IMG/VR virus record: IMGVR_UViG_3300045988_174813
Length of the DNA stretch: 64,000 bases
Source of the DNA: a virus
Strand: one strand, 5' to 3'
Below the pieces are notes generated by a model. That model made no database searches and was not told the origin of the DNA. It was given only the letters and a program-made list of their open reading frames with translations. The translations under genes were made by a program, and so were the position numbers. The first letter of the stretch is position 1; each line of letters starts with the position of its first letter. This document shows positions 1 through 64,000 of this stretch, piece after piece.

Positions 1-244
1 AACCGCCATAGACGGTCGTATAATCAGTACTAAAATTTATAGACATAGCATCTAAATAAGGTTCTACTAATTGAGTTATATATGTGGGTTTACCGTTTAT
101 ATTTGTTTTTATCTTCAAATAAAAAGGTTCAGAACTTTCAAAGTTTAGTGCCGACATATCATAATAAGACGTTCCACAATAAGGGCATTTATTTTTTTCT
201 GGCTCATACACAGCCCCGCAATTAGGACAATTCTTACTCTTCAT
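1..244 (-). CDS. zinc-ribbon protein, 3' end cut by window edge
   Basis: ATG at 244; MKSKNCPNCGAVYEPEKNKCPYCG.. has two CxxC pairs; open to nt 1. Confidence 0.6.
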   Translation of the reverse strand, partial: MKSKNCPNCGAVYEPEKNKCPYCGTSYYDMSALNFESSEPFYLKIKTNINGKPTYITQLVEPYLDAMSINFSTDYTTVYGG

Positions 245-422
245 TTACTTCACAGTATGTTTCAAGAGCTTCAATAAACTTGTCATCCTCAATATAAAAT
301 CCGTCCTATCCAATAGCGCGTTGGAAATTACATATCAACTGCATAAAGCGCCAATCGGGCCACTTTTTCCAACACGTTTTCATTCTCTCAAGAACATCAT
401 CAATTCTATCAGGATTACGCAT
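234..422 (-). CDS. small hypothetical protein (1 sense TAG)
   Basis: GGAGA RBS, ATG 422, TAA 236-234, in-frame TAG 308-306; missed by ORF track. Confidence 0.6.
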
Positions 423-452
423 ACACATTCTCCTTTCATTTTATATATTTAT

Positions 453-481
453 ATTATACAATAAAAATGAGAGAAAGTCAA
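453..481 (-). promoter_or_regulatory. sigma-A type promoter
   Basis: TTGACT-17-TATAAT on minus strand upstream of 422. Confidence 0.65.
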
Positions 482-536
482 ATTTCACTTTCTCCCACAT
501 ACGATATTTTATTCCTACTTCACTTACCAATAAGTA

Positions 537-574
537 GGCGCGCCCGCCTCCGCCCCTTTAGGCGGGGGCGCGCC
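537..574 (-). terminator. GC-rich hairpin after 624-1613
   Basis: GGCGCGCCCGCC..GGCGGGGGCGCGCC inverted repeat; weak U tract. Confidence 0.45.
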
Positions 575-623
575 GTCCCAGACTTACATTCTAAATATAT
601 CCTATAATAATTCAAATCTCAAA

Positions 624-1613
624 TTAGGACTTTTGGTTCCAACCCCAATCCTAACTTTTATAATAGTTTATCCAATATTTCTCACGTTCATTCAATCTAT
701 CTTTACTTACTTCTTCAATTACTTCAAACGTAAAGTTATCTATTCCCTCATCAGCCATTGCATCGTGAACTTTTTGATGAGCTATATCTCCTATATCATA
801 TGCACTCTTGATATGAGATGTCCATCTACGTCTTATATTTACTGATTGGCCTATATATACTTTCTATGAAGGTATGTGAGTAATTTTATATATACCGCAC
901 TTTTCCTTATCTCCGAGCACTCTAAATAACATATCATTCATAGGCTGTTTTATAAATACATCATATATAAGTTTATTTAGAGCTTCTCTATTTGTAAGGC
1001 GCGGTTCAATACTTCGCAATACTTTTATATCTTCTTTGTCTGCTTCTGAAAGTTTTATTCTATAGTAATCTTGCTATTCAAGTATTTCTTGTTCTTTTTT
1101 ATAACTCTCAATAGTCAATTCTCGTGTTGACTTCAATTGAAGCAATTGTGTCTTTAGCTACTCCATTTCTTCATTTATTTCGTCTTTCTACAAATTGCAT
1201 TTAGCTATATATTTATACAAATCATCATTGAAAGCGCGCCGTTGTTTTTCAATTTCTATATTTACTTGGCCTAATAAACGCTCACGTTCACTATCTACTA
1301 GTCCTTGAAGTTCTGCATCTACTTTATCTTGTTGTAATTTTTTCTTTTCTTGAAGGTCATTACAAAATTGAGTATATTGTTTATTCTATTGCTCTTGAAA
1401 TTCTATATATTTATTGGTATATTTTTGCTTCTTTTGCTCTAATTCTTTTATAAATTCAGTTTCATCTATTTCTTTTTTCTAATTTAGTTCTTCCCTAAGT
1501 TCACAGACTTGTTTCCATCGTAAGGCCTCTAATTTTTTATTCCTATTACATAATAATATTATAGTAATTATTTCAATAATAACAAAGCCTATTCCTAAAT
1601 ATAAAAAAATCAT
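624..1613 (-). CDS. GIY-YIG nuclease domain protein with N-terminal TM helix and coiled coil (7 sense TAG)
   Basis: AAGGAG RBS, ATG 1613, TAA 626-624; C-terminus has GIYKI..KVYIGQS..RRRW..H..NEREKYWI; all 7 internal stops are TAG. Confidence 0.75.
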
Positions 1614-1656
1614 ATGATATAACTCCTTTATAAAGCTCCTTCCGCTTTACAATTTC

Positions 1657-1685
1657 ATTATACCATATGATTTCTAAAAAGTCAA
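1657..1685 (-). promoter_or_regulatory. sigma-A type promoter
   Basis: TTGACT-17-TATAAT, minus strand. Confidence 0.65.
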
Positions 1686-1688
1686 ATT

Positions 1689-2282
1689 TCATTTTGAGTA
1701 ATTTTTACTGAACTCATTAAACATAATTTTGATGTAGGCATATTCATTATCTATTTTCCCATTTTTACGTCCAAGCTATTCAAGAAGATTTTCATACTTC
1801 CCATAAGCATCAAAAACGTGGTTGTATCCCTCCAAAGTAGCAGACTAACCATCATCATATCGTAAAGAATTGGCAAAAGAAATGATCTCCCATCGCAATC
1901 TGTCAATTTCGTTAGTATCAATTTTCTTATTCATATGTTCTATTGTTTTAGTTTGTTCCGCATTGATAAGCATTACATCAGCTAATTGTTTATCTACATT
2001 ATTCAAGTGCGTATTTATAGCATTGAAAGATGTTTCAATTTTTGTATTATTAGCATCAATAATTTTTTTAACCGTGCGCTAAGCTTCGTCTCTTTTCTCA
2101 TTTGCTATTGCGCGAGCCATCTCTCTTATTTCTTCATTACGCAATTTACGTTTTTTCTCTTTACGCTTCTTACCCCAATTAGTCATAGGAGAAAAAATTT
2201 TATATATTGCTGTAAGTGCTCCCGCGATAGCACCAATAGTAATTATCCAATTTGAGATTGCAGAAATTATGTCACTTGGCAT
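1689..2282 (-). CDS. membrane-anchored coiled-coil protein (3 sense TAG)
   Basis: ORF 2079-2282 continues in frame through 3 TAGs to TGA 1691-1689; N-terminal TM helix. Confidence 0.6.
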
Positions 2283-2336
2283 TTTTTCTCACCTCGCCAA
2301 ATAAAAGTAGAGTTTTTATGCTACGGTTTCTACATT

Positions 2337-2732
2337 TTAGTTGCGCTTATAGGGATTATTTTGGTCATTATGCCATTTTGACTTTGCAAGATATTTATCT
2401 TGAAATATATCTTGCGCGGACTGTATACTTTCTAAATCACAATATGGTATAATATATAAAGATAGCCCGCGCGCGAGACAGGCAGAAATCTTTATGCGGT
2501 CGTGCTCTTGATAACGAGTGAAGTCTGTATGTGTCGGTTGGAACATCTTTACTTGGACATAGTGTTGTTGACCTTGCACTTCAACTAATGATTGGAGCTC
2601 TCCATTAGAGTATATCCCGAAATCATAACGTAAAGCTTGTTTACGGCGCACTCCCTCAATAGAGACTTCGCGGGCAAACTTGTAGCCTGCCCGCGAAAGA
2701 AGAGAAGCAATGTAATCTTCGCCCTTACTCAC
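2337..2732 (-). CDS. Vsr/DUF559-like PD-(D/E)XK nuclease-fold protein
   Basis: YDF..LVEVQGQQH resembles the D..E.QG..H core of Vsr-like endonucleases. Confidence 0.45.
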   Translation of the reverse strand: MSKGEDYIASLLSRAGYKFAREVSIEGVRRKQALRYDFGIYSNGELQSLVEVQGQQHYVQVKMFQPTHTDFTRYQEHDRIKISACLARGLSLYIIPYCDLESIQSAQDIFQDKYLAKSKWHNDQNNPYKRN

Positions 2733-3856
2733 ATCAACTGGTCAATGGTGCATTCTTTATAAGACTTGTCACCATCGGGTCTCCATTCAATAATTTTTCC
2801 ATGACGCAATGCGAGGGTATCTTTCATAATCTCCATCGCCGCGATTTTTACAATGTGGTATCTATATGTTTCAGGGCTTTCACTAATTCCCTTTTTTACC
2901 TCATCAGGAATACCGCTAATCCAACCGACGGGATAGACTTTGTCCCCATCCATAACAGCAATCTCAACTGCGCTCGCCCATCCATAAAACCAAGCTTTAG
3001 TTACAGGCTCAATAGTTGCGCCGTGCTCATAGTCATTGTAATAGCGTCCAAGCATTTTTTCGTTAGTTTTGAAGTTCCACCAATACTGCCACTCATAAGG
3101 ATAATCTCCCTTATATACCTTTGTAGCAGGCTTCCAACGGCCAGTAAGAAAACAGTCAATGGGATTGTCAAGTTCTTTCTTTATTTTCAAAGTCTTGCGT
3201 GCGGTACGCTTACCTGGCTCTGCATGAGAGTTGGATTTAGTAATTACAATACCTTCTCCATCAAGCATACGCACACGCATAAGTTCATCCCAAAGAGCCT
3301 GGCCATAGTAGTATTTAGCTATTTCAATAAATTTATTGTCTGCGCGCGCAACACATTCAGATATATAACCAAGCTGAGAAAAACGTGTTTCTGCGGTCAC
3401 ACTAAGTAGAGAAGCACCAGCCCACGCCCATACATCAAATACATAATAATGAAGCTTTTCTCCTTTTTCTTGACGTTCGCGCGCCTTTTCGGGCAAACAT
3501 CCCATTATAGTGGTCACGTGGCGTGAACCTTCATTATTCGGAAAATAAATTTCTCCTAAAAGGCACGTCCCACGCGGAAGTACATCAAAGAAAGAGTGAA
3601 GATGAGGAACCCAGTCGATCTTATCCAAAAATCCACCATTCACACTTTCACTACGTCCTTGGAGGACCATATTACCGTCCATATCCTTTATAAAACGATA
3701 ATAGGCGCCATCCATTTTGCGCGAGCCAATATATGCATTTGACATAATCATAGCATAAATTTCATCCTGCTTATTCTTTTTGTAGCCCGAAGGAAATGAC
3801 CAAAATTTTTCAGCAGGCAAGCTTTGGAAATCTACGCCATCAATAATCATACTCAT
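2729..3856 (-). CDS. ATP-dependent DNA ligase
   Basis: Nucleotidyltransferase motifs SRKMDG (I), LLGEIYF (III), EGIVITK (IV), TLKIKK (V). Confidence 0.75.
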   Translation of the reverse strand: MSMIIDGVDFQSLPAEKFWSFPSGYKKNKQDEIYAMIMSNAYIGSRKMDGAYYRFIKDMDGNMVLQGRSESVNGGFLDKIDWVPHLHSFFDVLPRGTCLLGEIYFPNNEGSRHVTTIMGCLPEKARERQEKGEKLHYYVFDVWAWAGASLLSVTAETRFSQLGYISECVARADNKFIEIAKYYYGQALWDELMRVRMLDGEGIVITKSNSHAEPGKRTARKTLKIKKELDNPIDCFLTGRWKPATKVYKGDYPYEWQYWWNFKTNEKMLGRYYNDYEHGATIEPVTKAWFYGWASAVEIAVMDGDKVYPVGWISGIPDEVKKGISESPETYRYHIVKIAAMEIMKDTLALRHGKIIEWRPDGDKSYKECTIDQLM

Positions 3857-3885
3857 AAGTATAATCCTCCTTATTTTCTATATAT

Positions 3886-3914
3886 ATTATACTCCAACTT
3901 GTCAAAATTTTCAA
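3886..3914 (-). promoter_or_regulatory. sigma-A type promoter
   Basis: TTGAAA-17-TATAAT, then ATATATAGAAAATAAGGAGG leader. Confidence 0.65.
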
Positions 3915-4085
3915 ATTTCCAACTCACCAAAAAGTTATAGGGTCTACAATAAAATCCCTACTTATAAAAGAGGGGATAGATATGAACCTCAAATTTATCG
4001 CGGCTATCGCTGCACGAAATCGAATCCGACTAATACAATCGCTTTTAGGAGGTCTCATCCCTAAAGGCAAATGAGGAGGGCTACT

Positions 4086-4277
4086 ATGAAGGGTTATGTG
4101 CTTACAGAATCTTTCAAGCGGGCAAATATCTCTGATGCGGTGTATTACGCAATGACAAACGCAGATAAAGATACGCTCGCTAAGCAAGAGAACACCTCCT
4201 TCGGTGACAAGGTATATATCATTACAACCGGCGAAACCTTTATTATGGGTAACGACGGACAATGGTATCCGATGTGA
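4086..4277 (+). CDS. small structural-module protein
   Basis: AGGAGG RBS, ATG 4086; first plus-strand gene of the fibre block. Confidence 0.55.
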   Translation: MKGYVLTESFKRANISDAVYYAMTNADKDTLAKQENTSFGDKVYIITTGETFIMGNDGQWYPM

Positions 4278-4288
4278 GGTGAGGCAGT

Positions 4289-4951
4289 TTGGATATTCTC
4301 ACCTATGCAATTGTAAAGAAATATGTAAATGAGTGTCTGGTAGGTATGGGCGCGCTCAAAGGCGCCCCGTGCACAGTAAAAGCTACAGAAGTAACTGATG
4401 CTGGGCTAAAAGTAATTTTTGAATGGAAGGATAGTAATGGAACATCCCATACAACCGAAACCATTATACCTGCCGGTCCCCAAGGTGAACAAGGCGTGCC
4501 TGGCGCGCAAGGTGCATCTGGGCGTGGAATACTAACTATTGAAAAGACTGATACGTAGGGTCTTGTCGATACGTATACCGTGACTTATGATGACGGCACA
4601 TATACTACTTTCCAAATCAAAAATGGCGAGAATGGTGGGCTCTCAACTGATGGGGGGACTATGACTGGTCCTCTCATTCTTTCTGGCGACCCAACACTGC
4701 CCAATGAAGCCGTCACAAAAAACTACGTTGATACAAAGTTAGTTTCATTAGCAAAAGACGCTAATTTTGTATATCACAGCGAAGTCCCACAAAAAGTATG
4801 GAGTGTCTTACATAATTTAGGAAAGTATTGCTCTATTATCGTAGTTGATGATAATAAGAATGTAATTTATCCTGATATAACTTATGTAAGTGAAAACGAA
4901 ATACAAGTGAGTGCTACCTCGGAACTTACGGGGTATGCATTTTGTAATTGA
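4289..4951 (+). CDS. tail fibre protein with collagen-like run (1 sense TAG)
   Basis: GPQGEQGVPGAQGASGRG and GGTMTGPL..L..P..AVTKNYVD motifs; fragments 4289-4558 and 4580-4951 share a frame across TAG 4556. Confidence 0.75.
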
Positions 4952-4969
4952 ATAAGGAGGTATAATTGA

Positions 4970-6145
4970 ATGGCAAAGTTTGTAACTAACCTTGACCTCA
5001 ATTTCAATGAACTTCAAAATGCCGTGCTCAATCCGGTGGCGGAAGACCCCACTACTCTCAAAGAGGGTATGGTGTGGTATAATACCGCCGCGAAAGAGTT
5101 CAGATGTTACAAAGACGGAAAGGTAAAGCCTCTTGGCGCATAGGCGCAGTTTACTCAAGTTGGTTCTGTTGACGAGCTTCCAAGCAATGCTCAGCAAGGT
5201 GATATGGGCGTTGTAGAGACTGTTATTGATAAAGATAAGAAGTCTTATACTGCTTATATTTATGATGGTGCTTGGAAAGCTATGGATGGCAACTACGATG
5301 CAAGTAATGTGTATTTTGGTGAAGACCTTACATACACCGTTGCTATTGGCACTCTTGCCAAACCGAATGGTTCTGGTACTCTCTCTGCGAAGGGTAAGAG
5401 CGTGAAAGAAGTTCTCGCTTCTATTCTTGCGAAAGAAGCTAATCCTTCCAAGACCGAGCCTGCGGTGAGCTTCTCTTCAACTGGTGGCCTCGGCACATAT
5501 GAGATTGGTACTAAGAAGAATCTCTCCTATGCTGTTGCTCTTAGTGCTGGCGGTTACACTTATGGCCCTCCGACGGGCATTACTGCTCAGTCTTGGGAGG
5601 TTGTTTGTGATGGTGTGACCAAAACGACTGCTAATGGAACTTTCGAGAATGTCGTGGCCGAAGCTTCTGCGAAGAAGATTGTTGCTACGGCTGAATACGG
5701 CGAAGGTGCGATTCCTGTAACTAATCTCGGCAACGCATATCCTGCTGGAAAGATTAGTGCTGGCAGTAAGTCTAAGGAGTCTAGTAGCTACGTTGGCGTC
5801 CGCTATATGTTCTGGGGCCCGATGACTGATGCTGGTATGGCGCTCAATTCTGCGAACATTCGCGCGCTTGCCCATAATAAGGCTAGTGGAACTGGCGTAC
5901 TTGCTACCTTTGGTGCTGGCGCTGGTGCGAAAAAGGTCGTTGTTGCTGTTCCCGCGGGACGTAAGATTACGAAAGTGCTTATGCCTAGTGCCCTCAATGC
6001 TGATGTTACTGCCCTCTTTGTGAAGCAGGGAACACAGTCTCAAGTTGAAGGCGCGAATGCTTATGCCGCGGCTGCCTATGATGTATATGTATATCAGCCT
6101 GCGTCTATTGATGCTGGCGAGACCTATTCGGTCACAATCGGTTGA
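4970..6145 (+). CDS. tail fibre/structural protein (1 sense TAG)
   Basis: AGGAGG RBS, ATG 4970, TAG 5141-5143, same frame as ORF 5204-6145. Confidence 0.7.
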
Positions 6146-6163
6146 TAAGGAGGGAAAAAGAAT

Positions 6164-9100
6164 ATGGCTGTTATTATGAATGATGCCGCATATATGGGCT
6201 TTCCTCTGAGTATCAAGCGTGGCAACCCTGCCCCTGTTGATACTACTGCCGTTTGGTATGATAAAACTGAACTTGAAAATTATGCGAAGTCCGGTGCGAC
6301 TGCGTATGTTGGCCAAGTGCTTACTCTCGTTGCGGATGGTAAGTGCGAAGCTTATATGATTTCCAATGAGGCTGGAACTCTTATCAAGTTAGCCTCTACT
6401 ACTGCTTCTGGCGATTTAGCTAGCGATGTTGCGACACTTCAAACCCAAGTTGCGGGTCTTATTGAGAAGGTTGGCGCGCCCGCGCAAGGCGAGACTGAAG
6501 CTTCTGGATTATTCGCGCAAATTAGTGCCATTCAAACACTTGCTAATAGTAAGGTTAGCTCTGTTGGTGCGGGTGCTGGAATTGAAATTAGTGGCGAAGC
6601 TACTGCTCCTTCTGTTGCTGTAAAGCTTGACCCCACTGAAGGTAATGCTCTCTCTATTGTTGAGGGTAAGGGCCTTCGTGTCGAAGTCCCTAAGGTCGTC
6701 CATCCTAAATACACTGTTGAGAAGCTTGGCTCTGCGTCCGAGGGCGCGGTTGCCTCTTATGCGCTCAAGAAAGATGGAACCCAGGTTGGCGCAACAATTG
6801 ATATCCCCAAAGACCTTGTTGTTGTAAGTGGTTCTGTTGTTGAACTCAAAGCTGGCGCACTTCCTGCGGGCGTGACTGAGCCTGGCACATATATTGAACT
6901 TGTTCTCTCTGGTGGAAACCCGATTTACATTCCTGTTGGCTCTCTTATTGAGTATGTCACTGGTGGTTCGGGAGAGAATGATGCCATCCAAATCAACGTT
7001 GATAGTAATACCCACAAGATATCTGCTTCTGTAAAGGCTGGTTCTCTTACTAAGACTATGCTTGATTCCGATGTACAGACCTCTCTTGGCAAGGCCGATA
7101 GTTCTGTACAGAGTGTAGCAACTGGCTCTGCTAATGGTAATATTAGTGTTGATGGCACTGATGTGCCTGTCAAGGGTCTTGCATCTGGCGCGTTTGAAAC
7201 TGTCGAGAACCTCAATGCTACCGCGCAGACTAAGGCTGAAGCTGAAGCTGGTAAAGTAAAGACTGCATTGCTTGGTAGCGAAACAGATGATGCTACCAAG
7301 AAAACAATCTATGGTGCTATTGCTGCTGCGACCTCCGCAAAATCCGATGCTATTGCTGATGCGAAAGCCAAGATTGAAGCTCTTGACCTTGATGACAAAG
7401 CCGTTGCTGGCGAGTTCGTCACCGAAGTCAAGCAGACTGATGGTCAAATTGGTGTGGTGCGCGCGAAGCTTGGTGAAAGCGATATTCCTGCACTTCCCAT
7501 CTCTAAGATTACCAACCTTCAAGATACTCTTGATAGCAAGCAGGCTAACCTCACATTTGACGGCACTTATGGTGCTGATAATGCTGCTGCTACTGTTAGC
7601 ACAGTTGAGAATGCGAAGGCTGCTGTTGTTGGCGTTGCCGCTGATACTTCTGCTAAAGACACTGTAAAGGGTGCGAAGAAGTATGCTGATGAGGTTTCTG
7701 GTTAGGCTCTTACTGATGCCAAGGCTTATGCTGATGGGCTTGTCACTGGTGATAGTGGTGTTACCGCGCGTGTTGAAGCTCTTGAGGGCAAGGTTGATGT
7801 TGCGAAGGTTTCCACGGCTATTGCTACTGCAAAGGGTGAAGCTATTGCTGATGCTAAGACTGAGACGACCTCTCAAGTTAGTGCCGCGACTGAAGCTATC
7901 CTCGGCGAAGCGGGTTATACCCACACTGTAAAGGATGCTTATGTGCTTGCTTCTGGCAAGACTACAATGGCCGAGGTTGAAGCCAAGGACTATGCGACTA
8001 AGACTCAGGCTCAGGGTTATGCTGATGCAAAGGACGCTGCCATCTCCGCCGCGAAGAAAGCTGGTGATGACGCTGCGGCCGCCGCACAAACTGCTCAAGA
8101 GACTGCTGATGCTAAGGTTGCTTCCGTAAAGGCTACTGCTGACCTTGGTATCGTGGTTGCTGGCACTGCCACTGCGCCTACGATTGGTGTAAAGGTTGAC
8201 CCCGTTGCTGGTAATGCGCTTAGCGTATCTGCTACTGGCTTGAAGGTCACTATTCCTACGGCTGACACTTATGGTTTAGTGAAGGATGAGACTGCTGGCG
8301 ATTACGCCGCGGTGTATCATCTCACTAAGAATGGCGCGAACTTTGGCGACGCTATCAATATCCCGAAGGATATGGTGGTGTCTTCTGGTACTGTTGAGAC
8401 CAATCCTACTGGTAAGCCTGCGGGAACCTATCTTGTTCTTGTTCTTGCGAATGCAACAAGCGATAAGATTTATATTCCTGTTGATAGTCTGATTGAGTAT
8501 GTAACCAGTGGTTCTAAGACCGGCGATATGATTGTCGTCGATGTGTCTGCTGACCATAAGGTTACTGCGACTATTACTGATGGTAAGATTACTCTTGCTA
8601 AGCTTGATAATGGCGTGTAGGCTTCTCTTGGAAAAGCTGATAGTGCTCTTCAGGCGGGCGATGCGCCGGGCTATGATGATATTCTTACCAAGACCGAAGC
8701 TGGCACAACTTATGTTGCTCAGGAAGCTAATAAGCGTCTGATGACTTCTGCCGAGGGCACCAAGCTCGAAGGTATTGAAGCTCAGGCGACAAAGAACTCC
8801 ATCAAGCTCAATGGTGTGGCTAATGCCAATCCTGAGTTCTATGCGCCAACTACTGCTGGTTCTGCTGGCCAGGTTCTTATTGCTAGTGGAGATGGAGCCC
8901 CGACTTGGAGCGCGATGCCCAAGAGCTTCATCAAGTTCGTTCAGAAGAACCCTGCTCTTACTCCTTCTGGTGGTAAGGCTACTTGGACGATTGGCGCGTC
9001 TGCGCATGGTATTGTTGCGGAAGACATTATGGTTCAACTCTTTGAGGTTGCTACTGGCGAGCAAGTGTTTGCTGATATCATAGTGGGCGCGGATAAGAGT

Positions 9101-9169
9101 GTGAAGATTTCTATGAACGCTTCGGCTTCTGTCGTAGCGAATACATATAAAGCCGTCCTATTCGGCTAA
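6164..9169 (+). CDS. large tail fibre protein, 1001 aa (2 sense TAG)
   Basis: ORFs 6164, 7943 and 8741 share one frame across TAGs 7703 and 8618; internal ~170-aa domain duplicated. Confidence 0.8.
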
Positions 9170-9180
9170 GTTGTTTAGTG

Positions 9181-9214
9181 AGCCCAATAGGGAAATACCC
9201 TATTGGGCTTTTTG
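9181..9214 (+). terminator. rho-independent terminator
   Basis: AGCCCAATAGGG-5 nt-CCCTATTGGGCT, then TTTTT. Confidence 0.8.
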
Positions 9215-9226
9215 AGTTTTGAAAAT

Positions 9227-9255
9227 TTGATTTTTTAGGCAAAGTATGGTATAAT
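9227..9255 (+). promoter_or_regulatory. sigma-A type promoter (variant leader TGTAAGGCGAGAG)
   Basis: TTGATT-17-TATAAT with TG extension. Confidence 0.65.
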
Positions 9256-9380
9256 AAATAATGTAAGGCGAGAGCCTATTTTACATAGATGATATAAATT
9301 TATGCTGTCCGCGCGGAGTGGATGGTATAACTTTTTATAGATAGAAGGAAACTCGAATTGTGTTTCACGGAGGCGATACA

Positions 9381-9716
9381 ATGCTTACAATCGACAAAGA
9401 CAACACAATCCATTTGACCCGTGGTGACACCGCGCGCTTCCGCATTACTCAAGCAACTAACCTCGCCACGGGAGAACCTTATGTCTTCCTACCCGAAGAC
9501 AGACTTGAGTTCACAATCAAAAAGTCAGTCAGTGATACTGACCCTCTAATTCATAAATCTGTCTCTGGTGGAGAGATAATCCATCTCCTCCCCGAAGATA
9601 CAAAACCTCTTTCTTTTGGACGCTATGTTTATGACGTTCAGCTTACACTAGCTAACGGGGACATCTACACAATCATTGTCCCTACCGTATTTGAAATCGC
9701 TAAAGAGGTAACCTAA
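9381..9716 (+). CDS. structural-module protein
   Basis: GGAGG RBS, ATG 9381; beta-rich 111 aa. Confidence 0.55.
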   Translation: MLTIDKDNTIHLTRGDTARFRITQATNLATGEPYVFLPEDRLEFTIKKSVSDTDPLIHKSVSGGEIIHLLPEDTKPLSFGRYVYDVQLTLANGDIYTIIVPTVFEIAKEVT

Positions 9717-9718
9717 CT

Positions 9719-9985
9719 ATGGCGGGCCTCTCGGTACAAATGGCTCTTGTGGGCACGATTTAGCCGGAAGTATCACTCAAAGCACAAATGAACGCCGCAA
9801 TAACGGCTCAATCAGATATTTATGATGATATTGATGGCTATGTAATCACTCCTTCTTGGGAGGCTGACATCGTACTCCCTACAAAAAGTAAGCTAATGAA
9901 AGAAAATCTTACCGTCAAGAAGATTGCGCAAACCTCTGTAAGCAATGAAGCTGGCGGTATAACCTTGATTTTAGGAGGACAATAA
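9719..9985 (+). CDS. structural-module protein (1 sense TAG)
   Basis: ATG 9719, TAG 9761-9763, same frame as ORF 9788-9985. Confidence 0.55.
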
Positions 9986-9987
9986 TT

Positions 9988-10578
9988 ATGCCTGATAAGT
10001 ATGTAAATAAATTTATCCTCGATGGCGAGGTAAAGTTCGATCTTACTCAAGATGACATTACTGCTGATAAACTTGCTAAAGGTATCAAAGCGCACGATAA
10101 GTCTGGCGCGCCCATCGTCGGTACTTCTACTTTCGATGCAGATACTTCTGATGCTACTGCCGTCGCCGCGGAAATTCTCAATGGGAAGACCGCATACAAG
10201 GCTGGCGCGAAAATTACTGGTACTATGCCGAATAATGGAGCGAAAAATCTCGTAATCAATGACCTGACTACGACGGTAAAAATTCCTCTTGGCTATCATG
10301 ATGGGTCTGGCACAGTAAGTGTAGATACTGCGGAAAGTGCAAAAATCATCCCTGGCAACATTCGTGATGGTATTACTATTCTTGGTGTAACTGGCACTAT
10401 GAGTGGTACAGAAGGCGCGAAGGCGCAAACCAAGACTATCACCCCTACCTTTGCCGCGCAAGAAATTACTCCTGACAGTCCTGAATATAACTATCTTGCT
10501 AGTGTTACTGTGCAAGCCATTCCTGTGACCTATACAGATAATGAGTTTGGAGGTCAAACTCTCACCATCGGAGGCTAA
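9988..10578 (+). CDS. tail-associated protein
   Basis: N-terminus paralogous to the next gene (VNK..DGE..DLT.D..T.D.LA.GI.AH...G..IVGT). Confidence 0.6.
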   Translation: MPDKYVNKFILDGEVKFDLTQDDITADKLAKGIKAHDKSGAPIVGTSTFDADTSDATAVAAEILNGKTAYKAGAKITGTMPNNGAKNLVINDLTTTVKIPLGYHDGSGTVSVDTAESAKIIPGNIRDGITILGVTGTMSGTEGAKAQTKTITPTFAAQEITPDSPEYNYLASVTVQAIPVTYTDNEFGGQTLTIGG

Positions 10579-10580
10579 TT

Positions 10581-10970
10581 ATGGCAGTAAATAAAGTCGA
10601 AATTGATGGAGAGACTGCGTTGGATCTAACTAGCGATACAGTAACTTCAGATAATTTGGCTTATGGGATTACTGCTCATGGTGCGAATGGTGAAGTTATT
10701 GTAGGGACAAGAAAATTTTGTCGAATTTACAGTACAACTAATCCAGCACTAACTGCAAGCGCGGGCGCTTTTACGTGGACAGTTCCCGCGGCAGACCATA
10801 GATTTACATCTAAGGTTTTGGGTATATCATTATATGATAGTGAAGGCTAGATGGTTTTTACGAGTGTAACGATTGATAGCAGTTATAATATTGTGGTTAG
10901 TATGTATGATGAAACTGTGACTACAATTGAAGCTGGAAAGTATATAATTATAGTCATTGGTGAAGACTAA
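10581..10970 (+). CDS. tail-associated protein (1 sense TAG)
   Basis: TAG 10848-10850 read through to TAA 10968-10970; C-terminal NPALT..G.F.WT domain also ends the 6164 gene. Confidence 0.6.
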
Positions 10971-11048
10971 CTGCGCTATGCGCGCAGATATATATAAAGA
11001 GTATGGGGCGCGTAAGATGCGCGCCCTGCTTCTATGGAGGTGTACTCA

Positions 11049-11525
11049 ATGAAATATTTAGGAAAAGTTAGTGACCCGAAAGATCTAGCCACGAAAGAGT
11101 ACGTGGATGGAAAAGTTAGTGGCGTAGATATGTCCACAAAACAAGACCGTACTGACTTGTTGACAGAAGATAATGATTTTATTACAGGTGTGCCAGAAAC
11201 TTGTAAAGTTCCATATTATACAGCAGAGGGTGCGGAGAATTATTCTTGTTCTCTCGGCAGTTTACTAGCTGGCGCAATTCTAAACTAGGCTGGAACTGGC
11301 GCAGGACTTCTAAGAACCGATAATGGCGCGGTAAGCAAAGTTTCTTCTATTGGAACTAACGATATCGCCGAGAAAGCAGTAACCGCAAATAGGCTTGGCG
11401 CGGATGTAAATTATTCTGCTATCGGTTTAGTATCTAACCAGGTGCGTGGGATTTATGTAGGGACTGAAACCCCATCTAACACAATTGGCAATAATGGCGA
11501 TATATATATCAAATACGCTATTTGA
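11049..11525 (+). CDS. tail fibre-like protein (1 sense TAG)
   Basis: GGAGG RBS; MKYLGK..KEYVD N-terminus, NGDIYIKY C-terminus; TAG 11286. Confidence 0.6.
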
Positions 11526-11535
11526 GGTGAGATGA

Positions 11536-12111
11536 ATGGGAACTTGGTCTACAACAGCACCTACTAATTTAGCTACTGAATGGACAGAAATAAAAGAGAA
11601 CAATGCGCAAGGTGGATACCGCTTGAAGATAAGCGGGAATTATGTTTATCTTTATTATAACTGCATTGCGCGCGCCTGTTCTGCTTGGCTAGAAACTGGA
11701 CAATTATGTGTAAAAGTTGAAAATTACAGTTGCGCGACTGGTAATGCTAGCCCTGGAAATAGTTTGAGCACTAATGCTTATGTTACTGATGAGAGTGGTG
11801 TGAAAGTTTATGCTGATGCCAATACCACTAATATGGGTGATAGTAGTGAAGCTGCGCACGGGCACTCGCGCGGAACTTATTACTATACCTATGATGCAAG
11901 TTTTACTGTAACATCTGCTGTTGAAGCTGGTATTAGAGATAATAGTGGTGTATATGGTAATGGCACTTGTGGCGTAACAGTTACGGTTAGTACCAAGCCC
12001 GGTAGTGGCGGAAGTAGTGGTGGAGGAGGCAGTGGTGAAACAACTGCTAATCCAGTTTAGAACCTATATTTGAAGATAAATGGTGTTTGGTACCCTATTT
12101 TATGGGGGTGA
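11536..12111 (+). CDS. MGTW-family receptor-binding-like protein (1 sense TAG)
   Basis: TAG 12058 read through to ..NLYLKINGVWYPILWG, then TGA 12109-12111. Confidence 0.6.
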
Positions 12112-22567: not shown

Positions 22568-22593
22568 CATTTTTCAAAAATTTATTATATAAT
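22565..22593 (+). promoter_or_regulatory. sigma-A type promoter
   Basis: TTGCAT-17-TATAAT. Confidence 0.55.
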
Positions 22594-22618
22594 ATATAAA
22601 GAAAAGGAGGAAAGCTCG

Positions 22619-23152
22619 ATGGAAGATAAAACTACAAAAACTACTCTCACTCTCTATTGCGGTCTTGCGGGCGCAGGTAAATCCACACACGCACGCGACT
22701 ATGCCACAAAAACCAACGCGCGCTATATATCCATTGACGCGTTCTATGAAGCTTGTTTTGGTGACCCAAAAATTCACGCCCACGAATTTGAAGTATGGAT
22801 GATGTTCTACAATGCCATTCGTCTTGCAGGCATAGACCACGTTTCAGTAGTCATTGATACAAATGCACCGACCCGTGCGAATAGAGACGAATTGTATAAC
22901 TGGTTTGCGCAGTATTTTGATACTACTGAACTTATGTGGATTGATGCCAGCCCTGCTTTGTGTATGGCAAATAATGCTTCGCGCGAACGCGTAATTCCTA
23001 CTGATGAATTTTTGGATATGGTAGATGCCTTTGAAGAACCAAGTGCAGAAGATGAAACTAGATGGGACACCATTTACCGTGTAGAAAATAAGCACAATAA
23101 GTTTAGTGGCTTTGAACTTATTTCTAAAAAACAAAAGAAAATTGGATTTTGA
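22619..23152 (+). CDS. P-loop kinase (AAA_33 / polynucleotide-kinase-like)
   Basis: AGGAGG RBS; Walker A GLAGAGKST; VVIDTN..R. Confidence 0.6.
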   Translation: MEDKTTKTTLTLYCGLAGAGKSTHARDYATKTNARYISIDAFYEACFGDPKIHAHEFEVWMMFYNAIRLAGIDHVSVVIDTNAPTRANRDELYNWFAQYFDTTELMWIDASPALCMANNASRERVIPTDEFLDMVDAFEEPSAEDETRWDTIYRVENKHNKFSGFELISKKQKKIGF

Positions 23153-23177
23153 CTTTTTGAAATTTTTGTGATATAAT
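23149..23177 (+). promoter_or_regulatory. sigma-A type promoter
   Basis: TTGACT-17-TATAAT. Confidence 0.65.
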
Positions 23178-23199
23178 ATATATAGAAAATGAGAAAGGA

Positions 23200-23565
23200 A
23201 TGAGGATATTGGTTCGCAGAACGTCTAAGTACTCCGTCGAACAGAAAAATGAGTGGAGCGGGCGCATTGCAATTGTGCTTGCAGAGGCACAGGATGCGCT
23301 GACGATTGATGAAATTCAGCATAGAGATGTATCACTTGTCGGTATGACCCCGCAGATGACGGCAAAAATTCTCAACCATCTTGTAGAGATGGGAATGGTA
23401 GCAAAGTCTAAAAATCGTTCTGGCCGTATGGTATATAAGTCTCTTGCAGTAATGGAAGAGCAAGGATACGATACGGAACCCTATAAGGGTGGCGCCAATA
23501 TGCTTGATAAACGAGAAGATTATATTGGCAAATATGAATTTGCGATGGCAGGTGATTATAGATGA
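23200..23565 (+). CDS. winged-helix DNA-binding protein
   Basis: LTIDEIQ..VGMTPQMTAKILNHLVEMGMVAKSKNRSGRMVYK is MarR-like wHTH. Confidence 0.5.
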   Translation: MRILVRRTSKYSVEQKNEWSGRIAIVLAEAQDALTIDEIQHRDVSLVGMTPQMTAKILNHLVEMGMVAKSKNRSGRMVYKSLAVMEEQGYDTEPYKGGANMLDKREDYIGKYEFAMAGDYR

Positions 23566-23837
23566 GTTTGTTTGCAAAGTATACTCACGAATGGGTTGGC
23601 AAGCAGTGGGAGCGTGAAGTAGTTGAAAAGGCTGATCTTCATATTGGATATTACTACCCTGTTGAGCAAGTTATTATGACACAGAGCTATACAGATATTA
23701 CTCTTGCGCGCTTGGGCCATTTCAATAGTGCGTTTTTTGAGTTTTATGATGAGGATGGGAATAAAATTGATATCTATAATGACCCGCGTTATAACCCATA
23801 TTTACTAATGGATGAAAGAGAGGAGGAAACTAGTTGA
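23562..23837 (+). CDS. hypothetical protein
   Basis: 91-aa ORF, ATGA overlap with the upstream gene. Confidence 0.55.
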   Translation: MSLFAKYTHEWVGKQWEREVVEKADLHIGYYYPVEQVIMTQSYTDITLARLGHFNSAFFEFYDEDGNKIDIYNDPRYNPYLLMDEREEETS

Positions 23838-25255
23838 CTAGTATTGCATTTGTAAAGTTTCTTGATGCAAAAGATAAACCAAATGGTAAGACGTATCCCT
23901 ATTTGATAGATAATGCCCTAAGACCTAAACTTGCGTCATATGGTATATCTAACGTGGCTGATGCATATCATATCACCAATGAAAGCGGATATAATTATCG
24001 GGGAGCGAAAGTAGTAGGTGTTGCTACTGCGGAGATTAGTAATGAGGAAGAATATAATCTTTCTGGATTGAAGCGGATTACTTCTGCTGAATGTTGTGGA
24101 GAAATTGAATATCCTCGTAGTGAGCGAAATCAAGACGAATATGAGGCGCGAAGAGATTTTGATAGAGCGCGAAAGAAAACCAGTAAAGCCGATACTGCCA
24201 CGGTTTCTAGTACGTCTAATGATGGAATGAAAACCTGTGTAAAGTCGAATGGTATTTGGCAAGAATTGTTCAAACCCTTTGAAGTATCTTTTACAACTGG
24301 TAATGAGGCATTGAATAATAGTCTTTGGAAAATTCTAGACAGCGCGCCAACTACAGCAGATAAAATTACTAATGTAGGGACTTCCACTGGAAAGCTCAAT
24401 GGAGCAATGTCTACTAACATACATACAAATATAACAAATAAAAATATTTATACGGGAACTACAACTACTGCTATCGACAATATCAATGGAGTAATGTCCA
24501 CTAATACGCTCACAACAGGAGCCAACTATTTGAAATTCAATAACCTACCTAAAATAAATACTGAAGAAAAGAAGGAGAAAACTATGTTTGAAGGTATGCT
24601 GAAAAATCTGCGCTTTGGTAAGGCAGATAATGCTAAAATGTCCATTTATGGGCCTGCTCTTCGGGAGGCTATTTCCGGAGATACTTGGGTCGCATTTGAT
24701 AAGTCTAAGGAACAGTGGATTGATGTTCCTGCTGAAGCTATTCTGGATATTCCTTTGTTTGAAATGCCTGTCGCTAAGAATAATATCCAGATTGGAGACT
24801 TTATTTTCCATGCTGGGATTGGCACTGGTTGGGTGCGTGTAATTGATTTCGATGATGAAGTGAATTACTTCATTGAAGCAGAAGACCCGTCCAATCACGA
24901 AATCATCAAAATTCTTCCTACGCGTAATATGTTCGGCTTTGACTTCTATACCAAGCTTGTTGTTCCTTTTGATATGGGCGCTACCTTTGGTGGTGCGAGC
25001 GCGTCTAATCCCTTTGGTATGCTTCCTATGCTTATGATGATGAGTGATAAGAATAAGTCTAGTTCTAATGATAATTCTATGCTTATGGCTATGATGATGA
25101 TGCAGAATGGAACTATGGACTTTACGTCTAATCCCATGATGCTCTATGCCCTTATGGGAGATAAGAGTGGTGATAATTCTATGCTTATGGCTATGCTTAT
25201 GAGCCAGATGATGCAGGGCGCGCCCACTAAACATACTTGCAATTGTGACTTATAA
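23834..25255 (+). CDS. hypothetical protein with Met-rich C-terminal tail
   Basis: 473-aa ORF (TTG start); tail MLPMLMMMS..MLMAMMMMQ..MLMAMLMSQMMQ. Confidence 0.6.
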   Translation: MTSIAFVKFLDAKDKPNGKTYPYLIDNALRPKLASYGISNVADAYHITNESGYNYRGAKVVGVATAEISNEEEYNLSGLKRITSAECCGEIEYPRSERNQDEYEARRDFDRARKKTSKADTATVSSTSNDGMKTCVKSNGIWQELFKPFEVSFTTGNEALNNSLWKILDSAPTTADKITNVGTSTGKLNGAMSTNIHTNITNKNIYTGTTTTAIDNINGVMSTNTLTTGANYLKFNNLPKINTEEKKEKTMFEGMLKNLRFGKADNAKMSIYGPALREAISGDTWVAFDKSKEQWIDVPAEAILDIPLFEMPVAKNNIQIGDFIFHAGIGTGWVRVIDFDDEVNYFIEAEDPSNHEIIKILPTRNMFGFDFYTKLVVPFDMGATFGGASASNPFGMLPMLMMMSDKNKSSSNDNSMLMAMMMMQNGTMDFTSNPMMLYALMGDKSGDNSMLMAMLMSQMMQGAPTKHTCNCDL

Positions 25256-25320
25256 CTAAGTTACAAACTAAAACTACCTACAAAAAACAAATACTTATTT
25301 TGGAGATAAAGGAGTAAACT

Positions 25321-25635
25321 ATGGAAAACGGAAAACGTGATGTAAAGCGTGAGGCTTCTCTGCGCGCGACCCTCTACGATATGGTTCTTGAAACTCTCGC
25401 ACAGAACGGATATACTTTTGAGCCTGTGGTTGGTGGTAGCCTTATTACTATTGATAATCACACCCATTGTAAGCTGACTATTTCAGTGTGTAATGAGGAT
25501 AAGGTTCCAGAGTATTTGGCCGACTATGCTGAACAGCAGAAAAAGAGTGCTGAGCGCGCGCAGACTCGCGCGGATAAAGAAGCTGAGAAGGCTCGTAAGG
25601 CGCAGGAGCGCGCAGAGAAAAAAGCGAATAGATAA
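25321..25635 (+). CDS. hypothetical protein with K/E/A-rich tail
   Basis: AAGGAG RBS; same architecture as 62045-62416. Confidence 0.55.
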   Translation: MENGKRDVKREASLRATLYDMVLETLAQNGYTFEPVVGGSLITIDNHTHCKLTISVCNEDKVPEYLADYAEQQKKSAERAQTRADKEAEKARKAQERAEKKANR

Positions 25636-25656
25636 CCCCTGTATTATGGGATATAC

Positions 25657-25685
25657 GGGCGGAGTATATTGCTCCGCCCGCTTTA
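25657..25685 (+). terminator. rho-independent terminator
   Basis: GGGCGGAGT-5 nt-GCTCCGCCC, then GCTTT. Confidence 0.55.
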
Positions 25686-25704
25686 GTATATGGAAGGAGA
25701 AACA

Positions 25705-25968
25705 ATGGAGAGAATATTCAGGCGTAAGCCAACATTTACTACTGCTATCCAATTTGATGGTAGCAATGCTTCTGATGTGATGAAATTTTGCGCGCGCCAT
25801 TTAGTTGAAGTTGGGAATAGATTAGTTCTTGAAACACCAGATGGGCCATATATTATTGAACCTAGCGACTTTATTGTCAAGGGCGTAGCAAACGAATTTT
25901 ATCCGGTAAAAGAGCATATATTTTGGAAAACCTATGAGGAGATTATCGTGAATGAAACTGACGTATGA
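25705..25968 (+). CDS. hypothetical protein
   Basis: AAGGAGA RBS before ATG 25705. Confidence 0.55.
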   Translation: MERIFRRKPTFTTAIQFDGSNASDVMKFCARHLVEVGNRLVLETPDGPYIIEPSDFIVKGVANEFYPVKEHIFWKTYEEIIVNETDV

Positions 25969-26269
25969 TGAATTTGCAGATTTTCTTGGGCGATATATTG
26001 AAAGTGAAAAGAAATTCAATAATTTTGCACAAGCAGTAGAAGAATATTTTACTGATACATATATAATGGCGCCAAAAGATAGTGAATTAGTTCTTGATAT
26101 TTTGCGCACTGTGATGAATGATGATGAAGATTGGATTAGTTATTGGATGTATGAGTTGGATTGCGGGCGCGCGTGGAAGCCATATATGGTAACCAAAGAT
26201 GGGGAAGATATTCCCTTGCGGACGATGGAGGATTTGTGGAATTTGCTAAATGAGGAGGCGCGCGAATGA
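25952..26269 (+). CDS. hypothetical protein
   Basis: 105-aa ORF, overlapping gene junctions. Confidence 0.55.
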   Translation: MKLTYDEFADFLGRYIESEKKFNNFAQAVEEYFTDTYIMAPKDSELVLDILRTVMNDDEDWISYWMYELDCGRAWKPYMVTKDGEDIPLRTMEDLWNLLNEEARE

Positions 26270-26985
26270 AGATTTATTTAGCTGGACCGATTTTTACTTA
26301 TGGAGATTTACTTCGTAATACTGAATGGGCGCAGAAAATTCGAGAAGCCCTTCCAGGAGTGGATTTATATTCGCCTGTTGAGAATACCGATATAAATGGC
26401 ACAGAAGGCAAGAAGAAATTTGCTGGCTCGCGCGAAATAGCACAGGCAGATAATCTTCGTCTTGATGAAACGGATGTTCTTGTGGCATGTATTGACGGTG
26501 ATGTATTGCCTAGCGGGACATGTGCGGAGATTGGAAAATTTCACGAAAAAATTGCGCGTGGAGACCATAAGCATATTATTGGTATTTGCACTGATAATCG
26601 CCAATGCCATTTGACTAGTAGCCCCGCGAAAGATGCTGGTGGAGCAAGCGAGCTTGGGGAACAACAGTATTCTTATCAGAATCTCTATGTGACTGGGCTT
26701 ATCAAGCAGTATGGAGATTTAGTGTATACTATTGACGAAGTAATTATGCTTCTAAAAAAGTATGCTAAAGAATATGGGCAGAAAGTTACAAGTAAGCGGA
26801 AAACTGACAAAGAACTTATTGAAGAATTTGAAAATGATATGACTCGTTGTCATTTTGAACGTTTTGTCGGTAATTATTATCTATATCATGATGAAGGAAA
26901 TGATGATATTTCTCTAATTAGCATCACTCCTTCTGGTACAATTCAACACTTATTGAGAGAAGTAAATTTGGAGGAAATTGAATGA
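26266..26985 (+). CDS. nucleoside 2-deoxyribosyltransferase
   Basis: MKIYLAGPIF.. start and ..DGDVLPSGTCAEIG catalytic-Glu region. Confidence 0.7.
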   Translation: MKIYLAGPIFTYGDLLRNTEWAQKIREALPGVDLYSPVENTDINGTEGKKKFAGSREIAQADNLRLDETDVLVACIDGDVLPSGTCAEIGKFHEKIARGDHKHIIGICTDNRQCHLTSSPAKDAGGASELGEQQYSYQNLYVTGLIKQYGDLVYTIDEVIMLLKKYAKEYGQKVTSKRKTDKELIEEFENDMTRCHFERFVGNYYLYHDEGNDDISLISITPSGTIQHLLREVNLEEIE

Positions 26986-28208
26986 AGTATGGAATAAAGG
27001 ATAAGCCTCCATTTGGGCAATTGGTTCTTTTCTCACTCCAGATGATGCTTAGTTGCTTTACCGCGACAGCACTTATTGGACAGATTTGTAATGTTCCTTT
27101 GTCGGGCGCATTTGTAGGTTCTGGGCTTGCAACTATTGTATATCTTATTGCAACTAAGTTTGAAAGTAGTATGTACATTTCTAATTCAGGCGCCTTTGTA
27201 TCACCTGTATTGATTGCACTCCAACTTGGTGGCGCGACTGCGGTAGCCATTGGTGGTGCAATTGCTTGTATCGTTTATTGTATTTTTGGCTTTATTTTTA
27301 TGAAGATTGATGTAAGTCATATTTATAAAGTATTGCCTAAGGTGCTTATTGGCTCCATTACTGTAGTTATTGGTATTACTCTTATGAGTTTTATTCCATC
27401 ATACATTGGTGATACTGGTAATGTGGGTATGTTTATTGCACTTATCACGGTACTTACTATTGCTTTTGTTTCTCATTATTGCAAGGGCGCGCTCGCATTA
27501 TTTCCATTTTTGATTGGCACGCTTGTGGGATATGTAGTATCTATTCCTTTTGGCCTTGTAGATTTTAGTGTTTTTGAAGGAATCAGTTTATTTACTCTAC
27601 CTGACCTTGGTTTCTTTCATTGGACAAATATTGATGTAAGTACTTTACCTAATATTATTGTTCTTTTTGTGGCATTTACAGTGAGCGCAATTTGCGAATG
27701 CCTCAGCGATCATGCGGTTCTTGGTAATATTATTGGTGTTGATTTGTATCGTAAGCCTGGTCTTGGGCGCATTTTTATTGGCGAAGGATTAGCAAATCTC
27801 GTGGGCGCGTCAAGTGGGCAACTCGCCCAGTGTAGCTACGGAGAGAGCGTGTCAACTATTGGCTTTAGTAAATGTAGTTCAGTCTATTCTACTCTTGGAT
27901 GCGCGCTCTTTATGATTGCACTTGGTTTTATTGAACCTGTGCAAGCATTCGTAGCATCTATTCCATCCTGTGTTATTGGCGGTGGTACTGCAATGGTGCT
28001 TTATGGATTTATTGCTAATAGTGGTATTCGTACCTTACAGTCAGTAGACTTCAATAACCAGAAGAATCTAATTATTTCTTCTGTTGTTATGTCCCTTGGT
28101 ATCAGTGGCGTTATTGTAGGCAATGATACATTCCATTTGAGTGGAACGGCGCTTGCTCTTATTGCAGGTATTATTTTGAATTTTGTATTGAAGGAGAAAA
28201 ATAACTAA
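26982..28208 (+). CDS. uracil/xanthine permease (NCS2 family, UraA-like)
   Basis: Collinear with E. coli UraA: SLQ, SNSGAFVSPVL, YGESVSTIG, GGTAMVLYGFIANSGIRTL, NLIISSVVMSLGISG; multiple long hydrophobic segments. Confidence 0.8.
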   Translation: MKYGIKDKPPFGQLVLFSLQMMLSCFTATALIGQICNVPLSGAFVGSGLATIVYLIATKFESSMYISNSGAFVSPVLIALQLGGATAVAIGGAIACIVYCIFGFIFMKIDVSHIYKVLPKVLIGSITVVIGITLMSFIPSYIGDTGNVGMFIALITVLTIAFVSHYCKGALALFPFLIGTLVGYVVSIPFGLVDFSVFEGISLFTLPDLGFFHWTNIDVSTLPNIIVLFVAFTVSAICECLSDHAVLGNIIGVDLYRKPGLGRIFIGEGLANLVGASSGQLAQCSYGESVSTIGFSKCSSVYSTLGCALFMIALGFIEPVQAFVASIPSCVIGGGTAMVLYGFIANSGIRTLQSVDFNNQKNLIISSVVMSLGISGVIVGNDTFHLSGTALALIAGIILNFVLKEKNN

Positions 28209-28432
28209 TGCTACGTTTGAAAGAAAAGTTGACATTCCGTTGTGAAACTGAAGATGAAGCTAAGGCGCCCATTGAACATTATAAGCAGGACGGGCACACG
28301 AATGGTTATGAAGTAAATAAGGTTTCTTATCAGTATAAAGAGAAGAAGGCTAAAGGGGATGTAATTGATTCGTGTTGGCAAGTAGACCTCGAACTAATTT
28401 ATACTACTATTTGGGCAGGTCTTGAAGGATGA
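28208..28432 (+). CDS. hypothetical protein
   Basis: 74-aa ORF, translationally coupled (TAATG). Confidence 0.5.
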   Translation: MLRLKEKLTFRCETEDEAKAPIEHYKQDGHTNGYEVNKVSYQYKEKKAKGDVIDSCWQVDLELIYTTIWAGLEG

Positions 28433-28860
28433 TTGATTGCCGTTATGCCCACGAAGAATACGGTAAAACTGTATGTTGGGGAACCAGAGAGCGTGAACTA
28501 TGCGACCCGCGCGGTTGCAAGTCTCAAGTACCTGTAAGGGGCAAGCCTAAAATTATCACTCTTTGTGGTTCTACACGCTTTATGGAAGACTTTTTGAATG
28601 TCGCGCGGGACTATACCCTCAAAGGATGGGTAGTTCTTATGCCAGGTGTCTTCGCGCACAGCGATGGAACAACACTTACTGACGAACAAAAAGCACAATT
28701 GGATGAACTCCATAAGCGAAAAATAGATATGAGTAATGCGATTTTTGTCATCAATAAGGATGGATATATTGGCTCTTCGACTGAAAGCGAAATACGTTAT
28801 GCGCGGGCGCACTTCAAAGAGATAGTGTATTTAGAACCTGATAAGATGCTAAAATTCTAA
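28429..28860 (+). CDS. deoxyribosyltransferase-superfamily (Rossmann-like) protein with N-terminal Cys cluster
   Basis: IITLCGSTRF....A.......G..VL.......L..LH..KI..S..IFVIN..GYIGSST..EI.YA. Confidence 0.45.
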   Translation: MIDCRYAHEEYGKTVCWGTRERELCDPRGCKSQVPVRGKPKIITLCGSTRFMEDFLNVARDYTLKGWVVLMPGVFAHSDGTTLTDEQKAQLDELHKRKIDMSNAIFVINKDGYIGSSTESEIRYARAHFKEIVYLEPDKMLKF

Positions 28861-28863
28861 AAT

Positions 28864-28892
28864 TTGATTTTTACCCTCCATTATGGTATAAT
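28864..28892 (+). promoter_or_regulatory. sigma-A type promoter
   Basis: TTGATT-17-TATAAT. Confidence 0.6.
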
Positions 28893-28917
28893 TATATCAG
28901 AATGGAGGGATTAGTTT

Positions 28918-29285
28918 ATGTCTTTTGAATTTACTCCGGATATTACGCCCTTTCTTGGCGATAATCAAAAGTCCTAATTGAACATTGCACCATTCTTGCT
29001 ATTGTCGAGGGTGGATGTGATGCTGAAATTCATAGCGTTGATTTTAGATACTATAACTGGAAAAACGGGAATGGAATGATTATCTTCCATAATAAAATGG
29101 AAGATAAAGGCTATAACTCCATTGAAAAGTTTGATAACTGCGCGCTAATTGGAGAGCTGAAAGATGAACGTATTTGTTTTTCCTATCTAGTGTATGATGA
29201 TATTTATGAAACTAATTTTGATTTTGGATTTGAAAACGATGACGATGACGATGAGGATGATGAAGGGCCTGAATATGCTCTTTGA
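28918..29285 (+). CDS. acidic protein; reading frame broken at the CAAAAG run (frameshift, error or pseudogene)
   Basis: GGAGGG RBS, ATG 28918, frame ends TAA 28975; the -1 frame is open from 28965 and contains ORF 29076-29285. Confidence 0.35.
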
Positions 29286-29292
29286 TTACTCG

Positions 29293-29351
29293 GCGCGGGT
29301 ACCATAAAATTTTAGAATAGTATTGATTTTTGTATAATAGGCCCGCGCGAA
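29293..29351 (+). promoter_or_regulatory. paired GC boxes (copy 2 of 3)
   Basis: GCGCGGGTACCATAAAATTTT..TGTATAATagGCCCGCGCGAA. Confidence 0.4.
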
Positions 29352-29377
29352 AACTACTTATTTATAGGAGAATACAA

Positions 29378-29914
29378 ATGGCGATAAATACAGGTTATCT
29401 TTAGGCTAAAACTGATAAAGCATCAGATGAATATTATACTCCTGCCTATGCGGTGAAGCCCATTATAAAATATATTAGGGAAGGCTCTAAAACAATTTGG
29501 TGTCCCTTTGACACTCAAGATAGTGAGTATGTGAAGTGTCTTACAGAAGCAGGACATACAGTTATTGCTACACATATTGATGAAGGTAAAAATTTCTTTT
29601 TTTATGAACCAGCAGAACATTATGACTATATTATAAGTAATCCTCCGTTTTCTTGCAAGGATGCTGTTTTAGAAAGATTAGCGAAAATAGGAAAGCCTTA
29701 TGCCATTCTTTTACCTCTACCCTCTCTTCAAGGTCAAAAAAGATTTAGTTATTTAGTAGGAACACAAGCATTGATTTTTGATAAAAGAATTAACTTCTAT
29801 ACCGATAGCGCACGCACCTCTATTGCAAAAGGTGTAAGTTTTGCTACCATTTATATTTGTAAAAATTTCTTACCTAAAGATTTGATTTTTGAAAAATTGG
29901 AGAGTAATATATGA
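29378..29914 (+). CDS. DNA methyltransferase, NPPF motif (1 sense TAG)
   Basis: ATG 29378, TAG 29402; DEYYTP..IWCPF..YDYIISNPPFS. Confidence 0.6.
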
Positions 29915-30066
29915 ATATAAAGAGTTGTCCTATATGTGGGCATCATTTATCAATTACCAATGAGACAGCCTATTGTCCCATTTGTGATAGGGAAAGTACC
30001 GAACGAGAACTTTTTCGCTTATGGCTTGTAAAGGAGGCAGAAAAAGATGAAGAAGAAGAAAACTAA
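29911..30066 (+). CDS. zinc-ribbon protein
   Basis: ATGA overlap; CPICG..CPICD; 51 aa. Confidence 0.5.
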   Translation: MNIKSCPICGHHLSITNETAYCPICDRESTERELFRLWLVKEAEKDEEEEN

Positions 30067-30220
30067 ACCTCGCACTTTCAACGAAATGGCGCGAACAATA
30101 CGAGGCTCTTGGGGCGATATAAATCCAGTCACGCGAATAGAGCGGGATAAAACAAAATATACAAGAAAGACTAAACATAAGGGTAAAGATAACTCCTACC
30201 TTTATGGGCTAGTAGCCTAA
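30047..30220 (+). CDS. small basic protein
   Basis: AGGAGG RBS; MKKKKTKPRTF..; last 15 nt overlap tRNA-Lys. Confidence 0.35.
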   Translation: MKKKKTKPRTFNEMARTIRGSWGDINPVTRIERDKTKYTRKTKHKGKDNSYLYGLVA

Positions 30221-30281
30221 TGGTTCAGGCAACGCCCTTTTAAGACGTCTGATGCTGGTTCGATTCCAGTCTAGCCCACCA
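30206..30281 (+). tRNA. tRNA-Lys (UUU)
   Basis: Acceptor GGGCTAG/CTAGCCC, anticodon loop CTTTTAA, T arm GCTGG-TTCGATT-CCAGT, encoded CCA. Confidence 0.85.
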
Positions 30282-30318
30282 ACCCGAAAGGGTATTCTAC
30301 TAGTAGGAGTGAAAATTT

Positions 30319-30684
30319 ATGGAACAAGTTCTTTCTTGGATACAGCTTGCCATCTAGGTTTTGTCTTGTCTCGTTGTAATCATTCCTCTTGGCTATAAGC
30401 TATACCAGACAATTGTTGCTTATGGCAAAGAGAAGAATTGGCCTAAGCTCGTCGGTCTTGTCGCTGTATATATGGCAGAAGCCGAAAAGAAGCTCTCTGA
30501 GGGAGCCGATAAGAAAACTTGGGTTATGGCTATGATACAAACCACAGCCAAGGAAATGGATTATGAGCTTACTGATGCTAAGCTTGCAGAGATTTCTCAA
30601 CTTATTGATGACCTTTGCGCGATGGCAAAGAAAGTCAATGTTAATGTTCTTCCTATTGAGGGCGGAGAGCCTGTGGTTGAATGA
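30319..30684 (+). CDS. LL-H-type holin-like protein (1 sense TAG)
   Basis: ATG 30319, TAG 30355, joins ORF 30361-30684; N-terminal TM then amphipathic domain. Confidence 0.45.
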
Positions 30685-30687
30685 ACT

Positions 30688-30711
30688 TTGGGAGGGTTTA
30701 TGCCCTCCCAA
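30688..30711 (+). terminator. stem-loop after the holin-like gene
   Basis: TTGGGAGGG-6 nt-CCCTCCCAA; no clear U tract. Confidence 0.35.
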
Positions 30712-30782
30712 TCTATAAATTTATCAAGCCCGCGCCTTCTAAGTGGACTTGTAATTAGAACTTCTATGTAGAAAGGTGGTTT

Positions 30783-31520
30783 ATGATTTTGAGTGTCAAT
30801 TACTTTTTCTCTGGGGATACACATGGAGATTTTTCTCGTTTTCGAGACAATCCCATAGCTCAGGATAAGAATAATTATATCGTAATTGCTGGTGATTGTG
30901 GCGCTAATTTTTTTGGTGGAAAGCGTGATATGCGAGTCTGGCAAGAAGTCTCTCAATACCCTTGCCGTTTTTATACCTATTGCGGAAATCACGATATGCG
31001 CCCGCAAAACACGTATAATATGGAACGAGTATATGATGAGGCAGTAAAAGGCTGGGTGTGGTGGAATCCTTACTTTCCTAACCTTCGTTATTTCGAAGAC
31101 TATGGTATCTATATGCTCGGTAAGTATAAGTGCGCCATCATAGGCCACGCTTATTCTGTAGATAAATACTATCGTCTTATGCGCAACTGGACGTGGCATC
31201 CTGATGAGCAACTTACTACCCAGGAACGCTATGAGTGTCAGAAGCTTATGGAAGGTCAGCATTTTGATTTTGTAATGACTCATACTGCGCCATATAATTC
31301 GCGCCCAGTAGATAAATTTTTGGCTTGTGTAGACCAGTCTACTGTAGATGAGACTATGGAGCATTGGCTTGAAGCTCTGCGCGCGGATATAGATTATGAT
31401 GTTTGGCTTCTTGGACACTACCATATTGACCGTATTCAAGAGCCTAAGATGCGGATATTCTATAAAGATATCGACAGTTTAGATAATATCTATACTCAAA
31501 TAGCAAAGCCCAAAATTTGA
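30783..31520 (+). CDS. metallophosphoesterase (calcineurin-like)
   Basis: GDTHGD, IAGDCG, GNHD, GH, LGHYH motifs. Confidence 0.75.
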   Translation: MILSVNYFFSGDTHGDFSRFRDNPIAQDKNNYIVIAGDCGANFFGGKRDMRVWQEVSQYPCRFYTYCGNHDMRPQNTYNMERVYDEAVKGWVWWNPYFPNLRYFEDYGIYMLGKYKCAIIGHAYSVDKYYRLMRNWTWHPDEQLTTQERYECQKLMEGQHFDFVMTHTAPYNSRPVDKFLACVDQSTVDETMEHWLEALRADIDYDVWLLGHYHIDRIQEPKMRIFYKDIDSLDNIYTQIAKPKI

Positions 31521-31545
31521 AAATTCAGAAAAATAATGGTATAAT
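31517..31545 (+). promoter_or_regulatory. sigma-A type promoter
   Basis: TTGAAA-17-TATAAT. Confidence 0.65.
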
Positions 31546-31577
31546 ATATATAGAAAATGAAAGTGAGGGAAAACTAA

Positions 31578-31826
31578 ATGATTACAACTAACGATTGGAA
31601 TGTAGTTCTCAAAGAGCTTGGCTATAAGGAACCAGTATCTAAAGTAAAGCGTAAGCAGAAGCCTACTAAGTGTCGTCTATGTGGCGCCAATATGGTTCCC
31701 CATCCTGGCACCAATGTCTTTACTTGCTCTGGCACTATTGAGAAGGAAATCGAGAAGGATGGTAAGACTGTCAAGATTAGTGAGTCTTGTCCAGGCGTGT
31801 TTCTGCGCAATCGTATTATCAAGTAA
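31578..31826 (+). CDS. zinc-ribbon protein
   Basis: CRLCG..CSG..C; 82 aa. Confidence 0.55.
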   Translation: MITTNDWNVVLKELGYKEPVSKVKRKQKPTKCRLCGANMVPHPGTNVFTCSGTIEKEIEKDGKTVKISESCPGVFLRNRIIK

Positions 31827-31864
31827 ATAACCCCATAAAATCTAACCGAAAGGGAGGACTAGTT

Positions 31865-32089
31865 ATGGAAAGAATCATTGTAGTAGTTGGCTATTTCCCT
31901 AAGTCTAGAGTGTATATGGCTAAAATTGTGCGTGGAGACATATGGGCGCAAGCTTGGAAAGACCAGTGGACTGCTGATGGTGGAACTGTAGCAGTAGGAA
32001 AAATGTTTTATACCAGTGGTAAGCGCGAAGAAGCCTATAAGACTCTCAAGACTAAACTCATAAAAGAAATAAAGGAGAAGAATAACTAA
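31865..32089 (+). CDS. hypothetical protein
   Basis: GGAGG RBS before ATG 31865. Confidence 0.55.
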   Translation: MERIIVVVGYFPKSRVYMAKIVRGDIWAQAWKDQWTADGGTVAVGKMFYTSGKREEAYKTLKTKLIKEIKEKNN

Positions 32090-32325
32090 TGGAAGATGGT
32101 TGGATAGATGTAAACTATTCCTTCTCTACTGTAGGCTATGCGCGTGATACATTACTTGCGCGATTACGGCAGATGGTTGTGAATTATGAACGGTTGGAAC
32201 TTGTGGATAGAAGTCATTGGAGTGATTGGCGCGAGACAATTCTTTTGCGCGGGTCTATTCGTGATGGAGAATATGGCGAGTTTCAGAAGTTTATGGAAGA
32301 AATGATGCGTGAGTATGATGTGTGA
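32089..32325 (+). CDS. hypothetical protein
   Basis: 78-aa ORF, TAATG coupling. Confidence 0.55.
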   Translation: MEDGWIDVNYSFSTVGYARDTLLARLRQMVVNYERLELVDRSHWSDWRETILLRGSIRDGEYGEFQKFMEEMMREYDV

Positions 32326-32328
32326 AAT

Positions 32329-32357
32329 TTGAATTTTTGAAAAATTTAGTGTATAAT
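32329..32357 (+). promoter_or_regulatory. sigma-A type promoter (variant leader TGTAAGGTTGAGAGAG)
   Basis: TTGAAT-17-TATAAT. Confidence 0.65.
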
Positions 32358-32385
32358 ATATATGTAAGGTTGAGAGAGAAATAAT

Positions 32386-32646
32386 TTCTTGAAACTTTAT
32401 ACGCACATATCGGGGCGGAGTATGCGACGACACGTGCAACGAAGCAAATAAACTCGGCAGTGCCTGTATATGTTGCAACCGTTGGAGGACGAGATAAACC
32501 TCCGGTAATTTGTAGTTTTCCATTCCTCAAGAGAAAGCTTCCGGAAATACGAGAAGGGAATGTATGGCGCGCGCGAACCAGCATTCAAAATCCCCACGAA
32601 GAGGGCATTTGTGGATTGGGTGTTTTGCCACAAGATGCACTAAAAT
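32386..32646 (+). ncRNA. promoter-driven ORF-free structured transcript, unknown class
   Basis: No RBS-preceded ORF; helices GGAGG/CCTCC, CATTCC/GGAATG, CCAC/GTGG; ends at the next promoter. Confidence 0.4.
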
Positions 32647-32647
32647 T

Positions 32648-32676
32648 TTGACTTTCTGGAAATTTTAGTGTATAAT
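32648..32676 (+). promoter_or_regulatory. sigma-A type promoter driving tRNA-Leu
   Basis: TTGACT-17-TATAAT; near-identical copy at 34550. Confidence 0.7.
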
Positions 32677-32696
32677 AAATATAGAAAGTGAGATAT

Positions 32697-32781
32697 GGGG
32701 AATTGGTGTAATAGGTAGACACAAGGCACTTAAAATGCCTGGGCGAGAGCCATACCAGTTCGAGTCTGGTATTCCCTACCA
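32697..32781 (+). tRNA. tRNA-Leu (UAA)
   Basis: Anticodon arm AGGCA-CTTAAAA-TGCCT, long variable arm, T arm ACCAG-TTCGAGT-CTGGT, A73, CCA. Confidence 0.85.
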
Positions 32782-32867
32782 TACAAAAGGATAGGATGAT
32801 GTTGGCCTATCATCTGATAAGAGATGCCCCTCTTCCTTTTGTTTATTTTAGGGCAAGGGGTAAATTT

Positions 32868-33503
32868 ATGGCGTATATTTATAAGATTGTAAATAGAGTA
32901 AATGGAAAACTCTATATTGGTAAAACTTAGTTCTCTATTGAAAGGCGATTTTAGGAGCATATTAGAGCCTCTAAAAAAGAAAATTGTGCTAATCGTCCTC
33001 TATATAAAGCTATGAAAAAATACGGGATTGACAATTTTTATGTTGAACTTATTGAGGAAACTAATAATCCAGAAGAGCGTGAGCAGTTTTGGATAAGATA
33101 TTATAATAGTTATGTTGGTTTTTCTAACTGTCAAGGTTATAATGCTACTTTAGGTGGTGACGGGAAAGCTTATATTGATAGAGAACCGATAATTGAACTC
33201 TTTTAGTAGGGTCTTACATAGAGAGAAATTTCTTCTTTGCTGGGTTATGATGCTCATACTATAAGAGTAGCTTTGAATGAAGCTGGATTTTCCCATAAAG
33301 AAATTGAAAATAATGCTCTTTCTAAATAGAAAAAGGGCGTTCAGATGTTAGATAAAATAACTTCTGAATAGATAGCTCTTTTCTCTTCTATAATGGAAGC
33401 AGAAAGGTATCTCCAAAAACCGCAAAGTCGTCGGCATATAGCTGAGGTTTGTAATGGAAAACGAAAATCAGCTTATGGGTATAAATGGCAATGGAATAAC
33501 TAA
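32868..33503 (+). CDS. GIY-YIG homing endonuclease (7 sense TAG)
   Basis: YIYKIVNRVNGKLYIGKT..RF.EH..N..LY.A..KYG..NF..E..E....REQFWI..Y; C-terminal ..NGKRKSAYGYKW; ORF 33012 shares the frame. Confidence 0.75.
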
Positions 33504-33538
33504 AATAAATTTATGGATGTATAACATCCATAATATAT

Positions 33539-33610
33539 GGCGGGAAGCGATGGTCGCAGATTGGTCTCATACACCAATTATTGAGTGTTCGAATCACTCT
33601 CCCGCACCCA
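33539..33610 (+). tRNA. atypical tRNA, anticodon CAU (Met/Ile2-type)
   Basis: Anticodon arm TTGGT-CTCATAC-ACCAA, T arm GAGTG-TTCGAAT-CACTC, CCA; D loop only 3 nt, G1/A72 mismatch. Confidence 0.5.
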
Positions 33611-34436
33611 TAGACGTGCCCTAATGCGTCTCTAAATAATCAGGGTAGTGCGAGAGAGGATGGATTTACGGTAAACTACCACTGGCGTCACAGACCCAAT
33701 AGGAGGGCGACGATATGTGGCTTGTCATTTGGAATCGCACTATAATACAAAGAAAACGAAAGTAACCGTGTATTTCTTATTCTGCGCGCCCTGCATTCAA
33801 AGCGCTCAATGAAGCAGGAGCTTAGTAGACAAAAGAAAAGGGTTCGTTTAGCTTATAACCCTAAAAGCTAAACTTTGTATAGAGGCGAGAGGATGAACCT
33901 CTATGGGGTTTTTGGTAACGGTCTCCTAACGAACACGTAACGGGTCGGAAGTCCCAAAATCTTCCCGCAGGCACGGCGATAGTTATCCCGCTTATGTGAA
34001 GGGTTCGTAGCGTAAAATGTACCCTATCCAGCAAGAAGCTACGCTGGGAGTGAGCTTCCGCTGGCAGTCGTGAAAAGCTCGCGTCTTAGGCTGTGTCAAT
34101 GCCCTAAGCGTTAGGTCGATTACGAGAAATTGACTAGGTTTTAGTGCTTTTGTGAAATATAAAGCTCCTGCGCGGGCGAGTGCAGAATATTGTAAAGGGA
34201 GAAGTACAATCCCATCGTTCAGTTTGGTCGTTGCTGTATAAAACGACCACCAAATGGCGCGCTTCCAGTTTCTAAATGCGTAGGTTGTCTTTACCTCAGA
34301 AATTATAGGTTGCATAGAAAGTAATTAGAAGATGTAAAATAATAATAAGTCCTATAAGAGTAAGGAAAAAGATAATGGTTAGATATGCAGGGCGTAGAGT
34401 TGATGGTGTGCTCGCGCGGAGGATGAAACCATCCAT
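33611..34436 (+). ncRNA. ~825-nt ORF-free structured spacer between two tRNAs (large ncRNA candidate)
   Basis: Looks GC-richer than flanks by eye; >=8 local helices, e.g. CTTAGG/CCTAAG 34085-34108, GGTCGTT/AACGACC 34226-34248. Confidence 0.45.
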
Positions 34437-34511
34437 GGAGTATTCGTATAGTGGCTAATATTCCAGTCTTCCAAACTGGCGCGGTGGGTTCAATTCCCAC
34501 ATACTCCTCCA
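34437..34511 (+). tRNA. tRNA-Gly (UCC)
   Basis: Acceptor GGAGTAT/ATACTCC, loop CTTCCAA, T arm GTGGG-TTCAATT-CCCAC, CCA. Confidence 0.85.
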
Positions 34512-34549
34512 TGGTTCGGTAGTTTATCCTTCAAAAGCTACCTAGAATT

Positions 34550-34578
34550 TTGACTTTCTGGAAATTTTAGTGTATAAT
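34550..34578 (+). promoter_or_regulatory. sigma-A type promoter driving the suppressor tRNA
   Basis: TTGACT-17-TATAAT; leader ATAGAAAGTGG runs straight into the tRNA. Confidence 0.7.
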
Positions 34579-34597
34579 AAATATAGAAAGTGGATGA

Positions 34598-34673
34598 AGG
34601 CCTGTGGTGTAACGGTAAGCATAGGAGGCTCTAACCCTCTTGATACTCGTTCGAGTCGAAGTCGGGCCTGCCA
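34598..34673 (+). tRNA. suppressor tRNA, anticodon CUA (reads UAG), Gln-like
   Basis: Acceptor AGGCCTG/CGGGCCT, anticodon arm GGAGG-CTCTAAC-CCTCT (CTA at 34631-34633), G73, CCA; one bulge in the T stem. Confidence 0.8.
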
Positions 34674-34803
34674 TACTAAAGGCGCACACAGCAATTCCTA
34701 ATAGGGTAAAAATTTGTTCTGCACAAACGAATTAGTTGGTTCAAATCCAACAAAAAAAACTTGCGTCTTGAGTTTATTTCAAAAGAAAGAAAGGAAAACA
34801 TTT

Positions 34804-35010
34804 ATGTCTACAAATAAAGGTTATATGAAAGCCTATAACTTCATTGCAAAGCCTGGTTCTAAATCCTCCATCGCACGTCAGGCGGAACTTTCCGCGCGAC
34901 CCGTTATTGTTCATTCTTGTAGTGTGTGCGGCGCGCAGGGAACATTGTATCGTACAAATAAGGGCGAACATCCTGCGGTGTATGTTTGTAAGGAGCATCG
35001 GGCGAAGTAA
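34804..35010 (+). CDS. small Cys-containing protein
   Basis: GAAAGGAAA RBS, ATG 34804; CSVCG..C..H. Confidence 0.5.
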   Translation: MSTNKGYMKAYNFIAKPGSKSSIARQAELSARPVIVHSCSVCGAQGTLYRTNKGEHPAVYVCKEHRAK

Positions 35011-35026
35011 GTTTCGCCCTATATAT

Positions 35027-35101
35027 TGTGCTTTAGCTCAGTGGTAAGAGCCGGCGACTTATAATCGTCAGACGATAGTTCAACTCTATCAAGCACAACC
35101 A
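35027..35101 (+). tRNA. tRNA-Ile (UAU)
   Basis: Acceptor TGTGCTT/AAGCACA, D arm GCTC-AGTGGTAA-GAGC, loop CTTATAA, T arm GATAG-TTCAACT-CTATC, CCA. Confidence 0.8.
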
Positions 35102-35514
35102 TTTGGGAGGAAGGATGTAATCCGTAATCTACCTCCACTAATATGGCGTAAGTAGCTTGGACTTTGCTCCGCCTATAATAGAGCCTAACTCAAAGCATAG
35201 TGTTATAGAGCGTGAGAGCCAACGTCTATGTTGGCTCCCGCAATTGAACAGCTAATTATTCATTTTTCCCTACCTCCTTCTTTGTTCTCTTTTGGTCGTT
35301 GAGAGAATAAATAAAACGACTACCAATAGACTTTCACACCTCTGGCGGGCTGCAAGTGGCAAATGAAAGTCTTTCCGAAAGTAGGAAAATCCTTCTACTT
35401 GCGCGGAAACCATTTCGGAATTGACCACTGCGATGGTATCTTCGTTTTAGAGGTTACAGCCTAGTTAGCCATTATGGGAAGTCTGGTCAATGGAACATAA
35501 TGGTTAGCGTACTT
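35102..35514 (+). ncRNA. ~410-nt ORF-free structured spacer
   Basis: Helices GAGCCAAC/GTTGGCTC 35215-35236, GACTTTCA/TGAAAGTC 35329-35371, and 12 bp TTAGCCATTATG/CATAATGGTTAG 35464-35508. Confidence 0.4.
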
Positions 35515-35591
35515 GGTGCCATCGACTAATTGGCTAGGTCACGACCCTTTCACGGTCGTAATGTTGGGTTCAAGTCCCACTGGCATCTCCA
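35515..35591 (+). tRNA. tRNA-Glu (UUC)
   Basis: Acceptor GGTGCCA/TGGCATC, anticodon arm CGACC-CTTTCAC-GGTCG, T loop TTCAAGT, CCA. Confidence 0.75.
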
Positions 35592-35624
35592 TATATTACC
35601 GATATATTAGAAAGGAAGAGACAA

Positions 35625-36398
35625 ATGGACATCACTAATTTTGATACCTATAATGCGCGAATGTCATCCTCTATTGAGGATAAAATGTGGTTTTGGGATA
35701 AAGTCAAACATACTACAGATTCTATTGTAGATTATGGATGCGCCGATGCGTCTCTTCTTTTGCGTATCAATGAAGAGCATCCTTATCAGACTCTTATTGG
35801 CTATGATGCTTCTGATGATATGCTAGCCCGCGCGAAAGAAAAAACTAAAAATACACCTATTTGCTTTGTAGAAAGTATATTTGAGCCGGAAATGAAAGAG
35901 ACTTGTCTTGTTCTTTCTTCTGTAATTCATGAAATCTATTCTTATCAGTTGAAAGAAGATGCAGATTTTGAACTGGGCATGATTTTTGACCTTGGCGCAA
36001 AATATATTGCAATTCGTGATATGGGTATACGAGATATATGCCGTAATATAGAAACACCAATCGATGTTCTCAAAAACATTTATGCACGCGATGATGTTGC
36101 TAAGATTGCTTCTTTTGAAAAACGTCAAGGCCGTATTTCTAATTGGGCAAATTGTATTCACTATCTTTTGAAGGCGCCATATGACGAGAATTGGGCGCGA
36201 GAAGTGGAAGAAAATTATGTACCGTTTACTATGAATGAAGTGCTCGCGCAATATAATGTGGATAGTCCTGTCAAATATGATGTGGTGTTTTTTGAAGCAT
36301 ATACCTTACCCTATGTGCGCGAACGCATTATTCGAGATTATAATATTAGCTTGTATACGCCCACTCACTATAAACTGCTTCTTGAACGTCATTTCTAA
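35625..36398 (+). CDS. class I SAM-dependent methyltransferase
   Basis: IVDYGCADAS (motif I), LIGYDASD, LVLSSVIHE; embedded in the tRNA island. Confidence 0.6.
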   Translation: MDITNFDTYNARMSSSIEDKMWFWDKVKHTTDSIVDYGCADASLLLRINEEHPYQTLIGYDASDDMLARAKEKTKNTPICFVESIFEPEMKETCLVLSSVIHEIYSYQLKEDADFELGMIFDLGAKYIAIRDMGIRDICRNIETPIDVLKNIYARDDVAKIASFEKRQGRISNWANCIHYLLKAPYDENWAREVEENYVPFTMNEVLAQYNVDSPVKYDVVFFEAYTLPYVRERIIRDYNISLYTPTHYKLLLERHF

Positions 36399-36405
36399 TC
36401 TATAT

Positions 36406-36489
36406 GCCACCGTGATGGAAAGTATACATACAAGCCTTAGAAGCTTGCGCCCGCGAGGGATTGCGAGGTCGAACTCGCCGGTGGCACCA
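36406..36489 (+). tRNA. tRNA-Leu (UAG)
   Basis: Acceptor GCCACCG/CGGTGGC, anticodon arm CAAGC-CTTAGAA-GCTTG, long variable arm, A73, CCA; T loop looks 6 nt. Confidence 0.7.
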
Positions 36490-36496
36490 GTAAAAT

Positions 36497-36525
36497 TTGA
36501 ATTTTCTGAAAATTTAGTGTATAAT
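36497..36525 (+). promoter_or_regulatory. sigma-A type promoter
   Basis: TTGAAT-17-TATAAT. Confidence 0.65.
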
Positions 36526-36559
36526 ATATACATAAGATGAAGAAAGGAAAGAAAATCTA

Positions 36560-36775
36560 ATGGCTTATTTTGATTGTATGGGAACTTGTGGGGTTAGTCC
36601 TTTCAAGTGTAAGAATCACTATTGTAGTGGTAATCCTCATTACACCCCGCCGAAGCGGAAAGTGAAACCCAAGCAGGGTTCTGGCAATCATCCTGTTCGT
36701 TCTATTCGTGCGAAAATTCGTAAGGATGATGGACGCGGATATAATTTCTTTAGAGATATGGCGCGAGACGAATAA
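36560..36775 (+). CDS. small basic Cys-rich protein
   Basis: GAAAGGAAAG RBS; 71 aa, K/R-rich. Confidence 0.5.
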   Translation: MAYFDCMGTCGVSPFKCKNHYCSGNPHYTPPKRKVKPKQGSGNHPVRSIRAKIRKDDGRGYNFFRDMARDE

Positions 36776-36778
36776 GTT

Positions 36779-36855
36779 TAGCGTATAGTGGAAGGCTCTT
36801 ACAGCGATAGATTTATAATTCTATTGTATTATTGGTTCGACTCCAATTGCGCAAT
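36779..36855 (+). tRNA. tRNA-like gene with 7-bp anticodon stem and 8-nt loop (TTTATAAT)
   Basis: Acceptor TAGCGTA/TGCGCAA (1 mismatch), T arm ATTGG-TTCGACT-CCAAT; non-canonical anticodon arm. Confidence 0.35.
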
Positions 36856-37239
36856 TGCGTATAGCTTAGTTGGTAAAGCAAATAAAAATTATTAGAGCCT
36901 TGGATAGTTTACCTTAGATAAGTTTGGATTTTAGTTAGTTTTGAGTAAAGACCCTTACAGCAAACATTCTAATATTTTTGGACTTATAATCCCGTGGTCG
37001 GTGGTTCGAGTCCACCTCAGACAGCCTGCGTGGTATGTCAGGTAGCTCAGTTGGCTAGAGCACGAAAATTATTTTGTGGGTCTTGTTTTATGTTTTGTTG
37101 GATTGGTACTCCTTAGTAAATAAAGGCGCGGGACTGCAATCTTTGAAAAAAGAATGTGATATAATAGATACTGTCGAGCGACCTCGGTAGGCTTGACCCC
37201 AAGTTCGGCTGGATTATCCAGCTCGCGCCTTGTATTTAT
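36855..37239 (+). other. cluster of unpaired tRNA half-molecules plus a structured element
   Basis: 5' half 36855-36880, 3' half ~36978-37024 (loop CTTATAA, T arm GGTGG-TTCGAGT-CCACC), 5' half 37036-37062; helix AAGGCGCG/CGCGCCTT 37124-37230. Confidence 0.4.
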
Positions 37240-37315
37240 GGATGGTTATCTCAACTGGAAGAGAGCTCGCCTTACACGCGAGAGGTTAGAAGTTCAAGTC
37301 TTCTACTATCCACCA
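37240..37315 (+). tRNA. tRNA-Val (UAC)
   Basis: Acceptor GGATGGT/ACTATCC, anticodon arm CTCGC-CTTACAC-GCGAG, T arm AGAAG-TTCAAGT-CTTCT, CCA. Confidence 0.85.
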
Positions 37316-37602
37316 TAGATTACCACTTGTTAGATTGTTATCCTCCTGAGACGTCAGCTAGTTCTGGCAATCAATAAGTGAATAATCTACGTCCAATATC
37401 TCACTCACGACGTAAAACTCTTGTGAGGTCGCAAAGGAGAGATGCGTGAGCGGGTCTCACTCCAGACTGCGTTAGGTCGAAAAGACGTCTAGCTCAACCT
37501 TTTTCTTTGTCTGTTCTTTTAGTGGAAGTATCGAAAAATGAACGGCAGAAACGTTTCGAGGTTCGAGTGGTTTCCTTGGGAGGACCGAAAACCACTCACT
37601 AT
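37316..37602 (+). ncRNA. ~290-nt ORF-free structured spacer
   Basis: Helices GTGAG/CTCAC ~37446-37460 and GTGGTTT/AAACCAC ~37567-37594; GACGTC-AGCT boxes at 37351 and 37484. Confidence 0.35.
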
Positions 37603-37679
37603 GCTTCCATACCCCAATAGGTAGAGGGGAATGGCTCAAACCCATTGTAGTCTCAGTTCGAATCTGAGTGGAAGTACCA
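37603..37679 (+). tRNA. tRNA with anticodon CAA but a short (class I) variable arm
   Basis: Acceptor GCTTCCA/TGGAAGT, anticodon arm AATGG-CTCAAAC-CCATT, 5-nt variable region, T arm CTCAG-TTCGAAT-CTGAG, A73, CCA. Confidence 0.65.
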
Positions 37680-37765
37680 TTGGCAGTTTACCACCTGCCG
37701 TCGATTTTTTTCTTTAGCATATGATAAGTTATGACGTTCTTATCTGAAATAAAAACGTCATCTAT

Positions 37766-37840
37766 GGGAGATTAGCCTAGTGGTTCAGGCAGTCGGCTGT
37801 TAACCGACCTACAGGTGTTCAATTCACTTATTTCCCGCCA
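37766..37840 (+). tRNA. tRNA-Asn (GUU)
   Basis: Acceptor GGGAGAT/ATTTCCC, anticodon arm GTCGG-CTGTTAA-CCGAC, T loop TTCAATT, G73, CCA. Confidence 0.85.
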
Positions 37841-37935
37841 GAACGGTTGTTGGGCCAACCGTTTCGTTTCCTCTTTTTCTTTGTAGGGTTTGGCAGTTTC
37901 CTTGGGGTCTCACTTCTAAAAACTGCCTTTTATAT

Positions 37936-38009
37936 TGAGGATGTGGTGTAATGGTAGCATTCCTGTTTTGGGTACAGGCGGAGCCGTTCAAATCGGACAT
38001 CTTCAACCA
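37936..38009 (+). tRNA. tRNA-Pro (UGG)
   Basis: Anticodon arm CCTGT-TTTGGGT-ACAGG, acceptor TGAGGAT/ATCTTCA, CCA; weak T stem. Confidence 0.65.
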
Positions 38010-38035
38010 TATCAAAAAAATTTAGGAGGTATATT

Positions 38036-38308
38036 ATGCCTAAGGTACTCTTTGAATGTAATGATTGTGGCAAGTTCTATGGCAGTGAAGCGGAAGCTCT
38101 TGCTTGTGAAAAAGCTCATGCTAGTGAACGCACGCGTAAGGAAAAGCTTCAGGCTGAAAAGAAAGCTCGTTTGGAAGCTATCCGTGCACAGTATGAAAAG
38201 CTTCTTGAAGATATTCGCAAGTTCAATGAGGACTATGCGGAACCTGCAACAATGAGTTATACTGGTGCACTTAGTAAGGTGTTGGATAGTTTTTTCAAGT
38301 TGTTCTAA
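38036..38308 (+). CDS. zinc-ribbon / coiled-coil protein
   Basis: AGGAGG RBS; CNDCG..C start, K/E-rich helix. Confidence 0.55.
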   Translation: MPKVLFECNDCGKFYGSEAEALACEKAHASERTRKEKLQAEKKARLEAIRAQYEKLLEDIRKFNEDYAEPATMSYTGALSKVLDSFFKLF

Positions 38309-38403
38309 GTGAATCATTGAATAAGATATAAAGACGCATAACAGCAATACATTATATAAATATTTTTTGAAAATATATTATGGAAATGCGTCTTGGTTTA
38401 TAT

Positions 38404-38478
38404 AGGAGCGTCGCCAAGTGATTAAGGCACGGGACTTTGACTCCCGCATCGTGCGTTTGAATCGCACCGCTTCTGCCA
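38404..38478 (+). tRNA. tRNA-Gln (UUG)
   Basis: Acceptor AGGAGCG/CGCTTCT, D arm GCCA-AGTGATTA-AGGC, anticodon arm CGGGA-CTTTGAC-TCCCG, G73, CCA. Confidence 0.85.
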
Positions 38479-38558
38479 GATAGATTGAATAAATCGTCTA
38501 ATTCAAGTAGGTTATAAGATAGTCTGCTAATTTCCGTTCAGCAGGAGCGCAGAAAGAT

Positions 38559-38586
38559 AGATATAAGACCTAATATATCTTTTGTT
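38559..38586 (+). terminator. stem-loop plus T run
   Basis: AGATATA-8 nt-TATATCT, then TTTTG. Confidence 0.45.
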
Positions 38587-38601
38587 CAATCAACCTAAAA
38601 T

Positions 38602-38630
38602 TTGAATAATTTCAAAATATATTGTATAAT
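38602..38630 (+). promoter_or_regulatory. sigma-A type promoter
   Basis: TTGAAT-17-TATAAT. Confidence 0.65.
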
Positions 38631-38665
38631 ATATACATAAAGTAAAGAAGAAAGGAAACACTAAA

Positions 38666-39037
38666 ATGAAAACCTATCCTATTGAGAAGTACAAGTTCAT
38701 TATCCTTCCTGAGCAGAAGAAAGTCATTGCGCTTACTTCGTATGCTGGTAAAACTGTAAAGGGTGTTGCCGTGTGCAGTGAACATGATGAATTTGATATT
38801 GAAACGGGCAAACGGCTTGCTGCCGCGCGAGCCAATGTAAAGGTAGCAATGAAGCGTAAGGCGCGTGCCGAGAAGAAGCTGGCATACTTTGATAAAATTA
38901 TTGAAGATGTCGAGCGTGAGTATCATGAGCTTGAAGGTTATGCTTATGATGCTGGCGAACGATGGGAAAACGCGATTGATGAACTGGCTGGTGTGCTGAA
39001 TGATGTTGGCGCGCTTGAGCCGATGGATATTGAGTAA
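38666..39037 (+). CDS. hypothetical protein
   Basis: GAAAGGAAA RBS; 123 aa. Confidence 0.55.
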   Translation: MKTYPIEKYKFIILPEQKKVIALTSYAGKTVKGVAVCSEHDEFDIETGKRLAAARANVKVAMKRKARAEKKLAYFDKIIEDVEREYHELEGYAYDAGERWENAIDELAGVLNDVGALEPMDIE

Positions 39038-39048
39038 GGAGTAAATTT

Positions 39049-39645
39049 ATGGGTCGGTGCGAAAGTAAGTATTGTGAAAAATGTGGGTGTTATGTGCCTG
39101 AGGGAGAGACAGCGTGTGTTTCTTGTGGGTATGATCCTACTCCAAAGCCTGTGCGCCGACCTGATCCTCTTGCAGATATGTATGCGCGAGACCCTTGGGC
39201 GATAGCGCAGTATCATACTCCTTTACCCATGGATTACGCACAACTGGTGAATGTGGCACCGAAGGTAAGACAGATGACTCTGAATGAAGTGCTTGATGAG
39301 TTGAAAATGGAAGATAAGTATGAGCGGTCCGCGCGAGCAATGAGTCAGATTTTTTGTTCAACTGCTCAAGCCTCTGAAGCTTTTACTCAACTTGCACGAG
39401 ACCATCAAGATGCGCAGAAACAGGTAATATTGCATGAATTTCTTTGGGCAAAAGGCGGAAAGGGCAATTCTTCAATAGTCACAACTCCAAATTGTATCAA
39501 AAATGAGATGGATAGAAATTGTTTGGAACTTTGTGAATATTGTTCTTTGGAACAAGAGAGAAAAGATATATATACTCACAGGATTATTAGAACATACAAA
39601 TGTTTGAAACATCCTCATGTGTCTTATATAAGTGTAATCAACTAA
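39049..39645 (+). CDS. zinc-ribbon protein
   Basis: CEKCG..CVSCG N-terminus; 198 aa. Confidence 0.55.
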   Translation: MGRCESKYCEKCGCYVPEGETACVSCGYDPTPKPVRRPDPLADMYARDPWAIAQYHTPLPMDYAQLVNVAPKVRQMTLNEVLDELKMEDKYERSARAMSQIFCSTAQASEAFTQLARDHQDAQKQVILHEFLWAKGGKGNSSIVTTPNCIKNEMDRNCLELCEYCSLEQERKDIYTHRIIRTYKCLKHPHVSYISVIN

Positions 39646-39647
39646 AT

Positions 39648-39741
39648 GGGCGTCTAATCCTAATTGGCTAAGGAAATAGTCTTGAAAACTATTAGTAGCA
39701 TCGTAAGGTGTGTCTCGGTTCAAGTCCGAGGGCGCTCGCCA
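39648..39741 (+). tRNA. tRNA-Ser (UGA)
   Basis: Anticodon arm ATAGT-CTTGAAA-ACTAT, long variable arm, T arm CTCGG-TTCAAGT-CCGAG, G73, CCA. Confidence 0.8.
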
Positions 39742-39743
39742 TG

Positions 39744-39856
39744 AATAGAATAGTAGGGTTAGCCTGTTCCGTGGTGATACGCGGGTCGCACCTTTGAGAA
39801 CGCCTTGTATACGGGTAAAACAGAGCACAAGCCGGCAATGTTCTCTCTATTCTATT
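39744..39856 (+). ncRNA. ~115-nt structured spacer closed by a 10-bp helix
   Basis: AATAGAATAG (39744) pairs with CTATTCTATT (39847). Confidence 0.35.
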
Positions 39857-39862
39857 TTATAT

Positions 39863-39950
39863 GCGGAGTAAATCCAGAAGGTCTGGAGCCTACCTGCTAA
39901 GTAGTGCGTAGTCGTAAGGCTATATGAATCGTTTTCATTGCTCCGCGCCA
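39863..39950 (+). tRNA. atypical tRNA-Ser (GCU)-like
   Basis: Acceptor GCGGAGT/GCTCCGC, loop CTGCTAA, long variable region, CCA; T loop lacks TTC and the D arm is aberrant. Confidence 0.45.
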
Positions 39951-39953
39951 TAT

Positions 39954-39996
39954 GCCAGAGATTGGTGTTGAGTGGGTTCGAATCCCACCGCTGGCA
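39954..39996 (+). other. acceptor/T-arm minihelix (tRNA lacking D and anticodon arms)
   Basis: GCCAGAG-11 nt-GTGGG-TTCGAAT-CCCAC-CGCTGGC-A; no CCA. Confidence 0.4.
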
Positions 39997-40073
39997 TCGA
40001 GGGCTTTTGCAATAAGCCCAAGAGATTGCAATCATGTATATTGGGAGGAGTTGAGACCCTACCCAATATATAT

Positions 40074-40148
40074 GCCTTCGTAGTATAATGGCTATTACTT
40101 CGGATTTGTAACCCGAAGATAGGTGTTCAATTCACCTCGAAGGCTCCA
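40074..40148 (+). tRNA. tRNA-Thr (UGU)
   Basis: Acceptor GCCTTCG/CGAAGGC, loop TTTGTAA, T arm AGGTG-TTCAATT-CACCT, CCA. Confidence 0.8.
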
Positions 40149-40648
40149 TTACCGCACGGATGGCCATGGTTCCAATATGACGGTATTACTTCTATATTGA
40201 AGGTTTGGTGCGGTATATAAATGAATATGGGTCTAAATTCAAATGGTAGAGCCTTCATTTGAATAACAAAGTGTGATAAATGTGAACAGATAGAGCGCTA
40301 AGCGCACGGGTCTTCTAGGGGCCTTCTCTATCATCTATGCTCTAATAGTTTAGTAGGAAAAATACCGGCATCGTTGCCGGAGAGAGCGGTTCGAATCCGT
40401 GAAGGGGCCGTGGTTCTTCCACCACGAAGAGAAGCGGGTGGTTTCCACCGTTAGGAAACTAAGATACCGAGTGACACGTGGTATCTATGGGAGGATACGT
40501 TGACTTCCACTGTTGGTCTCCTCAACAGTAATGTAGATGGAGTGACATCCGGAAAAGAGCGGAATAGCGCATTCGACGTTGTGATGTGCGCCATAGGTAT
40601 ATGGCCGGAAAAAAGATACCCATCCCGTCTGCGAGGACGGGAGCCTAT
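40149..40648 (+). ncRNA. ~500-nt ORF-free structured spacer (large ncRNA candidate)
   Basis: Helices TACCGCAC/GTGCGGTA 40151-40215, GATACC/GGTATC 40463-40485, CTGTTG/CAACAG, CCCGTC/GACGGG 40623-40640; holds a tRNA 5'-half-like copy at 40339. Confidence 0.4.
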
Positions 40649-40729
40649 CCTCTAATAGCAAAGTGGTAATGCATACCATCCCAAGTTTACGTAAGAAGGT
40701 AACCATTGGTTCGAGTCCAATTTAGAGGA
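40649..40729 (+). tRNA. tRNA-like gene with an enlarged anticodon region
   Basis: Perfect acceptor CCTCTAA/TTAGAGG, D arm GCA-AAGTGGTAA-TGC, T arm ATTGG-TTCGAGT-CCAAT; TACC..GGTA encloses 20 nt; no CCA. Confidence 0.4.
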
Positions 40730-40730
40730 C

Positions 40731-40756
40731 GCCCGCATAGCGGGCTATTTTATTTT
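40731..40756 (+). terminator. rho-independent terminator ending the tRNA island
   Basis: GCCCGC-atag-GCGGGC, then TATTTTATTTT. Confidence 0.7.
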
Positions 40757-40771
40757 ATGGAGAGATGAATT

Positions 40772-41608
40772 ATGGATTATTTGGGTTATAAGACGATAAG
40801 ACTTAATGATGAAGCATTGAGCCAACTCTATACCAATGGAAATTTAGGTGCGGACGCGCCCGAATTTTTGGTGAATGAGTATCTTATAGCAACAGATAAA
40901 GATGATAATCCAGTGGACTATTTTAGGTATACCACTGATGGGATTTTCGTTCGTGTTCCATTTCTCACTATGTCATCTAATCGTGGAGAAAAGTTGAAAC
41001 CACGCAATCAAGAACAAAGAATTGCTTTTGATTTGATGAAAAATAAAGATGTCCCAGTCAAACTGCTTACAGGAACATGGGGCGCGGGTAAGACAATTGC
41101 CTTGATTGGACAAGCTATGGAAGATCTAGAAGCTGGTGTGTTTGAAAAAATTACTTGGGTACGTAATAATGTACAGGTAAAAGACACTGATGCTCTTGGC
41201 GCGTTGCCTGGCTCTTCCGAGAGTAAAATGTTGCCATATGTAATGCCTTTTGCTGACCACTGTGGTGGGACAGAGGCCGTTGAACAGATGATTGAAATGG
41301 GTCTTTTGGAAGTAATTCCTCTTGGCTTTTTGCGCGGGCGCAGTATTCGCAATTCAGTTATTCTATGTTCAGAGGCAGAAAACCTTACTAAGCAACATAT
41401 CCAACTGCTTCTTGGTCGTCTGGATACTGGAAGTCAGTTATGGTTTGATGCAGATGTACGCCAGCGAGATAGAGAAGCTTTTGTAAAATCTGCGGGTATT
41501 GAGACTATGGTTGAACGATTGAAAGGAAACCCCCTATTTGGATATGTCCATCTACAAAAATCTGAACGGTCGCCTGCTAGTAGGCTGGCTGACCTTTTGA
41601 ATGACTAA
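40772..41608 (+). CDS. phoH: PhoH-like ATPase
   Basis: GTWGAGKT Walker A, ..LGALPGS..K..P..RGRS..N..I..EA.N......LGR...GS......D..Q.D. Confidence 0.85.
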   Translation: MDYLGYKTIRLNDEALSQLYTNGNLGADAPEFLVNEYLIATDKDDNPVDYFRYTTDGIFVRVPFLTMSSNRGEKLKPRNQEQRIAFDLMKNKDVPVKLLTGTWGAGKTIALIGQAMEDLEAGVFEKITWVRNNVQVKDTDALGALPGSSESKMLPYVMPFADHCGGTEAVEQMIEMGLLEVIPLGFLRGRSIRNSVILCSEAENLTKQHIQLLLGRLDTGSQLWFDADVRQRDREAFVKSAGIETMVERLKGNPLFGYVHLQKSERSPASRLADLLND

Positions 41609-41615
41609 TCTCCAG

Positions 41616-41643
41616 GAGGCTCGTACAAACGAGCCTCTTTTTT
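41616..41643 (+). terminator. rho-independent terminator
   Basis: GAGGCTCG-6 nt-CGAGCCTC, then TTTTTT. Confidence 0.8.
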
Positions 41644-41704
41644 AGAATATATAGTATACAAAATCTACTTATAGTTAGAAGAATAACTTATAGGTGGTGA
41701 GTGT

Positions 41705-43405
41705 ATGGCTGGCAAGCTATGGCATGCCTTTGGATAGCAAGGTACTTTTGTATACTATAAGCGCCTTGCAACTGATGCTTTAGTAAATCCTTCTCTTGGA
41801 GGACTATATAAGCATTCATTGGGGCAACTTGAAATGTCTTCTATACTTGGAAAAGTGAAGAATAAAGATATATCGCGGTCTCTTCGTGCGCAAGCATCTG
41901 TGGAGTTAAACAAAGAGCTTACTGCTTTGCAAAATGCCTGGGGCATAAGTTTTCCTGCTTCTGTCGTGAATGGGTAGTATTTTTATGATGGGCTGATTAG
42001 GGCTATTAATACACAAATACAAACTAATGCGGTGTATTAGCGTAATAAAGACCGTTTAGAGTATACCAATAAGCAAGGTAAACGAAATGCTCTTGCAAAA
42101 ATAGATGCGACGCAGTTCTTTGGAACATATTTTGAAAAACAATGGAAAGCAAATTATAAACAGATATAGGCTGAGTTAACAAGTAATATGACTGGTGATA
42201 ATCTTGTCCAACTTGTTGAGAGTACTCTAAATAACTGGCTTCCAACTTTATTAAATAATGCTCTTATAGATATGATGTCTAGTCAAGCGTTTGATGTGCG
42301 CTGGAATACACCAGAAGCTATAGCGGGTAATTAGCGCTGGGAACAGGATACTGCTTATAGAGATATGGTTGCCCAACTCCAAAAATACGGCGCAGATATG
42401 TAGAATAATCAGATATTACAATAGGTATGGAAAACGTATAATTTTGATGGGTTACTCGATGCACTTACTAAATCTATTACTGCTTCCGCGAAAGCAGAGA
42501 CTTCTACTAAGGATTTAAGTAAAGTTCTTTCTAAACAAGTTTCTAAAGTAGTGGGGCGCGCATCTACGGCAGGTAATTTAGCTGAAATCATTTGGAGTTA
42601 GCTGGTTGCAAGTGTAAATAGTGGTCCTGACTTTAGTGTAATGCATACTGGCGCGCGCAATCAATAGAAAGCCGACTTTATGATTTTCTTTCGCGCGAAT
42701 GCCCAAGACTTTCTAAGTAAGCAAAGTGAGATTATTGCTGAGCAAAAAGCTGACGATGAAGAAAGTATACGTATACAAAACATTATTGCAACTAACGGGG
42801 CATCATAGTTTTTAGCGAGTAATTCGATAGGTTATAATTTTATTGCTTACGTGAACGCAAAGAATTACACTCTCAATGATAGTTTTAGCGGATTTAGCGC
42901 AGGTTCCGCAATGGGCATGGGAGATATTGAACGTATGTTAAATATGATTCCTGGTGTAAGTTAGAATGGTGTATGGAGTCTAATTTCTTCTCTTATTCAA
43001 TTCGGAGATGGTGCGATTGGTGCGGGGACCGGCATGGAACAGGATCTTATGAATCAAATGAGTGAAGTCATTGCTAATTTTTTATTTGATGACTATGCAA
43101 CTTTGTGCTCTGATATAAGTGGTTCTACAAGTAGCAGTATTCATTTATTTGCTCTTGATGGGATATATATACCACTTTCTTTTTTTTTGAATATAAGTGC
43201 AGATGCTATTGATATAGGATGGGAAGAAGCGCAAGATTATTTTAATTTTGAACTTCATACTGTGCCTATACTTTATGGGGATTTGGCTCTTGATGAATAT
43301 ACGCCCGAAATGTGGGAGACACAAAGAGCTGATGCGCTTGCAAGAACTAAGATAAGTATGAGTTTTTTAAAGTCTTTTCAGACGCTTATTGGTTCTTTAA
43401 TATAA
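41705..43405 (+). CDS. 566-aa protein of unknown function (11 sense TAG)
   Basis: GGTGGTGAG RBS, ATG 41705; single frame to TAA 43403-43405; contains ORF 43034-43405; all 11 internal stops are TAG. Confidence 0.7.
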
Positions 43406-43407
43406 TT

Positions 43408-43436
43408 TTGATTTATTTCAAAATTTATGGTATAAT
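43408..43436 (+). promoter_or_regulatory. sigma-A type promoter
   Basis: TTGATT-17-TATAAT. Confidence 0.65.
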
Positions 43437-43462
43437 ATACATATAAAATAAGGAGAAAGCCT

Positions 43463-43870
43463 ATGGATGATTTTGAAACTACTTTTGAAAAAGAATTTCC
43501 AGGCGTGCATATTGTCGGCGCGAAAACCGTAAGACGATGGGATTTACTTATGATAATTCTATCTATTGCAGTTTGTATTGTGACAATATTTACCGCGCGC
43601 TTAGCATATTTCAAAAGTATATTTATATTTGTATGTATATGTGTGATTGGTGTGGGCGCACTATATTATTTGATTAGGTCGATTATCCCTAATAAAAGCG
43701 ATAGGTTGATTGTAGAAATTGATAAGGATGCTAATTGGAAACAGATTGTATCTTATTTTATGGTAGAAGCAACTAATGAGAATGGCGTATATGTTATTGA
43801 AGAAAGAATGAGGCCGTATCTTGTAAAAATAGATAGAATTGATGATGAGGATGAGGATGATAACGAATGA
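43463..43870 (+). CDS. membrane protein with acidic tail
   Basis: Two TM helices; C-terminal DDEDEDDNE. Confidence 0.55.
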   Translation: MDDFETTFEKEFPGVHIVGAKTVRRWDLLMIILSIAVCIVTIFTARLAYFKSIFIFVCICVIGVGALYYLIRSIIPNKSDRLIVEIDKDANWKQIVSYFMVEATNENGVYVIEERMRPYLVKIDRIDDEDEDDNE

Positions 43871-44025
43871 GTACAATTATGTTTTGGGTTGTGTTTGTAA
43901 TGTGTATGTATGGCGCGCTCAGTAGTTTTTTAGAGTATCGAAATTCTAAAAATAGAAACCAGCTTGGTTGGTCTATTGGCTGGCTTATGCTGTGCGCGAT
44001 GAATATTATAGTAGAACTTATTTGA
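43867..44025 (+). CDS. small membrane protein
   Basis: ATGA coupling; 52 aa, two hydrophobic helices. Confidence 0.45.
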   Translation: MSTIMFWVVFVMCMYGALSSFLEYRNSKNRNQLGWSIGWLMLCAMNIIVELI

Positions 44026-44055
44026 GAGGGGTTATATATCCCTCTCTTTTATTTT
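44024..44055 (+). terminator. rho-independent terminator
   Basis: GAGAGGGG-8 nt-CCCTCTC, then TTTT. Confidence 0.7.
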
Positions 44056-44061
44056 ATAAAT

Positions 44062-44090
44062 TTGAAATTTTTGAAAAGATATGGTATAAT
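44062..44090 (+). promoter_or_regulatory. sigma-A type promoter
   Basis: TTGAAA-17-TATAAT. Confidence 0.65.
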
Positions 44091-44122
44091 ATATATAGAA
44101 AATGAGAAAGGGGCTTTGATTT

Positions 44123-44962
44123 ATGACTGACGTTGAGAAGATGGAATGTGCTGGCATTGCGCTGAGTTTCTTTAAGGACAATGATGCAATGAATAAGCCC
44201 CTTTGGTATGATGAGTATAATGAACATACTTGCTCGAAGGGTATGGTTAGAGAAGGTGCATCTAAGGCGGTTATTATTGCTGATGATTGCGATTATGTCG
44301 TGAAGGTTCCTTTCAATGGCACTACACAGAGCGGTGATATTTGCATTCATTGTGAGATGTGCCCGAAGTATAAAGAGTGGGAAGAGCAGTGCGCCATTCG
44401 CAGGGAAGAAATCCAGAAGAAAGTAGATGCTAGTGGGCGTCCTTGGTGGGAGTGCGCGCGTGAGGTTCCTCACATTGATGACCCTTGCGATGGGTGCGAT
44501 AATTGTGAGTATGAAGATTTCCATGAGGAATTTACTGGCGCGGGTTGCTTCTACCGCTTTGATAATGATGTAGATTTTAAGGAAGATGACTATTGCGGTT
44601 CTGAGGCCTGGCTGTATGCGCGTGCTTGCGAGTGGGGTGTAGAAGAGGCTTTTCTGGAAATTGAGAAGCTTGGTGAAGTATGCGCGCACCCTGTGTATGT
44701 GCAGAAGAGAGTGGCTTTTGATAAGACAAAGACTTGCTCTGAGGACAGTAAGAAGCGCTTCAAGTCTCTTCATCCCAATCAGTATACCATTGGCGAAGTG
44801 CTTGGTGGAATGCTGATTGACGCATATGGGGAAGACTTTACTGAAGAATTATATCGGTTCATCAAGTTTTATGGTATTGATGACCTGCATAATGGAAATT
44901 GGACAATTGTTGATGGCAAGCCGAAGATTGTGGATTACGGTGGATATAAGGAGTGCAACTGA
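44123..44962 (+). CDS. Cys-rich protein with kinase-like catalytic motifs
   Basis: YVVKVP (Lys), DLHNGNW (HRD..N-like), IVDYGG (DFG-like). Confidence 0.35.
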   Translation: MTDVEKMECAGIALSFFKDNDAMNKPLWYDEYNEHTCSKGMVREGASKAVIIADDCDYVVKVPFNGTTQSGDICIHCEMCPKYKEWEEQCAIRREEIQKKVDASGRPWWECAREVPHIDDPCDGCDNCEYEDFHEEFTGAGCFYRFDNDVDFKEDDYCGSEAWLYARACEWGVEEAFLEIEKLGEVCAHPVYVQKRVAFDKTKTCSEDSKKRFKSLHPNQYTIGEVLGGMLIDAYGEDFTEELYRFIKFYGIDDLHNGNWTIVDGKPKIVDYGGYKECN

Positions 44963-45423
44963 TGGGTTGGAACAAGATTACGAATGGGCTTTTTCCTTAC
45001 AAGCCTAAGTTTTGTTGGAGGAATATAAAGAGGTTTCCCTGCCTCTTCCGGAGAATAGGGTATGTTTTGAAGCATGGATATAGTCCTATTGCTCGCTGGG
45101 ACTATAATGCTTGGTTTATTGATACGACGAAAGATATTTTTACAGAGTATCTAAAGTATCATGCTGGGTATAAGATTATTGATGAAACGAAAAATGAAGA
45201 GTGGAACCGTCAGGCTTGGGAGAACGTCATCAAAGAGATGATTGACTGTCTTGAACGAATGGATGAAAGTCAATACTATGATACCAAGCCTTGTAAATAT
45301 GATGAAACTGGAAACAAAGACGACTTGATGAAGTGGTATGATGAAGTTTGGAAAGAGATGGAAATTGCAAAGCGACGTTTCTTTCTTCTCTTCAATAAAT
45401 ACTTTTATGATTTATGGGATTGA
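44953..45423 (+). CDS. hypothetical protein
   Basis: 156-aa ORF, overlapping junction. Confidence 0.55.
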   Translation: MQLMGWNKITNGLFPYKPKFCWRNIKRFPCLFRRIGYVLKHGYSPIARWDYNAWFIDTTKDIFTEYLKYHAGYKIIDETKNEEWNRQAWENVIKEMIDCLERMDESQYYDTKPCKYDETGNKDDLMKWYDEVWKEMEIAKRRFFLLFNKYFYDLWD

Positions 45424-45435
45424 GAGGTAATATAA

Positions 45436-45705
45436 ATGGGAATTGAAAAATATAAAATTTTACCTTCGCGTCTGGTCGGAAGTGGAGATAATGACTATGA
45501 TGTGTTTAGGTTCGATGATGACGATCATAAGCAGATAATTTGTTTTCTTCAAGAAGATAAGGATGAACAAGATATTTGTTATGATATAAAGATTGTTGAT
45601 TATATCCTTCTTGGAGAGTGTATGCGCGAGCCAGAATTTGCTAAATGGTTGTATTATACCATTTTGACGTTGAACTCTGTAGCACAGGGAAGAAAAAAGA
45701 AATGA
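45436..45705 (+). CDS. hypothetical protein (paralog of the next gene)
   Basis: GAGAGG RBS; shares ..Y(D/E)(V/I)..(F/W)D...H....(C/F)..(I/F)(C/L)F.. with 45702. Confidence 0.5.
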   Translation: MGIEKYKILPSRLVGSGDNDYDVFRFDDDDHKQIICFLQEDKDEQDICYDIKIVDYILLGECMREPEFAKWLYYTILTLNSVAQGRKKK

Positions 45706-45971
45706 TATTCAAAGACTACGAACTGCGTTTGCTGGCTGGCGCGGATGACACATATGAGATTGTCAAATGGGATAAACATCATAAGAGTTGTTTCGTCATT
45801 TGCTTTTTGAAGTATGACCCTAAAGAAAGATGCTATGATGTTGAAAATGTAGGGATGAGACCCTTTGAAGCTTGCGCGAACACAAAAGGCTTTGCGGGTT
45901 GGATACAGAAGATAGTTGAAACGTTGAATTATGTCCGTGTCTTTGAAGATGAGGATGATTTTGAGGAGTAA
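45702..45971 (+). CDS. hypothetical protein
   Basis: ATG 45702, ATGA overlap. Confidence 0.5.
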   Translation: MIFKDYELRLLAGADDTYEIVKWDKHHKSCFVICFLKYDPKERCYDVENVGMRPFEACANTKGFAGWIQKIVETLNYVRVFEDEDDFEE

Positions 45972-45974
45972 ATT

Positions 45975-46133
45975 ATGGATGGATTTATTGATTATAATGT
46001 ATTCAATGAATTGCTGACTGAGTTATGCGACCGTTGTGATATGTATTGGATCGACGGATATTGTGCGAAGAGCTGCAAATGGGCAAAGTATCGAGATTTT
46101 GCTTCAACAGAATTACATAAAGAAAAAGATTGA
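45975..46133 (+). CDS. small Cys-rich protein
   Basis: GAGGAG RBS; 52 aa, CDRCD..C..SC. Confidence 0.45.
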   Translation: MDGFIDYNVFNELLTELCDRCDMYWIDGYCAKSCKWAKYRDFASTELHKEKD

Positions 46134-46158
46134 TTTTTCTATAAATTTATAGTATAAT
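46130..46158 (+). promoter_or_regulatory. sigma-A type promoter
   Basis: TTGATT-17-TATAAT. Confidence 0.65.
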
Positions 46159-46184
46159 ATATATAGAAAGTGAGGGAAAGATGT

Positions 46185-46799
46185 ATGGCTGATTTCTATG
46201 TTGCGCCGTCCTATCGTGGCTACTCTATTCTGCGCGGACCCTATACCAAAGATAGAAAAGAGTATGCGATAATTGACTTCAAAGGAAAAGAAAAAGAAAT
46301 CCGTATCTACCGCCAACCGCAAAAGAGTTGGAAGGAGCCCGCGCCAACTAAGTCTGCTCCTGTGGTTGACCCTACATCGAAACCTCACTATGAAGAAGTT
46401 GACGGGTGTATGCGCGCAGTAGGATTGAAAGATGCTACACTCGCATCGCTCATTGGCTTTGGAGAGCAAGGCTACATTGATATTGTAGTGTTGAAAGATG
46501 GACTCGCGCGAACTGAATTTTGGAAGTATACGTCAATGAATGGGTTGCATCCCTTCCGGCATAATCGTATGATTGGAGTATATCTGCCCGAAGGAATTGA
46601 GTGCCCCAAGAACGTAAAGCTTTCTTTCGCGCGAGCTACCAAATCTGACCTTTTGGTCGATGATAATACTTGGCGTCCGCGCGAAGAAGTATTGGATAGA
46701 CTTTGGGAACTGCGTGGAGAAACCCCTGAATTAGTAACCTATGAATGGAAATTTACTTCTAAGGAAGCCTTAGAGAAATGGAAGGAGAATAAAAAATGA
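46185..46799 (+). CDS. hypothetical protein
   Basis: GTGAGGGAAAG leader, ATG 46185. Confidence 0.6.
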   Translation: MADFYVAPSYRGYSILRGPYTKDRKEYAIIDFKGKEKEIRIYRQPQKSWKEPAPTKSAPVVDPTSKPHYEEVDGCMRAVGLKDATLASLIGFGEQGYIDIVVLKDGLARTEFWKYTSMNGLHPFRHNRMIGVYLPEGIECPKNVKLSFARATKSDLLVDDNTWRPREEVLDRLWELRGETPELVTYEWKFTSKEALEKWKENKK

Positions 46800-47101
46800 A
46801 TAGTTTTTCTTTTTGTCGTGATAATTATGGAACTTCCTCTCGATGGAGTTCCGACGAAGAGACTGTTGCGAAGGCCGAAGATGCGATGTGGGCGGATGTG
46901 GCAACTTATCTGCGTATTCTTGCTCGCAATGGGCGCAATGCTATTGTGAGTGTTGAGGATGGTGGTTTTGTGGTGTCTGTTGAGAATGATTATAGCGATT
47001 CTGCAATGGGTGGAATGATGCCTATGTGGGTTGATGAAGATGAAATGGATGCCGTTCTCAATCATCGTGATGAGGTAAAAAATGGGGACGTTGACCAGTA
47101 A
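46796..47101 (+). CDS. hypothetical protein
   Basis: 101-aa ORF, ATGA coupling. Confidence 0.55.
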   Translation: MNSFSFCRDNYGTSSRWSSDEETVAKAEDAMWADVATYLRILARNGRNAIVSVEDGGFVVSVENDYSDSAMGGMMPMWVDEDEMDAVLNHRDEVKNGDVDQ

Positions 47102-47429
47102 GTATTGTCCCGTGTGTATGGGTAAAGGAGTTATCTCGCGCCCATACCATTGTGATGATGGCATAACCATCTATGAGAATGAATTTTGTCGAAACTGCAA
47201 TGGAGAAGGCTACTTATTTATGGGTGATGACGTAATGACGAATGAAGATAAACTTCGTTCTGAGATTGCCTCCTATAAAGGGTTAGCAAATTTTCTGTCG
47301 AAGGTTTGGGGCGATGGTGGTTGCAAAGATTGCCCTGCAAGAGAGATTTGTAAACAGAGCCAGCGAAACGAAGTTCTTCCTTGTAATGAAGCTGTGAAGA
47401 TATGGCTCGCGCAGATAGTAAAGGAGTAA
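47082..47429 (+). CDS. Cys-rich (zinc-binding) protein
   Basis: CPVCMGKG..CRNCNGEG DnaJ-type CxxCxGxG repeats. Confidence 0.55.
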   Translation: MGTLTSKYCPVCMGKGVISRPYHCDDGITIYENEFCRNCNGEGYLFMGDDVMTNEDKLRSEIASYKGLANFLSKVWGDGGCKDCPAREICKQSQRNEVLPCNEAVKIWLAQIVKE

Positions 47430-47633
47430 GTTATGTTCTGGGTGGTTATTATGCTGTTGTTTATCGCCGCCGAAATTTCTGTTATGAATGATAAGATTTG
47501 ATGGTAGGCGCGCGAAGTAAGTATAAAATTGAGGCAGAATTTATGTGAAAAATTTTGCCGGAAATCACTTGTTCACCGAAAGTATAGATTGATGCGAGAA
47601 AGTATACAAATTAGTATAAATTGGACATTGAAA

Positions 47634-47677
47634 AGTAGAGTTCGGAACCTTTTTTGGTAGACGGACTCTATTTTTTT
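47634..47677 (+). terminator. imperfect hairpin plus T7 run
   Basis: TAGAGTTCGG..CGGACTCTA, then TTTTTTT. Confidence 0.4.
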
Positions 47678-47704
47678 GACTTTTTTGAAAATTTAGTGTA
47701 TAAT
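47676..47704 (+). promoter_or_regulatory. sigma-A type promoter
   Basis: TTGACT-17-TATAAT. Confidence 0.65.
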
Positions 47705-47730
47705 ATATATAGAAAGTGAGGGAAAAAGAA

Positions 47731-48243
47731 TTGGTTACTGTTGTGTTTGGTCTTTTGTTCTTGGTGATGGTGTTTTGTTTTCTAATTTATATTATTGATG
47801 CTGTAGTTGACATGATTGATACAAACAGTGAGCGCGAAGCAATCATCAAAGATTTCTTTCGCTATTTCCGAAAAATTGACTCGTACTCAGAAGACATTAC
47901 TCTTACCTTCAATCAGTTTCTTGCTTTTTATAATGTTTCTTCTGAATATTGGAAGGTCAATGAATATTATAATATTTGGTTTACCTATAAAAATGATGGC
48001 GAGAGATTTACTATTAGGTTCAAAACCTATGGTGATCAGATGAAGTATCGTTTGTGGAGACGGAAAAAGAAAAAGCACGACAATATCCTTGCAAGCGTGC
48101 GCGAAATGAATAGATTTATTGAAAATATTCGTCAGCAAAGCAAACGCGCAGAGGAAGAAGCAATGCGTGAAGCTAATGAACTTCATGAACGTATATCTAA
48201 AGAGTTGGAGAAAGGAGAAAATAATGTTTCTATGGGTAGATGA
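47731..48243 (+). CDS. TM-anchored protein, paralog of 51753-52223
   Basis: TTG start 7 nt after GAGGGA; shared block DFFR.FRKID..S..ITLTF.QFLAFYNVSS..W...YGDQMKYRLWRR.KKK. Confidence 0.55.
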   Translation: MVTVVFGLLFLVMVFCFLIYIIDAVVDMIDTNSEREAIIKDFFRYFRKIDSYSEDITLTFNQFLAFYNVSSEYWKVNEYYNIWFTYKNDGERFTIRFKTYGDQMKYRLWRRKKKKHDNILASVREMNRFIENIRQQSKRAEEEAMREANELHERISKELEKGENNVSMGR

Positions 48244-48544
48244 CCTGCGCGAGCCTCCAAAGACAGGCGCTAACTGGTTGTGGGCGCGTAGTGTAAGTGA
48301 AGCTAAAGTAGCGATTATGTTTTATGAGCGTCAGCGTCAAGTGGATTTTATTCATATCGACCTTGACCACGATGCCGGAAGCTATGCGTGGGATGGCGGA
48401 GATTACATTGAGGTTCTCAAGTGGCTTGAGCAACATCAACTGCCGGATACCGGTTATACATTCCATCTCCACACTATGAATCCAGTTGGGCGTGATAATA
48501 TGCGCGCGATTATAAATTCTAATGGATGGAGGGAAATTAAATGA
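48224..48544 (+). CDS. cREC (cyclic-phosphate processing receiver-like) domain protein
   Basis: GGAGAA RBS, ATG 48224; LWVDDLREPP..W.WARS..EA......IDLDHD.G....G.....WL.....P....LHT.NPVGR..M. Confidence 0.55.
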   Translation: MFLWVDDLREPPKTGANWLWARSVSEAKVAIMFYERQRQVDFIHIDLDHDAGSYAWDGGDYIEVLKWLEQHQLPDTGYTFHLHTMNPVGRDNMRAIINSNGWREIK

Positions 48545-48771
48545 AAGTAATTCGTATTCTTGATGCTGGCGTGTTTGCTGATGAACGAGGAAACATCATT
48601 CCTGACAACGAGTTTTTTGATTGCTTCCCACACGAGGGAGATTACTTGTCTATTCGGACTGTGAGCAAAGTGCCTAGTTGGTTTCCGCTCATTCGTTCTA
48701 CTGCTCGGCGCGAACGTATTCAGAAGTTTGGACTGCTCTGGCAGATGGTAGAAGATGGAGGTTGCAAGTGA
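48541..48771 (+). CDS. hypothetical protein
   Basis: 76-aa ORF, ATGA coupling. Confidence 0.5.
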   Translation: MKVIRILDAGVFADERGNIIPDNEFFDCFPHEGDYLSIRTVSKVPSWFPLIRSTARRERIQKFGLLWQMVEDGGCK

Positions 48772-49016
48772 AAATTATCCAAGTGTATAAGGGTATGTTC
48801 AGTGCGGAAACTGATACCTATATTCTTGAGAATGGTTCGTATTGCGACTATTCGGAGATTATAGAATTTATGTGCTATCCGCATAGTGATTGGCACAATA
48901 TCAAGAGTGTCAATTGGGATAATCTTGATAAGGATGAGCGTGCTTTGGTTATGGATGAGATTGATAACCCCGAAAAGTGGAAGAAAATTTTTGAGAAAGT
49001 GTGGTATGTGAATTGA
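48768..49016 (+). CDS. hypothetical protein
   Basis: GTG 48768 after GGAGG, overlapping the upstream TGA. Confidence 0.45.
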   Translation: MKIIQVYKGMFSAETDTYILENGSYCDYSEIIEFMCYPHSDWHNIKSVNWDNLDKDERALVMDEIDNPEKWKKIFEKVWYVN

Positions 49017-49210
49017 TGAAAGACCTTTATGAAGTGATGCACTATGGTACAATTACCCACGACTACCAGTGGGAAGAGCATTTCACAGATAGACCTACCA
49101 AATTTCGTCGTGTGCGTATTTTCCTCTATGAGGGGCAGTATATTTTGGTTGAAGAGCTTGATGGAACTATTGTTTCAGTAGACGAACTTGGAAAAGAGGA
49201 AATGTGCTGA
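49016..49210 (+). CDS. hypothetical protein
   Basis: ATG 49016 (TGATG coupling). Confidence 0.5.
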   Translation: MKDLYEVMHYGTITHDYQWEEHFTDRPTKFRRVRIFLYEGQYILVEELDGTIVSVDELGKEEMC

Positions 49211-49737
49211 TGGGTCAGAAGATTTGGATTATATCTGACACTCACTTTAACCACACCAATATTATCGACTATTGCGCGCGACCATTCAAAGATGTGGAAG
49301 AGATGAATAGCACCATTATCAATCGTTGGAATAGTGTGGTAGGTAAAGAAGATATTGTATGGCACCTAGGAGACTTTGCATTAGGTAGAGCTGAAGAGAT
49401 TTCTAAGTTTCGAGAAAAACTCAACGGAAAGATTTACCTCATTCGCGGGAACCATGACCATCATACCAATGGTTGGTATGTTGCGCGCGGGTTCGATAAG
49501 GTTTATGATAGACCTATCGTGATTGATAAAAATGTGTTGCTGTCTCATGCGCCAATTATCACAGAATATAATTGTGGTGAGCTAATCAATTTGTTTGGTC
49601 ATGTGCATAATAATCTTAAATGGAGTATTTCGCTTGGTGGCGCGTGTGTTTGTGTAGAGCATTGGGATTATGCACCAGTGCTTTTGAGTGATGTGAAAAG
49701 AATGGTTGAAAAGGAGAGACGAAGCTGTGATTGTTAA
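49210..49737 (+). CDS. metallophosphoesterase
   Basis: ISDTHFNH, LGDF, RGNHD, LSHAP, GHVH motifs. Confidence 0.8.
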   Translation: MGQKIWIISDTHFNHTNIIDYCARPFKDVEEMNSTIINRWNSVVGKEDIVWHLGDFALGRAEEISKFREKLNGKIYLIRGNHDHHTNGWYVARGFDKVYDRPIVIDKNVLLSHAPIITEYNCGELINLFGHVHNNLKWSISLGGACVCVEHWDYAPVLLSDVKRMVEKERRSCDC

Positions 49738-49924
49738 GAAAGAAGAGTATCTTGGGCTGAAGTATCGGATTGAGGAGCTGGAGAATATCCTTTGTCCGCC
49801 CTCTAAGGGACATGATTGGAAAGAAATCGAGGACGTGTATCAGTATGGGCCTGAGACTGATGTGCTGATTGGTAAGAAGTGCCAGTGCACTCGATGCCTC
49901 AAGAAAAAGTTTGTGAGTTTCTAA
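49727..49924 (+). CDS. hypothetical Cys-containing protein
   Basis: AAGGAGAG RBS, GTG 49727. Confidence 0.45.
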   Translation: MIVKKEEYLGLKYRIEELENILCPPSKGHDWKEIEDVYQYGPETDVLIGKKCQCTRCLKKKFVSF

Positions 49925-49927
49925 TCT

Positions 49928-50134
49928 ATGGATAGAGAAAATTTGCGACTTATTTCTATTATCATGGCTTATATTTGTCTATGCGCTATACTTTTTGGCC
50001 TTCCTTTTATATGTATGGAAGTAAAAAGCAAACGCATGGAAGCTCAAGGATATGAGTGGGTTGAGGGCAACTGCCAGTGCCACTGCCCTTCTTGTGAATG
50101 CGATAAAGGCCATTGGGCACCAATTAGTGATTGA
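49928..50134 (+). CDS. small membrane protein with Cys-rich tail
   Basis: TM helix, then CQCHCPSCEC. Confidence 0.5.
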   Translation: MDRENLRLISIIMAYICLCAILFGLPFICMEVKSKRMEAQGYEWVEGNCQCHCPSCECDKGHWAPISD

Positions 50135-50142
50135 CTTACAGG

Positions 50143-50191
50143 GCGCGGGTAGCATAGATTTTATGAATGGAATTTATGTAGCCCGCGCGAA
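50143..50191 (+). promoter_or_regulatory. paired GC boxes (copy 3 of 3)
   Basis: GCGCGGGTAGCATAGATTTT..TTTATGTAGCCCGCGCGAAGTAAGTA. Confidence 0.4.
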
Positions 50192-50208
50192 GTAAGTAGA
50201 AAGGAAAT

Positions 50209-50988
50209 ATGGATAGAAAGAAATATAAATGGATTGTAATCGGGCTACTGATTGTAGTTCTGTTGTCGTATTTGATTACTAGTGCGCGAGCCACAAATGA
50301 GCCTAATGGATATGTGGTTAGTGAGACAACATTGTATAGTGGGCCAAGCTATAATGCGAGTAGTTATACAACACTTAGTGTGGGGACAGAGCTTTGTGTA
50401 TATGGACGATATAACCAATGGTATGAAGTTGGTTGGAATGGAAAGACTGGGTATGTGTTGAGTGAGTATGTGTCTATTGACCATAAGCAAGACTACACAA
50501 TTACTATTGATGCAACACCTGTGCCTATTGCTCCGGTAGCTACTCCATTCAATAAGCCAATGGAGCCCGCGCCTAGCGAGCCGACTACTACTACACTAAC
50601 TCCTACTCCTACTTCTACTTTTACGCCTTCGGGTGATACCTCTATTGTAGAAAGTGCAGAAGCCTATCTTGGTGTCCCCTATAAATGGGGTGGAACCACT
50701 GATAAAGGTATGGATTGTAGTGGTTTTGTCCAGAAAGCTTACGAAGATGCAGGCTACTCCATTGGACGCACCACCCAAATTCAGGCTTTTGAAGGTAAAG
50801 AAGTAGAAGACTATGCGCCTGGCGATATTTTATGTTTCGGACGTAGTAAATGGAACATCTTCCACACAGGAATATATATTGGTGATGGGAAGTTTATTCA
50901 TTCGTCCTCGCCAGAAGGTGTTGTTGTGAGCGAGCTTGATGGGTATGGATTGAAACTTATTATGGCAAGGAGAATAAGTGAAGAATGA
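50209..50988 (+). CDS. secreted SH3 + NlpC/P60 (C40) peptidoglycan endopeptidase
   Basis: N-terminal TM/signal, SH3-like ..Y.GPS......L.VG....Y......WYEV..NGKTGYV; Pro/Thr linker; GVPYKWGG..GMDCSGFV..H.GIYIG.GKFIH. Confidence 0.8.
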   Translation: MDRKKYKWIVIGLLIVVLLSYLITSARATNEPNGYVVSETTLYSGPSYNASSYTTLSVGTELCVYGRYNQWYEVGWNGKTGYVLSEYVSIDHKQDYTITIDATPVPIAPVATPFNKPMEPAPSEPTTTTLTPTPTSTFTPSGDTSIVESAEAYLGVPYKWGGTTDKGMDCSGFVQKAYEDAGYSIGRTTQIQAFEGKEVEDYAPGDILCFGRSKWNIFHTGIYIGDGKFIHSSSPEGVVVSELDGYGLKLIMARRISEE

Positions 50989-51230
50989 AAGTTCAAGAAG
51001 CAAATAAAAATCGGTGTAGTTTTTGTGCTCTCAAAAAAGGCGATTGTTTCCGAAAAGGAACTGATATTTATATGAAAGTAGATACTTTTTATGCGCCTAC
51101 GGCTAATCGTGCTAACCCTGATGCTCCTCAAGTTGCTTGTAATGCTGTGAATTTGGCAAATGGAAATTTTGGAAATATTGATGTTTATGAAGGCGTAACT
51201 TTTTGCCCTGATGCGGTTGTTAGTTTTTGA
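50985..51230 (+). CDS. small paralog-family protein (member 1 of 6)
   Basis: F..LK.GD.F......YMK......N.V.L..G.F pattern. Confidence 0.55.
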   Translation: MKVQEANKNRCSFCALKKGDCFRKGTDIYMKVDTFYAPTANRANPDAPQVACNAVNLANGNFGNIDVYEGVTFCPDAVVSF

Positions 51231-51236
51231 GGTAAG

Positions 51237-51473
51237 ATGATGAAAATTGAATGTAATAAGAAAACTATTGTTCGGTTTCGAGACTTAAAGGCTGGTGATT
51301 TGTTCCGCGAGATTGACGCGCAGGCTGAGGCAATTATGATGAAGACTGCGGATGTATTTCGGTCTGATGGTTCGATGTTGAATGCGGTTTATTTGTCTGA
51401 TGGCGAGTTTGAACGGTTCGGAGAGATGGAAGAAGTAGAGCTACTACCCAGCGTAGTGGTAGTAAATAATTAA
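51237..51473 (+). CDS. small paralog-family protein (2 of 6)
   Basis: RFRDLKAGDLFRE..MMKT...LNAVYLSDGEF. Confidence 0.55.
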   Translation: MMKIECNKKTIVRFRDLKAGDLFREIDAQAEAIMMKTADVFRSDGSMLNAVYLSDGEFERFGEMEEVELLPSVVVVNN

Positions 51474-51476
51474 GCT

Positions 51477-51695
51477 ATGAAAATTAGTTCTAAGTTAGAA
51501 ACTACCATTCCTTTTAGAGATTTAAAATGGGGAGACTGTTTCCGATCTAAGGTTAGGAATAATGCTATCTTTATCAAAATTCCTTTTACTGAGGGCGGAG
51601 ATTATAATGCCGTTATACTGGAAACTGGTTTGCTGGCTTGCTTCCCATCAAATGAACAAGTTGAGCCTCTGCCTAATGCTAAAGTTGTAATCTAA
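51477..51695 (+). CDS. small paralog-family protein (3 of 6)
   Basis: PFRDLKWGDCFRS..FIKI...YNAVILETGLL. Confidence 0.55.
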   Translation: MKISSKLETTIPFRDLKWGDCFRSKVRNNAIFIKIPFTEGGDYNAVILETGLLACFPSNEQVEPLPNAKVVI

Positions 51696-51698
51696 ATT

Positions 51699-51727
51699 TT
51701 GATTTATTCCTAAATTTAGTATATAAT
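51699..51727 (+). promoter_or_regulatory. sigma-A type promoter
   Basis: TTGATT-17-TATAAT. Confidence 0.65.
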
Positions 51728-51752
51728 ATATATAGAAAGTGAGGGAGAAATA

Positions 51753-52223
51753 ATGGTTGTGCTTTGTATTATTGTAGCAGTGTTAGTCGGTTTCTTGATT
51801 TGGATTGTTTTTTCAGCATTGAATAAGGATGATGAGAATGAAGAAATCTTCAGAGATTTTTTTAGATTTTTCCGAAAAATCGACCCACACTCAGATGGTA
51901 TTACTCTTACCTTTAAGCAATTTCTCGCTTTCTATAATGTTTCTTCTTCAAGTTGGCAAGAATATAACGGTTGTAATATCTACTTTGTTTATAGGAATCA
52001 CAATGAAAGGTTCCTCATTAAATTCCAAACTTATGGCGACCAGATGAAGTATCGTTTGTGGCGACGCAATAAGAAAAAGCGTGAAGCGACACTTCAGAAG
52101 GTACACGAGACAAATAGATTTATTGAGAGCATTCGTCAGCAGTGTGTCCGTGCAGAACAAGAGGCAACGAAAGAAGCACAGCAGTTGCGTGAGCGTATTA
52201 TTAGCGAATTGGAGGAGAAATAA
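51753..52223 (+). CDS. TM-anchored protein, paralog of 47731-48243
   Basis: See 47731; same length and architecture. Confidence 0.6.
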   Translation: MVVLCIIVAVLVGFLIWIVFSALNKDDENEEIFRDFFRFFRKIDPHSDGITLTFKQFLAFYNVSSSSWQEYNGCNIYFVYRNHNERFLIKFQTYGDQMKYRLWRRNKKKREATLQKVHETNRFIESIRQQCVRAEQEATKEAQQLRERIISELEEK

Positions 52224-52468
52224 TGAGTTCAATTACTAGTGATATTCTTCGTATCATTGATTGCGCGGGCGCCGACCCAACGTTTACCGAAGTCTTTGCA
52301 CGGCTAGGTTATGCAACTCACATCGAAGTAAAGAATACTCTTCGATGGCTTGAGCGTAAGGGACTTATTGTGTCTTACTATTGCCCATCAATGCGTCAGT
52401 CTCGTTATTATCTCTCTGCGCAAGCTGAACATTTGATGGATGAAATTGACGGGTGCGCGCACGAGTAA
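52223..52468 (+). CDS. winged-helix protein
   Basis: ..FTEVFARLGYATHIEVKNTLRWLERKGLIV.. Confidence 0.45.
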   Translation: MSSITSDILRIIDCAGADPTFTEVFARLGYATHIEVKNTLRWLERKGLIVSYYCPSMRQSRYYLSAQAEHLMDEIDGCAHE

Positions 52469-52482
52469 TTCAAACTTACATT

Positions 52483-52511
52483 TTGACTTTTTTGAGAATT
52501 TAGGGTATAAT
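52483..52511 (+). promoter_or_regulatory. sigma-A type promoter
   Basis: TTGACT-17-TATAAT. Confidence 0.65.
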
Positions 52512-52535
52512 ATATACAGAAAGTGAGGATGAGGT

Positions 52536-52796
52536 ATGGATAAGAAAAAGGTTTGGGTTGTTGAATATGAGGGTGGAGATACAGAGGTGTGCTCCACTGA
52601 AGGTTCTGCATATCGGCAGGTATTGTGTCATTATGTTGAGCTTCTTGCAGACAATCTTGCAGAAATTAGAGACGGGCTTGATACTGACAATGTTGAACAC
52701 GTTTATGAAACTATTATTGACGACCTGAAAGACCTCGCGCGAGAGCATTATATAGATGGTGCTGTGTGGATGCGCGAAGCGGAACTTGTAGATTGA
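52536..52796 (+). CDS. hypothetical protein
   Basis: GTGAGGATGAGG leader, ATG 52536. Confidence 0.55.
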   Translation: MDKKKVWVVEYEGGDTEVCSTEGSAYRQVLCHYVELLADNLAEIRDGLDTDNVEHVYETIIDDLKDLAREHYIDGAVWMREAELVD

Positions 52797-52840
52797 GATA
52801 TGTAAGTGGGATAATAAGGAAAGGGAAAGGGATAGTAAAA

Positions 52841-53140
52841 ATGAAAGAAACTAATATTGGAAAGTACGTCATCGTTCGTGGAAATCACTCTGGGGTATTT
52901 GCCGGAACTCTTACTGCCAGAGAAGGACGAGAAGTTCAACTCACCGATTGTCGTCGTATCTGGTATTGGGACGGTGCGGCAAGTATTTCCCAGCTCGCTA
53001 TTGACGGCACAAGCAAGCCGAATGATTGCAAGTTCCCCGCATCGGTGAAGGAGATTACAGTCCTTGATGCCATTGAAATTATTCCTTGCACAGAAAAGGC
53101 TGAAGCTAGCATCAAGGCGGTGCGCGAATGGAGATGCTGA
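52841..53140 (+). CDS. hypothetical protein
   Basis: ATG 52841; 99 aa. Confidence 0.5.
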   Translation: MKETNIGKYVIVRGNHSGVFAGTLTAREGREVQLTDCRRIWYWDGAASISQLAIDGTSKPNDCKFPASVKEITVLDAIEIIPCTEKAEASIKAVREWRC

Positions 53141-53835
53141 CGCGGGAGGCTTTCCTCCATACGGATTTTTTTGATTACGGTGACGGCTATGACGACGGTT
53201 ATGGCGAAGGTGATGGTTCCGGCTATGGTTTCTGTGATGGCGACGGCCTTGGTGATAGTTCTATTCTCAGGTATGGCTCTGGCTCCAGCGTTGGTTATGG
53301 CTGTGGTGATGGTTCTGGTTACGGTTATAGTCTCGATCCCATTTACGGCTTGAAATCCCTGAATGGTCAGCTGGTTGATATGATTGATGACGTACCGACG
53401 ATTCTCACGCGCATCATCGGCAACGTTGCCAAGGGCTTCATTGTCCGCACTGATTTGTCGCTTGCTCCTACATTCATCTGCAAGCAGGGCAATACGTTCG
53501 CCCACGGCGAGACACTCCACGAGGCGTGGAGAGCGCTGTTGGAAAAGCTCTTTGATAATATGCCTACGGAGAAACGCATAGAGGCGTTCTGCAAAGAGTT
53601 CAAGCCTGGTATCAAGCGTCCAGTGATGGATTTTTTCTCGTGGCATCATCGTCTCACTGGAAGTTGTGAGCAGGGGCGACGAGAGTTCGTTTGGCAACAT
53701 CATATTGATATTGACCACGATGAACTGACACCTGAAGAGTTCTTCGCACTGACACGTAATTCATATGGAAGCAGTATTATCCGGCAGACAGAGAAAGCAT
53801 TTGCTTGCCAGTGTGAAACGGAACTTATGAATTGA
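53128..53835 (+). CDS. protein with Gly/Asp/Tyr repeat N-terminus
   Basis: DYGDGYDDGYGEGDGSGYGFCDGDGLGD.. then a conserved-looking C-terminal domain (FAHGETL.EA..). Confidence 0.55.
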   Translation: MEMLTREAFLHTDFFDYGDGYDDGYGEGDGSGYGFCDGDGLGDSSILRYGSGSSVGYGCGDGSGYGYSLDPIYGLKSLNGQLVDMIDDVPTILTRIIGNVAKGFIVRTDLSLAPTFICKQGNTFAHGETLHEAWRALLEKLFDNMPTEKRIEAFCKEFKPGIKRPVMDFFSWHHRLTGSCEQGRREFVWQHHIDIDHDELTPEEFFALTRNSYGSSIIRQTEKAFACQCETELMN

Positions 53836-53862
53836 AAATAAGAAATAAGGAATAAGGAAAAT

Positions 53863-53891
53863 TTGAAGTTTTCTAAAATTTAATGTATAAT
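53863..53891 (+). promoter_or_regulatory. sigma-A type promoter (variant leader TGTAAGGTTGAGGAAG)
   Basis: TTGAAG-17-TATAAT, then a 170-nt leader. Confidence 0.6.
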
Positions 53892-54069
53892 ATATATGTA
53901 AGGTTGAGGAAGAGATAATTATCCAAAGAGTCAGGTGGGGCGCTAGACCTGAACTAAACTCTTCCTTTAAATAATCTGGATTTCGGTGTTATAAGGATTA
54001 GCCTTGCATAAATTGTGTATCCAAATTTTATATATTTTATTGGGCAAAGCCCAGAAAGGAAACAAAACT

Positions 54070-54519
54070 ATGTCCACTACTACTACTACTACTACTACTA
54101 CCGAAAAGTCCCCGAAGCTCACGCAGAAGCTCTTCTTCCAGAACGTCCTTGCGATGCTCCACGGAGAGGACACTGAGTTCACTGCCGAAGAGATGGCTGA
54201 ATTTGCCGAGGCTCGCATCGCCAAGATTGATGAAACCAACGCGAAGAATCGTGAGGCTGACCGTAAGCCTACCGCTAAGGAGCTCGCCACCCAGGAAGAG
54301 AACGCTCGTCTGCGCGAAGCCCTTGTTGGTATTGTGCGCGAAGCTACTGAGCCTCTGGTGCGTGATGCCATTGCCGAGGCTCTTGGTGTGTCCCCGCAGA
54401 AGGTTAGTGTTCTTGCGAAGAATGCTATTGCGTCTGGTGAGATTGCCAAGGCTGAGACGAAGGTGGATGGCAAGAAGCGCGTTGCTTATGTCGTTGCCGG
54501 TGAGACTACTGGCGAGTGA
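54070..54519 (+). CDS. poly-Thr-headed helical protein
   Basis: AAAGGAAA RBS, ATG 54070; MSTTTTTTTTTEK.. Confidence 0.55.
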   Translation: MSTTTTTTTTTEKSPKLTQKLFFQNVLAMLHGEDTEFTAEEMAEFAEARIAKIDETNAKNREADRKPTAKELATQEENARLREALVGIVREATEPLVRDAIAEALGVSPQKVSVLAKNAIASGEIAKAETKVDGKKRVAYVVAGETTGE

Positions 54520-54536
54520 ACCTTGAGTTGAGAATA

Positions 54537-54572
54537 AAGAGAGAAGTCCTACGGGATTTCTCTCTTTTTCTT
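54537..54572 (+). terminator. rho-independent terminator
   Basis: AGAGAGAAGTCC-tac-GGGATTTCTCTCT, then TTTTC. Confidence 0.7.
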
Positions 54573-54574
54573 TT

Positions 54575-54603
54575 TTGACTTTCTGTATTTTTTATGGTAT
54601 AAT
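54575..54603 (+). promoter_or_regulatory. sigma-A type promoter
   Basis: TTGACT-17-TATAAT. Confidence 0.65.
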
Positions 54604-54627
54604 AAATATAGAAAGTGAGGGAAGAAA

Positions 54628-54789
54628 ATGAAGTATCCGAAGTGTTGTAAGGGTTGCGTGCATCTTCATCCGCTCTATGGAAATAGAGATAAGACTGGAA
54701 AAAGAACCATTTCTTCCTATGATTGTAGTAAGAAGAATGGATTTTCATTGGCAACTAAGAATGGTTGTGCCGAGAAGAAGATGAAGTAA
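54628..54789 (+). CDS. small Cys-rich basic protein
   Basis: GTGAGGGAAG leader; 53 aa. Confidence 0.45.
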   Translation: MKYPKCCKGCVHLHPLYGNRDKTGKRTISSYDCSKKNGFSLATKNGCAEKKMK

Positions 54790-54830
54790 ATTTATGGTGT
54801 TCGCGCTGAGTAGAGAGAGGAGTTTGATTT

Positions 54831-55085
54831 ATGGTTTATTTTACTAAAGAGTATGATGAAAATATGGAAGGCTATGATGAGCTTGTCGCTCTTGCTGATA
54901 AGTTTCTTGCCCATAATGATGGAGAATATATTTATAATGAAGATACTGGACTTACTTTGACCAAGGTGGCAAAGAACCCCAGTGTATATGTTCTTTCACA
55001 CGATGATGGTGGGGATGAATTGTATACATCCTCCATCTATCAGGCAGTGGATTATTTGCTTACTCGGGAGGAAGAAGATAAATGA
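54831..55085 (+). CDS. hypothetical protein (paralog of the next gene)
   Basis: M.YF.K(E/D)Y..N...(Y/F)D(E/D).V..A..F start shared with 55082. Confidence 0.55.
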   Translation: MVYFTKEYDENMEGYDELVALADKFLAHNDGEYIYNEDTGLTLTKVAKNPSVYVLSHDDGGDELYTSSIYQAVDYLLTREEEDK

Positions 55086-55345
55086 TTTATTTTCGTAAGG
55101 ATTACTTTGATAATAGTAAAACATTCGATGATTTTGTAGAAGCCGCACAATGGTTCTTCAATTCAAGCGATGCAGAAGATACTTATATTTATAATAGCGA
55201 TAATGATGTATGGGTTACAAAGAATGCTCATACTCTTGAGCATCCAGGACGATGGGAAGTTCATGACCAGTTGCTTTGTAAGTCTTACCTTACAAACTCT
55301 TTGGAAGAAGCAATGGATTGTATGTTTTCTTTGAGGCGCGCGTGA
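55082..55345 (+). CDS. hypothetical protein
   Basis: 87-aa ORF, ATGA coupling. Confidence 0.55.
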   Translation: MIYFRKDYFDNSKTFDDFVEAAQWFFNSSDAEDTYIYNSDNDVWVTKNAHTLEHPGRWEVHDQLLCKSYLTNSLEEAMDCMFSLRRA

Positions 55346-55698
55346 TGGGACTTTGGACTGAACGTAAAAGTGGGATTGATGGCCTCGCGCCAGATGAGAT
55401 ACTTGTGAAGATTTTTGACCAGTCTTATGAGTGGACAGAAGATGATAATCGGTATCTTATGGAGTATTGTTTCTATCAGGAGATAGGTTATCCTGAACAA
55501 GCTGGACGCTGGACTTATCCTGTTGATGTGATTGTGGTGCTTGACACGATAGACTATGGTGAGAGGTTCTTTCGTATTGGTTATGATTGTGGTTTGACGG
55601 AGTATCAGGATACTATTGTATGGGATACGCGCCCAGTGGAAGTTAGACTTCATAAGTATACGAAAACCATTGAAGTGGAAGAGTGGGAGGAAGTATGA
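55345..55698 (+). CDS. hypothetical protein
   Basis: ATG 55345 overlapping TGA (GTGATG). Confidence 0.5.
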   Translation: MGLWTERKSGIDGLAPDEILVKIFDQSYEWTEDDNRYLMEYCFYQEIGYPEQAGRWTYPVDVIVVLDTIDYGERFFRIGYDCGLTEYQDTIVWDTRPVEVRLHKYTKTIEVEEWEEV

Positions 55699-55940
55699 AG
55701 CAAGAAAAGAAGATAAGCCTTGATGTGCTTTATAAAGAACTTCGTGATTACTGCTTTGAAGTTCTCGTAGATGACACCATTTCTTGGCGCGGGTATGCTG
55801 GCGGAGATGAGAAAATGGTTCGCGCGAAGTTCGCTTACATCAATGGTGTATCTGATGCAGTGAGGTATATGAATAGTATGCTGATGTATTATTCCAGAGA
55901 GCCTGGTGAAGAGAATACACAGGATGAAGAGAATGATTGA
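55695..55940 (+). CDS. hypothetical protein
   Basis: GGAGGAAG RBS, ATG 55695. Confidence 0.5.
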   Translation: MKQEKKISLDVLYKELRDYCFEVLVDDTISWRGYAGGDEKMVRAKFAYINGVSDAVRYMNSMLMYYSREPGEENTQDEEND

Positions 55941-56030
55941 TATTCTTTTCGCGCGAGCCATTCATAAAGAATGCTTCAAATCTATGCTGTGCGCGCGGTG
56001 TGTTTGGAAAAATAATGGAGGGTGTAGTGA

Positions 56031-56225
56031 ATGGAATACGTTGTAAGTAGTGAGTGTTATAATTATAGTTGCCCCTTTAGAAAGACTTCACTGCCTACCT
56101 CGGAAACACGATGCGAGTGCTATGCCTGTCAAAATAGAGTAGATTTTGCATTATACTATTATATGACTAATGAAACTAGGAAGGAGAACTGCAATGGATG
56201 GAGTAATTGTTCTGAATGTAATTGA
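56031..56225 (+). CDS. small Cys-rich protein
   Basis: GGAGGG RBS; 64 aa with 8 Cys. Confidence 0.5.
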   Translation: MEYVVSSECYNYSCPFRKTSLPTSETRCECYACQNRVDFALYYYMTNETRKENCNGWSNCSECN

Positions 56226-56544
56226 ACGAACACGGTTGCCTGATTGGGCACTTATATGTATACTACTGTGCGCATTTGCTATGGCAGTTTTCTTTATTGA
56301 ACTGCTCACTGGGGATACCCAAAAGAAAATAAATATTGGTGGTATTGGGTTTGCCTGCACTTTGATTCTAATCTTTATATTCCTAGTGGTAGGGCAGACA
56401 GTTGCTCCAAAGAGAATAATGCAATATGAATGTACCATTGATAGTAATGTAAGTTTTGTGGAACTCTACGAAAAGTATGATGTAATTGAGCAACGTGGAG
56501 ATATCTGGGTATTGGAGGAGAAAGCAAATGGAGAAGTCGATTGA
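56194..56544 (+). CDS. membrane protein (3 TM)
   Basis: AAGGAGAA RBS, ATG 56194. Confidence 0.5.
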   Translation: MDGVIVLNVIERTRLPDWALICILLCAFAMAVFFIELLTGDTQKKINIGGIGFACTLILIFIFLVVGQTVAPKRIMQYECTIDSNVSFVELYEKYDVIEQRGDIWVLEEKANGEVD

Positions 56545-56977
56545 TATGCTACACGCTGAGATGTGGAGAGACCGTTATACCGCCATTTTCAATCAGTATC
56601 GTGCTCTTGCAAAGCGCGAACAAATTATGCGCGAAGAGTATGATATAATGGCTCAAGATTTGGATGATTTCTATCAAGAGAGATGTGATTTGAAAGAGGC
56701 TCTTCTTCGAGAGAAAGAAGACAGCGAAAAGTATTCACACGAAGCTATTAAACTTAGATTACGCTGTGAGAAATTTCAAGAAAAAATTGATAAATATGAA
56801 GAGAACAATGCAAATCTTGAGAAGGAGAATGCACGCCTGCGATTGTGCTTAAGAGATTTGGTTGATGCTGGAACACAATACCTAGCATTCTCTCAGCCCA
56901 TTGCTGGAAGTGATGGCTCGCGCGGAGCACAATTCCGAGAAGTAATTGAGACAGGAAGGAGAGAAATCAATGAATAA
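56528..56977 (+). CDS. coiled-coil protein
   Basis: GGAGGAGAA RBS, ATG 56528. Confidence 0.5.
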   Translation: MEKSIDMLHAEMWRDRYTAIFNQYRALAKREQIMREEYDIMAQDLDDFYQERCDLKEALLREKEDSEKYSHEAIKLRLRCEKFQEKIDKYEENNANLEKENARLRLCLRDLVDAGTQYLAFSQPIAGSDGSRGAQFREVIETGRREINE

Positions 56978-57248
56978 TTCTAAGTTGACGAAGAAAGTTT
57001 GGAATAAAATGCGTGATGGAATCGTTGTAATACTTGCTATTCTCTCAGTATGCTCACTCTTCTCAGGTTGTAATAGTTCTTCAACATCTAAAGAGCGCGA
57101 GCGCGAGTCAATAGGTTATGCTATCGTAAATGGAAAGAGATACGATATTACTAACTATGCAACGAATCACGGTTTCCTTTATGTATGGACGACAGATGGA
57201 ATGAAAATTTATGGCGCAGGTATCACAGTTTTTATCCCGAAGGATTGA
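56970..57248 (+). CDS. putative lipoprotein
   Basis: AAGGAGAG RBS; signal helix ending in lipobox-like LFSGC. Confidence 0.5.
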   Translation: MNNSKLTKKVWNKMRDGIVVILAILSVCSLFSGCNSSSTSKERERESIGYAIVNGKRYDITNYATNHGFLYVWTTDGMKIYGAGITVFIPKD

Positions 57249-57250
57249 GT

Positions 57251-57397
57251 ATGGATAATAGTTGTGATTATGGTTATGGACCGTGCACGGCACCAGATAC
57301 ACTGTGCCCTCACTGGCAAGGCACTTTTTGTGAGTTAGACATATATTATGCTAAACTTGAAAAGGAGAGAGAGTATGAGCACGAATCCAAGTTATAA
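57251..57397 (+). CDS. small Cys-rich protein
   Basis: ATG 57251; 48 aa. Confidence 0.4.
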   Translation: MDNSCDYGYGPCTAPDTLCPHWQGTFCELDIYYAKLEKEREYEHESKL

Positions 57398-57623
57398 AGA
57401 TAGCGTAGTATACATTGACAAAGAGGGCAACTACTTCCACGGATATGTGGATGGAAGTTTCAAGGCAAGTATGGAAGACTGCGTGCAATGGGTTGATGGA
57501 GAGTTGAATGATGCGCAGTATGTTGCTTTCTGTAAGTGGCTGGAATATAGATTGTTTTTGGAAAGCTGGCGTAGAAAGAGAGATAGAGTTGTGGATGGGC
57601 GGAAGTTGAAAGTTTCACCTTGA
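57375..57623 (+). CDS. hypothetical protein
   Basis: AAGGAGAGAG RBS, ATG 57375; last plus-strand gene. Confidence 0.55.
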   Translation: MSTNPSYKDSVVYIDKEGNYFHGYVDGSFKASMEDCVQWVDGELNDAQYVAFCKWLEYRLFLESWRRKRDRVVDGRKLKVSP

Positions 57624-57636
57624 GCCAGTGGTGTAT

Positions 57637-57670
57637 GGAGAGCAAGAGATTGCTCTCCTTTTTTGTTTTT
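57637..57670 (+). terminator. rho-independent terminator closing the plus-strand arm
   Basis: GGAGAGCA-6 nt-TGCTCTCC, then TTTTTTGTTTTTT. Confidence 0.8.
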
Positions 57671-58084
57671 TAGAAAGAGATACTTGCGCGCCCTCCATAA
57701 AAATGTATCATCACTACATTTAGTGCCTCGCGCGAAGCCTATATAGAACTTCTATTGAGTAAATCTATGGAGCCCGCGCGAAGCAATCAAATTTCCATCA
57801 AGCAAACCCAGGAGCCCGCGCAGTTTCAATTCTACTACTAAGTCTACTTCTAGACTAAATCAAAATTTGAATATTTTTATTATGGGATTTCTACCTTTTC
57901 AATATAAAATAGATAGAAGATAGATTAGAAAAAAATTTTTATATATCTTGTAGGGAAAAATTTAGAGAGAATAGTAAAGAAAATCTACTTTATAAATGTA
58001 ATAGGGAAATTTATTTAGTAAATACATTTATAAATACATTATATATATAGTAGTAGTAGAAGTCTCCTACGGAGCCTTTTTTGG

Positions 58085-58160
58085 AAAACAACGCCCCCTT
58101 GAGGGGGGTGAACCTCGACCGCGCGCAGTCGCGGGTGAGGTTCATCGGGGGGTGCACACA
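58085..58160. other. nested GC-rich hairpins in an AT-rich repeat zone
   Basis: GCCCCC-ttga-GGGGGG; GAACCTC[GACCGCG-cgcagt-CGCGGGT]GAGGTTC. Confidence 0.4.
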
Positions 58161-58169
58161 ATTAGATAA

Positions 58170-58640
58170 ATAATTCTAAATGTAATTATAATGTATGTCT
58201 ATCGCGCGAGGCGCACAGGGACATCAAAGTAGAGTATATAATTTATAGTGTAATTTTGAGTGTAGTGGGCGCCAAATGGATGACTAAGTGGATTACTAAG
58301 TGAGCTACTAAATTATAAGTGTAATTCTAATGTAAGTTATAAATGTAATTATAAGTGTAAATAAAATGTGGGCGTAGGTAGTACGCGTGGTGAAGTTTAT
58401 AGAGTAATTTATAAATGTAATTATAATGTATGTTATGAATGTGAGTAAAATGAAGGGGCGCGCGAAGTAGGGGGCAAACACCGGTGCCTTGAATGGTAAG
58501 GCGTAGGTTATAGGTTATAGGTTATAAATTATAAGTTATAAGTTATAAATGTAATTTATAAATGTAATTCTAAATGTATGTTGTAAATGTATGTTGTAAA
58601 TGTAAGTAAAATGTGTGTTCTAAATGTAATAATGCCCCAA
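58170..58640. repeat. array of short (A/G)TGTAA(T/G)T motifs interrupted by GC islands
   Basis: e.g. TAAATGTAATTATAATGTATGT at 58176 and 58412; GTTATAGGTTATAGGTTATAAATTATAAGTTATAAGTTATAAATGTAA at 58506. Confidence 0.7.
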
Positions 58641-58707
58641 AAATTTTTCTTTCCGCCCCATATAGGGGGATGCTTCGGAGGCTCTTTGGGGGGTAGGGAT
58701 TGAGGGA

Positions 58708-58736
58708 TATATATCCCAAATTTTTTCCAAAGTCAA
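58708..58736 (-). promoter_or_regulatory. possible minus-strand promoter reading into the repeat zone
   Basis: TTGACT-17-TATATA. Confidence 0.4.
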
Positions 58737-58810
58737 ATTTTTTTTACACAATAAATTTCTTCCAAAATTTAGATTTTTTATATAAAAAATAGCAAAACGT
58801 ATACTAAAAT

Positions 58811-58839
58811 TTGACAAGTTCAAAAATGTATGGTATAAT
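58811..58839 (+). promoter_or_regulatory. sigma-A type promoter with no ORF behind it
   Basis: TTGACA-17-TATAAT with TG extension. Confidence 0.6.
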
Positions 58840-58845
58840 AAAAGG

Positions 58846-58912
58846 GGAAGGATATGTGTCCCGCGCGAGAAAAAAAATAAAAGTAAAACCTCGGAGTGAT
58901 CCGAGGTTTAAA
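58846..58912 (+). ncRNA. candidate ~65-nt small RNA
   Basis: Starts after the promoter; ends at AACCTCGG-agtgat-CCGAGGTT plus TAAATTT; only an 8-codon ORF. Confidence 0.35.
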
Positions 58913-59014
58913 TTTCTCCCATAAAAGGGTGGGGTTTTTCGGTTTTTCTGGCTTTTACAGGCGTTGTCAAATTTTATGTTATGTCAAATTTTTTCTAGAC
59001 AAATAAAAAAATTC

Positions 59015-59052
59015 CAAAATAAAAATAGCAGAGTAAAATACTCTGCTATTTT
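59015..59052. terminator. terminator after the initiator-like gene
   Basis: ATAGCAGAGT-aaaat-ACTCTGCTAT flanked by A/T runs. Confidence 0.65.
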
Positions 59053-59071
59053 CTATATATAAAGTTGCAAC

Positions 59072-59557
59072 TTACTCTTCAACAATAGGAAGTTGGTTCC
59101 ATTTTTCCAAAAATTCGTGTTCAGGAATCTCTTTAGTAAGTAAGCCCTTGAGTTCATTATAAGTTACATTGCGCGGGCCGTTCTTAGTCTGTACTGTACG
59201 GACTTCTGGCTTTAGAAGAATATCTTCTGTGGTAAGCGGAGGGTCGTGAGGCGTTTCATAGAAATTGAGCTTCCCATCTTCCTCAATTATATACCCACAG
59301 TTTACTAGGTCTGCTGGCGCGCGCCGGGCAGCATCAACTGATAATCCATATACATTTGAAAAATCTCGTGGAGAATAATCTTTCTCATAGTTATTCTGAT
59401 TAGATGCAAGGTATAAGTATAGTTTGAATCCAGAGGGTGTAAGTAACCTCGCGGCAGTAGCTAATGCTTGACAGTCAATAGCAAGGTATTGCTTTTTTTC
59501 TGAGAGCGGATTAGAACGGTGGATAATGATAGTCTTTTGATTTTGATAGTGAGCCAT
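59072..59557 (-). CDS. winged-helix replication-initiator/organizer-like protein
   Basis: AAGGAG RBS; ..LTPSGFKLYLYLASNQ..Y.YSPRDFSNVYGLSVDAARRAPADLVNCGYI..; flanked by iteron arrays. Confidence 0.4.
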   Translation of the reverse strand: MAHYQNQKTIIIHRSNPLSEKKQYLAIDCQALATAARLLTPSGFKLYLYLASNQNNYEKDYSPRDFSNVYGLSVDAARRAPADLVNCGYIIEEDGKLNFYETPHDPPLTTEDILLKPEVRTVQTKNGPRNVTYNELKGLLTKEIPEHEFLEKWNQLPIVEE

Positions 59558-59611
59558 AGTGAGTACTCCTTTTTTGATAAAATAAAATGATAAACTACTG
59601 ATGATAGTGAG

Positions 59612-59665
59612 CCAGCTTTTGGCGAGCGCGCCTTAGCAAAGCGAGCCAGAAAAAGCTGGCTCATA
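59612..59665. repeat. 12-bp inverted repeat
   Basis: GAGCCAGCTTTT..AAAAGCTGGCTC. Confidence 0.6.
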
Positions 59666-59689
59666 TTTAGCTTTTTGCGCATATTTCTT

Positions 59690-59995
59690 TATATTACTTA
59701 TGTAAATTTTACATAAGGATGTAGGAAAATTTACATAAGGATGTAGGAAAATTTACATATACTTTGCTTATTTTTCGTTTTTTTATGGTCGCTATGCGCG
59801 GCTCCTATAGCTAAATTTACATAAGGGTTAGGAAAATTTACATATACTTTGGTATACCTTATGTAAGTTTTACATAAGGTTATGGCTAATTTTACATATA
59901 CCTATAGCTAGTTTTGCGTATACCTTATGTAAAATTTGCGTATACCTATAGCTAAATTTACATATACCTTATGTAAATTTTACATATACCCTCTT
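59690..59995. repeat. iteron field, core AAATTTACATA(A/T)
   Basis: >=12 copies in both orientations; 22-bp unit GGAAAATTTACATAAGGATGTA x2.5; palindromes CCTTATGTAAATTTTACATAAGG. Confidence 0.75.
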
Positions 59996-60008
59996 CTATT
60001 ATATATAT

Positions 60009-60037
60009 ATTATATCATAATTTTTAGAAAATTTCAA
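60009..60037 (-). promoter_or_regulatory. sigma-A type promoter facing the iterons and initiator gene
   Basis: TTGAAA-17-TATAAT. Confidence 0.6.
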
Positions 60038-60093
60038 ATTCTTCTCAGCTTTCGGGGATTACTCGTGCGCTCGCTCGATAGTATGCTACTTCT

Positions 60094-60122
60094 ATTATAT
60101 CATAAAATCTCCAAAAAATCAA
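60094..60122 (-). promoter_or_regulatory. sigma-A type promoter (tandem)
   Basis: TTGATT-17-TATAAT. Confidence 0.55.
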
Positions 60123-60388
60123 ATTTTCTGGCGCAGCTCCCCAGCTCTCAAAATTTGCCTATACTCCCCGCCCAGCTTTCCAGCTTCCAGCTTTCTTGCG
60201 CCCAAAATTTGACAGGCCTATCCAATGTTCTCCCTATGTGGTGCGCGCATCATAAAATTTGACACGCAACAAAATTTGCGTTGGTGGTTTACGATAATAA
60301 TGTTATGTAAACTTTAGTTGTGTGATGAATTAGTGATTTAGTGTGTTAGTAGTTTACTATGCTAAAGAAAATTTGACAAAAATGAAAA

Positions 60389-60409
60389 TCTAACCTAAGA
60401 TAGGTTAGA
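60389..60409. promoter_or_regulatory. 21-bp palindrome TCTAACCTA-N3-TAGGTTAGA (copy 1 of 7)
   Basis: Perfect 9+3+9; 9 nt from a weak TTGTCA-17-TAAACT element. Confidence 0.6.
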
Positions 60410-60411
60410 TT

Positions 60412-60446
60412 TTGGGGTAAAAGAAAAGAGGGAAAATTAGATTTCC
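60412..60446 (-). terminator. rho-independent terminator of the right-arm operon
   Basis: Minus strand GAGGGGGAAAT-ctaa-TTTTCCCTC, then TTTTCTTTT. Confidence 0.7.
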
Positions 60447-60619
60447 CCCTCAATAGAATAATTTTCGTATTTATAATGTAAATCAATCTGGTATTCTTTT
60501 TCACACTGCGGGCAATAATAGATACAACATTCTGTATGATAATCATCACCATATAAATCATCATACGTATCATCAAGAGCAAGAACCGCACCACAATTCG
60601 GGCATCTAATCTCTTCCAT
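60437..60619 (-). CDS. zinc-ribbon protein
   Basis: CPNCG..CPQCE; 60 aa. Confidence 0.55.
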   Translation of the reverse strand: MEEIRCPNCGAVLALDDTYDDLYGDDYHTECCIYYCPQCEKEYQIDLHYKYENYSIEGEI

Positions 60620-60781
60620 TTATTCTTCATCCTCCAAACAAGAATCATTATTTTCACCAGTAGGAAAATAGAAACTTCCTTTCCAGAGAGGACAATTATT
60701 AATACATTCCCCTTTAAGGCAATCATTTACGTTGCATCTCTCTATAAAGAAAATAATTTCCTCATTACTTAGATTTTTCAT
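60620..60781 (-). CDS. small Cys-rich protein
   Basis: ATG 60781 (TAAATG coupling); 53 aa; below the ORF-track cutoff. Confidence 0.45.
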   Translation of the reverse strand: MKNLSNEEIIFFIERCNVNDCLKGECINNCPLWKGSFYFPTGENNDSCLEDEE

Positions 60782-60901
60782 TTACTCTTCCTCCTCATAC
60801 TCACACGGTGGAATATCTCCCGCGCACTTTGCTTCAAACTTACAAGTTGGATAACTTTCGTCCTCTTCGCACCAGCAATATGGACAATCCTTGCAACTCA
60901 T
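60782..60901 (-). CDS. small acidic Cys-rich protein
   Basis: AAAGGAGG RBS, ATG 60901; MSCKDCPYCWC..EEEE. Confidence 0.5.
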   Translation of the reverse strand: MSCKDCPYCWCEEDESYPTCKFEAKCAGDIPPCEYEEEE

Positions 60902-60926
60902 ACACTTACCTCCTTTAGATGATACA

Positions 60927-60955
60927 ATTATATCGCGCCCGCGCCATAAAGTCAA
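60927..60955 (-). promoter_or_regulatory. right-arm promoter
   Basis: TTGACT-17-TATAAT. Confidence 0.6.
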
Positions 60956-60972
60956 GAAAAACATTTCCATAA

Positions 60973-60991
60973 CCTAACCTATCTTAGGTTA
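60973..60991. promoter_or_regulatory. palindrome copy 2 of 7 (19-bp core)
   Basis: CTAACCTA-TCT-TAGGTTAG; 17 nt upstream of the -35. Confidence 0.6.
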
Positions 60992-61041
60992 GAAATGCAC
61001 CAAAAACTTTCCCTCGCTAAAGTATTAGCAAGGGAAAATTT

Positions 61042-61899
61042 TCAAATATCGGCGCGTCCTACGATGCGGAACGGGAAAGCAATAATTCCGTAGGAAAATT
61101 TTCCTTTCGTGCGCTTGTGGATAAGGGAAAAAATTTCGGTTTCTATCTCGGCATCATTCAATGCCGTGTGCGCTTCTTCAAAATCAGTTTCCCCAGTGAT
61201 AAACCGGAAAGACGTTTCCGCGCTTGTCTTGTAGTATTTCCCACTTTCGGTAATCCAACCGTTAGCTTTGCACGCTTCGCGGTAATCGTCGCTATCAAGA
61301 ATATGCTCACAAGCCAAACCCCAGAGGTCAAACAGAGGATACGACCGACCACGGAAACGGAACACTTCCGGCTCATATTCTTTCTTGGAGGTATAGCGCG
61401 TCTTGCTTGCAATGTTGTCGCAGATGCGGTTCTGGAGGGCTTCCCAGTTGTGGAAGTCTGCGCTATACAGTTTGGAAATATAAAGCTCGGTAAACGGGAT
61501 TGCTTTCTTGAAGTCAAAGTTGGCGTTATAAGCTCCGACGCCTACCACGTCGGCGAGGTCTGCTTCAAGTTTTGCGGACGCTTCGCGCCACGTTGCAAGC
61601 TCAATCGTTCCCGCTTCCAGAGCTTCAAGGTAAATCGGACGCTTAGACGCATAGTAAGCAGTATTGAAAATCGCAGGAACGGAGAAAATCTCGGTAATGA
61701 GATAGTTACGGCGGCGATAAACGTTACCCTTGGCGTCGCAAATCGTCCAGCCCAAATCATAAATAAGCGGCTTTGCGATAGCTACGGATTTTTTCGCTTC
61801 CGCGGACAGCTCCGACGCATAGGGAAGCGTTGCGGTTTCGCAATCGAGGACGCAATAGTATTTGCGGCGGCGGTCAAGTTTCTTCTCGGCAATAGACAT
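61042..61899 (-). CDS. DEDD-family 3'-5' exonuclease (DnaQ-like)
   Basis: AAGGAG RBS, ATG 61899; VLDCETA (ExoI), AYNANFDF (ExoII), HTALNDAEIE (ExoIII). Confidence 0.8.
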   Translation of the reverse strand: MSIAEKKLDRRRKYYCVLDCETATLPYASELSAEAKKSVAIAKPLIYDLGWTICDAKGNVYRRRNYLITEIFSVPAIFNTAYYASKRPIYLEALEAGTIELATWREASAKLEADLADVVGVGAYNANFDFKKAIPFTELYISKLYSADFHNWEALQNRICDNIASKTRYTSKKEYEPEVFRFRGRSYPLFDLWGLACEHILDSDDYREACKANGWITESGKYYKTSAETSFRFITGETDFEEAHTALNDAEIETEIFSLIHKRTKGKFSYGIIAFPFRIVGRADI

Positions 61900-61954
61900 A
61901 ATATATACTCCTTTTCTGTCGGGGCGTAACTTCTTTTCCCTCCTGACATTATAT

Positions 61955-61983
61955 ATATTACCACACCCTATACAGGAAGTCAA
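61955..61983 (-). promoter_or_regulatory. right-arm promoter
   Basis: TTGACT-17-TAATAT. Confidence 0.55.
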
Positions 61984-62000
61984 GAAAAATGTGTCCGGCT

Positions 62001-62021
62001 TCTAACCTATCTTAGGTTAGA
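62001..62021. promoter_or_regulatory. palindrome copy 3 of 7
   Basis: TCTAACCTA-TCT-TAGGTTAGA; 17 nt upstream of the -35. Confidence 0.65.
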
Positions 62022-62044
62022 AAAATTCCAAAAAAAGCAGGGAA

Positions 62045-62416
62045 TTACTCCCCTGCTTTTTCTTCCTCTGCCTTTTCCGCCTTGGCTTTTTCCTTTTCGG
62101 CTTTCTTCCGTTCCCGCTCGGCTTCTTTGCGCTTCCGTTCGGCTTCCTTGGCTTCGGCTTTCTCCGCCTTGTCTGCGAGCTTGGCGCGATACTCGTTAGC
62201 GAGCGCGTAACCGTCCGTGCCGTCCTCTTCGTCGGCTTTCTTCGGGATAATCACCGACAGCTTCACCCACCTATCCTCCCCAGCTTCGACAGTCGGGAAC
62301 ATAAGCGTTCCGGAAGCGGTCTGCATGACCTCTTCGCCGTCCTCCGTGAGAACTTCCACCAGACGCGCAAGCATGCGCGCACGCAGAGCATCATTCACAT
62401 TTACTTTCTTTTCCAT
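62045..62416 (-). CDS. protein with K/E/A-rich tail (architecture like 25321-25635)
   Basis: AAGGAGG RBS; globular N-terminus, then KAEKAEAKEAERKRKEAERERKKAEKEKAKAEKAEEEK. Confidence 0.55.
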   Translation of the reverse strand: MEKKVNVNDALRARMLARLVEVLTEDGEEVMQTASGTLMFPTVEAGEDRWVKLSVIIPKKADEEDGTDGYALANEYRAKLADKAEKAEAKEAERKRKEAERERKKAEKEKAKAEKAEEEKAGE

Positions 62417-62446
62417 TTGGGATACCTCCTTTATCTTTGTGAGTAT

Positions 62447-62475
62447 ATGATACTATATATTGAGGGAAAAGTCAA
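62447..62475 (-). promoter_or_regulatory. right-arm promoter
   Basis: TTGACT-17-TATCAT; leader nearly identical to 63611-63648. Confidence 0.6.
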
Positions 62476-62492
62476 GAAAAACTTTCGGTAGT

Positions 62493-62513
62493 TCTAACCT
62501 ATGTTAGGTTAGA
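62493..62513. promoter_or_regulatory. palindrome copy 4 of 7
   Basis: TCTAACCTA-TGT-TAGGTTAGA; 17 nt upstream of the -35. Confidence 0.65.
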
Positions 62514-62531
62514 TATAGATGGCTCGCGCCA

Positions 62532-62750
62532 TCAATGAATAGTGAGTTCTACATCGAGTTTTTCGACAAAATCAGAGTTCTCAAAAGAAGCGAAACTACC
62601 ATCCGCAATATTTACTGTATTGCACAAAATATTTTTTGACATGCAAAATTTCGTCCGCATATAGAGTTCGCCTTCCCAAGAAAAAACTTCTCCAACTTTG
62701 ACGAGTTCAAATACCATATTGCTCTTTCTTCTCGTATCATTGACCTGCAT
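62532..62750 (-). CDS. small paralog-family protein (4 of 6)
   Basis: AAGGAGG RBS; close to 63728-63946 (MQV.DTR.K...F...K.GEVF.WEG.L.MR..). Confidence 0.6.
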   Translation of the reverse strand: MQVNDTRRKSNMVFELVKVGEVFSWEGELYMRTKFCMSKNILCNTVNIADGSFASFENSDFVEKLDVELTIH

Positions 62751-62778
62751 TATACGTTCCTCCTTTATTTTGTAATCT

Positions 62779-62807
62779 TATTATATCAAATCTCTTTAGT
62801 TGTGTCA
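62779..62807 (-). promoter_or_regulatory. right-arm promoter
   Basis: TTGACA-17-TATAAT. Confidence 0.6.
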
Positions 62808-62813
62808 ATTGTA

Positions 62814-62834
62814 GTCTAACCTATATTAGGTTAG
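62814..62834. promoter_or_regulatory. palindrome copy 5 of 7
   Basis: TCTAACCTA-TAT-TAGGTTAGA; 6 nt upstream of the -35. Confidence 0.65.
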
Positions 62835-62846
62835 AATAGTTGGGTG

Positions 62847-63065
62847 TCAGAATGACACCCGTGCGGGAATGGGAATAACTTCCGTATCGACATTGTAAGA
62901 GTGAAAAACGCCGTCGGAAAGAGAAACTGCATTGAGGTAGCAATCTTCTTTTTCGTCGAAGACAACTTCGGTTTTCATAAGCAGACGCTTATCCGCATTG
63001 TTTGCAAGAAGAAAGCATTCACCTTTAGACAATTCCCCAAAAGAATTACTAGTTTCAATAATCAT
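62847..63065 (-). CDS. small paralog-family protein (5 of 6)
   Basis: F.ELSKGECF......LMKT....YLNAVSLSDGVF. Confidence 0.6.
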   Translation of the reverse strand: MIIETSNSFGELSKGECFLLANNADKRLLMKTEVVFDEKEDCYLNAVSLSDGVFHSYNVDTEVIPIPARVSF

Positions 63066-63093
63066 ATTATTTCCTCCTTTTCTTTATGGTCGT

Positions 63094-63122
63094 ATTATAC
63101 TATATTATACGCGCATTGTCAA
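63094..63122 (-). promoter_or_regulatory. right-arm promoter
   Basis: TTGACA-17-TATAAT. Confidence 0.6.
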
Positions 63123-63128
63123 CTAATC

Positions 63129-63149
63129 TCTAACCTATATTAGGTTAGA
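63129..63149. promoter_or_regulatory. palindrome copy 6 of 7
   Basis: TCTAACCTA-TAT-TAGGTTAGA; 6 nt upstream of the -35. Confidence 0.65.
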
Positions 63150-63172
63150 AGCCTCCAAAAAATTGTCTACCC

Positions 63173-63610
63173 TCAACCGAGGGCAGACAAAATTTCCATA
63201 ATCTGCGACGGGTCAAAACTGTATTCTCCCCAGTTTTCGCGGTTCTTCTCTTCATCATCGAAAAGAATATCTTCCGCGCCGAGCTTGAAAGTTTCTTTCG
63301 GTGTGCCATACTCTACGACGTGGATAGCGTCCCACTTGACAGAGTGGAGATGCTTGTCAAGCCATTTCTTTTTGGCTTCGCGCACGGCTTCAAGATAGGC
63401 TTTCGAGCTTGTCTTGCTTCCCCACGAGATAACGCCGATAGTGTAGCCTGCGCGGTGGAGCTTGTTGAGCTTGCGCGCGAGCGTGCGCATATCACCGAGC
63501 GGTCGCGCCTGGGCATAGGGTCTTGGATTTTCTGCGCGAAGCATAGAAAGCCAATTTTCCACGGCGTAAAGGTCTGAAATTGTGCCGTCCATATCGAACC
63601 AAATCGTCAT
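63173..63610 (-). CDS. HAD-superfamily phosphatase, 5'(3')-deoxyribonucleotidase-like
   Basis: FDMDGT (DxDxT), ..ISWGSK.., ILFDDEEKN. Confidence 0.6.
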   Translation of the reverse strand: MTIWFDMDGTISDLYAVENWLSMLRAENPRPYAQARPLGDMRTLARKLNKLHRAGYTIGVISWGSKTSSKAYLEAVREAKKKWLDKHLHSVKWDAIHVVEYGTPKETFKLGAEDILFDDEEKNRENWGEYSFDPSQIMEILSALG

Positions 63611-63642
63611 TTCGTTGTGTCCTCCTTTATCTTTGTGAGTAT

Positions 63643-63671
63643 ATGATACTACATAATGAGTAAAAAGTCAA
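63643..63671 (-). promoter_or_regulatory. right-arm promoter
   Basis: TTGACT-17-TATCAT. Confidence 0.6.
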
Positions 63672-63688
63672 GAAAAAATTGTGTGGTT

Positions 63689-63709
63689 TCTAACCTATAT
63701 TAGGTTAGA
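63689..63709. promoter_or_regulatory. palindrome copy 7 of 7
   Basis: TCTAACCTA-TAT-TAGGTTAGA; 17 nt upstream of the -35. Confidence 0.65.
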
Positions 63710-63727
63710 TTATGATGGCTTATGCCA

Positions 63728-63946
63728 TCAATGAATAATGAGTTCTGTATCGAGTTTTTCAACAAGCTCGGAATTTGCAAAGTAAACCAACATGCCATCC
63801 GCAATATCGACTGTATTACACAAAGTATCACCAACTTTGCAAGGTCGTATCCTCATCCAAAGTTTACCCTCCCAACAAAAAACTTCTCCTTTTTTGATTG
63901 CTTCAAAAAAAACGTGTTCTTTCATTCTCGTATCTTTGACTTGCAT
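63728..63946 (-). CDS. small paralog-family protein (6 of 6)
   Basis: AAGGAGG RBS; see 62532. Confidence 0.6.
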   Translation of the reverse strand: MQVKDTRMKEHVFFEAIKKGEVFCWEGKLWMRIRPCKVGDTLCNTVDIADGMLVYFANSELVEKLDTELIIH

Positions 63947-63975
63947 TATAGTTTCCTCCTTTATTTTGTAATTGT

Positions 63976-64000
63976 ATTATACTCCACTATGCACTCCTTG
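63976..64000 (-). promoter_or_regulatory. right-arm promoter, -35 beyond window
   Basis: TATAAT at 63981-63976 upstream of 63946. Confidence 0.4.

What the first reader, a model, noticed from the sequence alone, without database searches (positions are those of the whole stretch)
40149..40648. Fourth large structured spacer (~500 nt) at the end of the tRNA island
It is ORF-free apart from a compositionally implausible antisense ORF. It is packed with helices: TACCGCAC/GTGCGGTA 40151-40215, TTCAAATG/CATTTGAA ~40238-40262, CGTGG/CCACG, GATACC/GGTATC 40463-40485, CTGTTG/CAACAG ~40510-40528 and CCCGTC/GACGGG 40623-40640. It carries embedded tRNA-like pieces: a 5'-half-like GCTCTAATAGTTTAGTAGG at 40339 and a T-arm-like AGCGGTTCGAATCCGTG at 40385. 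The ~500-nt size next to tRNAs in a Firmicute phage matches the ROOL description. GOLLD RNAs are reported to sometimes embed tRNAs.
Basis: partly seen in the sequence, partly recalled or inferred. Interest (0 to 1): 0.65.

Follow-up and report, generated by a model that had tools for sequence, protein, structure and literature searches.

The report
New structured RNA in phage tRNA island
The 500-base gap between two tRNA genes of this gut phage encodes a conserved, pseudoknot-rich noncoding RNA with a tRNA-shaped insert; it resembles the enigmatic ROOL and GOLLD phage RNAs in setting and layout but matches neither.

Summary
Window 40149-40648 (+) has no conserved ORF and folds better than shuffles on the + strand only (z -3.5 against -1.5).

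Homologues occur in 24 distinct sequences from uncultivated human-gut phages of 82-142 kb. In all of them the element starts right after tRNA-Thr(UGU) and ends at the next tRNA. Its 3' domain is 78-88% identical between lineages, whereas shared proteins are 35-55% identical and tRNA-Thr is 62-72%.

On 77 proposed pairs, 97% of cells pair. 21 pairs change on both sides, against 2-5 in slid controls. Three pseudoknots are supported.

The layout is modular:
- a 5' module;
- a pseudoknotted leader, also found alone just upstream of tRNAs in two other phages;
- a tRNA-like unit without CCA, which is degenerate here, an intact cloverleaf in some relatives, and deleted in two;
- a highly conserved 3' domain;
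- a variable hairpin tail.

No ROOL, GOLLD or other Rfam family matches at E<=10 in three members.

Best reading: a new family of tRNA-operon-embedded structured RNA, probably excised by tRNA-processing enzymes. Its function is unknown. The phage reads TAG as a sense codon.

The parts
38602..38630 (+). Sigma-70-type promoter (TTGAAT-17-TATAAT), one of six repeated promoters in the island. It is the nearest one upstream of the element.
40074..40148 (+). tRNA-Thr(UGU) with encoded CCA. The element starts directly after it in every homologue.
40149..40266 (+). 5' module. It has P1 (40152-40157/40208-40213), P1a (40174-40176/40185-40187), P1b (40189-40192/40199-40202), a conserved AU-rich joiner, and P2 (40237-40246/40255-40264) with the conserved loop UAGARCYU.
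   Evidence: A4. P2 has 5 stacked covarying pairs, P1 has 1 and P1a has 2. CM R3 finds the module only inside the element.
40267..40335 (+). P3 module, a pseudoknotted leader. It has P3' GATAGAG/CTCTATC (40289-40295/40326-40332), an inner hairpin (40309-40313/40319-40323), and the crossing helix GTGTG/CGCAC (40271-40275/40303-40307). It is absent from four family members. It occurs alone directly 5' of tRNAs in L098 and L005.
40339..40407 (+). Embedded CCA-less tRNA-like unit, degenerate in this phage. It has a 4-bp acceptor remnant (40340-40343/40403-40406), a weak D arm, a CCGGCA/TGCCGG hairpin with a 4-nt loop in place of the anticodon arm, and the T arm AGCGG-TTCGAAT-CCGT.
   Evidence: It is a full cloverleaf in L009 (Rfam 36.5 bits). 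It is deleted in L012/L013.
40408..40564 (+). 3' domain, the most conserved part (89 of 157 columns invariant). Elements in order:
- P5 (40409-40414/40421-40426).
- Invariant GAAGAGAAGCG.
- Pseudoknot PK-A: S1 40435-40437/40448-40450 and S2 40441-40446/40454-40459.
- Invariant CUAAG.
- P7 (40463-40468/40480-40485).
- P8 (40489-40493/40504-40508).
- P9 (40509-40515/40523-40529).
- Pseudoknot PK-B: P9 loop 40518-40521 with 40539-40542.
- Invariant GACAUCCGGAAAAGAGCGGAA.
40565..40648 (+). Variable hairpin tail. It has GCGCAT../..GTGCGC, GCCATA/TATGGC, an A-run, and a terminal CCCGTC/GACGGG hairpin (40624-40641). Other lineages carry unrelated hairpins of about 100-290 nt here.
40649..40730 (+). 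CCA-less 82-nt tRNA-like gene that bounds the element on the 3' side. Its RNase P site would make the element's 3' end. It has a Gly(CCC)-type anticodon loop AUCCCAA plus a 13-nt insertion.
40731..40760 (+). Intrinsic terminator GCCCGC-ATA-GCGGGC followed by a T-run. It ends the transcription unit before the PhoH gene (40772-41608).

Best explanation
The spacer encodes a member of a previously uncatalogued family of structured noncoding RNA that lives inside the tRNA operons of a group of TAG-recoded human-gut phages.

It is most likely transcribed with the tRNAs, from the repeated promoter at 38602 to the terminator at 40731-40760. It would then be cut out by the cell's tRNA-maturation enzymes. 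3' processing of tRNA-Thr would make its 5' end. RNase P cleavage at the next tRNA would make its 3' end.

In relatives whose embedded CCA-less tRNA-like unit is an intact cloverleaf, RNase P and RNase Z would also split the RNA into a 5' piece (P1-P2 plus the P3 pseudoknot leader) and a 3' piece (the conserved pseudoknotted domain). In this phage the acceptor stem has decayed, so the roughly 500-nt RNA probably stays whole.

Shown here: conservation, strand, local helices, three pseudoknots, modular build, and absence from Rfam.

Inferred: transcription, processing, and that the product acts in trans. The RNA is as conserved as or more conserved than the phage's tRNAs, which suggests it binds something conserved in the host, such as translation or tRNA-handling machinery, or a phage RNA-binding protein. 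Its biochemical role is not known.
For: Conservation:
- Homologues sit in the same slot after tRNA-Thr(UGU) in 24 distinct sequences.
- The 3' domain is 78-88% identical between lineages, and 57% of its columns are invariant.
- tRNA-Thr is only 62-72% identical. Shared proteins are 35-55% identical.
- Apart from tRNAs and one 113-bp stretch (window 56416-56528, 71-73%, in L022 and L034), the element is the only DNA-level match between the window and the L020-group loci.

Structure:
- 97.4% of cells are paired.
- 21 of 77 pairs change on both sides, against 2-5 in slid controls, and 0 of 500 shuffles reach the observed value.
- An unbiased scan of stacked runs ranks P2 (5 covarying pairs), PK-B (3) and P3' (2) at the top of 280 candidates.
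- PK-A keeps both of its stems in two unrelated sequence versions.
- The crossing helix of the P3 module changes GUGUG/CACAC to GUAGG/CCUGC in L005.

Strand: the + strand folds with z -3.49 and the - strand with -1.49. Several helices hold invariant G-U pairs.

Transcription unit: one promoter and one terminator bracket it.

Processing logic: all 14 canonical tRNAs of the island encode CCA. The embedded unit and the bounding tRNA-like gene do not. The embedded unit passes Rfam's tRNA threshold in L009 (36.5 bits).

Not a known family.
Against: - There are no expression data, and no cultured phage or host. None of 50,697 GenBank phage records matches the element, and two genome scans found no true copy in the genomes of 185,579 species: the first had no match and the 38 matches of the second were chance.
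- The family is narrow, with about five sequence clades. Single-column covariation is therefore confounded: 592 chance-like column pairs pass a naive test. Several helices (P5, P10, the long-range 40158-40162/40546-40550) never vary and are unproven.
- All well-supported helices are local, and modules come and go. It may be two or three separate small RNAs rather than one large fold.
- PK-B rests on one diverged sequence, L018.
Confidence: 0.72

Rival explanations
1. The locus is not one RNA. It is a string of independent small structured units: tRNA 5' leaders, a tRNA mimic and separate small RNAs. tRNA-processing sites punctuate them, as with functional tRNA spacer fragments in bacteria. Each unit has its own role or merely aids processing.
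For: - The P3 module occurs alone directly 5' of tRNA-Thr in L098 and of tRNA-Leu in L005.
- It is missing from L009, L027, L029 and L032. The tRNA-like unit is missing from L012 and L013.
- Modules are mosaic between lineages.
- No long-range helix shows covariation.
Against: - The 5' module and the 3' domain always occur together, in the same order and in the same slot. Neither was found alone in 1.26 Mb of related phage loci.
- In this phage and in L012/L013 they are probably covalently joined.
- An invariant complementary pair of segments, GGAUG 40158-40162 and CAUCC 40546-40550, could clamp the two ends.
Confidence: 0.3
2. It is a highly diverged or miniaturised member of the GOLLD or ROOL families.
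For: - It sits in a phage tRNA island, as those families often do (PMC5737381, PMC12286853).
- Like GOLLD it has a universally conserved 3' region, a less conserved 5' region, and a tRNA in the linker.
Against: - No hit to RF03087, RF01998 or any other large-RNA family at E<=10, with permissive filters, in three diverged members.
- The core is about 420 nt.
- The architecture is a chain of hairpins and H-type pseudoknots with only one clear three-way junction.
Confidence: 0.08
3. It is the RNA partner of the phage's Ro60-like RNA-binding protein (window 20927-22519), a large relative of the tRNA-mimicking Y RNAs.
For: - The island holds two sub-threshold YrlA (Y RNA-like) matches, at 36801-36914 and 36979-37087 (39.7 and 33.2 bits).
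- The window encodes a DUF2828+DUF7788/vWA protein that matches PHROG 850 'RNA-binding protein' at E 1e-119.
- In L020-type phages that gene lies in the tRNA island about 2.5 kb from the element.
- The element carries a tRNA-like unit, and its ends are possibly paired.
Against: - The YrlA model does not hit the element.
- The tRNA-like unit is in normal order, not permuted, and is dispensable.
- 56 of 60 phage loci encoding this protein show no element within 10 kb.
- The protein has no sequence match in the PDB, so its likeness to Ro60 is untested.
Confidence: 0.1
4. It is neutral debris: decayed tRNA genes and accidental hairpins in a spacer, or a DNA-level site such as an origin or packaging signal.
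For: - The embedded unit looks like a decaying paralogue of the neighbouring odd tRNA.
- Indels are common.
Against: - The element is more conserved than the adjacent tRNA and than flanking coding DNA.
- Compensatory changes and G-U pairs point to selection on one RNA strand.
- No iterons or other repeats were found.
Confidence: 0.03
5. It encodes a small protein, either read with TAG as sense (40302-40653) or from the TTG at 40500 behind a GGGAGGA ribosome-binding site.
For: - TAG is a sense codon in this phage.
- Both frames are open in the window.
Against: - The frame is broken right after the start in 8 of 21 homologues.
- ORF length ranges from 10 to 97 codons and runs into tRNAs.
- 1-, 5- and 79-nt indels occur.
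- Substitutions are compensatory for RNA pairing and radical at the amino-acid level in L018.
Confidence: 0.02

Closest known systems
GOLLD RNA (Rfam RF01998)
   Same: - A large structured RNA of phages and prophages, often in tRNA islands.
[quoted passage not shown]
- tRNAs sometimes sit in the linker between the two (PMC12286853).
- Function unknown.
   Different: - No covariance-model match.
- About 420-nt core (500-730 nt with the tail) against more than 800 nt.
- Found only in a narrow group of human-gut phages.
- Oligomerisation has not been tested.
ROOL RNA (Rfam RF03087)
   Same: - Similar size class (ROOL averages 581 nt).
- Has pseudoknots.
- Found in phages near tRNAs, possibly co-transcribed with them (PMC5737381).
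   Different: - No model match.
[quoted passage not shown] This RNA is mainly serial hairpins and pseudoknots with one three-way junction.
- This RNA has far more invariant nucleotides, reflecting its narrow distribution.
Stable non-tRNA RNAs and functional spacers of tRNA operons: phage T4 species 1 and 2 RNAs (rnaC, rnaD), the E. coli 3'ETS-leuZ sponge, and tRNA-like processing signals such as MALAT1 mascRNA. From my own knowledge, not checked in a paper here.
   Same: An RNA that lies between tRNA genes. Its ends are expected to be made by tRNA-processing enzymes, and a tRNA-like fold serves as the cleavage signal.
   Different: - Those RNAs are much smaller or unstructured.
- None has this sequence or these pseudoknots.
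- Processing here is inferred, not shown.
YrlA / bacterial Y RNAs (Rfam RF02553)
   Same: - They contain a CCA-less tRNA mimic.
- Likely YrlA-like RNAs and a candidate Ro-like protein are encoded in the same phage.
   Different: - The YrlA model does not match the element.
- Y RNAs are about 100-120 nt with a permuted tRNA-like domain.
- Here the tRNA-like unit is in normal order and is dispensable.

Membership tests
ROOL (RF03087) | Match to the family covariance model | tested here: not met
   No hit at gathering threshold. No hit at E<=10 with permissive filters on window 38400-40900, L022 4250-5000 or L009 2140-2970.
ROOL (RF03087) | [quoted passage not shown] | tested here: not met
   The core is about 420 nt with one three-way junction (P1/P1a/P1b). 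The other supported elements are serial hairpins and three pseudoknots.
ROOL / GOLLD | Located in phage or prophage DNA, often next to tRNA genes | tested here: met
   Flanked by tRNAs in every homologue, inside 12-30-gene tRNA islands of viral contigs.
GOLLD (RF01998) | Match to the family covariance model | tested here: not met
   No hit.
GOLLD (RF01998) | Conserved 3' region, less conserved 5' region, optional tRNA in the linker, more than 800 nt (PMC12286853) | tested here: inconclusive
   The layout is analogous. The 3' domain has 89 of 157 invariant columns. The P3 module and the tRNA-like unit are optional. The size is roughly half, and no sequence or structure homology was detected.
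ROOL / GOLLD | Forms a homo-oligomeric RNA cage | not testable with these tools
   Needs in vitro transcription with SEC or cryo-EM.
tRNA (RF00005), for the embedded unit 40339-40407 | Cloverleaf that scores at least 29 bits, a 7-nt anticodon loop with U33, and a 3' CCA like the phage's other tRNAs | tested here: not met
   - Window copy: 22.8 bits, partial, with a 4-nt loop on a 6-bp hairpin.
- No CCA, while all 14 canonical tRNAs encode it.
- In L009 the unit scores 36.5 bits but has G33.
- The 'anticodon' differs among relatives (ACA, ACG, AGG, GAA).
- It is a tRNA mimic, or at most a non-standard tRNA.
YrlA / Y RNA (RF02553) | Match to the model; terminal stem plus a permuted tRNA-like domain | tested here: not met
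   No YrlA hit in 38400-40900 at E<=10. The model does hit 36801-36914 and 36979-37087 elsewhere in the island.
tmRNA | tRNA-like domain formed by the two ends, a tag reading frame, and detection by ARAGORN or Rfam | tested here: not met
   ARAGORN reports no tmRNA, and Rfam lists no tmRNA hit above the tRNA matches. No conserved reading frame exists.
Protein-coding gene (standard or TAG-sense code) | A reading frame conserved among homologues | tested here: not met

The most novel reading that the evidence does not exclude
This is a third, independent class of large ornate RNA in phage tRNA islands, alongside GOLLD and ROOL. Its 5' and 3' domains would fold or assemble together, possibly into a multimer or an RNP with the phage's Ro-like protein. 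The tRNA-shaped linker would be presented or released. The RNA would act on the host's translation or tRNA machinery in phages that switch TAG from stop to sense.
Probability: 0.25. Interest if true: 0.8.

Novelty: new variant of a known kind. Interest (0 to 1): 0.62.

Why it matters
Large, highly structured bacterial and phage RNAs without a known function are rare, and those studied have turned out to be unusual. GOLLD and ROOL form RNA-only cages, yet their role in phage tRNA islands is still unknown.

A further, unrelated family with the same address and a GOLLD-like layout (variable 5' part, tRNA in the linker, conserved 3' domain) suggests a recurring solution to some phage need tied to tRNA expression. 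It also gives a smaller, more tractable example of about 420 nt.

The family sits in phages that recode TAG and carry big tRNA sets. This links it to the open question of how such phages take over translation.

The separable pseudoknotted leader, found directly 5' of tRNAs in three phage lineages, is itself a candidate new motif in tRNA processing.

Tried and rejected
- All of Rfam 15. Searched at gathering threshold on the window. Searched at E<=10 on the spacer region, the rest of the island, L022 and L009. Only tRNA hits appeared in or next to the element.
- Protein coding. Stops of all three kinds fall in every frame. The TAG-sense frame 40302-40653 and the TTG small ORF at 40500 are both unconserved.
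- Paralogues in the window. nhmmer and three covariance models find only the one copy.
- GenBank phages. Only short tRNA matches.
- Genomes of 185,579 species. Nothing for one invariant block. A looser two-block pattern gave 38 genome hits and a few extra viral hits, all shown to be chance by nhmmer. L026 from the metagenome scan is also a chance match.
- The idea that tRNA-Thr and the element move together as a cassette. Rejected, because tRNA-Thr is less conserved than the element.
- RNAalifold's long-range helices (5' end with GACAUCCGG..GCGG). They conflict with the covarying P1 and PK-B, or they never vary. They are left as unproven.
- Naive search for covarying column pairs. It is swamped by clade structure, with 592 pairs.
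- PDB sequence search of the DUF2828 protein. No match.
- Literature search on DUF2828. Uninformative.
- Fremin et al. 2023 (PMC10690425). They report phage candidate RNAs that overlap ARAGORN tRNA-Cys and tRNA-Arg calls, which could be the embedded unit. No supplement is held, so this cannot be checked.

Full report
**Setting.** The window is part of an uncultivated phage from the human gut. A near-identical 83.9-kb contig is IMGVR_UViG_3300045988_164752 / ENA UERG01000079. A 10.5-kb island (30206-40730) carries 14 canonical tRNA genes on the + strand, including an amber suppressor tRNA(CUA). It also carries six copies of a strong promoter.

The phage reads TAG as a sense codon. The gene at 41705-43405 has 11 in-frame TAG codons and ends in TAA.

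The finding lies between tRNA-Thr(UGU), at 40074-40148, and an odd 82-nt tRNA-like gene at 40649-40730. An intrinsic terminator (40731-40760) and a PhoH gene follow. The nearest upstream promoter is at 38602-38630. The spacer should therefore be transcribed with the tRNAs.

**The observation.** The + strand folds at -165 kcal/mol, z -3.49 against dinucleotide shuffles. The - strand reaches only z -1.49.

Rfam's tRNA model gives a partial match at 40346-40400 (22.8 bits, E 0.12).

There is no conserved ORF. With TAG as sense, + frame 40302-40653 is open. A TTG ORF also starts at 40500 behind GGGAGGA. In 21 homologues that ORF is 10 to 97 codons long, and in 8 of them it is broken immediately after the start. 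Relatives also carry 1-, 5- and 79-nt indels.

**Relatives.** I walked out from the PhoH gene and then scanned the viral and metagenome collections with invariant blocks of the spacer. This gave 24 distinct versions of the element.
- Some are near-identical strains.
- L018 and the L009/L027/L029/L032/L028 set are clearly diverged.
- A third group (L020, L021, L022, L024, L031, L033-L035) comes from 82-142-kb contigs. Its proteins are only 35-55% identical to the window's.

In every case the element begins right after tRNA-Thr(UGU) and runs to the next tRNA.

Between the window and the third group, the only DNA-level matches are a few tRNAs, the element, and one 113-bp stretch (window 56416-56528) in L022 and L034. 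The element's 3' domain is 78-88% identical across these lineages, with 89 of 157 columns invariant. The adjacent tRNA-Thr is only 62-72% identical.

Phages whose PhoH is 72-73% identical lack the element. In L002-L004, tRNA-Thr and the odd tRNA lie 5 nt apart.

No true copy turned up in 50,697 GenBank phage records or in the genomes of 185,579 species.

**Structure.** On the 21-sequence alignment A4 I proposed 77 pairs in 15 helices.
- 97.4% of cells form standard pairs.
- 21 pairs change on both sides, against 2-5 when partners are slid by 1-3 columns.
- No shuffle out of 500 reaches the observed values.

Few clades are sampled, so single covarying columns mean little: 592 column pairs pass a naive test. 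I therefore also ran an unbiased scan for stacked runs. Of 280 candidates the leaders are P2 (10 bp, 5 covarying), the P9-loop pseudoknot PK-B (4 bp, 3 covarying, all from L018) and P3' (7 bp, 2 covarying).

After correcting local register, these further points hold:
- P1, P1a, P7 (three different sequence versions) and P8 also show compensatory change.
- A second pseudoknot, PK-A, keeps both stems in two unrelated versions: CGG/CCG with GUUUCC/GGAAAC, against CGUU/AACG with GGUCA/UGAC.

RNAalifold's long-range pairs between the two ends are made of invariant bases and partly clash with P1 and PK-B. They remain unproven.

**Modularity.** The element has five parts:
- a 5' module (40149-40266);
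- a P3 module (40267-40335);
- a tRNA-like unit (40339-40407);
- a 3' domain (40408-40564);
- a variable hairpin tail (40565-40648).

The P3 module is missing from L009, L027, L029 and L032. The tRNA-like unit, window 40324-40402, is cleanly deleted in L012 and L013 between two GGGGCC repeats. The tail is replaced by about 100-290 nt of other hairpins in other lineages. Modules are also shuffled between lineages.

A covariance model of the P3 module finds it on its own in two other phages. In both it ends at the first base of a tRNA: L098 1269-1344 before tRNA-Thr, and L005 3922-3997 before tRNA-Leu. Both copies carry compensatory changes in P3'. In L005 the crossing helix also changes, from GUGUG/CACAC to GUAGG/CCUGC. 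That makes this module a third pseudoknot.

Models of the 5' module and the 3' domain find nothing outside the element in 1.26 Mb of related phage loci.

**The tRNA-like unit.** In this phage it is degenerate. It has a 4-bp acceptor remnant, and a 6-bp hairpin with a 4-nt loop replaces the anticodon arm. In L009 it is a clean cloverleaf that passes Rfam's tRNA threshold (36.5 bits).

ARAGORN calls it Cys(ACA), Arg(ACG), Pro(AGG) or Phe(GAA) in different relatives. Position 33 is G in the loops I read (L009, L021, L022), and in L022 Rfam's tRNA model does not hit it at all.

All 14 canonical tRNAs of the island encode CCA. This unit and the odd tRNA at 40649 do not. It therefore looks like a tRNA mimic rather than a decoder. 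The most economical role is as a signal for RNase P and RNase Z.

**What it is not.** Neither ROOL nor GOLLD, nor any of the other non-tRNA Rfam families (4,227 families searched), matches in three diverged members, at gathering threshold or at E<=10. ARAGORN finds no tmRNA. The YrlA model hits two other places in the island but not this one.

**Comparison with the known.** ROOL and GOLLD are large phage and prophage RNAs, often near tRNA islands, and their function is unknown. GOLLD has a conserved 3' region, a variable 5' region and sometimes tRNAs in its linker. Both form RNA-only cages (PMC5737381, PMC12286853).

The present family shares the address and the GOLLD-like layout. It shares no detectable sequence or structure with either, is about half the size, and is built from serial hairpins and pseudoknots. 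I file it as a new family of the same broad kind, not as a member of either.

**Most likely mechanism.** The RNA is co-transcribed with the tRNAs and excised by tRNA-maturation enzymes at the flanking tRNAs. Where the internal tRNA mimic is intact, the RNA is also cut there. The one to three resulting structured RNAs then act in trans.

Conservation equal to or above that of the phage's own tRNAs argues for a conserved binding partner. The ribosome, tRNA-handling enzymes, or the phage's PHROG-850 RNA-binding protein are candidates. Which one, if any, is open.

The main rival differs only in degree: that the modules are separate small RNAs rather than one fold.

**Limits.**
- No expression data exist.
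- The family is narrow, with about five clades.
- PK-B rests on one sequence.
- Several helices never vary.
- Processing is inferred.

Noticed in passing
window 36801-36914 and 36979-37087 (+); window 20927-22519 (+): There are two sub-threshold matches to Rfam YrlA, the Y RNA-like tRNA-mimicking RNA (39.7 and 33.2 bits against a gathering score of 69). ARAGORN's 'tRNA with 4-base anticodon' at 36779-36855 overlaps the first match. The window also encodes a DUF2828+DUF7788/vWA protein that matches PHROG 850 'RNA-binding protein' at E 1e-119. In L020-type phages this gene lies inside the tRNA island. Together these may be a phage Ro/Y-RNA-like system.
   Followed up: partly
window 41705-43405 (+); tRNA at 34598-34673: The gene downstream of PhoH has 11 in-frame TAG codons and ends in TAA. 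Other long frames also hold several TAG codons. With the tRNA(CUA) in the island, this indicates TAG is read as a sense codon. Standard-code ORF lists under-call genes in this window.
   Followed up: partly
window 40649-40730 (+); L002 5878-5959: This is an 82-nt CCA-less tRNA-like gene. It has normal acceptor, D and T arms, and a Gly(CCC)-type anticodon loop AUCCCAA followed by a 13-nt insertion at about position 37/38, the classic tRNA-intron site. The result is a 20-nt loop on a 4-bp stem. The gene is 90% identical between lineages, with two compensatory changes in that stem (UACC/GGUA to AGCC/GGCU).
   Followed up: partly
window 39863-39946 and 39954-39996 (+): In the spacer before tRNA-Thr there is a hairpin closed by GCGGAG/CTCCGC. 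Its interior is hypervariable between the window and the 98%-similar contig L001. It is followed by a 'minihelix' made only of an acceptor stem and a T arm (GCCAGAG..GTGGGTTCGAATCCCAC.CGCTGGC-A), with no CCA.
   Followed up: no
L098 1269-1344; L005 3922-3997: The pseudoknotted P3 module of the element occurs alone, ending exactly at the 5' end of tRNA-Thr (L098) and of tRNA-Leu(UAG) (L005). It is a candidate conserved tRNA 5'-leader motif.
   Followed up: partly
window 31509, 32321, 32640, 34542, 36489, 38594 (+): Six copies of a roughly 51-nt promoter block (TTGAC/A..17..TGTATAAT) subdivide the tRNA island into short transcription units.
   Followed up: no
L012/L013 against window 40324-40402: A clean 79-nt deletion of the tRNA-like unit lies between two GGGGCC direct repeats (40319-40324 and 40403-40408). 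It looks like repeat-mediated loss, or like the footprint of an insertion.
   Followed up: partly
window 26982-28208 (+): A xanthine/uracil permease family gene (Pfam PF00860, E 3e-44) is encoded in the phage just upstream of the tRNA island.
   Followed up: no
L001 1996-3839 against window 38404-38592; L014 1280-1708: Close relatives differ by gene-sized indels inside the island. L001 has about 1.8 kb extra after tRNA-Gln. L014 and L017 have an extra 142-aa ORF before the tRNA-Thr region.
   Followed up: no

Follow-up and report, generated by a model that had tools for sequence, protein, structure and literature searches.

The stretch of DNA analysed here (64 kb, referred to below as the window) belongs to an uncultured phage that is large and rich in tRNA genes; it has 16 of these, and other genes that include a DNA ligase, an endolysin, PhoH and genes of nucleotide metabolism. 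No close relative of the window was found among sequenced phages. Its plus-strand genes end at about 57.6 kb and its minus-strand genes span 64 kb down to 59.07 kb, and the two gene arms are separated by 2.8 kb of mostly non-coding DNA (57650-60430) at the junction where both transcription arms converge. This region holds a single gene, on the minus strand (59557..59072), which together with its upstream region is referred to here as the cassette. The gene is a self-contained, insulated, monocistronic unit bounded by terminators. The genes tested beside the unit are of unknown function, except for one 5'-3' deoxyribonucleotidase. The cassette is flanked by inverted AAATTTGACA boxes, no transposase or nuclease was found at it, the window holds no second copy (paralogue) of the gene, and an Rfam scan of 57-61 kb returned nothing meaningful. 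A crude read-through ORF test for TAG recoding in the window gave no demonstration of it. The features of the cassette, in coordinate order, are as follows:

59023..59053, minus strand: intrinsic terminator that closes the cassette, with a stem of 15 bp and a U run behind it (RNA fold z = -3.5), kept in relatives
59072..59557, minus strand: gene for the 161-aa winged-helix protein, with an ATG start and an AAGGAG ribosome-binding site 8 nt upstream
59608..59663, minus strand: GC-rich hairpin set in the leader, with outer arms of 13 nt around an inner hairpin of 7 bp (GAGCCAG/CTGGCTC)
59681..59700, minus strand: conserved element AGTAATATAAAGAAATAT, immediately after the last palindrome along the leader, containing a 17-mer conserved across loci
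59696..59762, no strand assigned: iteron cluster I, the palindrome at 59696-59718 and two identical 22-bp direct repeats, ATGTAGGAAAATTTACATAWRS
59763..59806, no strand assigned: spacer between the clusters, by direct reading first T-rich (CTTATTTTTCGTTTTTTTATGG, 73% A+T) and then GC-rich (TCGCTATGCGCGGCTCC), kept in relatives
59807..59989, no strand assigned: iteron cluster II, in which AAATTTACATAW occurs about 10 times when degenerate GCGTAT variants are counted; 6 of the copies are forward and 22-bp spaced
60009..60037, minus strand: predicted promoter P1, TTGAAA-17-TGaTATAAT (consensus scan, 11/12, TG extended -10)
60094..60122, minus strand: predicted promoter P2, TTGATT-17-TGaTATAAT (consensus scan, 10/12, TG extended -10)
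60385..60451, minus strand: terminators at which the upstream minus-strand operon ends, taken as the right-hand limit of the cassette

Phased repeats between the promoters and the gene

With at most one mismatch allowed, the 64 kb hold 14 matches to the motif AAATTTACATAW, where 2.78 +/- 1.68 would be expected and none of 100 shuffles reached 14. Twelve of these lie within 59698-59987, which bears out the claim of the preliminary description, made from the letters of the window, that at least 12 copies in both orientations occupy 300 bp. Of the remaining two, one is located just beyond the array at 60303 and the other at 63190 (one mismatch, about chance level). Because matches elsewhere in the 64 kb are close to chance, the sites would be expected to act locally and not genome-wide. 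Two or three degenerate copies stand in register with the others (among them AGTTTTGCGTAT at 59910 and AAATTTGCGTAT at 59932) and bring the array to about 14-15 copies in total. The forward copies begin at 59866, 59888, 59910, 59932, 59954, and 59976, i.e., at an exact 22-bp spacing, and most copies keep this 22-bp register. Since 22 bp corresponds to two helical turns, all sites would lie on one side of the helix. TRF likewise reported a period of 22 at 59881-59990 (5.0 copies) and at 59704-59759 (2.5 copies, 97% matches), the latter where 22-bp direct repeats had been placed earlier (59720-59765).

The palindromes, which in the window take the form CTTATG-N9-CATAAG, were also seen earlier, at 59697, 59858, and 59966. 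All three are present, with their coordinates shifted to 59696, 59857, and 59967. Compared with the 23-mer given for them at the time, the sequences at 59696-59718 and 59857-59879 carry one mismatch each and that at 59967-59989 carries three, where the chance expectation is zero. Within cluster II, reverse copies sit 7 bp to the left of forward copies and so form three further palindromes beyond that of cluster I; one of these three, at about 59923-59943, is degenerate and brings the palindromes of the array to four. The palindrome at 59967-59989, the last by coordinate, starts 20 bp past the -10 element of P1 and would occupy about +13 to +35 of the predicted transcript.

Both of the tandem promoters that had been placed at 60009 and 60094 were recovered, and both are predicted to be strong and of sigma-A type. 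P1 has a predicted start near 60002 and lies within a stretch of 84% A+T (59990-60045) that is also a candidate unwinding element. The P2 region duplicates that of P1 at 73% identity, and the promoter hexamers are kept in relatives. From the predicted P1 transcript start to the gene, a leader of about 445 nt runs across the repeat field, and the whole array falls into the interval from the promoters to the gene with no promoter overlap, so that the gene would be transcribed through the iterons just as had been proposed. This position of the repeats makes autoregulation plausible.

Below the array, the leader carries an inverted repeat whose 13-nt arms (59608-59620 and 59651-59663) are 100% complementary. 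An inverted repeat had been described here as 12 bp long at 59612-59665; the repeat itself is real, and its arm length and coordinates are corrected accordingly. Folded as single-stranded DNA, the inverted repeat has z = -4.9. In L004, a contig carrying a homologous locus, the inner hairpin reads GAGCACG/CGTGCTC, with two compensatory pairs visible directly in the sequence. The long outer stem was considered as a covariation-supported RNA element and rejected, as L004 breaks several of its pairs and keeps only the inner 7-bp hairpin. The 17-mer within the conserved element, AGTAATATAAAGAATAT, has exact counterparts in L001, L004, and L005; in L003, L006, and the window clade the match is near-exact, and the proteins of these loci are just 50-60% identical to the window protein or to one another.

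The main rival to an origin is a purely regulatory cassette, in which the protein is a winged-helix transcription factor with no role in replication initiation; we regard this as possible, if doubtful. In the small phages, the protein would be a Cro-like or early-gene regulator, and the oversized operator array would serve as a roadblock or autorepressor that buffers the protein's own dose. The placement of the array, wholly between the promoters and the gene from about +13 of P1, is what such a regulator would call for, and the conserved 17-mer and leader hairpin resemble regulatory elements. However, 14 sites in a strict 22-bp phase over 300 bp go far beyond known operator layouts, and in the part seen there is no regulon beyond the cassette itself, given that the only extra matches are those at 60303 and 63190.

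A partition system offers another comparison. In tubC/TubR and parC/ParR, a winged-helix protein is encoded downstream of a phased-repeat array arranged in two clusters, and it regulates its own expression. The cassette resembles these systems in pairing a small DNA-binding protein with two phased-repeat clusters upstream of its own gene and in its putative autoregulation. It could thus be a centromere-like or maintenance module, i.e., a partition or anchoring site with a TubR/ParR-like adaptor that serves a plasmid-like carrier state or DNA positioning. We consider this very unlikely, as the unit is monocistronic and terminator-bounded with no TubZ-, ParM-, or ParA-type NTPase gene in or beside it, and no such NTPase domain was detected in the larger window ORFs tested. 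In contrast to the known systems, the cassette lacks a TubZ/ParM motor gene, and neither sequence nor profile comparisons showed a similarity to TubR or ParR.

The winged-helix protein and its family

The gene product, which had been taken for a 161-aa winged-helix-type protein, has a canonical winged helix in the AF2 model (pLDDT 80). The model consists of an N-terminal strand, this one winged helix, and a small C-terminal domain made of a beta-hairpin and two helices. The winged helix spans approximately residues 29-100, with helices at 41-51, 63-70, and 74-86 and the wing at 90-100.

An HMM search against replisome organizer, DnaD, or RepA families had been suggested as a check, and its outcome was divided. 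The window protein matches PHROG 270 ("replication initiation protein", E = 2.2e-5) and PHROG 186 ("DnaD-like helicase loader", E = 9.9e-5), with the function labels being annotations and not experimental results. Both matches run through the winged helix only, at profile positions 43-103 of 383 and 43-100 of 308, respectively. By curated thresholds, on the other hand, the RepA/Rep_3, DnaD, and replisome-organizer families were not reached. Pfam HTH_36 (PF13730) scored 16.1 bits (E = 0.0097) against the window protein, below its gathering threshold of 25 bits; there was no Rep_3 match at E <= 10, the NCBIfam search gave no match, and the C-terminal 50 residues matched no family in Pfam or NCBIfam. 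Some family members do exceed the HTH_36 threshold (P0109 with 38.7 bits and P0161 with 32.8 bits). HTH_36-type proteins serve as Rep markers for small plasmids and are present in replication regions of Stx phages (PMC6209633, PMC8951638).

An exhaustive profile search returned a family of 1,536 representative clusters (at 50% identity), mostly of about 160 aa, for which there is no curated model. In a sample of 66 diverse members, 63 match PHROG 270, 59 match PHROG 186, and 18 match the lambda O-like PHROG 678, all weakly (best E = 1e-11). Longer relatives align with the first 170-190 positions of the PHROG initiator profiles. A C-terminal domain that would recruit a helicase or loader is absent from the window protein, and none was found among the family members. 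The profile matches therefore point to a DNA-binding module of the class used by phage initiators, without the recruiting part. The same winged-helix module is found in fusion with a GIY-YIG nuclease of the homing type as well, which indicates that it is a general DNA-targeting unit.

Both the regulatory and the partition readings are affected by these results. Sequence and Foldseek searches of the PDB returned only generic winged-helix regulators (such as MarR, GntR, and CooA), none of them at E <= 0.001, and that all of these matches are transcription regulators, together with the lack of an initiator-specific domain in the protein, agrees with a regulatory cassette. Against this, the only annotated remote relatives of the family among phage proteins are replication initiators. 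The same remote homology, leading to initiators and not to TubR or ParR, speaks against a partition adaptor. In BFVD, only matches of the "HTH domain protein" type were retrieved, including a few with "RepA-like" or "replicon initiation" names at weak scores.

At the level of BLAST, no relatives were found for the region among GenBank phages or for the protein among phages or plasmids, where P0161 gave one uninformative partial match. IMG/VR pattern scans likewise returned no relatives. The GTDB genomes yielded one prophage-like match, 33% identical, in a Congzhengia MAG.

Conservation in the window clade and homologous loci in small phages

Five contigs (L007-L011), which align collinearly with the window at roughly 75-88% identity and at about 87% overall, were used for the clade comparison. 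Against these, the repeat field is 96.7-97.3% identical, the leader with its hairpin 94-95%, and the gene 89-90% at the nucleotide level, with 98-99% identity of the 161-aa protein among clade relatives. The promoter zone is 74-81% identical in full-length comparisons, the other non-coding flanks 73-88%, and the neighbouring genes 68-75%. Being better conserved than both the DNA of the gene and the flanks, the repeat field is constrained at nearly every base. As read from these alignments, the gene for the 161-aa protein is under strong purifying selection across the clade.

Homologues with 30-57% identity are located in small phages, on contigs of 21-25 kb (L001, L016, L017, and L018) and on the shorter L004 and L006. 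The closest of those outside the window clade (48-57% identical) are all in small phages and none are in large ones. In the small phages, the gene is preceded by a non-coding region of 0.5-1 kb, which itself follows integrase or lysis genes, and it is the first of 3-6 small early genes ahead of TerS/TerL. Because no replication-type match was obtained for the other small early genes at these loci, the family is the sole replication-like protein in the parts read. This bears directly on the regulatory reading: were the protein a transcription factor only, the small phages would be left with no recognisable replication protein in those parts. Nevertheless, at the temperate homologous loci the gene occupies the position of Cro, beside the integrase and opposite small leftward genes, as a Cro-like regulator would, and the upstream region of these temperate members is also where switch operators would lie.

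A common layout can be read at the homologous loci, consisting of a predicted strong promoter far upstream, repeats, the 17-nt element, GC-rich hairpins, and the gene. In L006, for instance, TTGAAA-17-TGcTATAAT lies about 385 nt before the ATG and is followed by repeats, the 17-mer, hairpins, and the gene. L004, whose protein is 56% identical, has TCTATG-N7-CATAGA palindromes, a diverged version of those in the window, and L001 and L006 share a footprinted repeat of 2 x 22 bp within otherwise diverged DNA. These repeats were read as sites that co-evolve with the protein, in favour of an initiator. Distant homologues have 4-7 copies of upstream repeats versus 3-5 in controls. Given this modest excess, a dense upstream array was rejected as a universal trait of the family. 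We also rejected readings of the cassette as TerS, cos/pac, or attP: the small phages have a separate TerS gene that follows 2-3 kb later, and the window clade shows collinearity throughout this region.

The distribution of homologues raises the further idea that the cassette serves competition between phages. An initiator/iteron cassette captured from small co-resident phages might titrate or misdirect their replication or regulatory proteins, in the manner of origin-derived phage-encoded resistance, or the cassette might be the remnant of a mobile DNA-targeting element. That the closest non-clade homologues are all in small phages would fit such a role, as would the insulated, stand-alone character of the unit with inverted AAATTTGACA boxes on its flanks and the existence of the GIY-YIG fusion. 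The repeats of the window are, however, unlike those of the small-phage loci examined, so that cross-titration is not evident; strong purifying selection on both protein and array across the clade points to a core function, and a transposase or nuclease is absent. We consider competition very unlikely, and a role of this kind or as a mobile remnant possible but unsupported. One further contig of the comparison, L012, has a 160-bp deletion between two palindromes of the array and an in-frame deletion of 41 residues within the winged helix. L012 may be a decaying copy, and its losses hint that the module is possibly dispensable; a module able to decay is in line with the competition idea.

Origin hallmarks and the preferred reading

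The cassette had been described as having the layout of an autoregulated Rep with an iteron origin. The phased and palindromic repeats and the upstream promoters uphold this description; a Rep family, an excess of DnaA boxes, and a helicase neighbour do not appear. In detail, direct repeats of 17-22 bp in helical register, a trait of iteron origins, are present with a period of 22, and so is an inverted iteron near the rep promoter, in the form of the palindrome at 59967-59989 (20 bp past the -10 of P1), with repression being putative. The A+T-rich candidates are the P1 region itself (59990-60045, 84% A+T) and the spacer at 59761-59790 (73% A+T). The two winged helices of a Rep_3 initiator are not seen, as the AF2 model has one. 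DnaA boxes (TTATCCACA, at most one mismatch) number 20 against 20.0 expected, i.e., they are not enriched, and the cassette has a single match (59518-59526, one mismatch), which falls within the gene; the array has none, nor do the A+T-rich stretches. Genes for a helicase, a loader, or a primase are not found in or beside the unit; their absence from the unit follows from its being monocistronic.

Among known systems, lambda O and its origin share with the cassette an N-terminal winged helix, palindromic iterons about two helical turns apart, an adjoining A+T-rich stretch, and transcription across or near the origin, and the O-like PHROGs 678 and 345 include the one matched by 18 of the 66 family members. 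In contrast, the four iterons of ori-lambda are situated within the O gene, as opposed to the roughly 14 sites that the cassette has upstream of its gene, in the leader, and the C-terminal domain by which O recruits P-DnaB is missing from the window protein, which is not followed by a P-like gene either. The replisome organizers and DnaD-like loaders of Firmicute phages (SPP1 G38P type; PHROG 270 and 186; HTH_36/DnaD_N) give the family its best profile matches and have in common with it an N-terminal strand and winged-helix origin-binding module as well as an early-gene position. They differ in having about 260-380 aa versus the 161 aa of the window protein, which lacks a C-terminal domain of the DnaD/DnaB_2 type and has neither a helicase nor a loader encoded beside it. 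In SPP1, the origins are located within gene 38 and at a second site. Iteron plasmids (pPS10 RepA, F RepE, R6K pi, P1 RepA; Rep_3) also have 22-bp direct repeats, an A+T-rich neighbour, and, close to the rep promoter, copies of the repeat motif in inverted orientation, which in the plasmids serve autorepression. Their Reps, however, have two winged helices and a monomer/dimer switch where the window protein has a single winged helix and no Rep_3 match; their origins carry DnaA boxes, which are not in excess here; and the array of the cassette lies in a transcribed leader without overlapping a promoter. In protein architecture, the cassette thus falls outside the lambda O, replisome-organizer, and iteron-plasmid Rep systems alike.

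The best reading of the cassette, which we hold tentatively, is that of an origin-binding initiator with autoregulation. The fit of an autoregulated transcription factor is almost as good. With established initiator families, a recruiting domain, a helicase neighbour, and an excess of DnaA boxes all missing, origin function is something that we infer, as are the binding of the protein to these repeats, the firing of the site as an origin, and all recruitment steps. As an initiator system, the cassette might work as follows. P2 and P1 would transcribe the 445-nt leader and then the gene for the 161-aa protein, up to the terminator. The leader DNA carries some 14-15 putative sites for the cassette's own protein, of which the palindromic ones are probably taken by dimers and the others are single direct repeats. 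The protein would be an origin-recognition protein of the phage replisome-organizer or lambda-O type, cut down to its DNA-binding half. By coating the array, it might bend or wrap the DNA and destabilise the adjoining A+T-rich stretch, with the T-rich spacer at 59763-59785 and the 84% A+T region of P1 as candidate melting stretches, and a host or phage helicase and primase would enter where the DNA has opened. Binding from about +13 of P1 would at the same time block the protein's own transcription, yielding autoregulation, and transcription across the array, 17-mer, and hairpin may aid origin opening or priming.

A bolder version would make the cassette a minimal, portable phage replicon. Here, a 160-aa single-winged-helix protein with no helicase-recruiting domain would suffice, initiation would need transcription from the strong promoters through protein-coated iterons, and the 17-mer AGTAATATAAAGAATAT with the hairpin next to it would mark the point of transition from RNA to DNA (an R-loop or primer). 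Small temperate phages with TAG recoding would have such a module in common with a large phage rich in tRNA genes. Taken as a whole, this version seems improbable to us.

Returning to the origin-binding initiator with autoregulation, nothing in the cassette conflicts with established principles. The cassette is best filed as an uncharacterised winged-helix DNA-binding family with cognate phased repeats, probably an initiator/iteron module. To our knowledge, replication origins of uncultured gut phages have almost never been mapped. If the initiator reading is true, the family of 1,536 clusters would flag both the origin and its initiator across many small phages known from metagenomes, and also in one or more large-phage clades, and would provide an annotation handle for such genomes. 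Vectors for Clostridia-type hosts that are hard to transform would gain a candidate minimal replicon, and the specificity between protein and iteron could be read from natural co-variation. If the protein is an autoregulator only, the cassette would still contain an unusually large and unusually conserved operator array.

GC skew was considered as an origin test and rejected, as it follows gene orientation. The cumulative skew has a maximum, not a minimum, at the cassette, and it switches near 59 kb, just where gene orientation does, which makes it weak evidence for or against an origin. The one-directional small phages have a uniform, flat skew.

Short elements in and around the cassette

The leader of the winged-helix gene and the flanks of its cassette hold three kinds of short element:

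Window 59681-59700, minus strand (also 2271-2287 in L001, 3016-3032 in L004 and 4878-4894 in L006): 17-nt element AGTAATATAAAGAATAT
Window 58807(+), 58965(-), 58982(-), 60205(+), 60255(+) and 60369(+): AAATTTGACA boxes flanking the cassette
Window 58811-58945, plus strand: promoter, mini-ORF, and hairpins and terminators

The 17-nt element, which separates the repeats from the GC-rich hairpins, is exact or near-exact across the window and three small-phage loci with homologues of the winged-helix protein (L001, L004 and L006), i.e., loci whose encoded proteins are just 50-60% identical. It could be a promoter -10/start region, bind a host factor or act in priming; no clear -35 element was found upstream of it.

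The 64 kb contain six AAATTTGACA boxes, every one of them flanking the cassette, and their orientation is inverted between its two sides. Among the relatives, the contigs collinear with the window, the boxes are invariant in surrounding DNA that has diverged. A matching -10 element accompanies only the box at 58807, and the boxes could be sites for a different regulator, belong to an unusual class of promoter or be variant binding sites.

The promoter of the plus-strand unit (TTGACA-17-TGgTATAAT) is a perfect 12/12 match. Downstream of it come a mini-ORF of 8 codons and two hairpins and terminators (58886-58909 and 58917-58934). The unit is kept in relatives and could be a small RNA some 95 nt long, a candidate for which Rfam returned no match.

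A second repeat field downstream of the gene

Window 57990-58630, 3' of the winged-helix gene: second repeat field with about 12 same-strand copies of TTATAAATGTAAT

The copies recur with a period of 12-13 bp, and their motif is similar to the AAATGTATAAAAC repeats of L001. The field is far less conserved, with 73-79% identity and many gaps in those relatives where most of it aligns. For the heptamer AAATGTA, 12 of the 15 copies in the window fall within 57650-60430.

tRNA genes and TAG codons

The window carries 16 tRNA genes (30206-40730), including one with a CTA anticodon, i.e., an amber suppressor (34598-34673), and two with odd scores (36779 and 40649). A crude test did not show TAG recoding in the window. 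The small phage L001 recodes TAG, because five of the six genes checked in its 3002-6920 region contain in-frame TAG codons and all end in TAA.

The winged-helix module elsewhere and neighboring genes

L014 6001-6654 and L015 4922-5575: P0178, a 217-aa GIY-YIG nuclease
L016 2361-2594, L018 6130-6348 and L017 10483-10884: small-protein gene directly 3' of the homologue
Window 61042-61983, minus strand: 313-aa protein, PHROG 20187 (function not assigned)

The strand and winged helix recur as the C-terminal half of P0178, with 39% identity across residues 6-108, and this nuclease is probably a homing endonuclease in type. Contigs listed for it reach 142 kb; L014, the locus read, lies on a pig-gut contig of 57 kb. 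One relative, L012 (5857-6363), has lost 160 bp of the array between two palindromes, and an in-frame deletion of 41 residues has taken out most of its winged helix; either decay of the module or an artefact of assembly could explain this double deletion.

The small proteins encoded beside the homologues in L016, L018 and L017 share the motif (V/I)DWHxxTxWRHxxEL...W...(L/I)P(I/Y), returned no Pfam match and may be a conserved partner, with no equivalent in the window. Read directly, the 313-aa protein contains DEDD-type exonuclease-like motifs (DCETA..., NANFDF and HTALNDAE), and its gene forms one operon with a 5'-3' deoxyribonucleotidase gene (63173-63610), ending just upstream of the cassette.

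Follow-up and report, generated by a model that had tools for sequence, protein, structure and literature searches.

The right arm of the DNA analysed here (the window: 64,000 nucleotides of the virus record IMGVR_UViG_3300045988_174813) carries the same short palindrome again and again, which raises the question of what this repeat does next to so many small genes. The virus is an uncultured, TAG-recoded gut phage, probably with a host among the Bacillota, and no signs of lysogeny were seen. The palindrome, TCTAACCTA-N3-TAGGTTAGA, spans 21 bp and occurs seven times, versus a mean of 0.01 in dinucleotide-preserving shuffles. Pattern matching over the window with up to two mismatches allowed returned exactly these seven sites, all confined to the minus-strand right (early) arm, and the 13 occurrences of half-site TAGGTTAGA all fall within them, the half-site being absent elsewhere in the window. 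This agrees with the original prediction of seven copies and none elsewhere; six of its positions are unchanged, but the fifth copy starts at 62815 and not at 62814. The copies are:

60389..60409, unstranded: copy 1, exact match, terminal (last) copy of the array
60973..60993, unstranded: copy 2, one mismatch at the promoter-proximal outermost base
62001..62021, unstranded: copy 3, upstream of the exonuclease promoter
62493..62513, unstranded: copy 4, upstream of the K/E-tail protein gene promoter
62815..62835, unstranded: copy 5, upstream of a 72-aa paralogue
63129..63149, unstranded: copy 6, upstream of a 72-aa protein gene
63689..63709, unstranded: copy 7, upstream of the nucleotidase promoter

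On the plus strand their 3-nt centres read, in site order, AGA, TCT, TCT, TGT, TAT, TAT and TAT. Copy 1 is flanked by A4 and T4, which lengthen its stem to 13 bp (60385-60413), and has a T-rich tail, while the outermost-base G variant of copy 2 is also present in orthologous sites of the related phage L004.

Six of the seven palindromes precede a sigma-70-like promoter on the minus strand, with scores of 9-12 out of 12. The claim that every copy precedes such a promoter thus holds for these six, but not for 60389, where only a weak promoter-like site was detected:

60927..60955, minus strand: early promoter, TTGACT-17-TATAAT, with TTTTT abutting the -35 on its upstream side
61955..61983, minus strand: early promoter of the exonuclease gene, TTGACT-17-(TG)gTAATAT
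62447..62475, minus strand: early promoter, TTGACT-17-TATCAT
62780..62808, minus strand: early promoter, TTGACA-17-TATAAT, 12/12, with an extended -10 TG
63094..63122, minus strand: early promoter, TTGACA-17-TATAAT, 12/12
63643..63671, minus strand: early promoter, TTGACT-17-TATCAT
60351..60379, minus strand: weak promoter-like site (TTGTCA-17-TAAACT) that follows the last palindrome at a gap of 9, overlapping a AAAATTTGAC repeat

As had been noted, the gap to the -35 is 17 nt at four sites (60973, 62001, 62493 and 63689) and 6 nt at two (62815 and 63129). Within the 17-nt spacers, the first ~11 nt show no sequence relationship to one another; thus, the length of the spacer is conserved and its sequence is not.

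The array extends well past the window. In the source contig, which is 100% identical to the window over 10 kb, we found 22 palindromes, about one per monocistronic early cassette, so that the count of seven is correct for the window but not as a total, 15 copies being located beyond it. In this phage 12 sites lie 6 nt from the -35, eight lie 16-17 nt from it and one lies 27 nt away. Among 19 orthologous site pairs from the window phage and two sisters, all 342 arm positions are identical, as against 63% identity in the 3-nt centre, 68% in the 40 nt upstream and 82% in the 60 nt downstream, which bears out the earlier description of constant arms around a variable centre. Judged from these alignments, the palindrome is conserved in sequence, beyond mere structure.

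Further evidence comes from related phages. With the exonuclease-like gene (61042..61899; 2,962 homologues) as a clade marker, we compared 34 non-redundant related loci, which together hold 646 sites and no fewer than 13 different palindromes; sites within one genome are not independent, so these counts overstate statistical support. Most palindromes have the form TTAGAnnT-N3-AnnTCTAA. Operator types are invariant within a lineage and different between lineages (TTAGACTA, TTAGACGT, TTAGACTT and TTAGATGT; further TTAGGTGT, TTGGATGT, TTATCTGT and CTAACCTA); in these examples N3 always separates the arms, and across lineages the loop measures 1 to 5 nt. One operator base differs between phages whose exonucleases are 87% identical. 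The distances from palindrome centre to -35 cluster at 17-20, 27-30, 37-41 and 47-51 bp with almost none between: among the 500 sites with a promoter within 53 bp, 485 fall into the classes 17-20 (310), 27-30 (113), 37-40.5 (25) and 47-51 bp (37) and about five into the intervals separating them, with a period of ~10.2 bp. The 11-bp step first noticed in the window, one helical turn, therefore extends to a clade-wide quantisation that involves different palindromes. That helical phasing persists while the operator sequence changes among lineages points to a site that works at the DNA level, for a symmetric dimer that is specific to the lineage and communicates with RNA polymerase, and does not fit a terminator or RNA hairpin. 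Sites of the 27-30 class have an A/T tract (86-93% A+T) 5-9 bp upstream of the -35, the position at which alpha-CTD docks in class I CRP complexes.

We consider it likely that the palindrome is an operator acting on all early promoters, a reading in keeping with the core of the original prediction (a dimeric-protein site phased to promoters and defining a regulon), to which the separate terminators, arm identity and clade-wide spacing lend support. A symmetric dimer, most likely phage-encoded and specific to the lineage, would recognise two half-sites with centres one helical turn apart (11-12 bp), and the site would be kept on one helix face relative to the neighbouring sigma-A/sigma-70-type early promoter. 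The site centre precedes the first base of the -35 by ~17-19, 28, 38 or 50 bp, which places it roughly at -53, -63, -73 and -85, from where bound protein could contact RNA polymerase via the alpha C-terminal domain or sigma region 4; we infer the binding, the phage origin of the protein and this contact from the arrangement of the sites. Several observations count against an operator. The terminal copy has no good promoter, the L005 lineage has a quasi-palindrome at distances that are not quantised, and the centre is often asymmetric, with its bases oriented along the direction of transcription (in L015 a G at sites with both arms intact, with one C; in L012 mostly 'caa'), as fits the spread of whole modules through duplication. 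Moreover, the near-consensus core promoters make an activator appear unnecessary, and a repressor centred at -53 to -85 would be unusual.

Each cassette of the arm consists, in order, of terminator, palindrome, sigma-70-type promoter, RBS and gene. The right-arm ORFs contain no in-frame TAG, which upholds the description of this arm as TAG-free, and include:

60437..60901, minus strand: three small Cys-rich (Zn-ribbon-like) ORFs in one cassette (60782-60901, 60620-60781 and 60437-60619)
61042..61899, minus strand: DEDD-type exonuclease-like gene
62045..62416, minus strand: K/E-rich-tail protein, adjoining the exonuclease gene in nearly all lineages
62532..63065, minus strand: two single-gene cassettes for 72-aa proteins (62532-62750 and 62847-63065)
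63173..63610, minus strand: HAD/NT5C-like nucleotidase cassette
63728..63946, minus strand: 72-aa paralogue cassette with its own palindrome and promoter just past the window end (L097 9580)

The Cys-rich cassette is wholly missing from the sister phage L003, one of the two adjacent 72-aa cassettes is extra relative to L003 and L004, and the indels between the window phage and these two start and stop exactly at palindromes. Whole cassettes are thus gained and lost at these points in the manner of promoter-early stem-loops (PeSLs), which act as mobile regulatory cassettes in T4-type phages (Arbiol et al., 2010, PMC2839356; Comeau et al., 2014, PMC4122927), as a by-product of identical palindrome-plus-promoter modules. 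As in PeSLs, a repeated stem-loop and strong sigma-70-like early promoter motifs flank small ORFan genes and bound insertions, deletions and replacements between close relatives. However, the PeSL stem-loop is G/C-rich, variable in sequence and itself the terminator, whereas here a separate terminator comes first and the palindrome is A/T-rich, invariant, without a U tract and locked in phase with the -35; the kind of phage differs as well, this one being a TAG-recoded gut phage with a probable Bacillota host.

Could the palindrome then be only such a module, with no dedicated binding protein, that shuffles early ORFan cassettes and whose copies are homogenised by duplication and homologous recombination? 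The presence of about one gene per inter-palindrome segment, the coincidence of L003/L004 indel ends with palindromes, the centre asymmetry that follows transcription and the behaviour of T4-type PeSLs (PMC2839356, PMC4122927) all speak for it, and recombination-driven homogenisation could contribute to arm invariance. Still, we regard it as improbable as the whole explanation: homogenisation should keep the flanks similar as well, while arms are 100% and spacer and centre 63-82% identical; spacer length changes in ~10-bp steps although its sequence is free; a dyad with half-sites one turn apart is not needed for recombination; and the concerted change of all copies in each lineage is left unexplained.

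A site for a host-encoded factor (a global regulator or nucleoid protein), with palindrome differences reflecting different hosts, seems slightly less probable again. Early genes need expression before any phage protein is made, and no phage regulator could be linked to the site. On the other hand, related phages possess at least 13 operator types, with single-base differences at 87% exonuclease identity, and the exact palindrome occurs six times in the 185,579 species genomes scanned, as single copies in terminator positions, so that no host regulon bearing it was visible among them.

An RNA-level role in read-through transcripts, as terminator, attenuator, processing site or stabiliser, is very unlikely. 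The palindrome folds into a 9-bp hairpin (-9.2 kcal/mol), the terminal copy has a 13-bp stem and T-rich tail, a few bacterial genomes carry the same sequence in terminator position, and three of the seven upstream genes have no canonical terminator, which makes read-through likely. Yet a separate intrinsic terminator precedes the palindrome in four of the seven units, as given by the first four of these entries:

60428..60451, minus strand: intrinsic terminator that belongs to the Zn-protein cassette; transcription reaches it before palindrome 1
61011..61034, minus strand: terminator hairpin read from the sequence, downstream of the exonuclease gene and 17 nt ahead of palindrome 2, with AAAGTTTTT after it
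62030..62063, minus strand: intrinsic terminator after the K/E-tail gene, ahead of palindrome 3
63163..63190, minus strand: intrinsic terminator after the nucleotidase gene, ahead of palindrome 6
62518..62533, minus strand: GC hairpin without a U tract, overlapping the stop codon of a 72-aa paralogue

GC hairpins similar to the last occur at 62842-62860 and 63714-63729. Since these four terminators are separate, no U tract follows the palindrome and the preceding stop codon lies anywhere from 12 to 121 nt away, the palindrome is not a terminator, as had been argued before. Furthermore, compensatory changes within a genome are absent, the quantised -35 distance would be of no need to an RNA element, and the L005 quasi-palindrome would form an A-C mismatch in one orientation.

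Least probable of all is an extruded hairpin or cruciform that serves as a structural promoter for an N4-like phage RNA polymerase or as a supercoil sensor: its stem and 3-nt loop recall N4 vRNAP promoters (5-7 bp stem, 3-nt loop), but all sites except 60389 precede a full consensus promoter of the sigma-70 type, with RBS and ATG in the right places, the loop is free in sequence and 1 to 5 nt long between lineages, the dyad is symmetric and without polarity, and the window showed no gene for a virion RNA polymerase.

As for the protein that would bind the operator, the best candidate, put forward tentatively, is an array-encoded winged-helix protein. It belongs to a multi-paralogue wHTH family (MarR/TrmB-like hits, winged-helix fold) encoded within the arrays of most lineages, and the array copy, with its own palindrome-linked promoter, lies ~70 nt past the window edge. 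Two relatives are located in the window:

54070..54519, plus strand: wHTH-family paralogue in which a winged helix-turn-helix follows a long helix
23200..23565, plus strand: distant wHTH-family paralogue (E 3e-6 with a broadened family HMM)

Among the regulators proposed originally, 23200 is thus a distant family member and the suggestion of a gene beyond the window corresponds to the array wHTH, but no evidence connects 52223 with the site. Against this candidate, covariation between recognition helix and operator is weak and not clean: the helix is STPKASALLRQ in the window group and STSKASALLRK in L014, with different operators, and one paralogue retains its helix across three operator types.

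Known systems offer partial parallels. CRP class I sites lie at -61.5, -72.5, -82.5 and -92.5, and phi29 protein p4 activates A3 and represses A2c via alpha-CTD. Like these, the putative dimer site is found upstream of the -35 on one helical face in ~10-11 bp steps, with an A/T tract between site and -35 in the one-turn-further class. Unlike CRP, which is not known to use the ~-53 class, positions here are ~-53, -63, -73 and -85, and unlike both, some 20 promoters per genome share a common operator. The phiC31 repressor binds conserved inverted repeats (CIRs) in the early region of a Streptomyces phage, which resemble the present sites as a 17-bp invariant inverted repeat in many intergenic copies, but are temperate-phage repressor sites with early promoters not of the sigma-70 type; we know of no report of quantised CIR spacing. 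Finally, the stoperators bound by the L5/Bxb1 repressor of Cluster A mycobacteriophages are likewise short sites in ~20-30 copies per genome serving one phage regulator (putative here), and their motif varies by lineage, in that case together with repressor specificity (PMC9283540, PMC6550527). However, stoperators are 13-bp asymmetric, monomer-bound sites within transcribed DNA, in a single orientation, that stop elongation as part of a lysogenic immunity system (PMC9283540, PMC6550527), whereas the present sites are symmetric, upstream of promoters at phased distances, and without a sign of lysogeny.

If the palindrome is an operator, some 22 monocistronic early cassettes would be governed together as one regulon. 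Class-I-type activation is possible, though somewhat doubtful; coordinated shut-off or negative feedback through an early product, as with phi29 p4 at promoter A2c, has about an even chance of being correct, and we lean towards it because the core promoters are already close to consensus and have to work at a time when no phage protein has yet been made. Related phages each have their own version of the palindrome, with the same helical phasing relative to the promoter.

A pattern scan allowing up to two mismatches returned exactly seven matches to TCTAACCTA-N3-TAGGTTAGA in the window, where dinucleotide-preserving shuffles give a mean of 0.01, and all 13 occurrences of the 9-nt half-site in the 64 kb fall within these seven sites. 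One position in the original prediction was off by one nucleotide (62815, not 62814); the others held, as did the variable 3-nt centres and the gaps to the -35 hexamer, which on re-measurement again came to 17 nt for four of the units and to 6 nt for the remaining two.

Palindrome copies in the right arm of the window
60389, terminal copy, end of the array
60973, copy with one mismatch, at the outermost base
62001, copy
62493, copy
62815, copy
63129, copy
63689, copy

Every gene of this arm is on the minus strand. Read in that orientation, a unit runs stop codon, G+C-rich hairpin, palindrome, gap, -35, 17 nt, -10, AAAGGAGG and ATG; four units have a canonical terminator as their hairpin, and the core promoters come close to consensus (TTGAC[A/T]-17-TATAAT, often with TG). 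The site is symmetric and placed between the terminator and the next promoter, and each inter-palindrome segment carries one gene, with one case of three tiny Cys-rich ORFs. The claim that every copy lies upstream of a promoter applies to six of them; the copy at 60389 ends the array, and beyond it there is just a weak TTGTCA-17-TAAACT site at gap 9. Its A4/T4 flanks lengthen the palindrome to a 13-bp stem (60385-60413) with a T-rich tail, and it is the sole copy to pass the terminator scan, the other six failing. This extended arrangement is also present in the sister phages L003 and L004. Closing the array, the terminal copy may additionally serve as a stop in both directions.

Using the nucleotidase protein for look-up, we found a contig of 122,617 bp (ena:ERZ27229728:k119_309751, L097) that is 100% identical to the window across 10 kb, which identifies it as the source contig, and continues the array, with 22 palindromes within 9 kb, 15 of them past the right end of the window.

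Gaps to the -35 in the array of ena:ERZ27229728:k119_309751
6 nt: 12 sites
16-17 nt: 8 sites, two of them assigned by eye, at promoters whose -35 is TTGCAA/TTGCAT
27 nt: 1 site
9 nt: 1 site, the terminal copy

The window contains 16 tRNA genes, among them a suppressor with the CUA anticodon; TAG breaks plus-strand ORFs, and the right-arm ORFs contain zero TAG, as had been noted from the sequence. Taken together, these observations indicate a TAG-recoded phage whose right arm is a standard-code early region. Theta ribozymes have been reported beside such tRNAs in recoded gut phages (PMC10879173).

tRNA features of the window
30206-40730, block of 16 tRNA genes
34598-34673, suppressor tRNA(CUA)
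36779-36855, aberrant tRNA call with a 4-nt anticodon
40649-40730, aberrant tRNA call

Two IMG/VR contigs share the palindrome of the window, in 11 and 16 copies (one-mismatch variants included). No compensatory variants occur within any genome. In the 17-nt spacers the first ~11 nt are unrelated between units, TTTTTC by the -35 being the sole recurring part. Since spacer sequence is free while arm sequence and spacer length are kept, selection acts on the arms and the spacer length, not on the spacer sequence.

Identity over 19 orthologous site pairs among three phages
Palindrome arms (18 positions per site): 342/342
3-nt centre: 63%
40 nt upstream: 68%
60 nt downstream, promoter included: 82%

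The exonuclease-like protein encoded at 61042-61899, a marker of the clade, has 2,962 homologues at E <= 1e-5. In a sample of four metagenomic contexts and 79 viral-contig loci, each lineage was found to possess its own inverted repeat in the same slot, between terminator and -35, with a full sigma-70-type promoter after each site.

Putative operator types seen in the clade, among others
TTAGACTA-N3-TAGTCTAA
TTAGACGT-N3-ACGTCTAA
TTAGACTT-N3-AAGTCTAA
TTAGATGT-N3-ACATCTAA
TTAGGTGT-N3-ACACCTAA
TTGGATGT-N3-ACATCCAA
TTATCTGT-N3-ACAGATAA
TTGGACGT-N3-ACGTCCAA
TAATACGT-N3-ACGTATTA
TGTAGTAGTCTG-N2-CAGACTACTACA
GGAACAA-N1-TTGTTCC

The dyad of the window is 9-3-9 (half-site centres 12 bp apart), whereas most relatives have 8-3-8 (11 bp), a common frame that accommodates the window motif as CTAACCTA-N3-TAGGTTAG. 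The loop is free in sequence and 1 to 5 nt long between lineages, and phages with 87% identical exonucleases can differ in their operator by one base. N4-type hairpin promoters are hairpins with conserved bases in both loop and stem, from which a virion RNA polymerase starts about 11 nt downstream. Lineages without such a palindrome carry other upstream dyads, e.g., GTTAATTAGA-N4-ACGT-N4-TCTAATTAAC. In the related locus L005 (IMGVR_UViG_3300045988_141968, 6176-9326), the operator is a quasi-palindrome, AATTA(G/A)ACCT-N3-AGGT(T/C)TAATT, and all seven copies combine one G-arm with one A-arm, in either orientation; there the next promoter follows at unquantised distances, the gap being filled by TTCATA repeats phased at 11 bp.

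To describe spacing across the clade, we searched the 120 nt downstream of 646 palindromes, from 34 non-redundant loci, for the best sigma-70-like promoter, and one was located for 544 of the palindromes; distances are counted from the middle of the palindrome to where the -35 hexamer starts, and the method imposes no period.

Centre-to-(-35) distances
17-20 bp: 310 sites
21-26 bp: 1 site
27-30 bp: 113 sites
31-36 bp: 3 sites
37-40.5 bp: 25 sites
43-46 bp: 1 site
47-51 bp: 37 sites

Among the 500 sites whose promoter is no more than 53 bp away, 485 sit in the four main intervals, which make up 38% of the possible positions; the period is ~10.2 bp. The quantisation persists lineage by lineage, across operators of different sequence and length.

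Distances per lineage
Window group: 17/28/38 bp
L012: 18/28 bp
L013 and L014: 19/29 bp
L015: 19/29-30/40 bp
L072-L080: 19/50 bp

The proposal that the two gaps in the window differ by one helical turn is thereby extended to steps of ~10.2 bp across 34 loci with differing operators, about as clear a natural case of face-of-helix dependence as can be had without experiments. Sites of the 27-30 bp class have an A/T tract (86-93% A+T) 5-9 bp upstream of the -35, TTTTT in the window group. In class I CRP complexes, the alpha-CTD lies between the activator and sigma region 4, at the position of this A/T tract.

Four features together give the palindrome the signature, at the sequence level, of an operator for a symmetric dimer communicating with RNA polymerase: it is a dyad with half-sites one turn apart, it is invariant within a genome, it changes in a concerted manner between lineages, and it keeps to a single face of the helix with respect to the promoter, over up to four turns. 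Pure recombination or homogenisation accounts for the cassette break points. Homology between sister phages stops exactly at the palindromes, the Zn-protein cassette (window 60410-60993) is absent from L003, and one 72-aa cassette is present in the window phage in addition to those of L003 and L004. Yet such a process does not explain all, as it leaves aside both the contrast between arms and flanks and the quantised spacer length. A terminator or RNA hairpin is unlikely: no U tract follows the stem, as already argued in the original prediction, and separate terminators come first; 3 of the 9 stem pairs are G-C and the fold is a modest one (-9.2 kcal/mol), and an RNA element would have no reason to stay in phase with a downstream -35. 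A site for a host factor is also unlikely, given too many operator types in close relatives and bacterial genomes devoid of the motif save for six chance hairpins. Among 185,579 genomes the exact palindrome occurs only 6 times, always as a single copy, after rpmA in Metabacillus or between convergent genes in a Clostridium MAG; these offer no lead to a transcription factor, and a host regulon was rejected. Integron attC-like or REP/RAYT-like elements were dropped, given the fixed phase of the sites relative to promoters and the lack of any recombinase seen in their vicinity; an Rfam scan of the window returned tRNAs and nothing else.

As for the protein that would bind such an operator, most lineages have, inside or beside their arrays, genes for a protein family of ~110-150 aa, a genome holding 1-4 paralogues. 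Its members consist of two helices, the first short and the second long, and a winged helix (wHTH) at the C terminus, give weak to moderate HTH matches (MarR, TrmB, DUF7343, IclR), and have homologues with precomputed MarR_2, TrmB, FaeA and HTH_5 domains. The AlphaFold2 model (mean pLDDT 68, about 80 in the wHTH part) predicts a helix-turn-helix with a beta-hairpin wing and resembles many wHTH regulators (Foldseek E 4e-3 to 2e-2).

Members of the wHTH family in the window phage
L097 9176-9541, array copy of 121 aa, ~70 nt past the window, with its own palindrome and a TTGCAA-17-TGgTAATAT promoter
Window 54070-54519, paralogue
Window 23200-23565, distant paralogue (E 3e-6)

The original prediction had proposed wHTH genes at 23200 and 52223, or something beyond the window. 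The first is a distant member of this family and the array copy lies just past the edge, while 52223-52468 has no link to the site; in Pfam and PHROG scans, right-arm proteins and the two proposed genes gave weak matches only. We consider it possible, though short of probable, that the wHTH family is the palindrome binder. Some comparisons suggest covariation between recognition helix and operator type (L012 and L018 have NKAGAxAR and the operator in common; two TTAGGTGT phages share KGKFQYA), and others contradict it. It was not accepted as identifying the regulator, in view of these contradictions, the 1-4 paralogues per genome and the confounding effect of shared ancestry. The paralogue at 54070 begins with a run of nine threonines (54070-54105, MSTTTTTTTTTEK) encoded by ACT repeats, and has a ~170-nt leader ahead of it, after a TTGAAG...TATAAT promoter-like site.

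The 161-aa ORF 59072-59557 was rejected as the palindrome binder, since it resembles a replication initiator or DnaD-like loader and is located beside iterons. It lies in a hub of 2.7 kb that has almost no ORFs, separates the plus-strand genes from the early array and is rich in other repeat families. Because the ORF beside the iterons matches PHROGs of replication initiators and DnaD-like proteins, this is probably the replication origin. A promoter-hairpin unit within the hub, with no ORF between, may specify a small RNA. A family of ~72-80 aa (PHROG 6570-like) has at least six copies in the window, at least three of them in early-array cassettes.

Hub and small-protein family in the window
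57650-60390, hub
57980-58640 (approximately), TTATAAATGTAAT-like repeats of 12-13 bp
58806 and 60150-60385, AAAATTTGAC repeats
58811-58910, plus strand, perfect TTGACA-17-TATAAT promoter with TG and ~24-nt hairpin (58886-58909)
59690-59990, 22-bp iterons (AAATTTACATAAGGATGTAGGA), directly upstream of the 161-aa ORF
50985-51695, plus strand, three tandem genes of the ~72-80-aa family
62532-62750, minus strand, gene of the same family
62847-63065, minus strand, gene of the same family
63728-63946, minus strand, gene of the same family

With respect to the sign of regulation, we give coordinated shut-off or feedback about an even chance, activation an appreciably smaller one, and regard any other outcome as quite improbable. 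Shut-off is favoured because the near-consensus promoters have to work at a time when no phage protein is present, barring an injected factor. Phage phi29 offers a parallel, in that the alpha-CTD contact by which p4 activates a weak promoter also represses a strong one. Sites out to -85 look more like class I activation. It is conceivable, if rather unlikely, that a private operator/regulator pair per lineage serves transcription-level exclusion among these virulent, code-recoded phages. When a sibling superinfects, an early-made regulator would then shut all ~20 of that sibling's early promoters, or clamp RNA polymerase at them, and leave relatives with a different operator unaffected, a conflict that could drive rapid diversification into at least 13 operator types. 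Alternatively, a virion-delivered adaptor might supply the phage with a private UP element and so let it monopolise the RNA polymerase of the host.

Similar to PeSL of T4-type phages, the element bounds cassette gain and loss (Arbiol et al. PMC2839356; Comeau et al. PMC4122927) and has a strong sigma-70-like early promoter inside the repeated motif. However, the PeSL stem-loop is G/C-rich and itself the terminator, whereas here the palindrome lacks a U tract and separate terminators come first. Stoperators likewise occur as many identical sites, with a motif that shifts with regulator specificity (PMC9283540, PMC6550527), but they are asymmetric, orientation-dependent and inside transcription units, in contrast to a symmetric site between terminator and promoter. 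Helical-face dependence is shared with class-I-type upstream sites. The element therefore combines traits of PeSL, multi-copy operators and class I sites, and is a member of none; the papers on recoded gut phages that could be consulted do not describe it. In a search for close annotated relatives, blastn of the region against GenBank phages gave zero matches, and tblastn retrieved just ~30%-identical Enterococcus phages and phAss-1. The cultured distant relative, Enterococcus phage EF1 (MF001358.1, 61-70 kb), has a monocistronic early array with consensus promoters and no recurrent or invariant palindrome; some terminator hairpins of the previous gene overlap the -35 there (e.g., AAGGGCTTGACAAGC...GCCCTT), in a PeSL-like manner. 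In a sister phage contig (ena:ERZ28565804 scaffold_87, 12761-13501), a 246-aa gene with weak GIY-YIG and HTH_7 matches follows the exonuclease, where the window has the Zn-protein cassette, and may encode a homing endonuclease.

The element is well supported as a feature, its protein partner being a candidate only. Its grammar amounts to a simple and testable regulatory rule for a very large uncultured clade (2,962 metagenomic homologues of the marker exonuclease), many phages of which recode TAG and whose TAG-free early genes serve host takeover. Within each genome a single short operator flags the entire early regulon, which allows early genes to be annotated from sequence alone, and the element also shows a route of gene-cassette exchange in these phages. 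Given the protein, the diversity of operators would constitute a ready set of orthogonal operator/regulator pairs.
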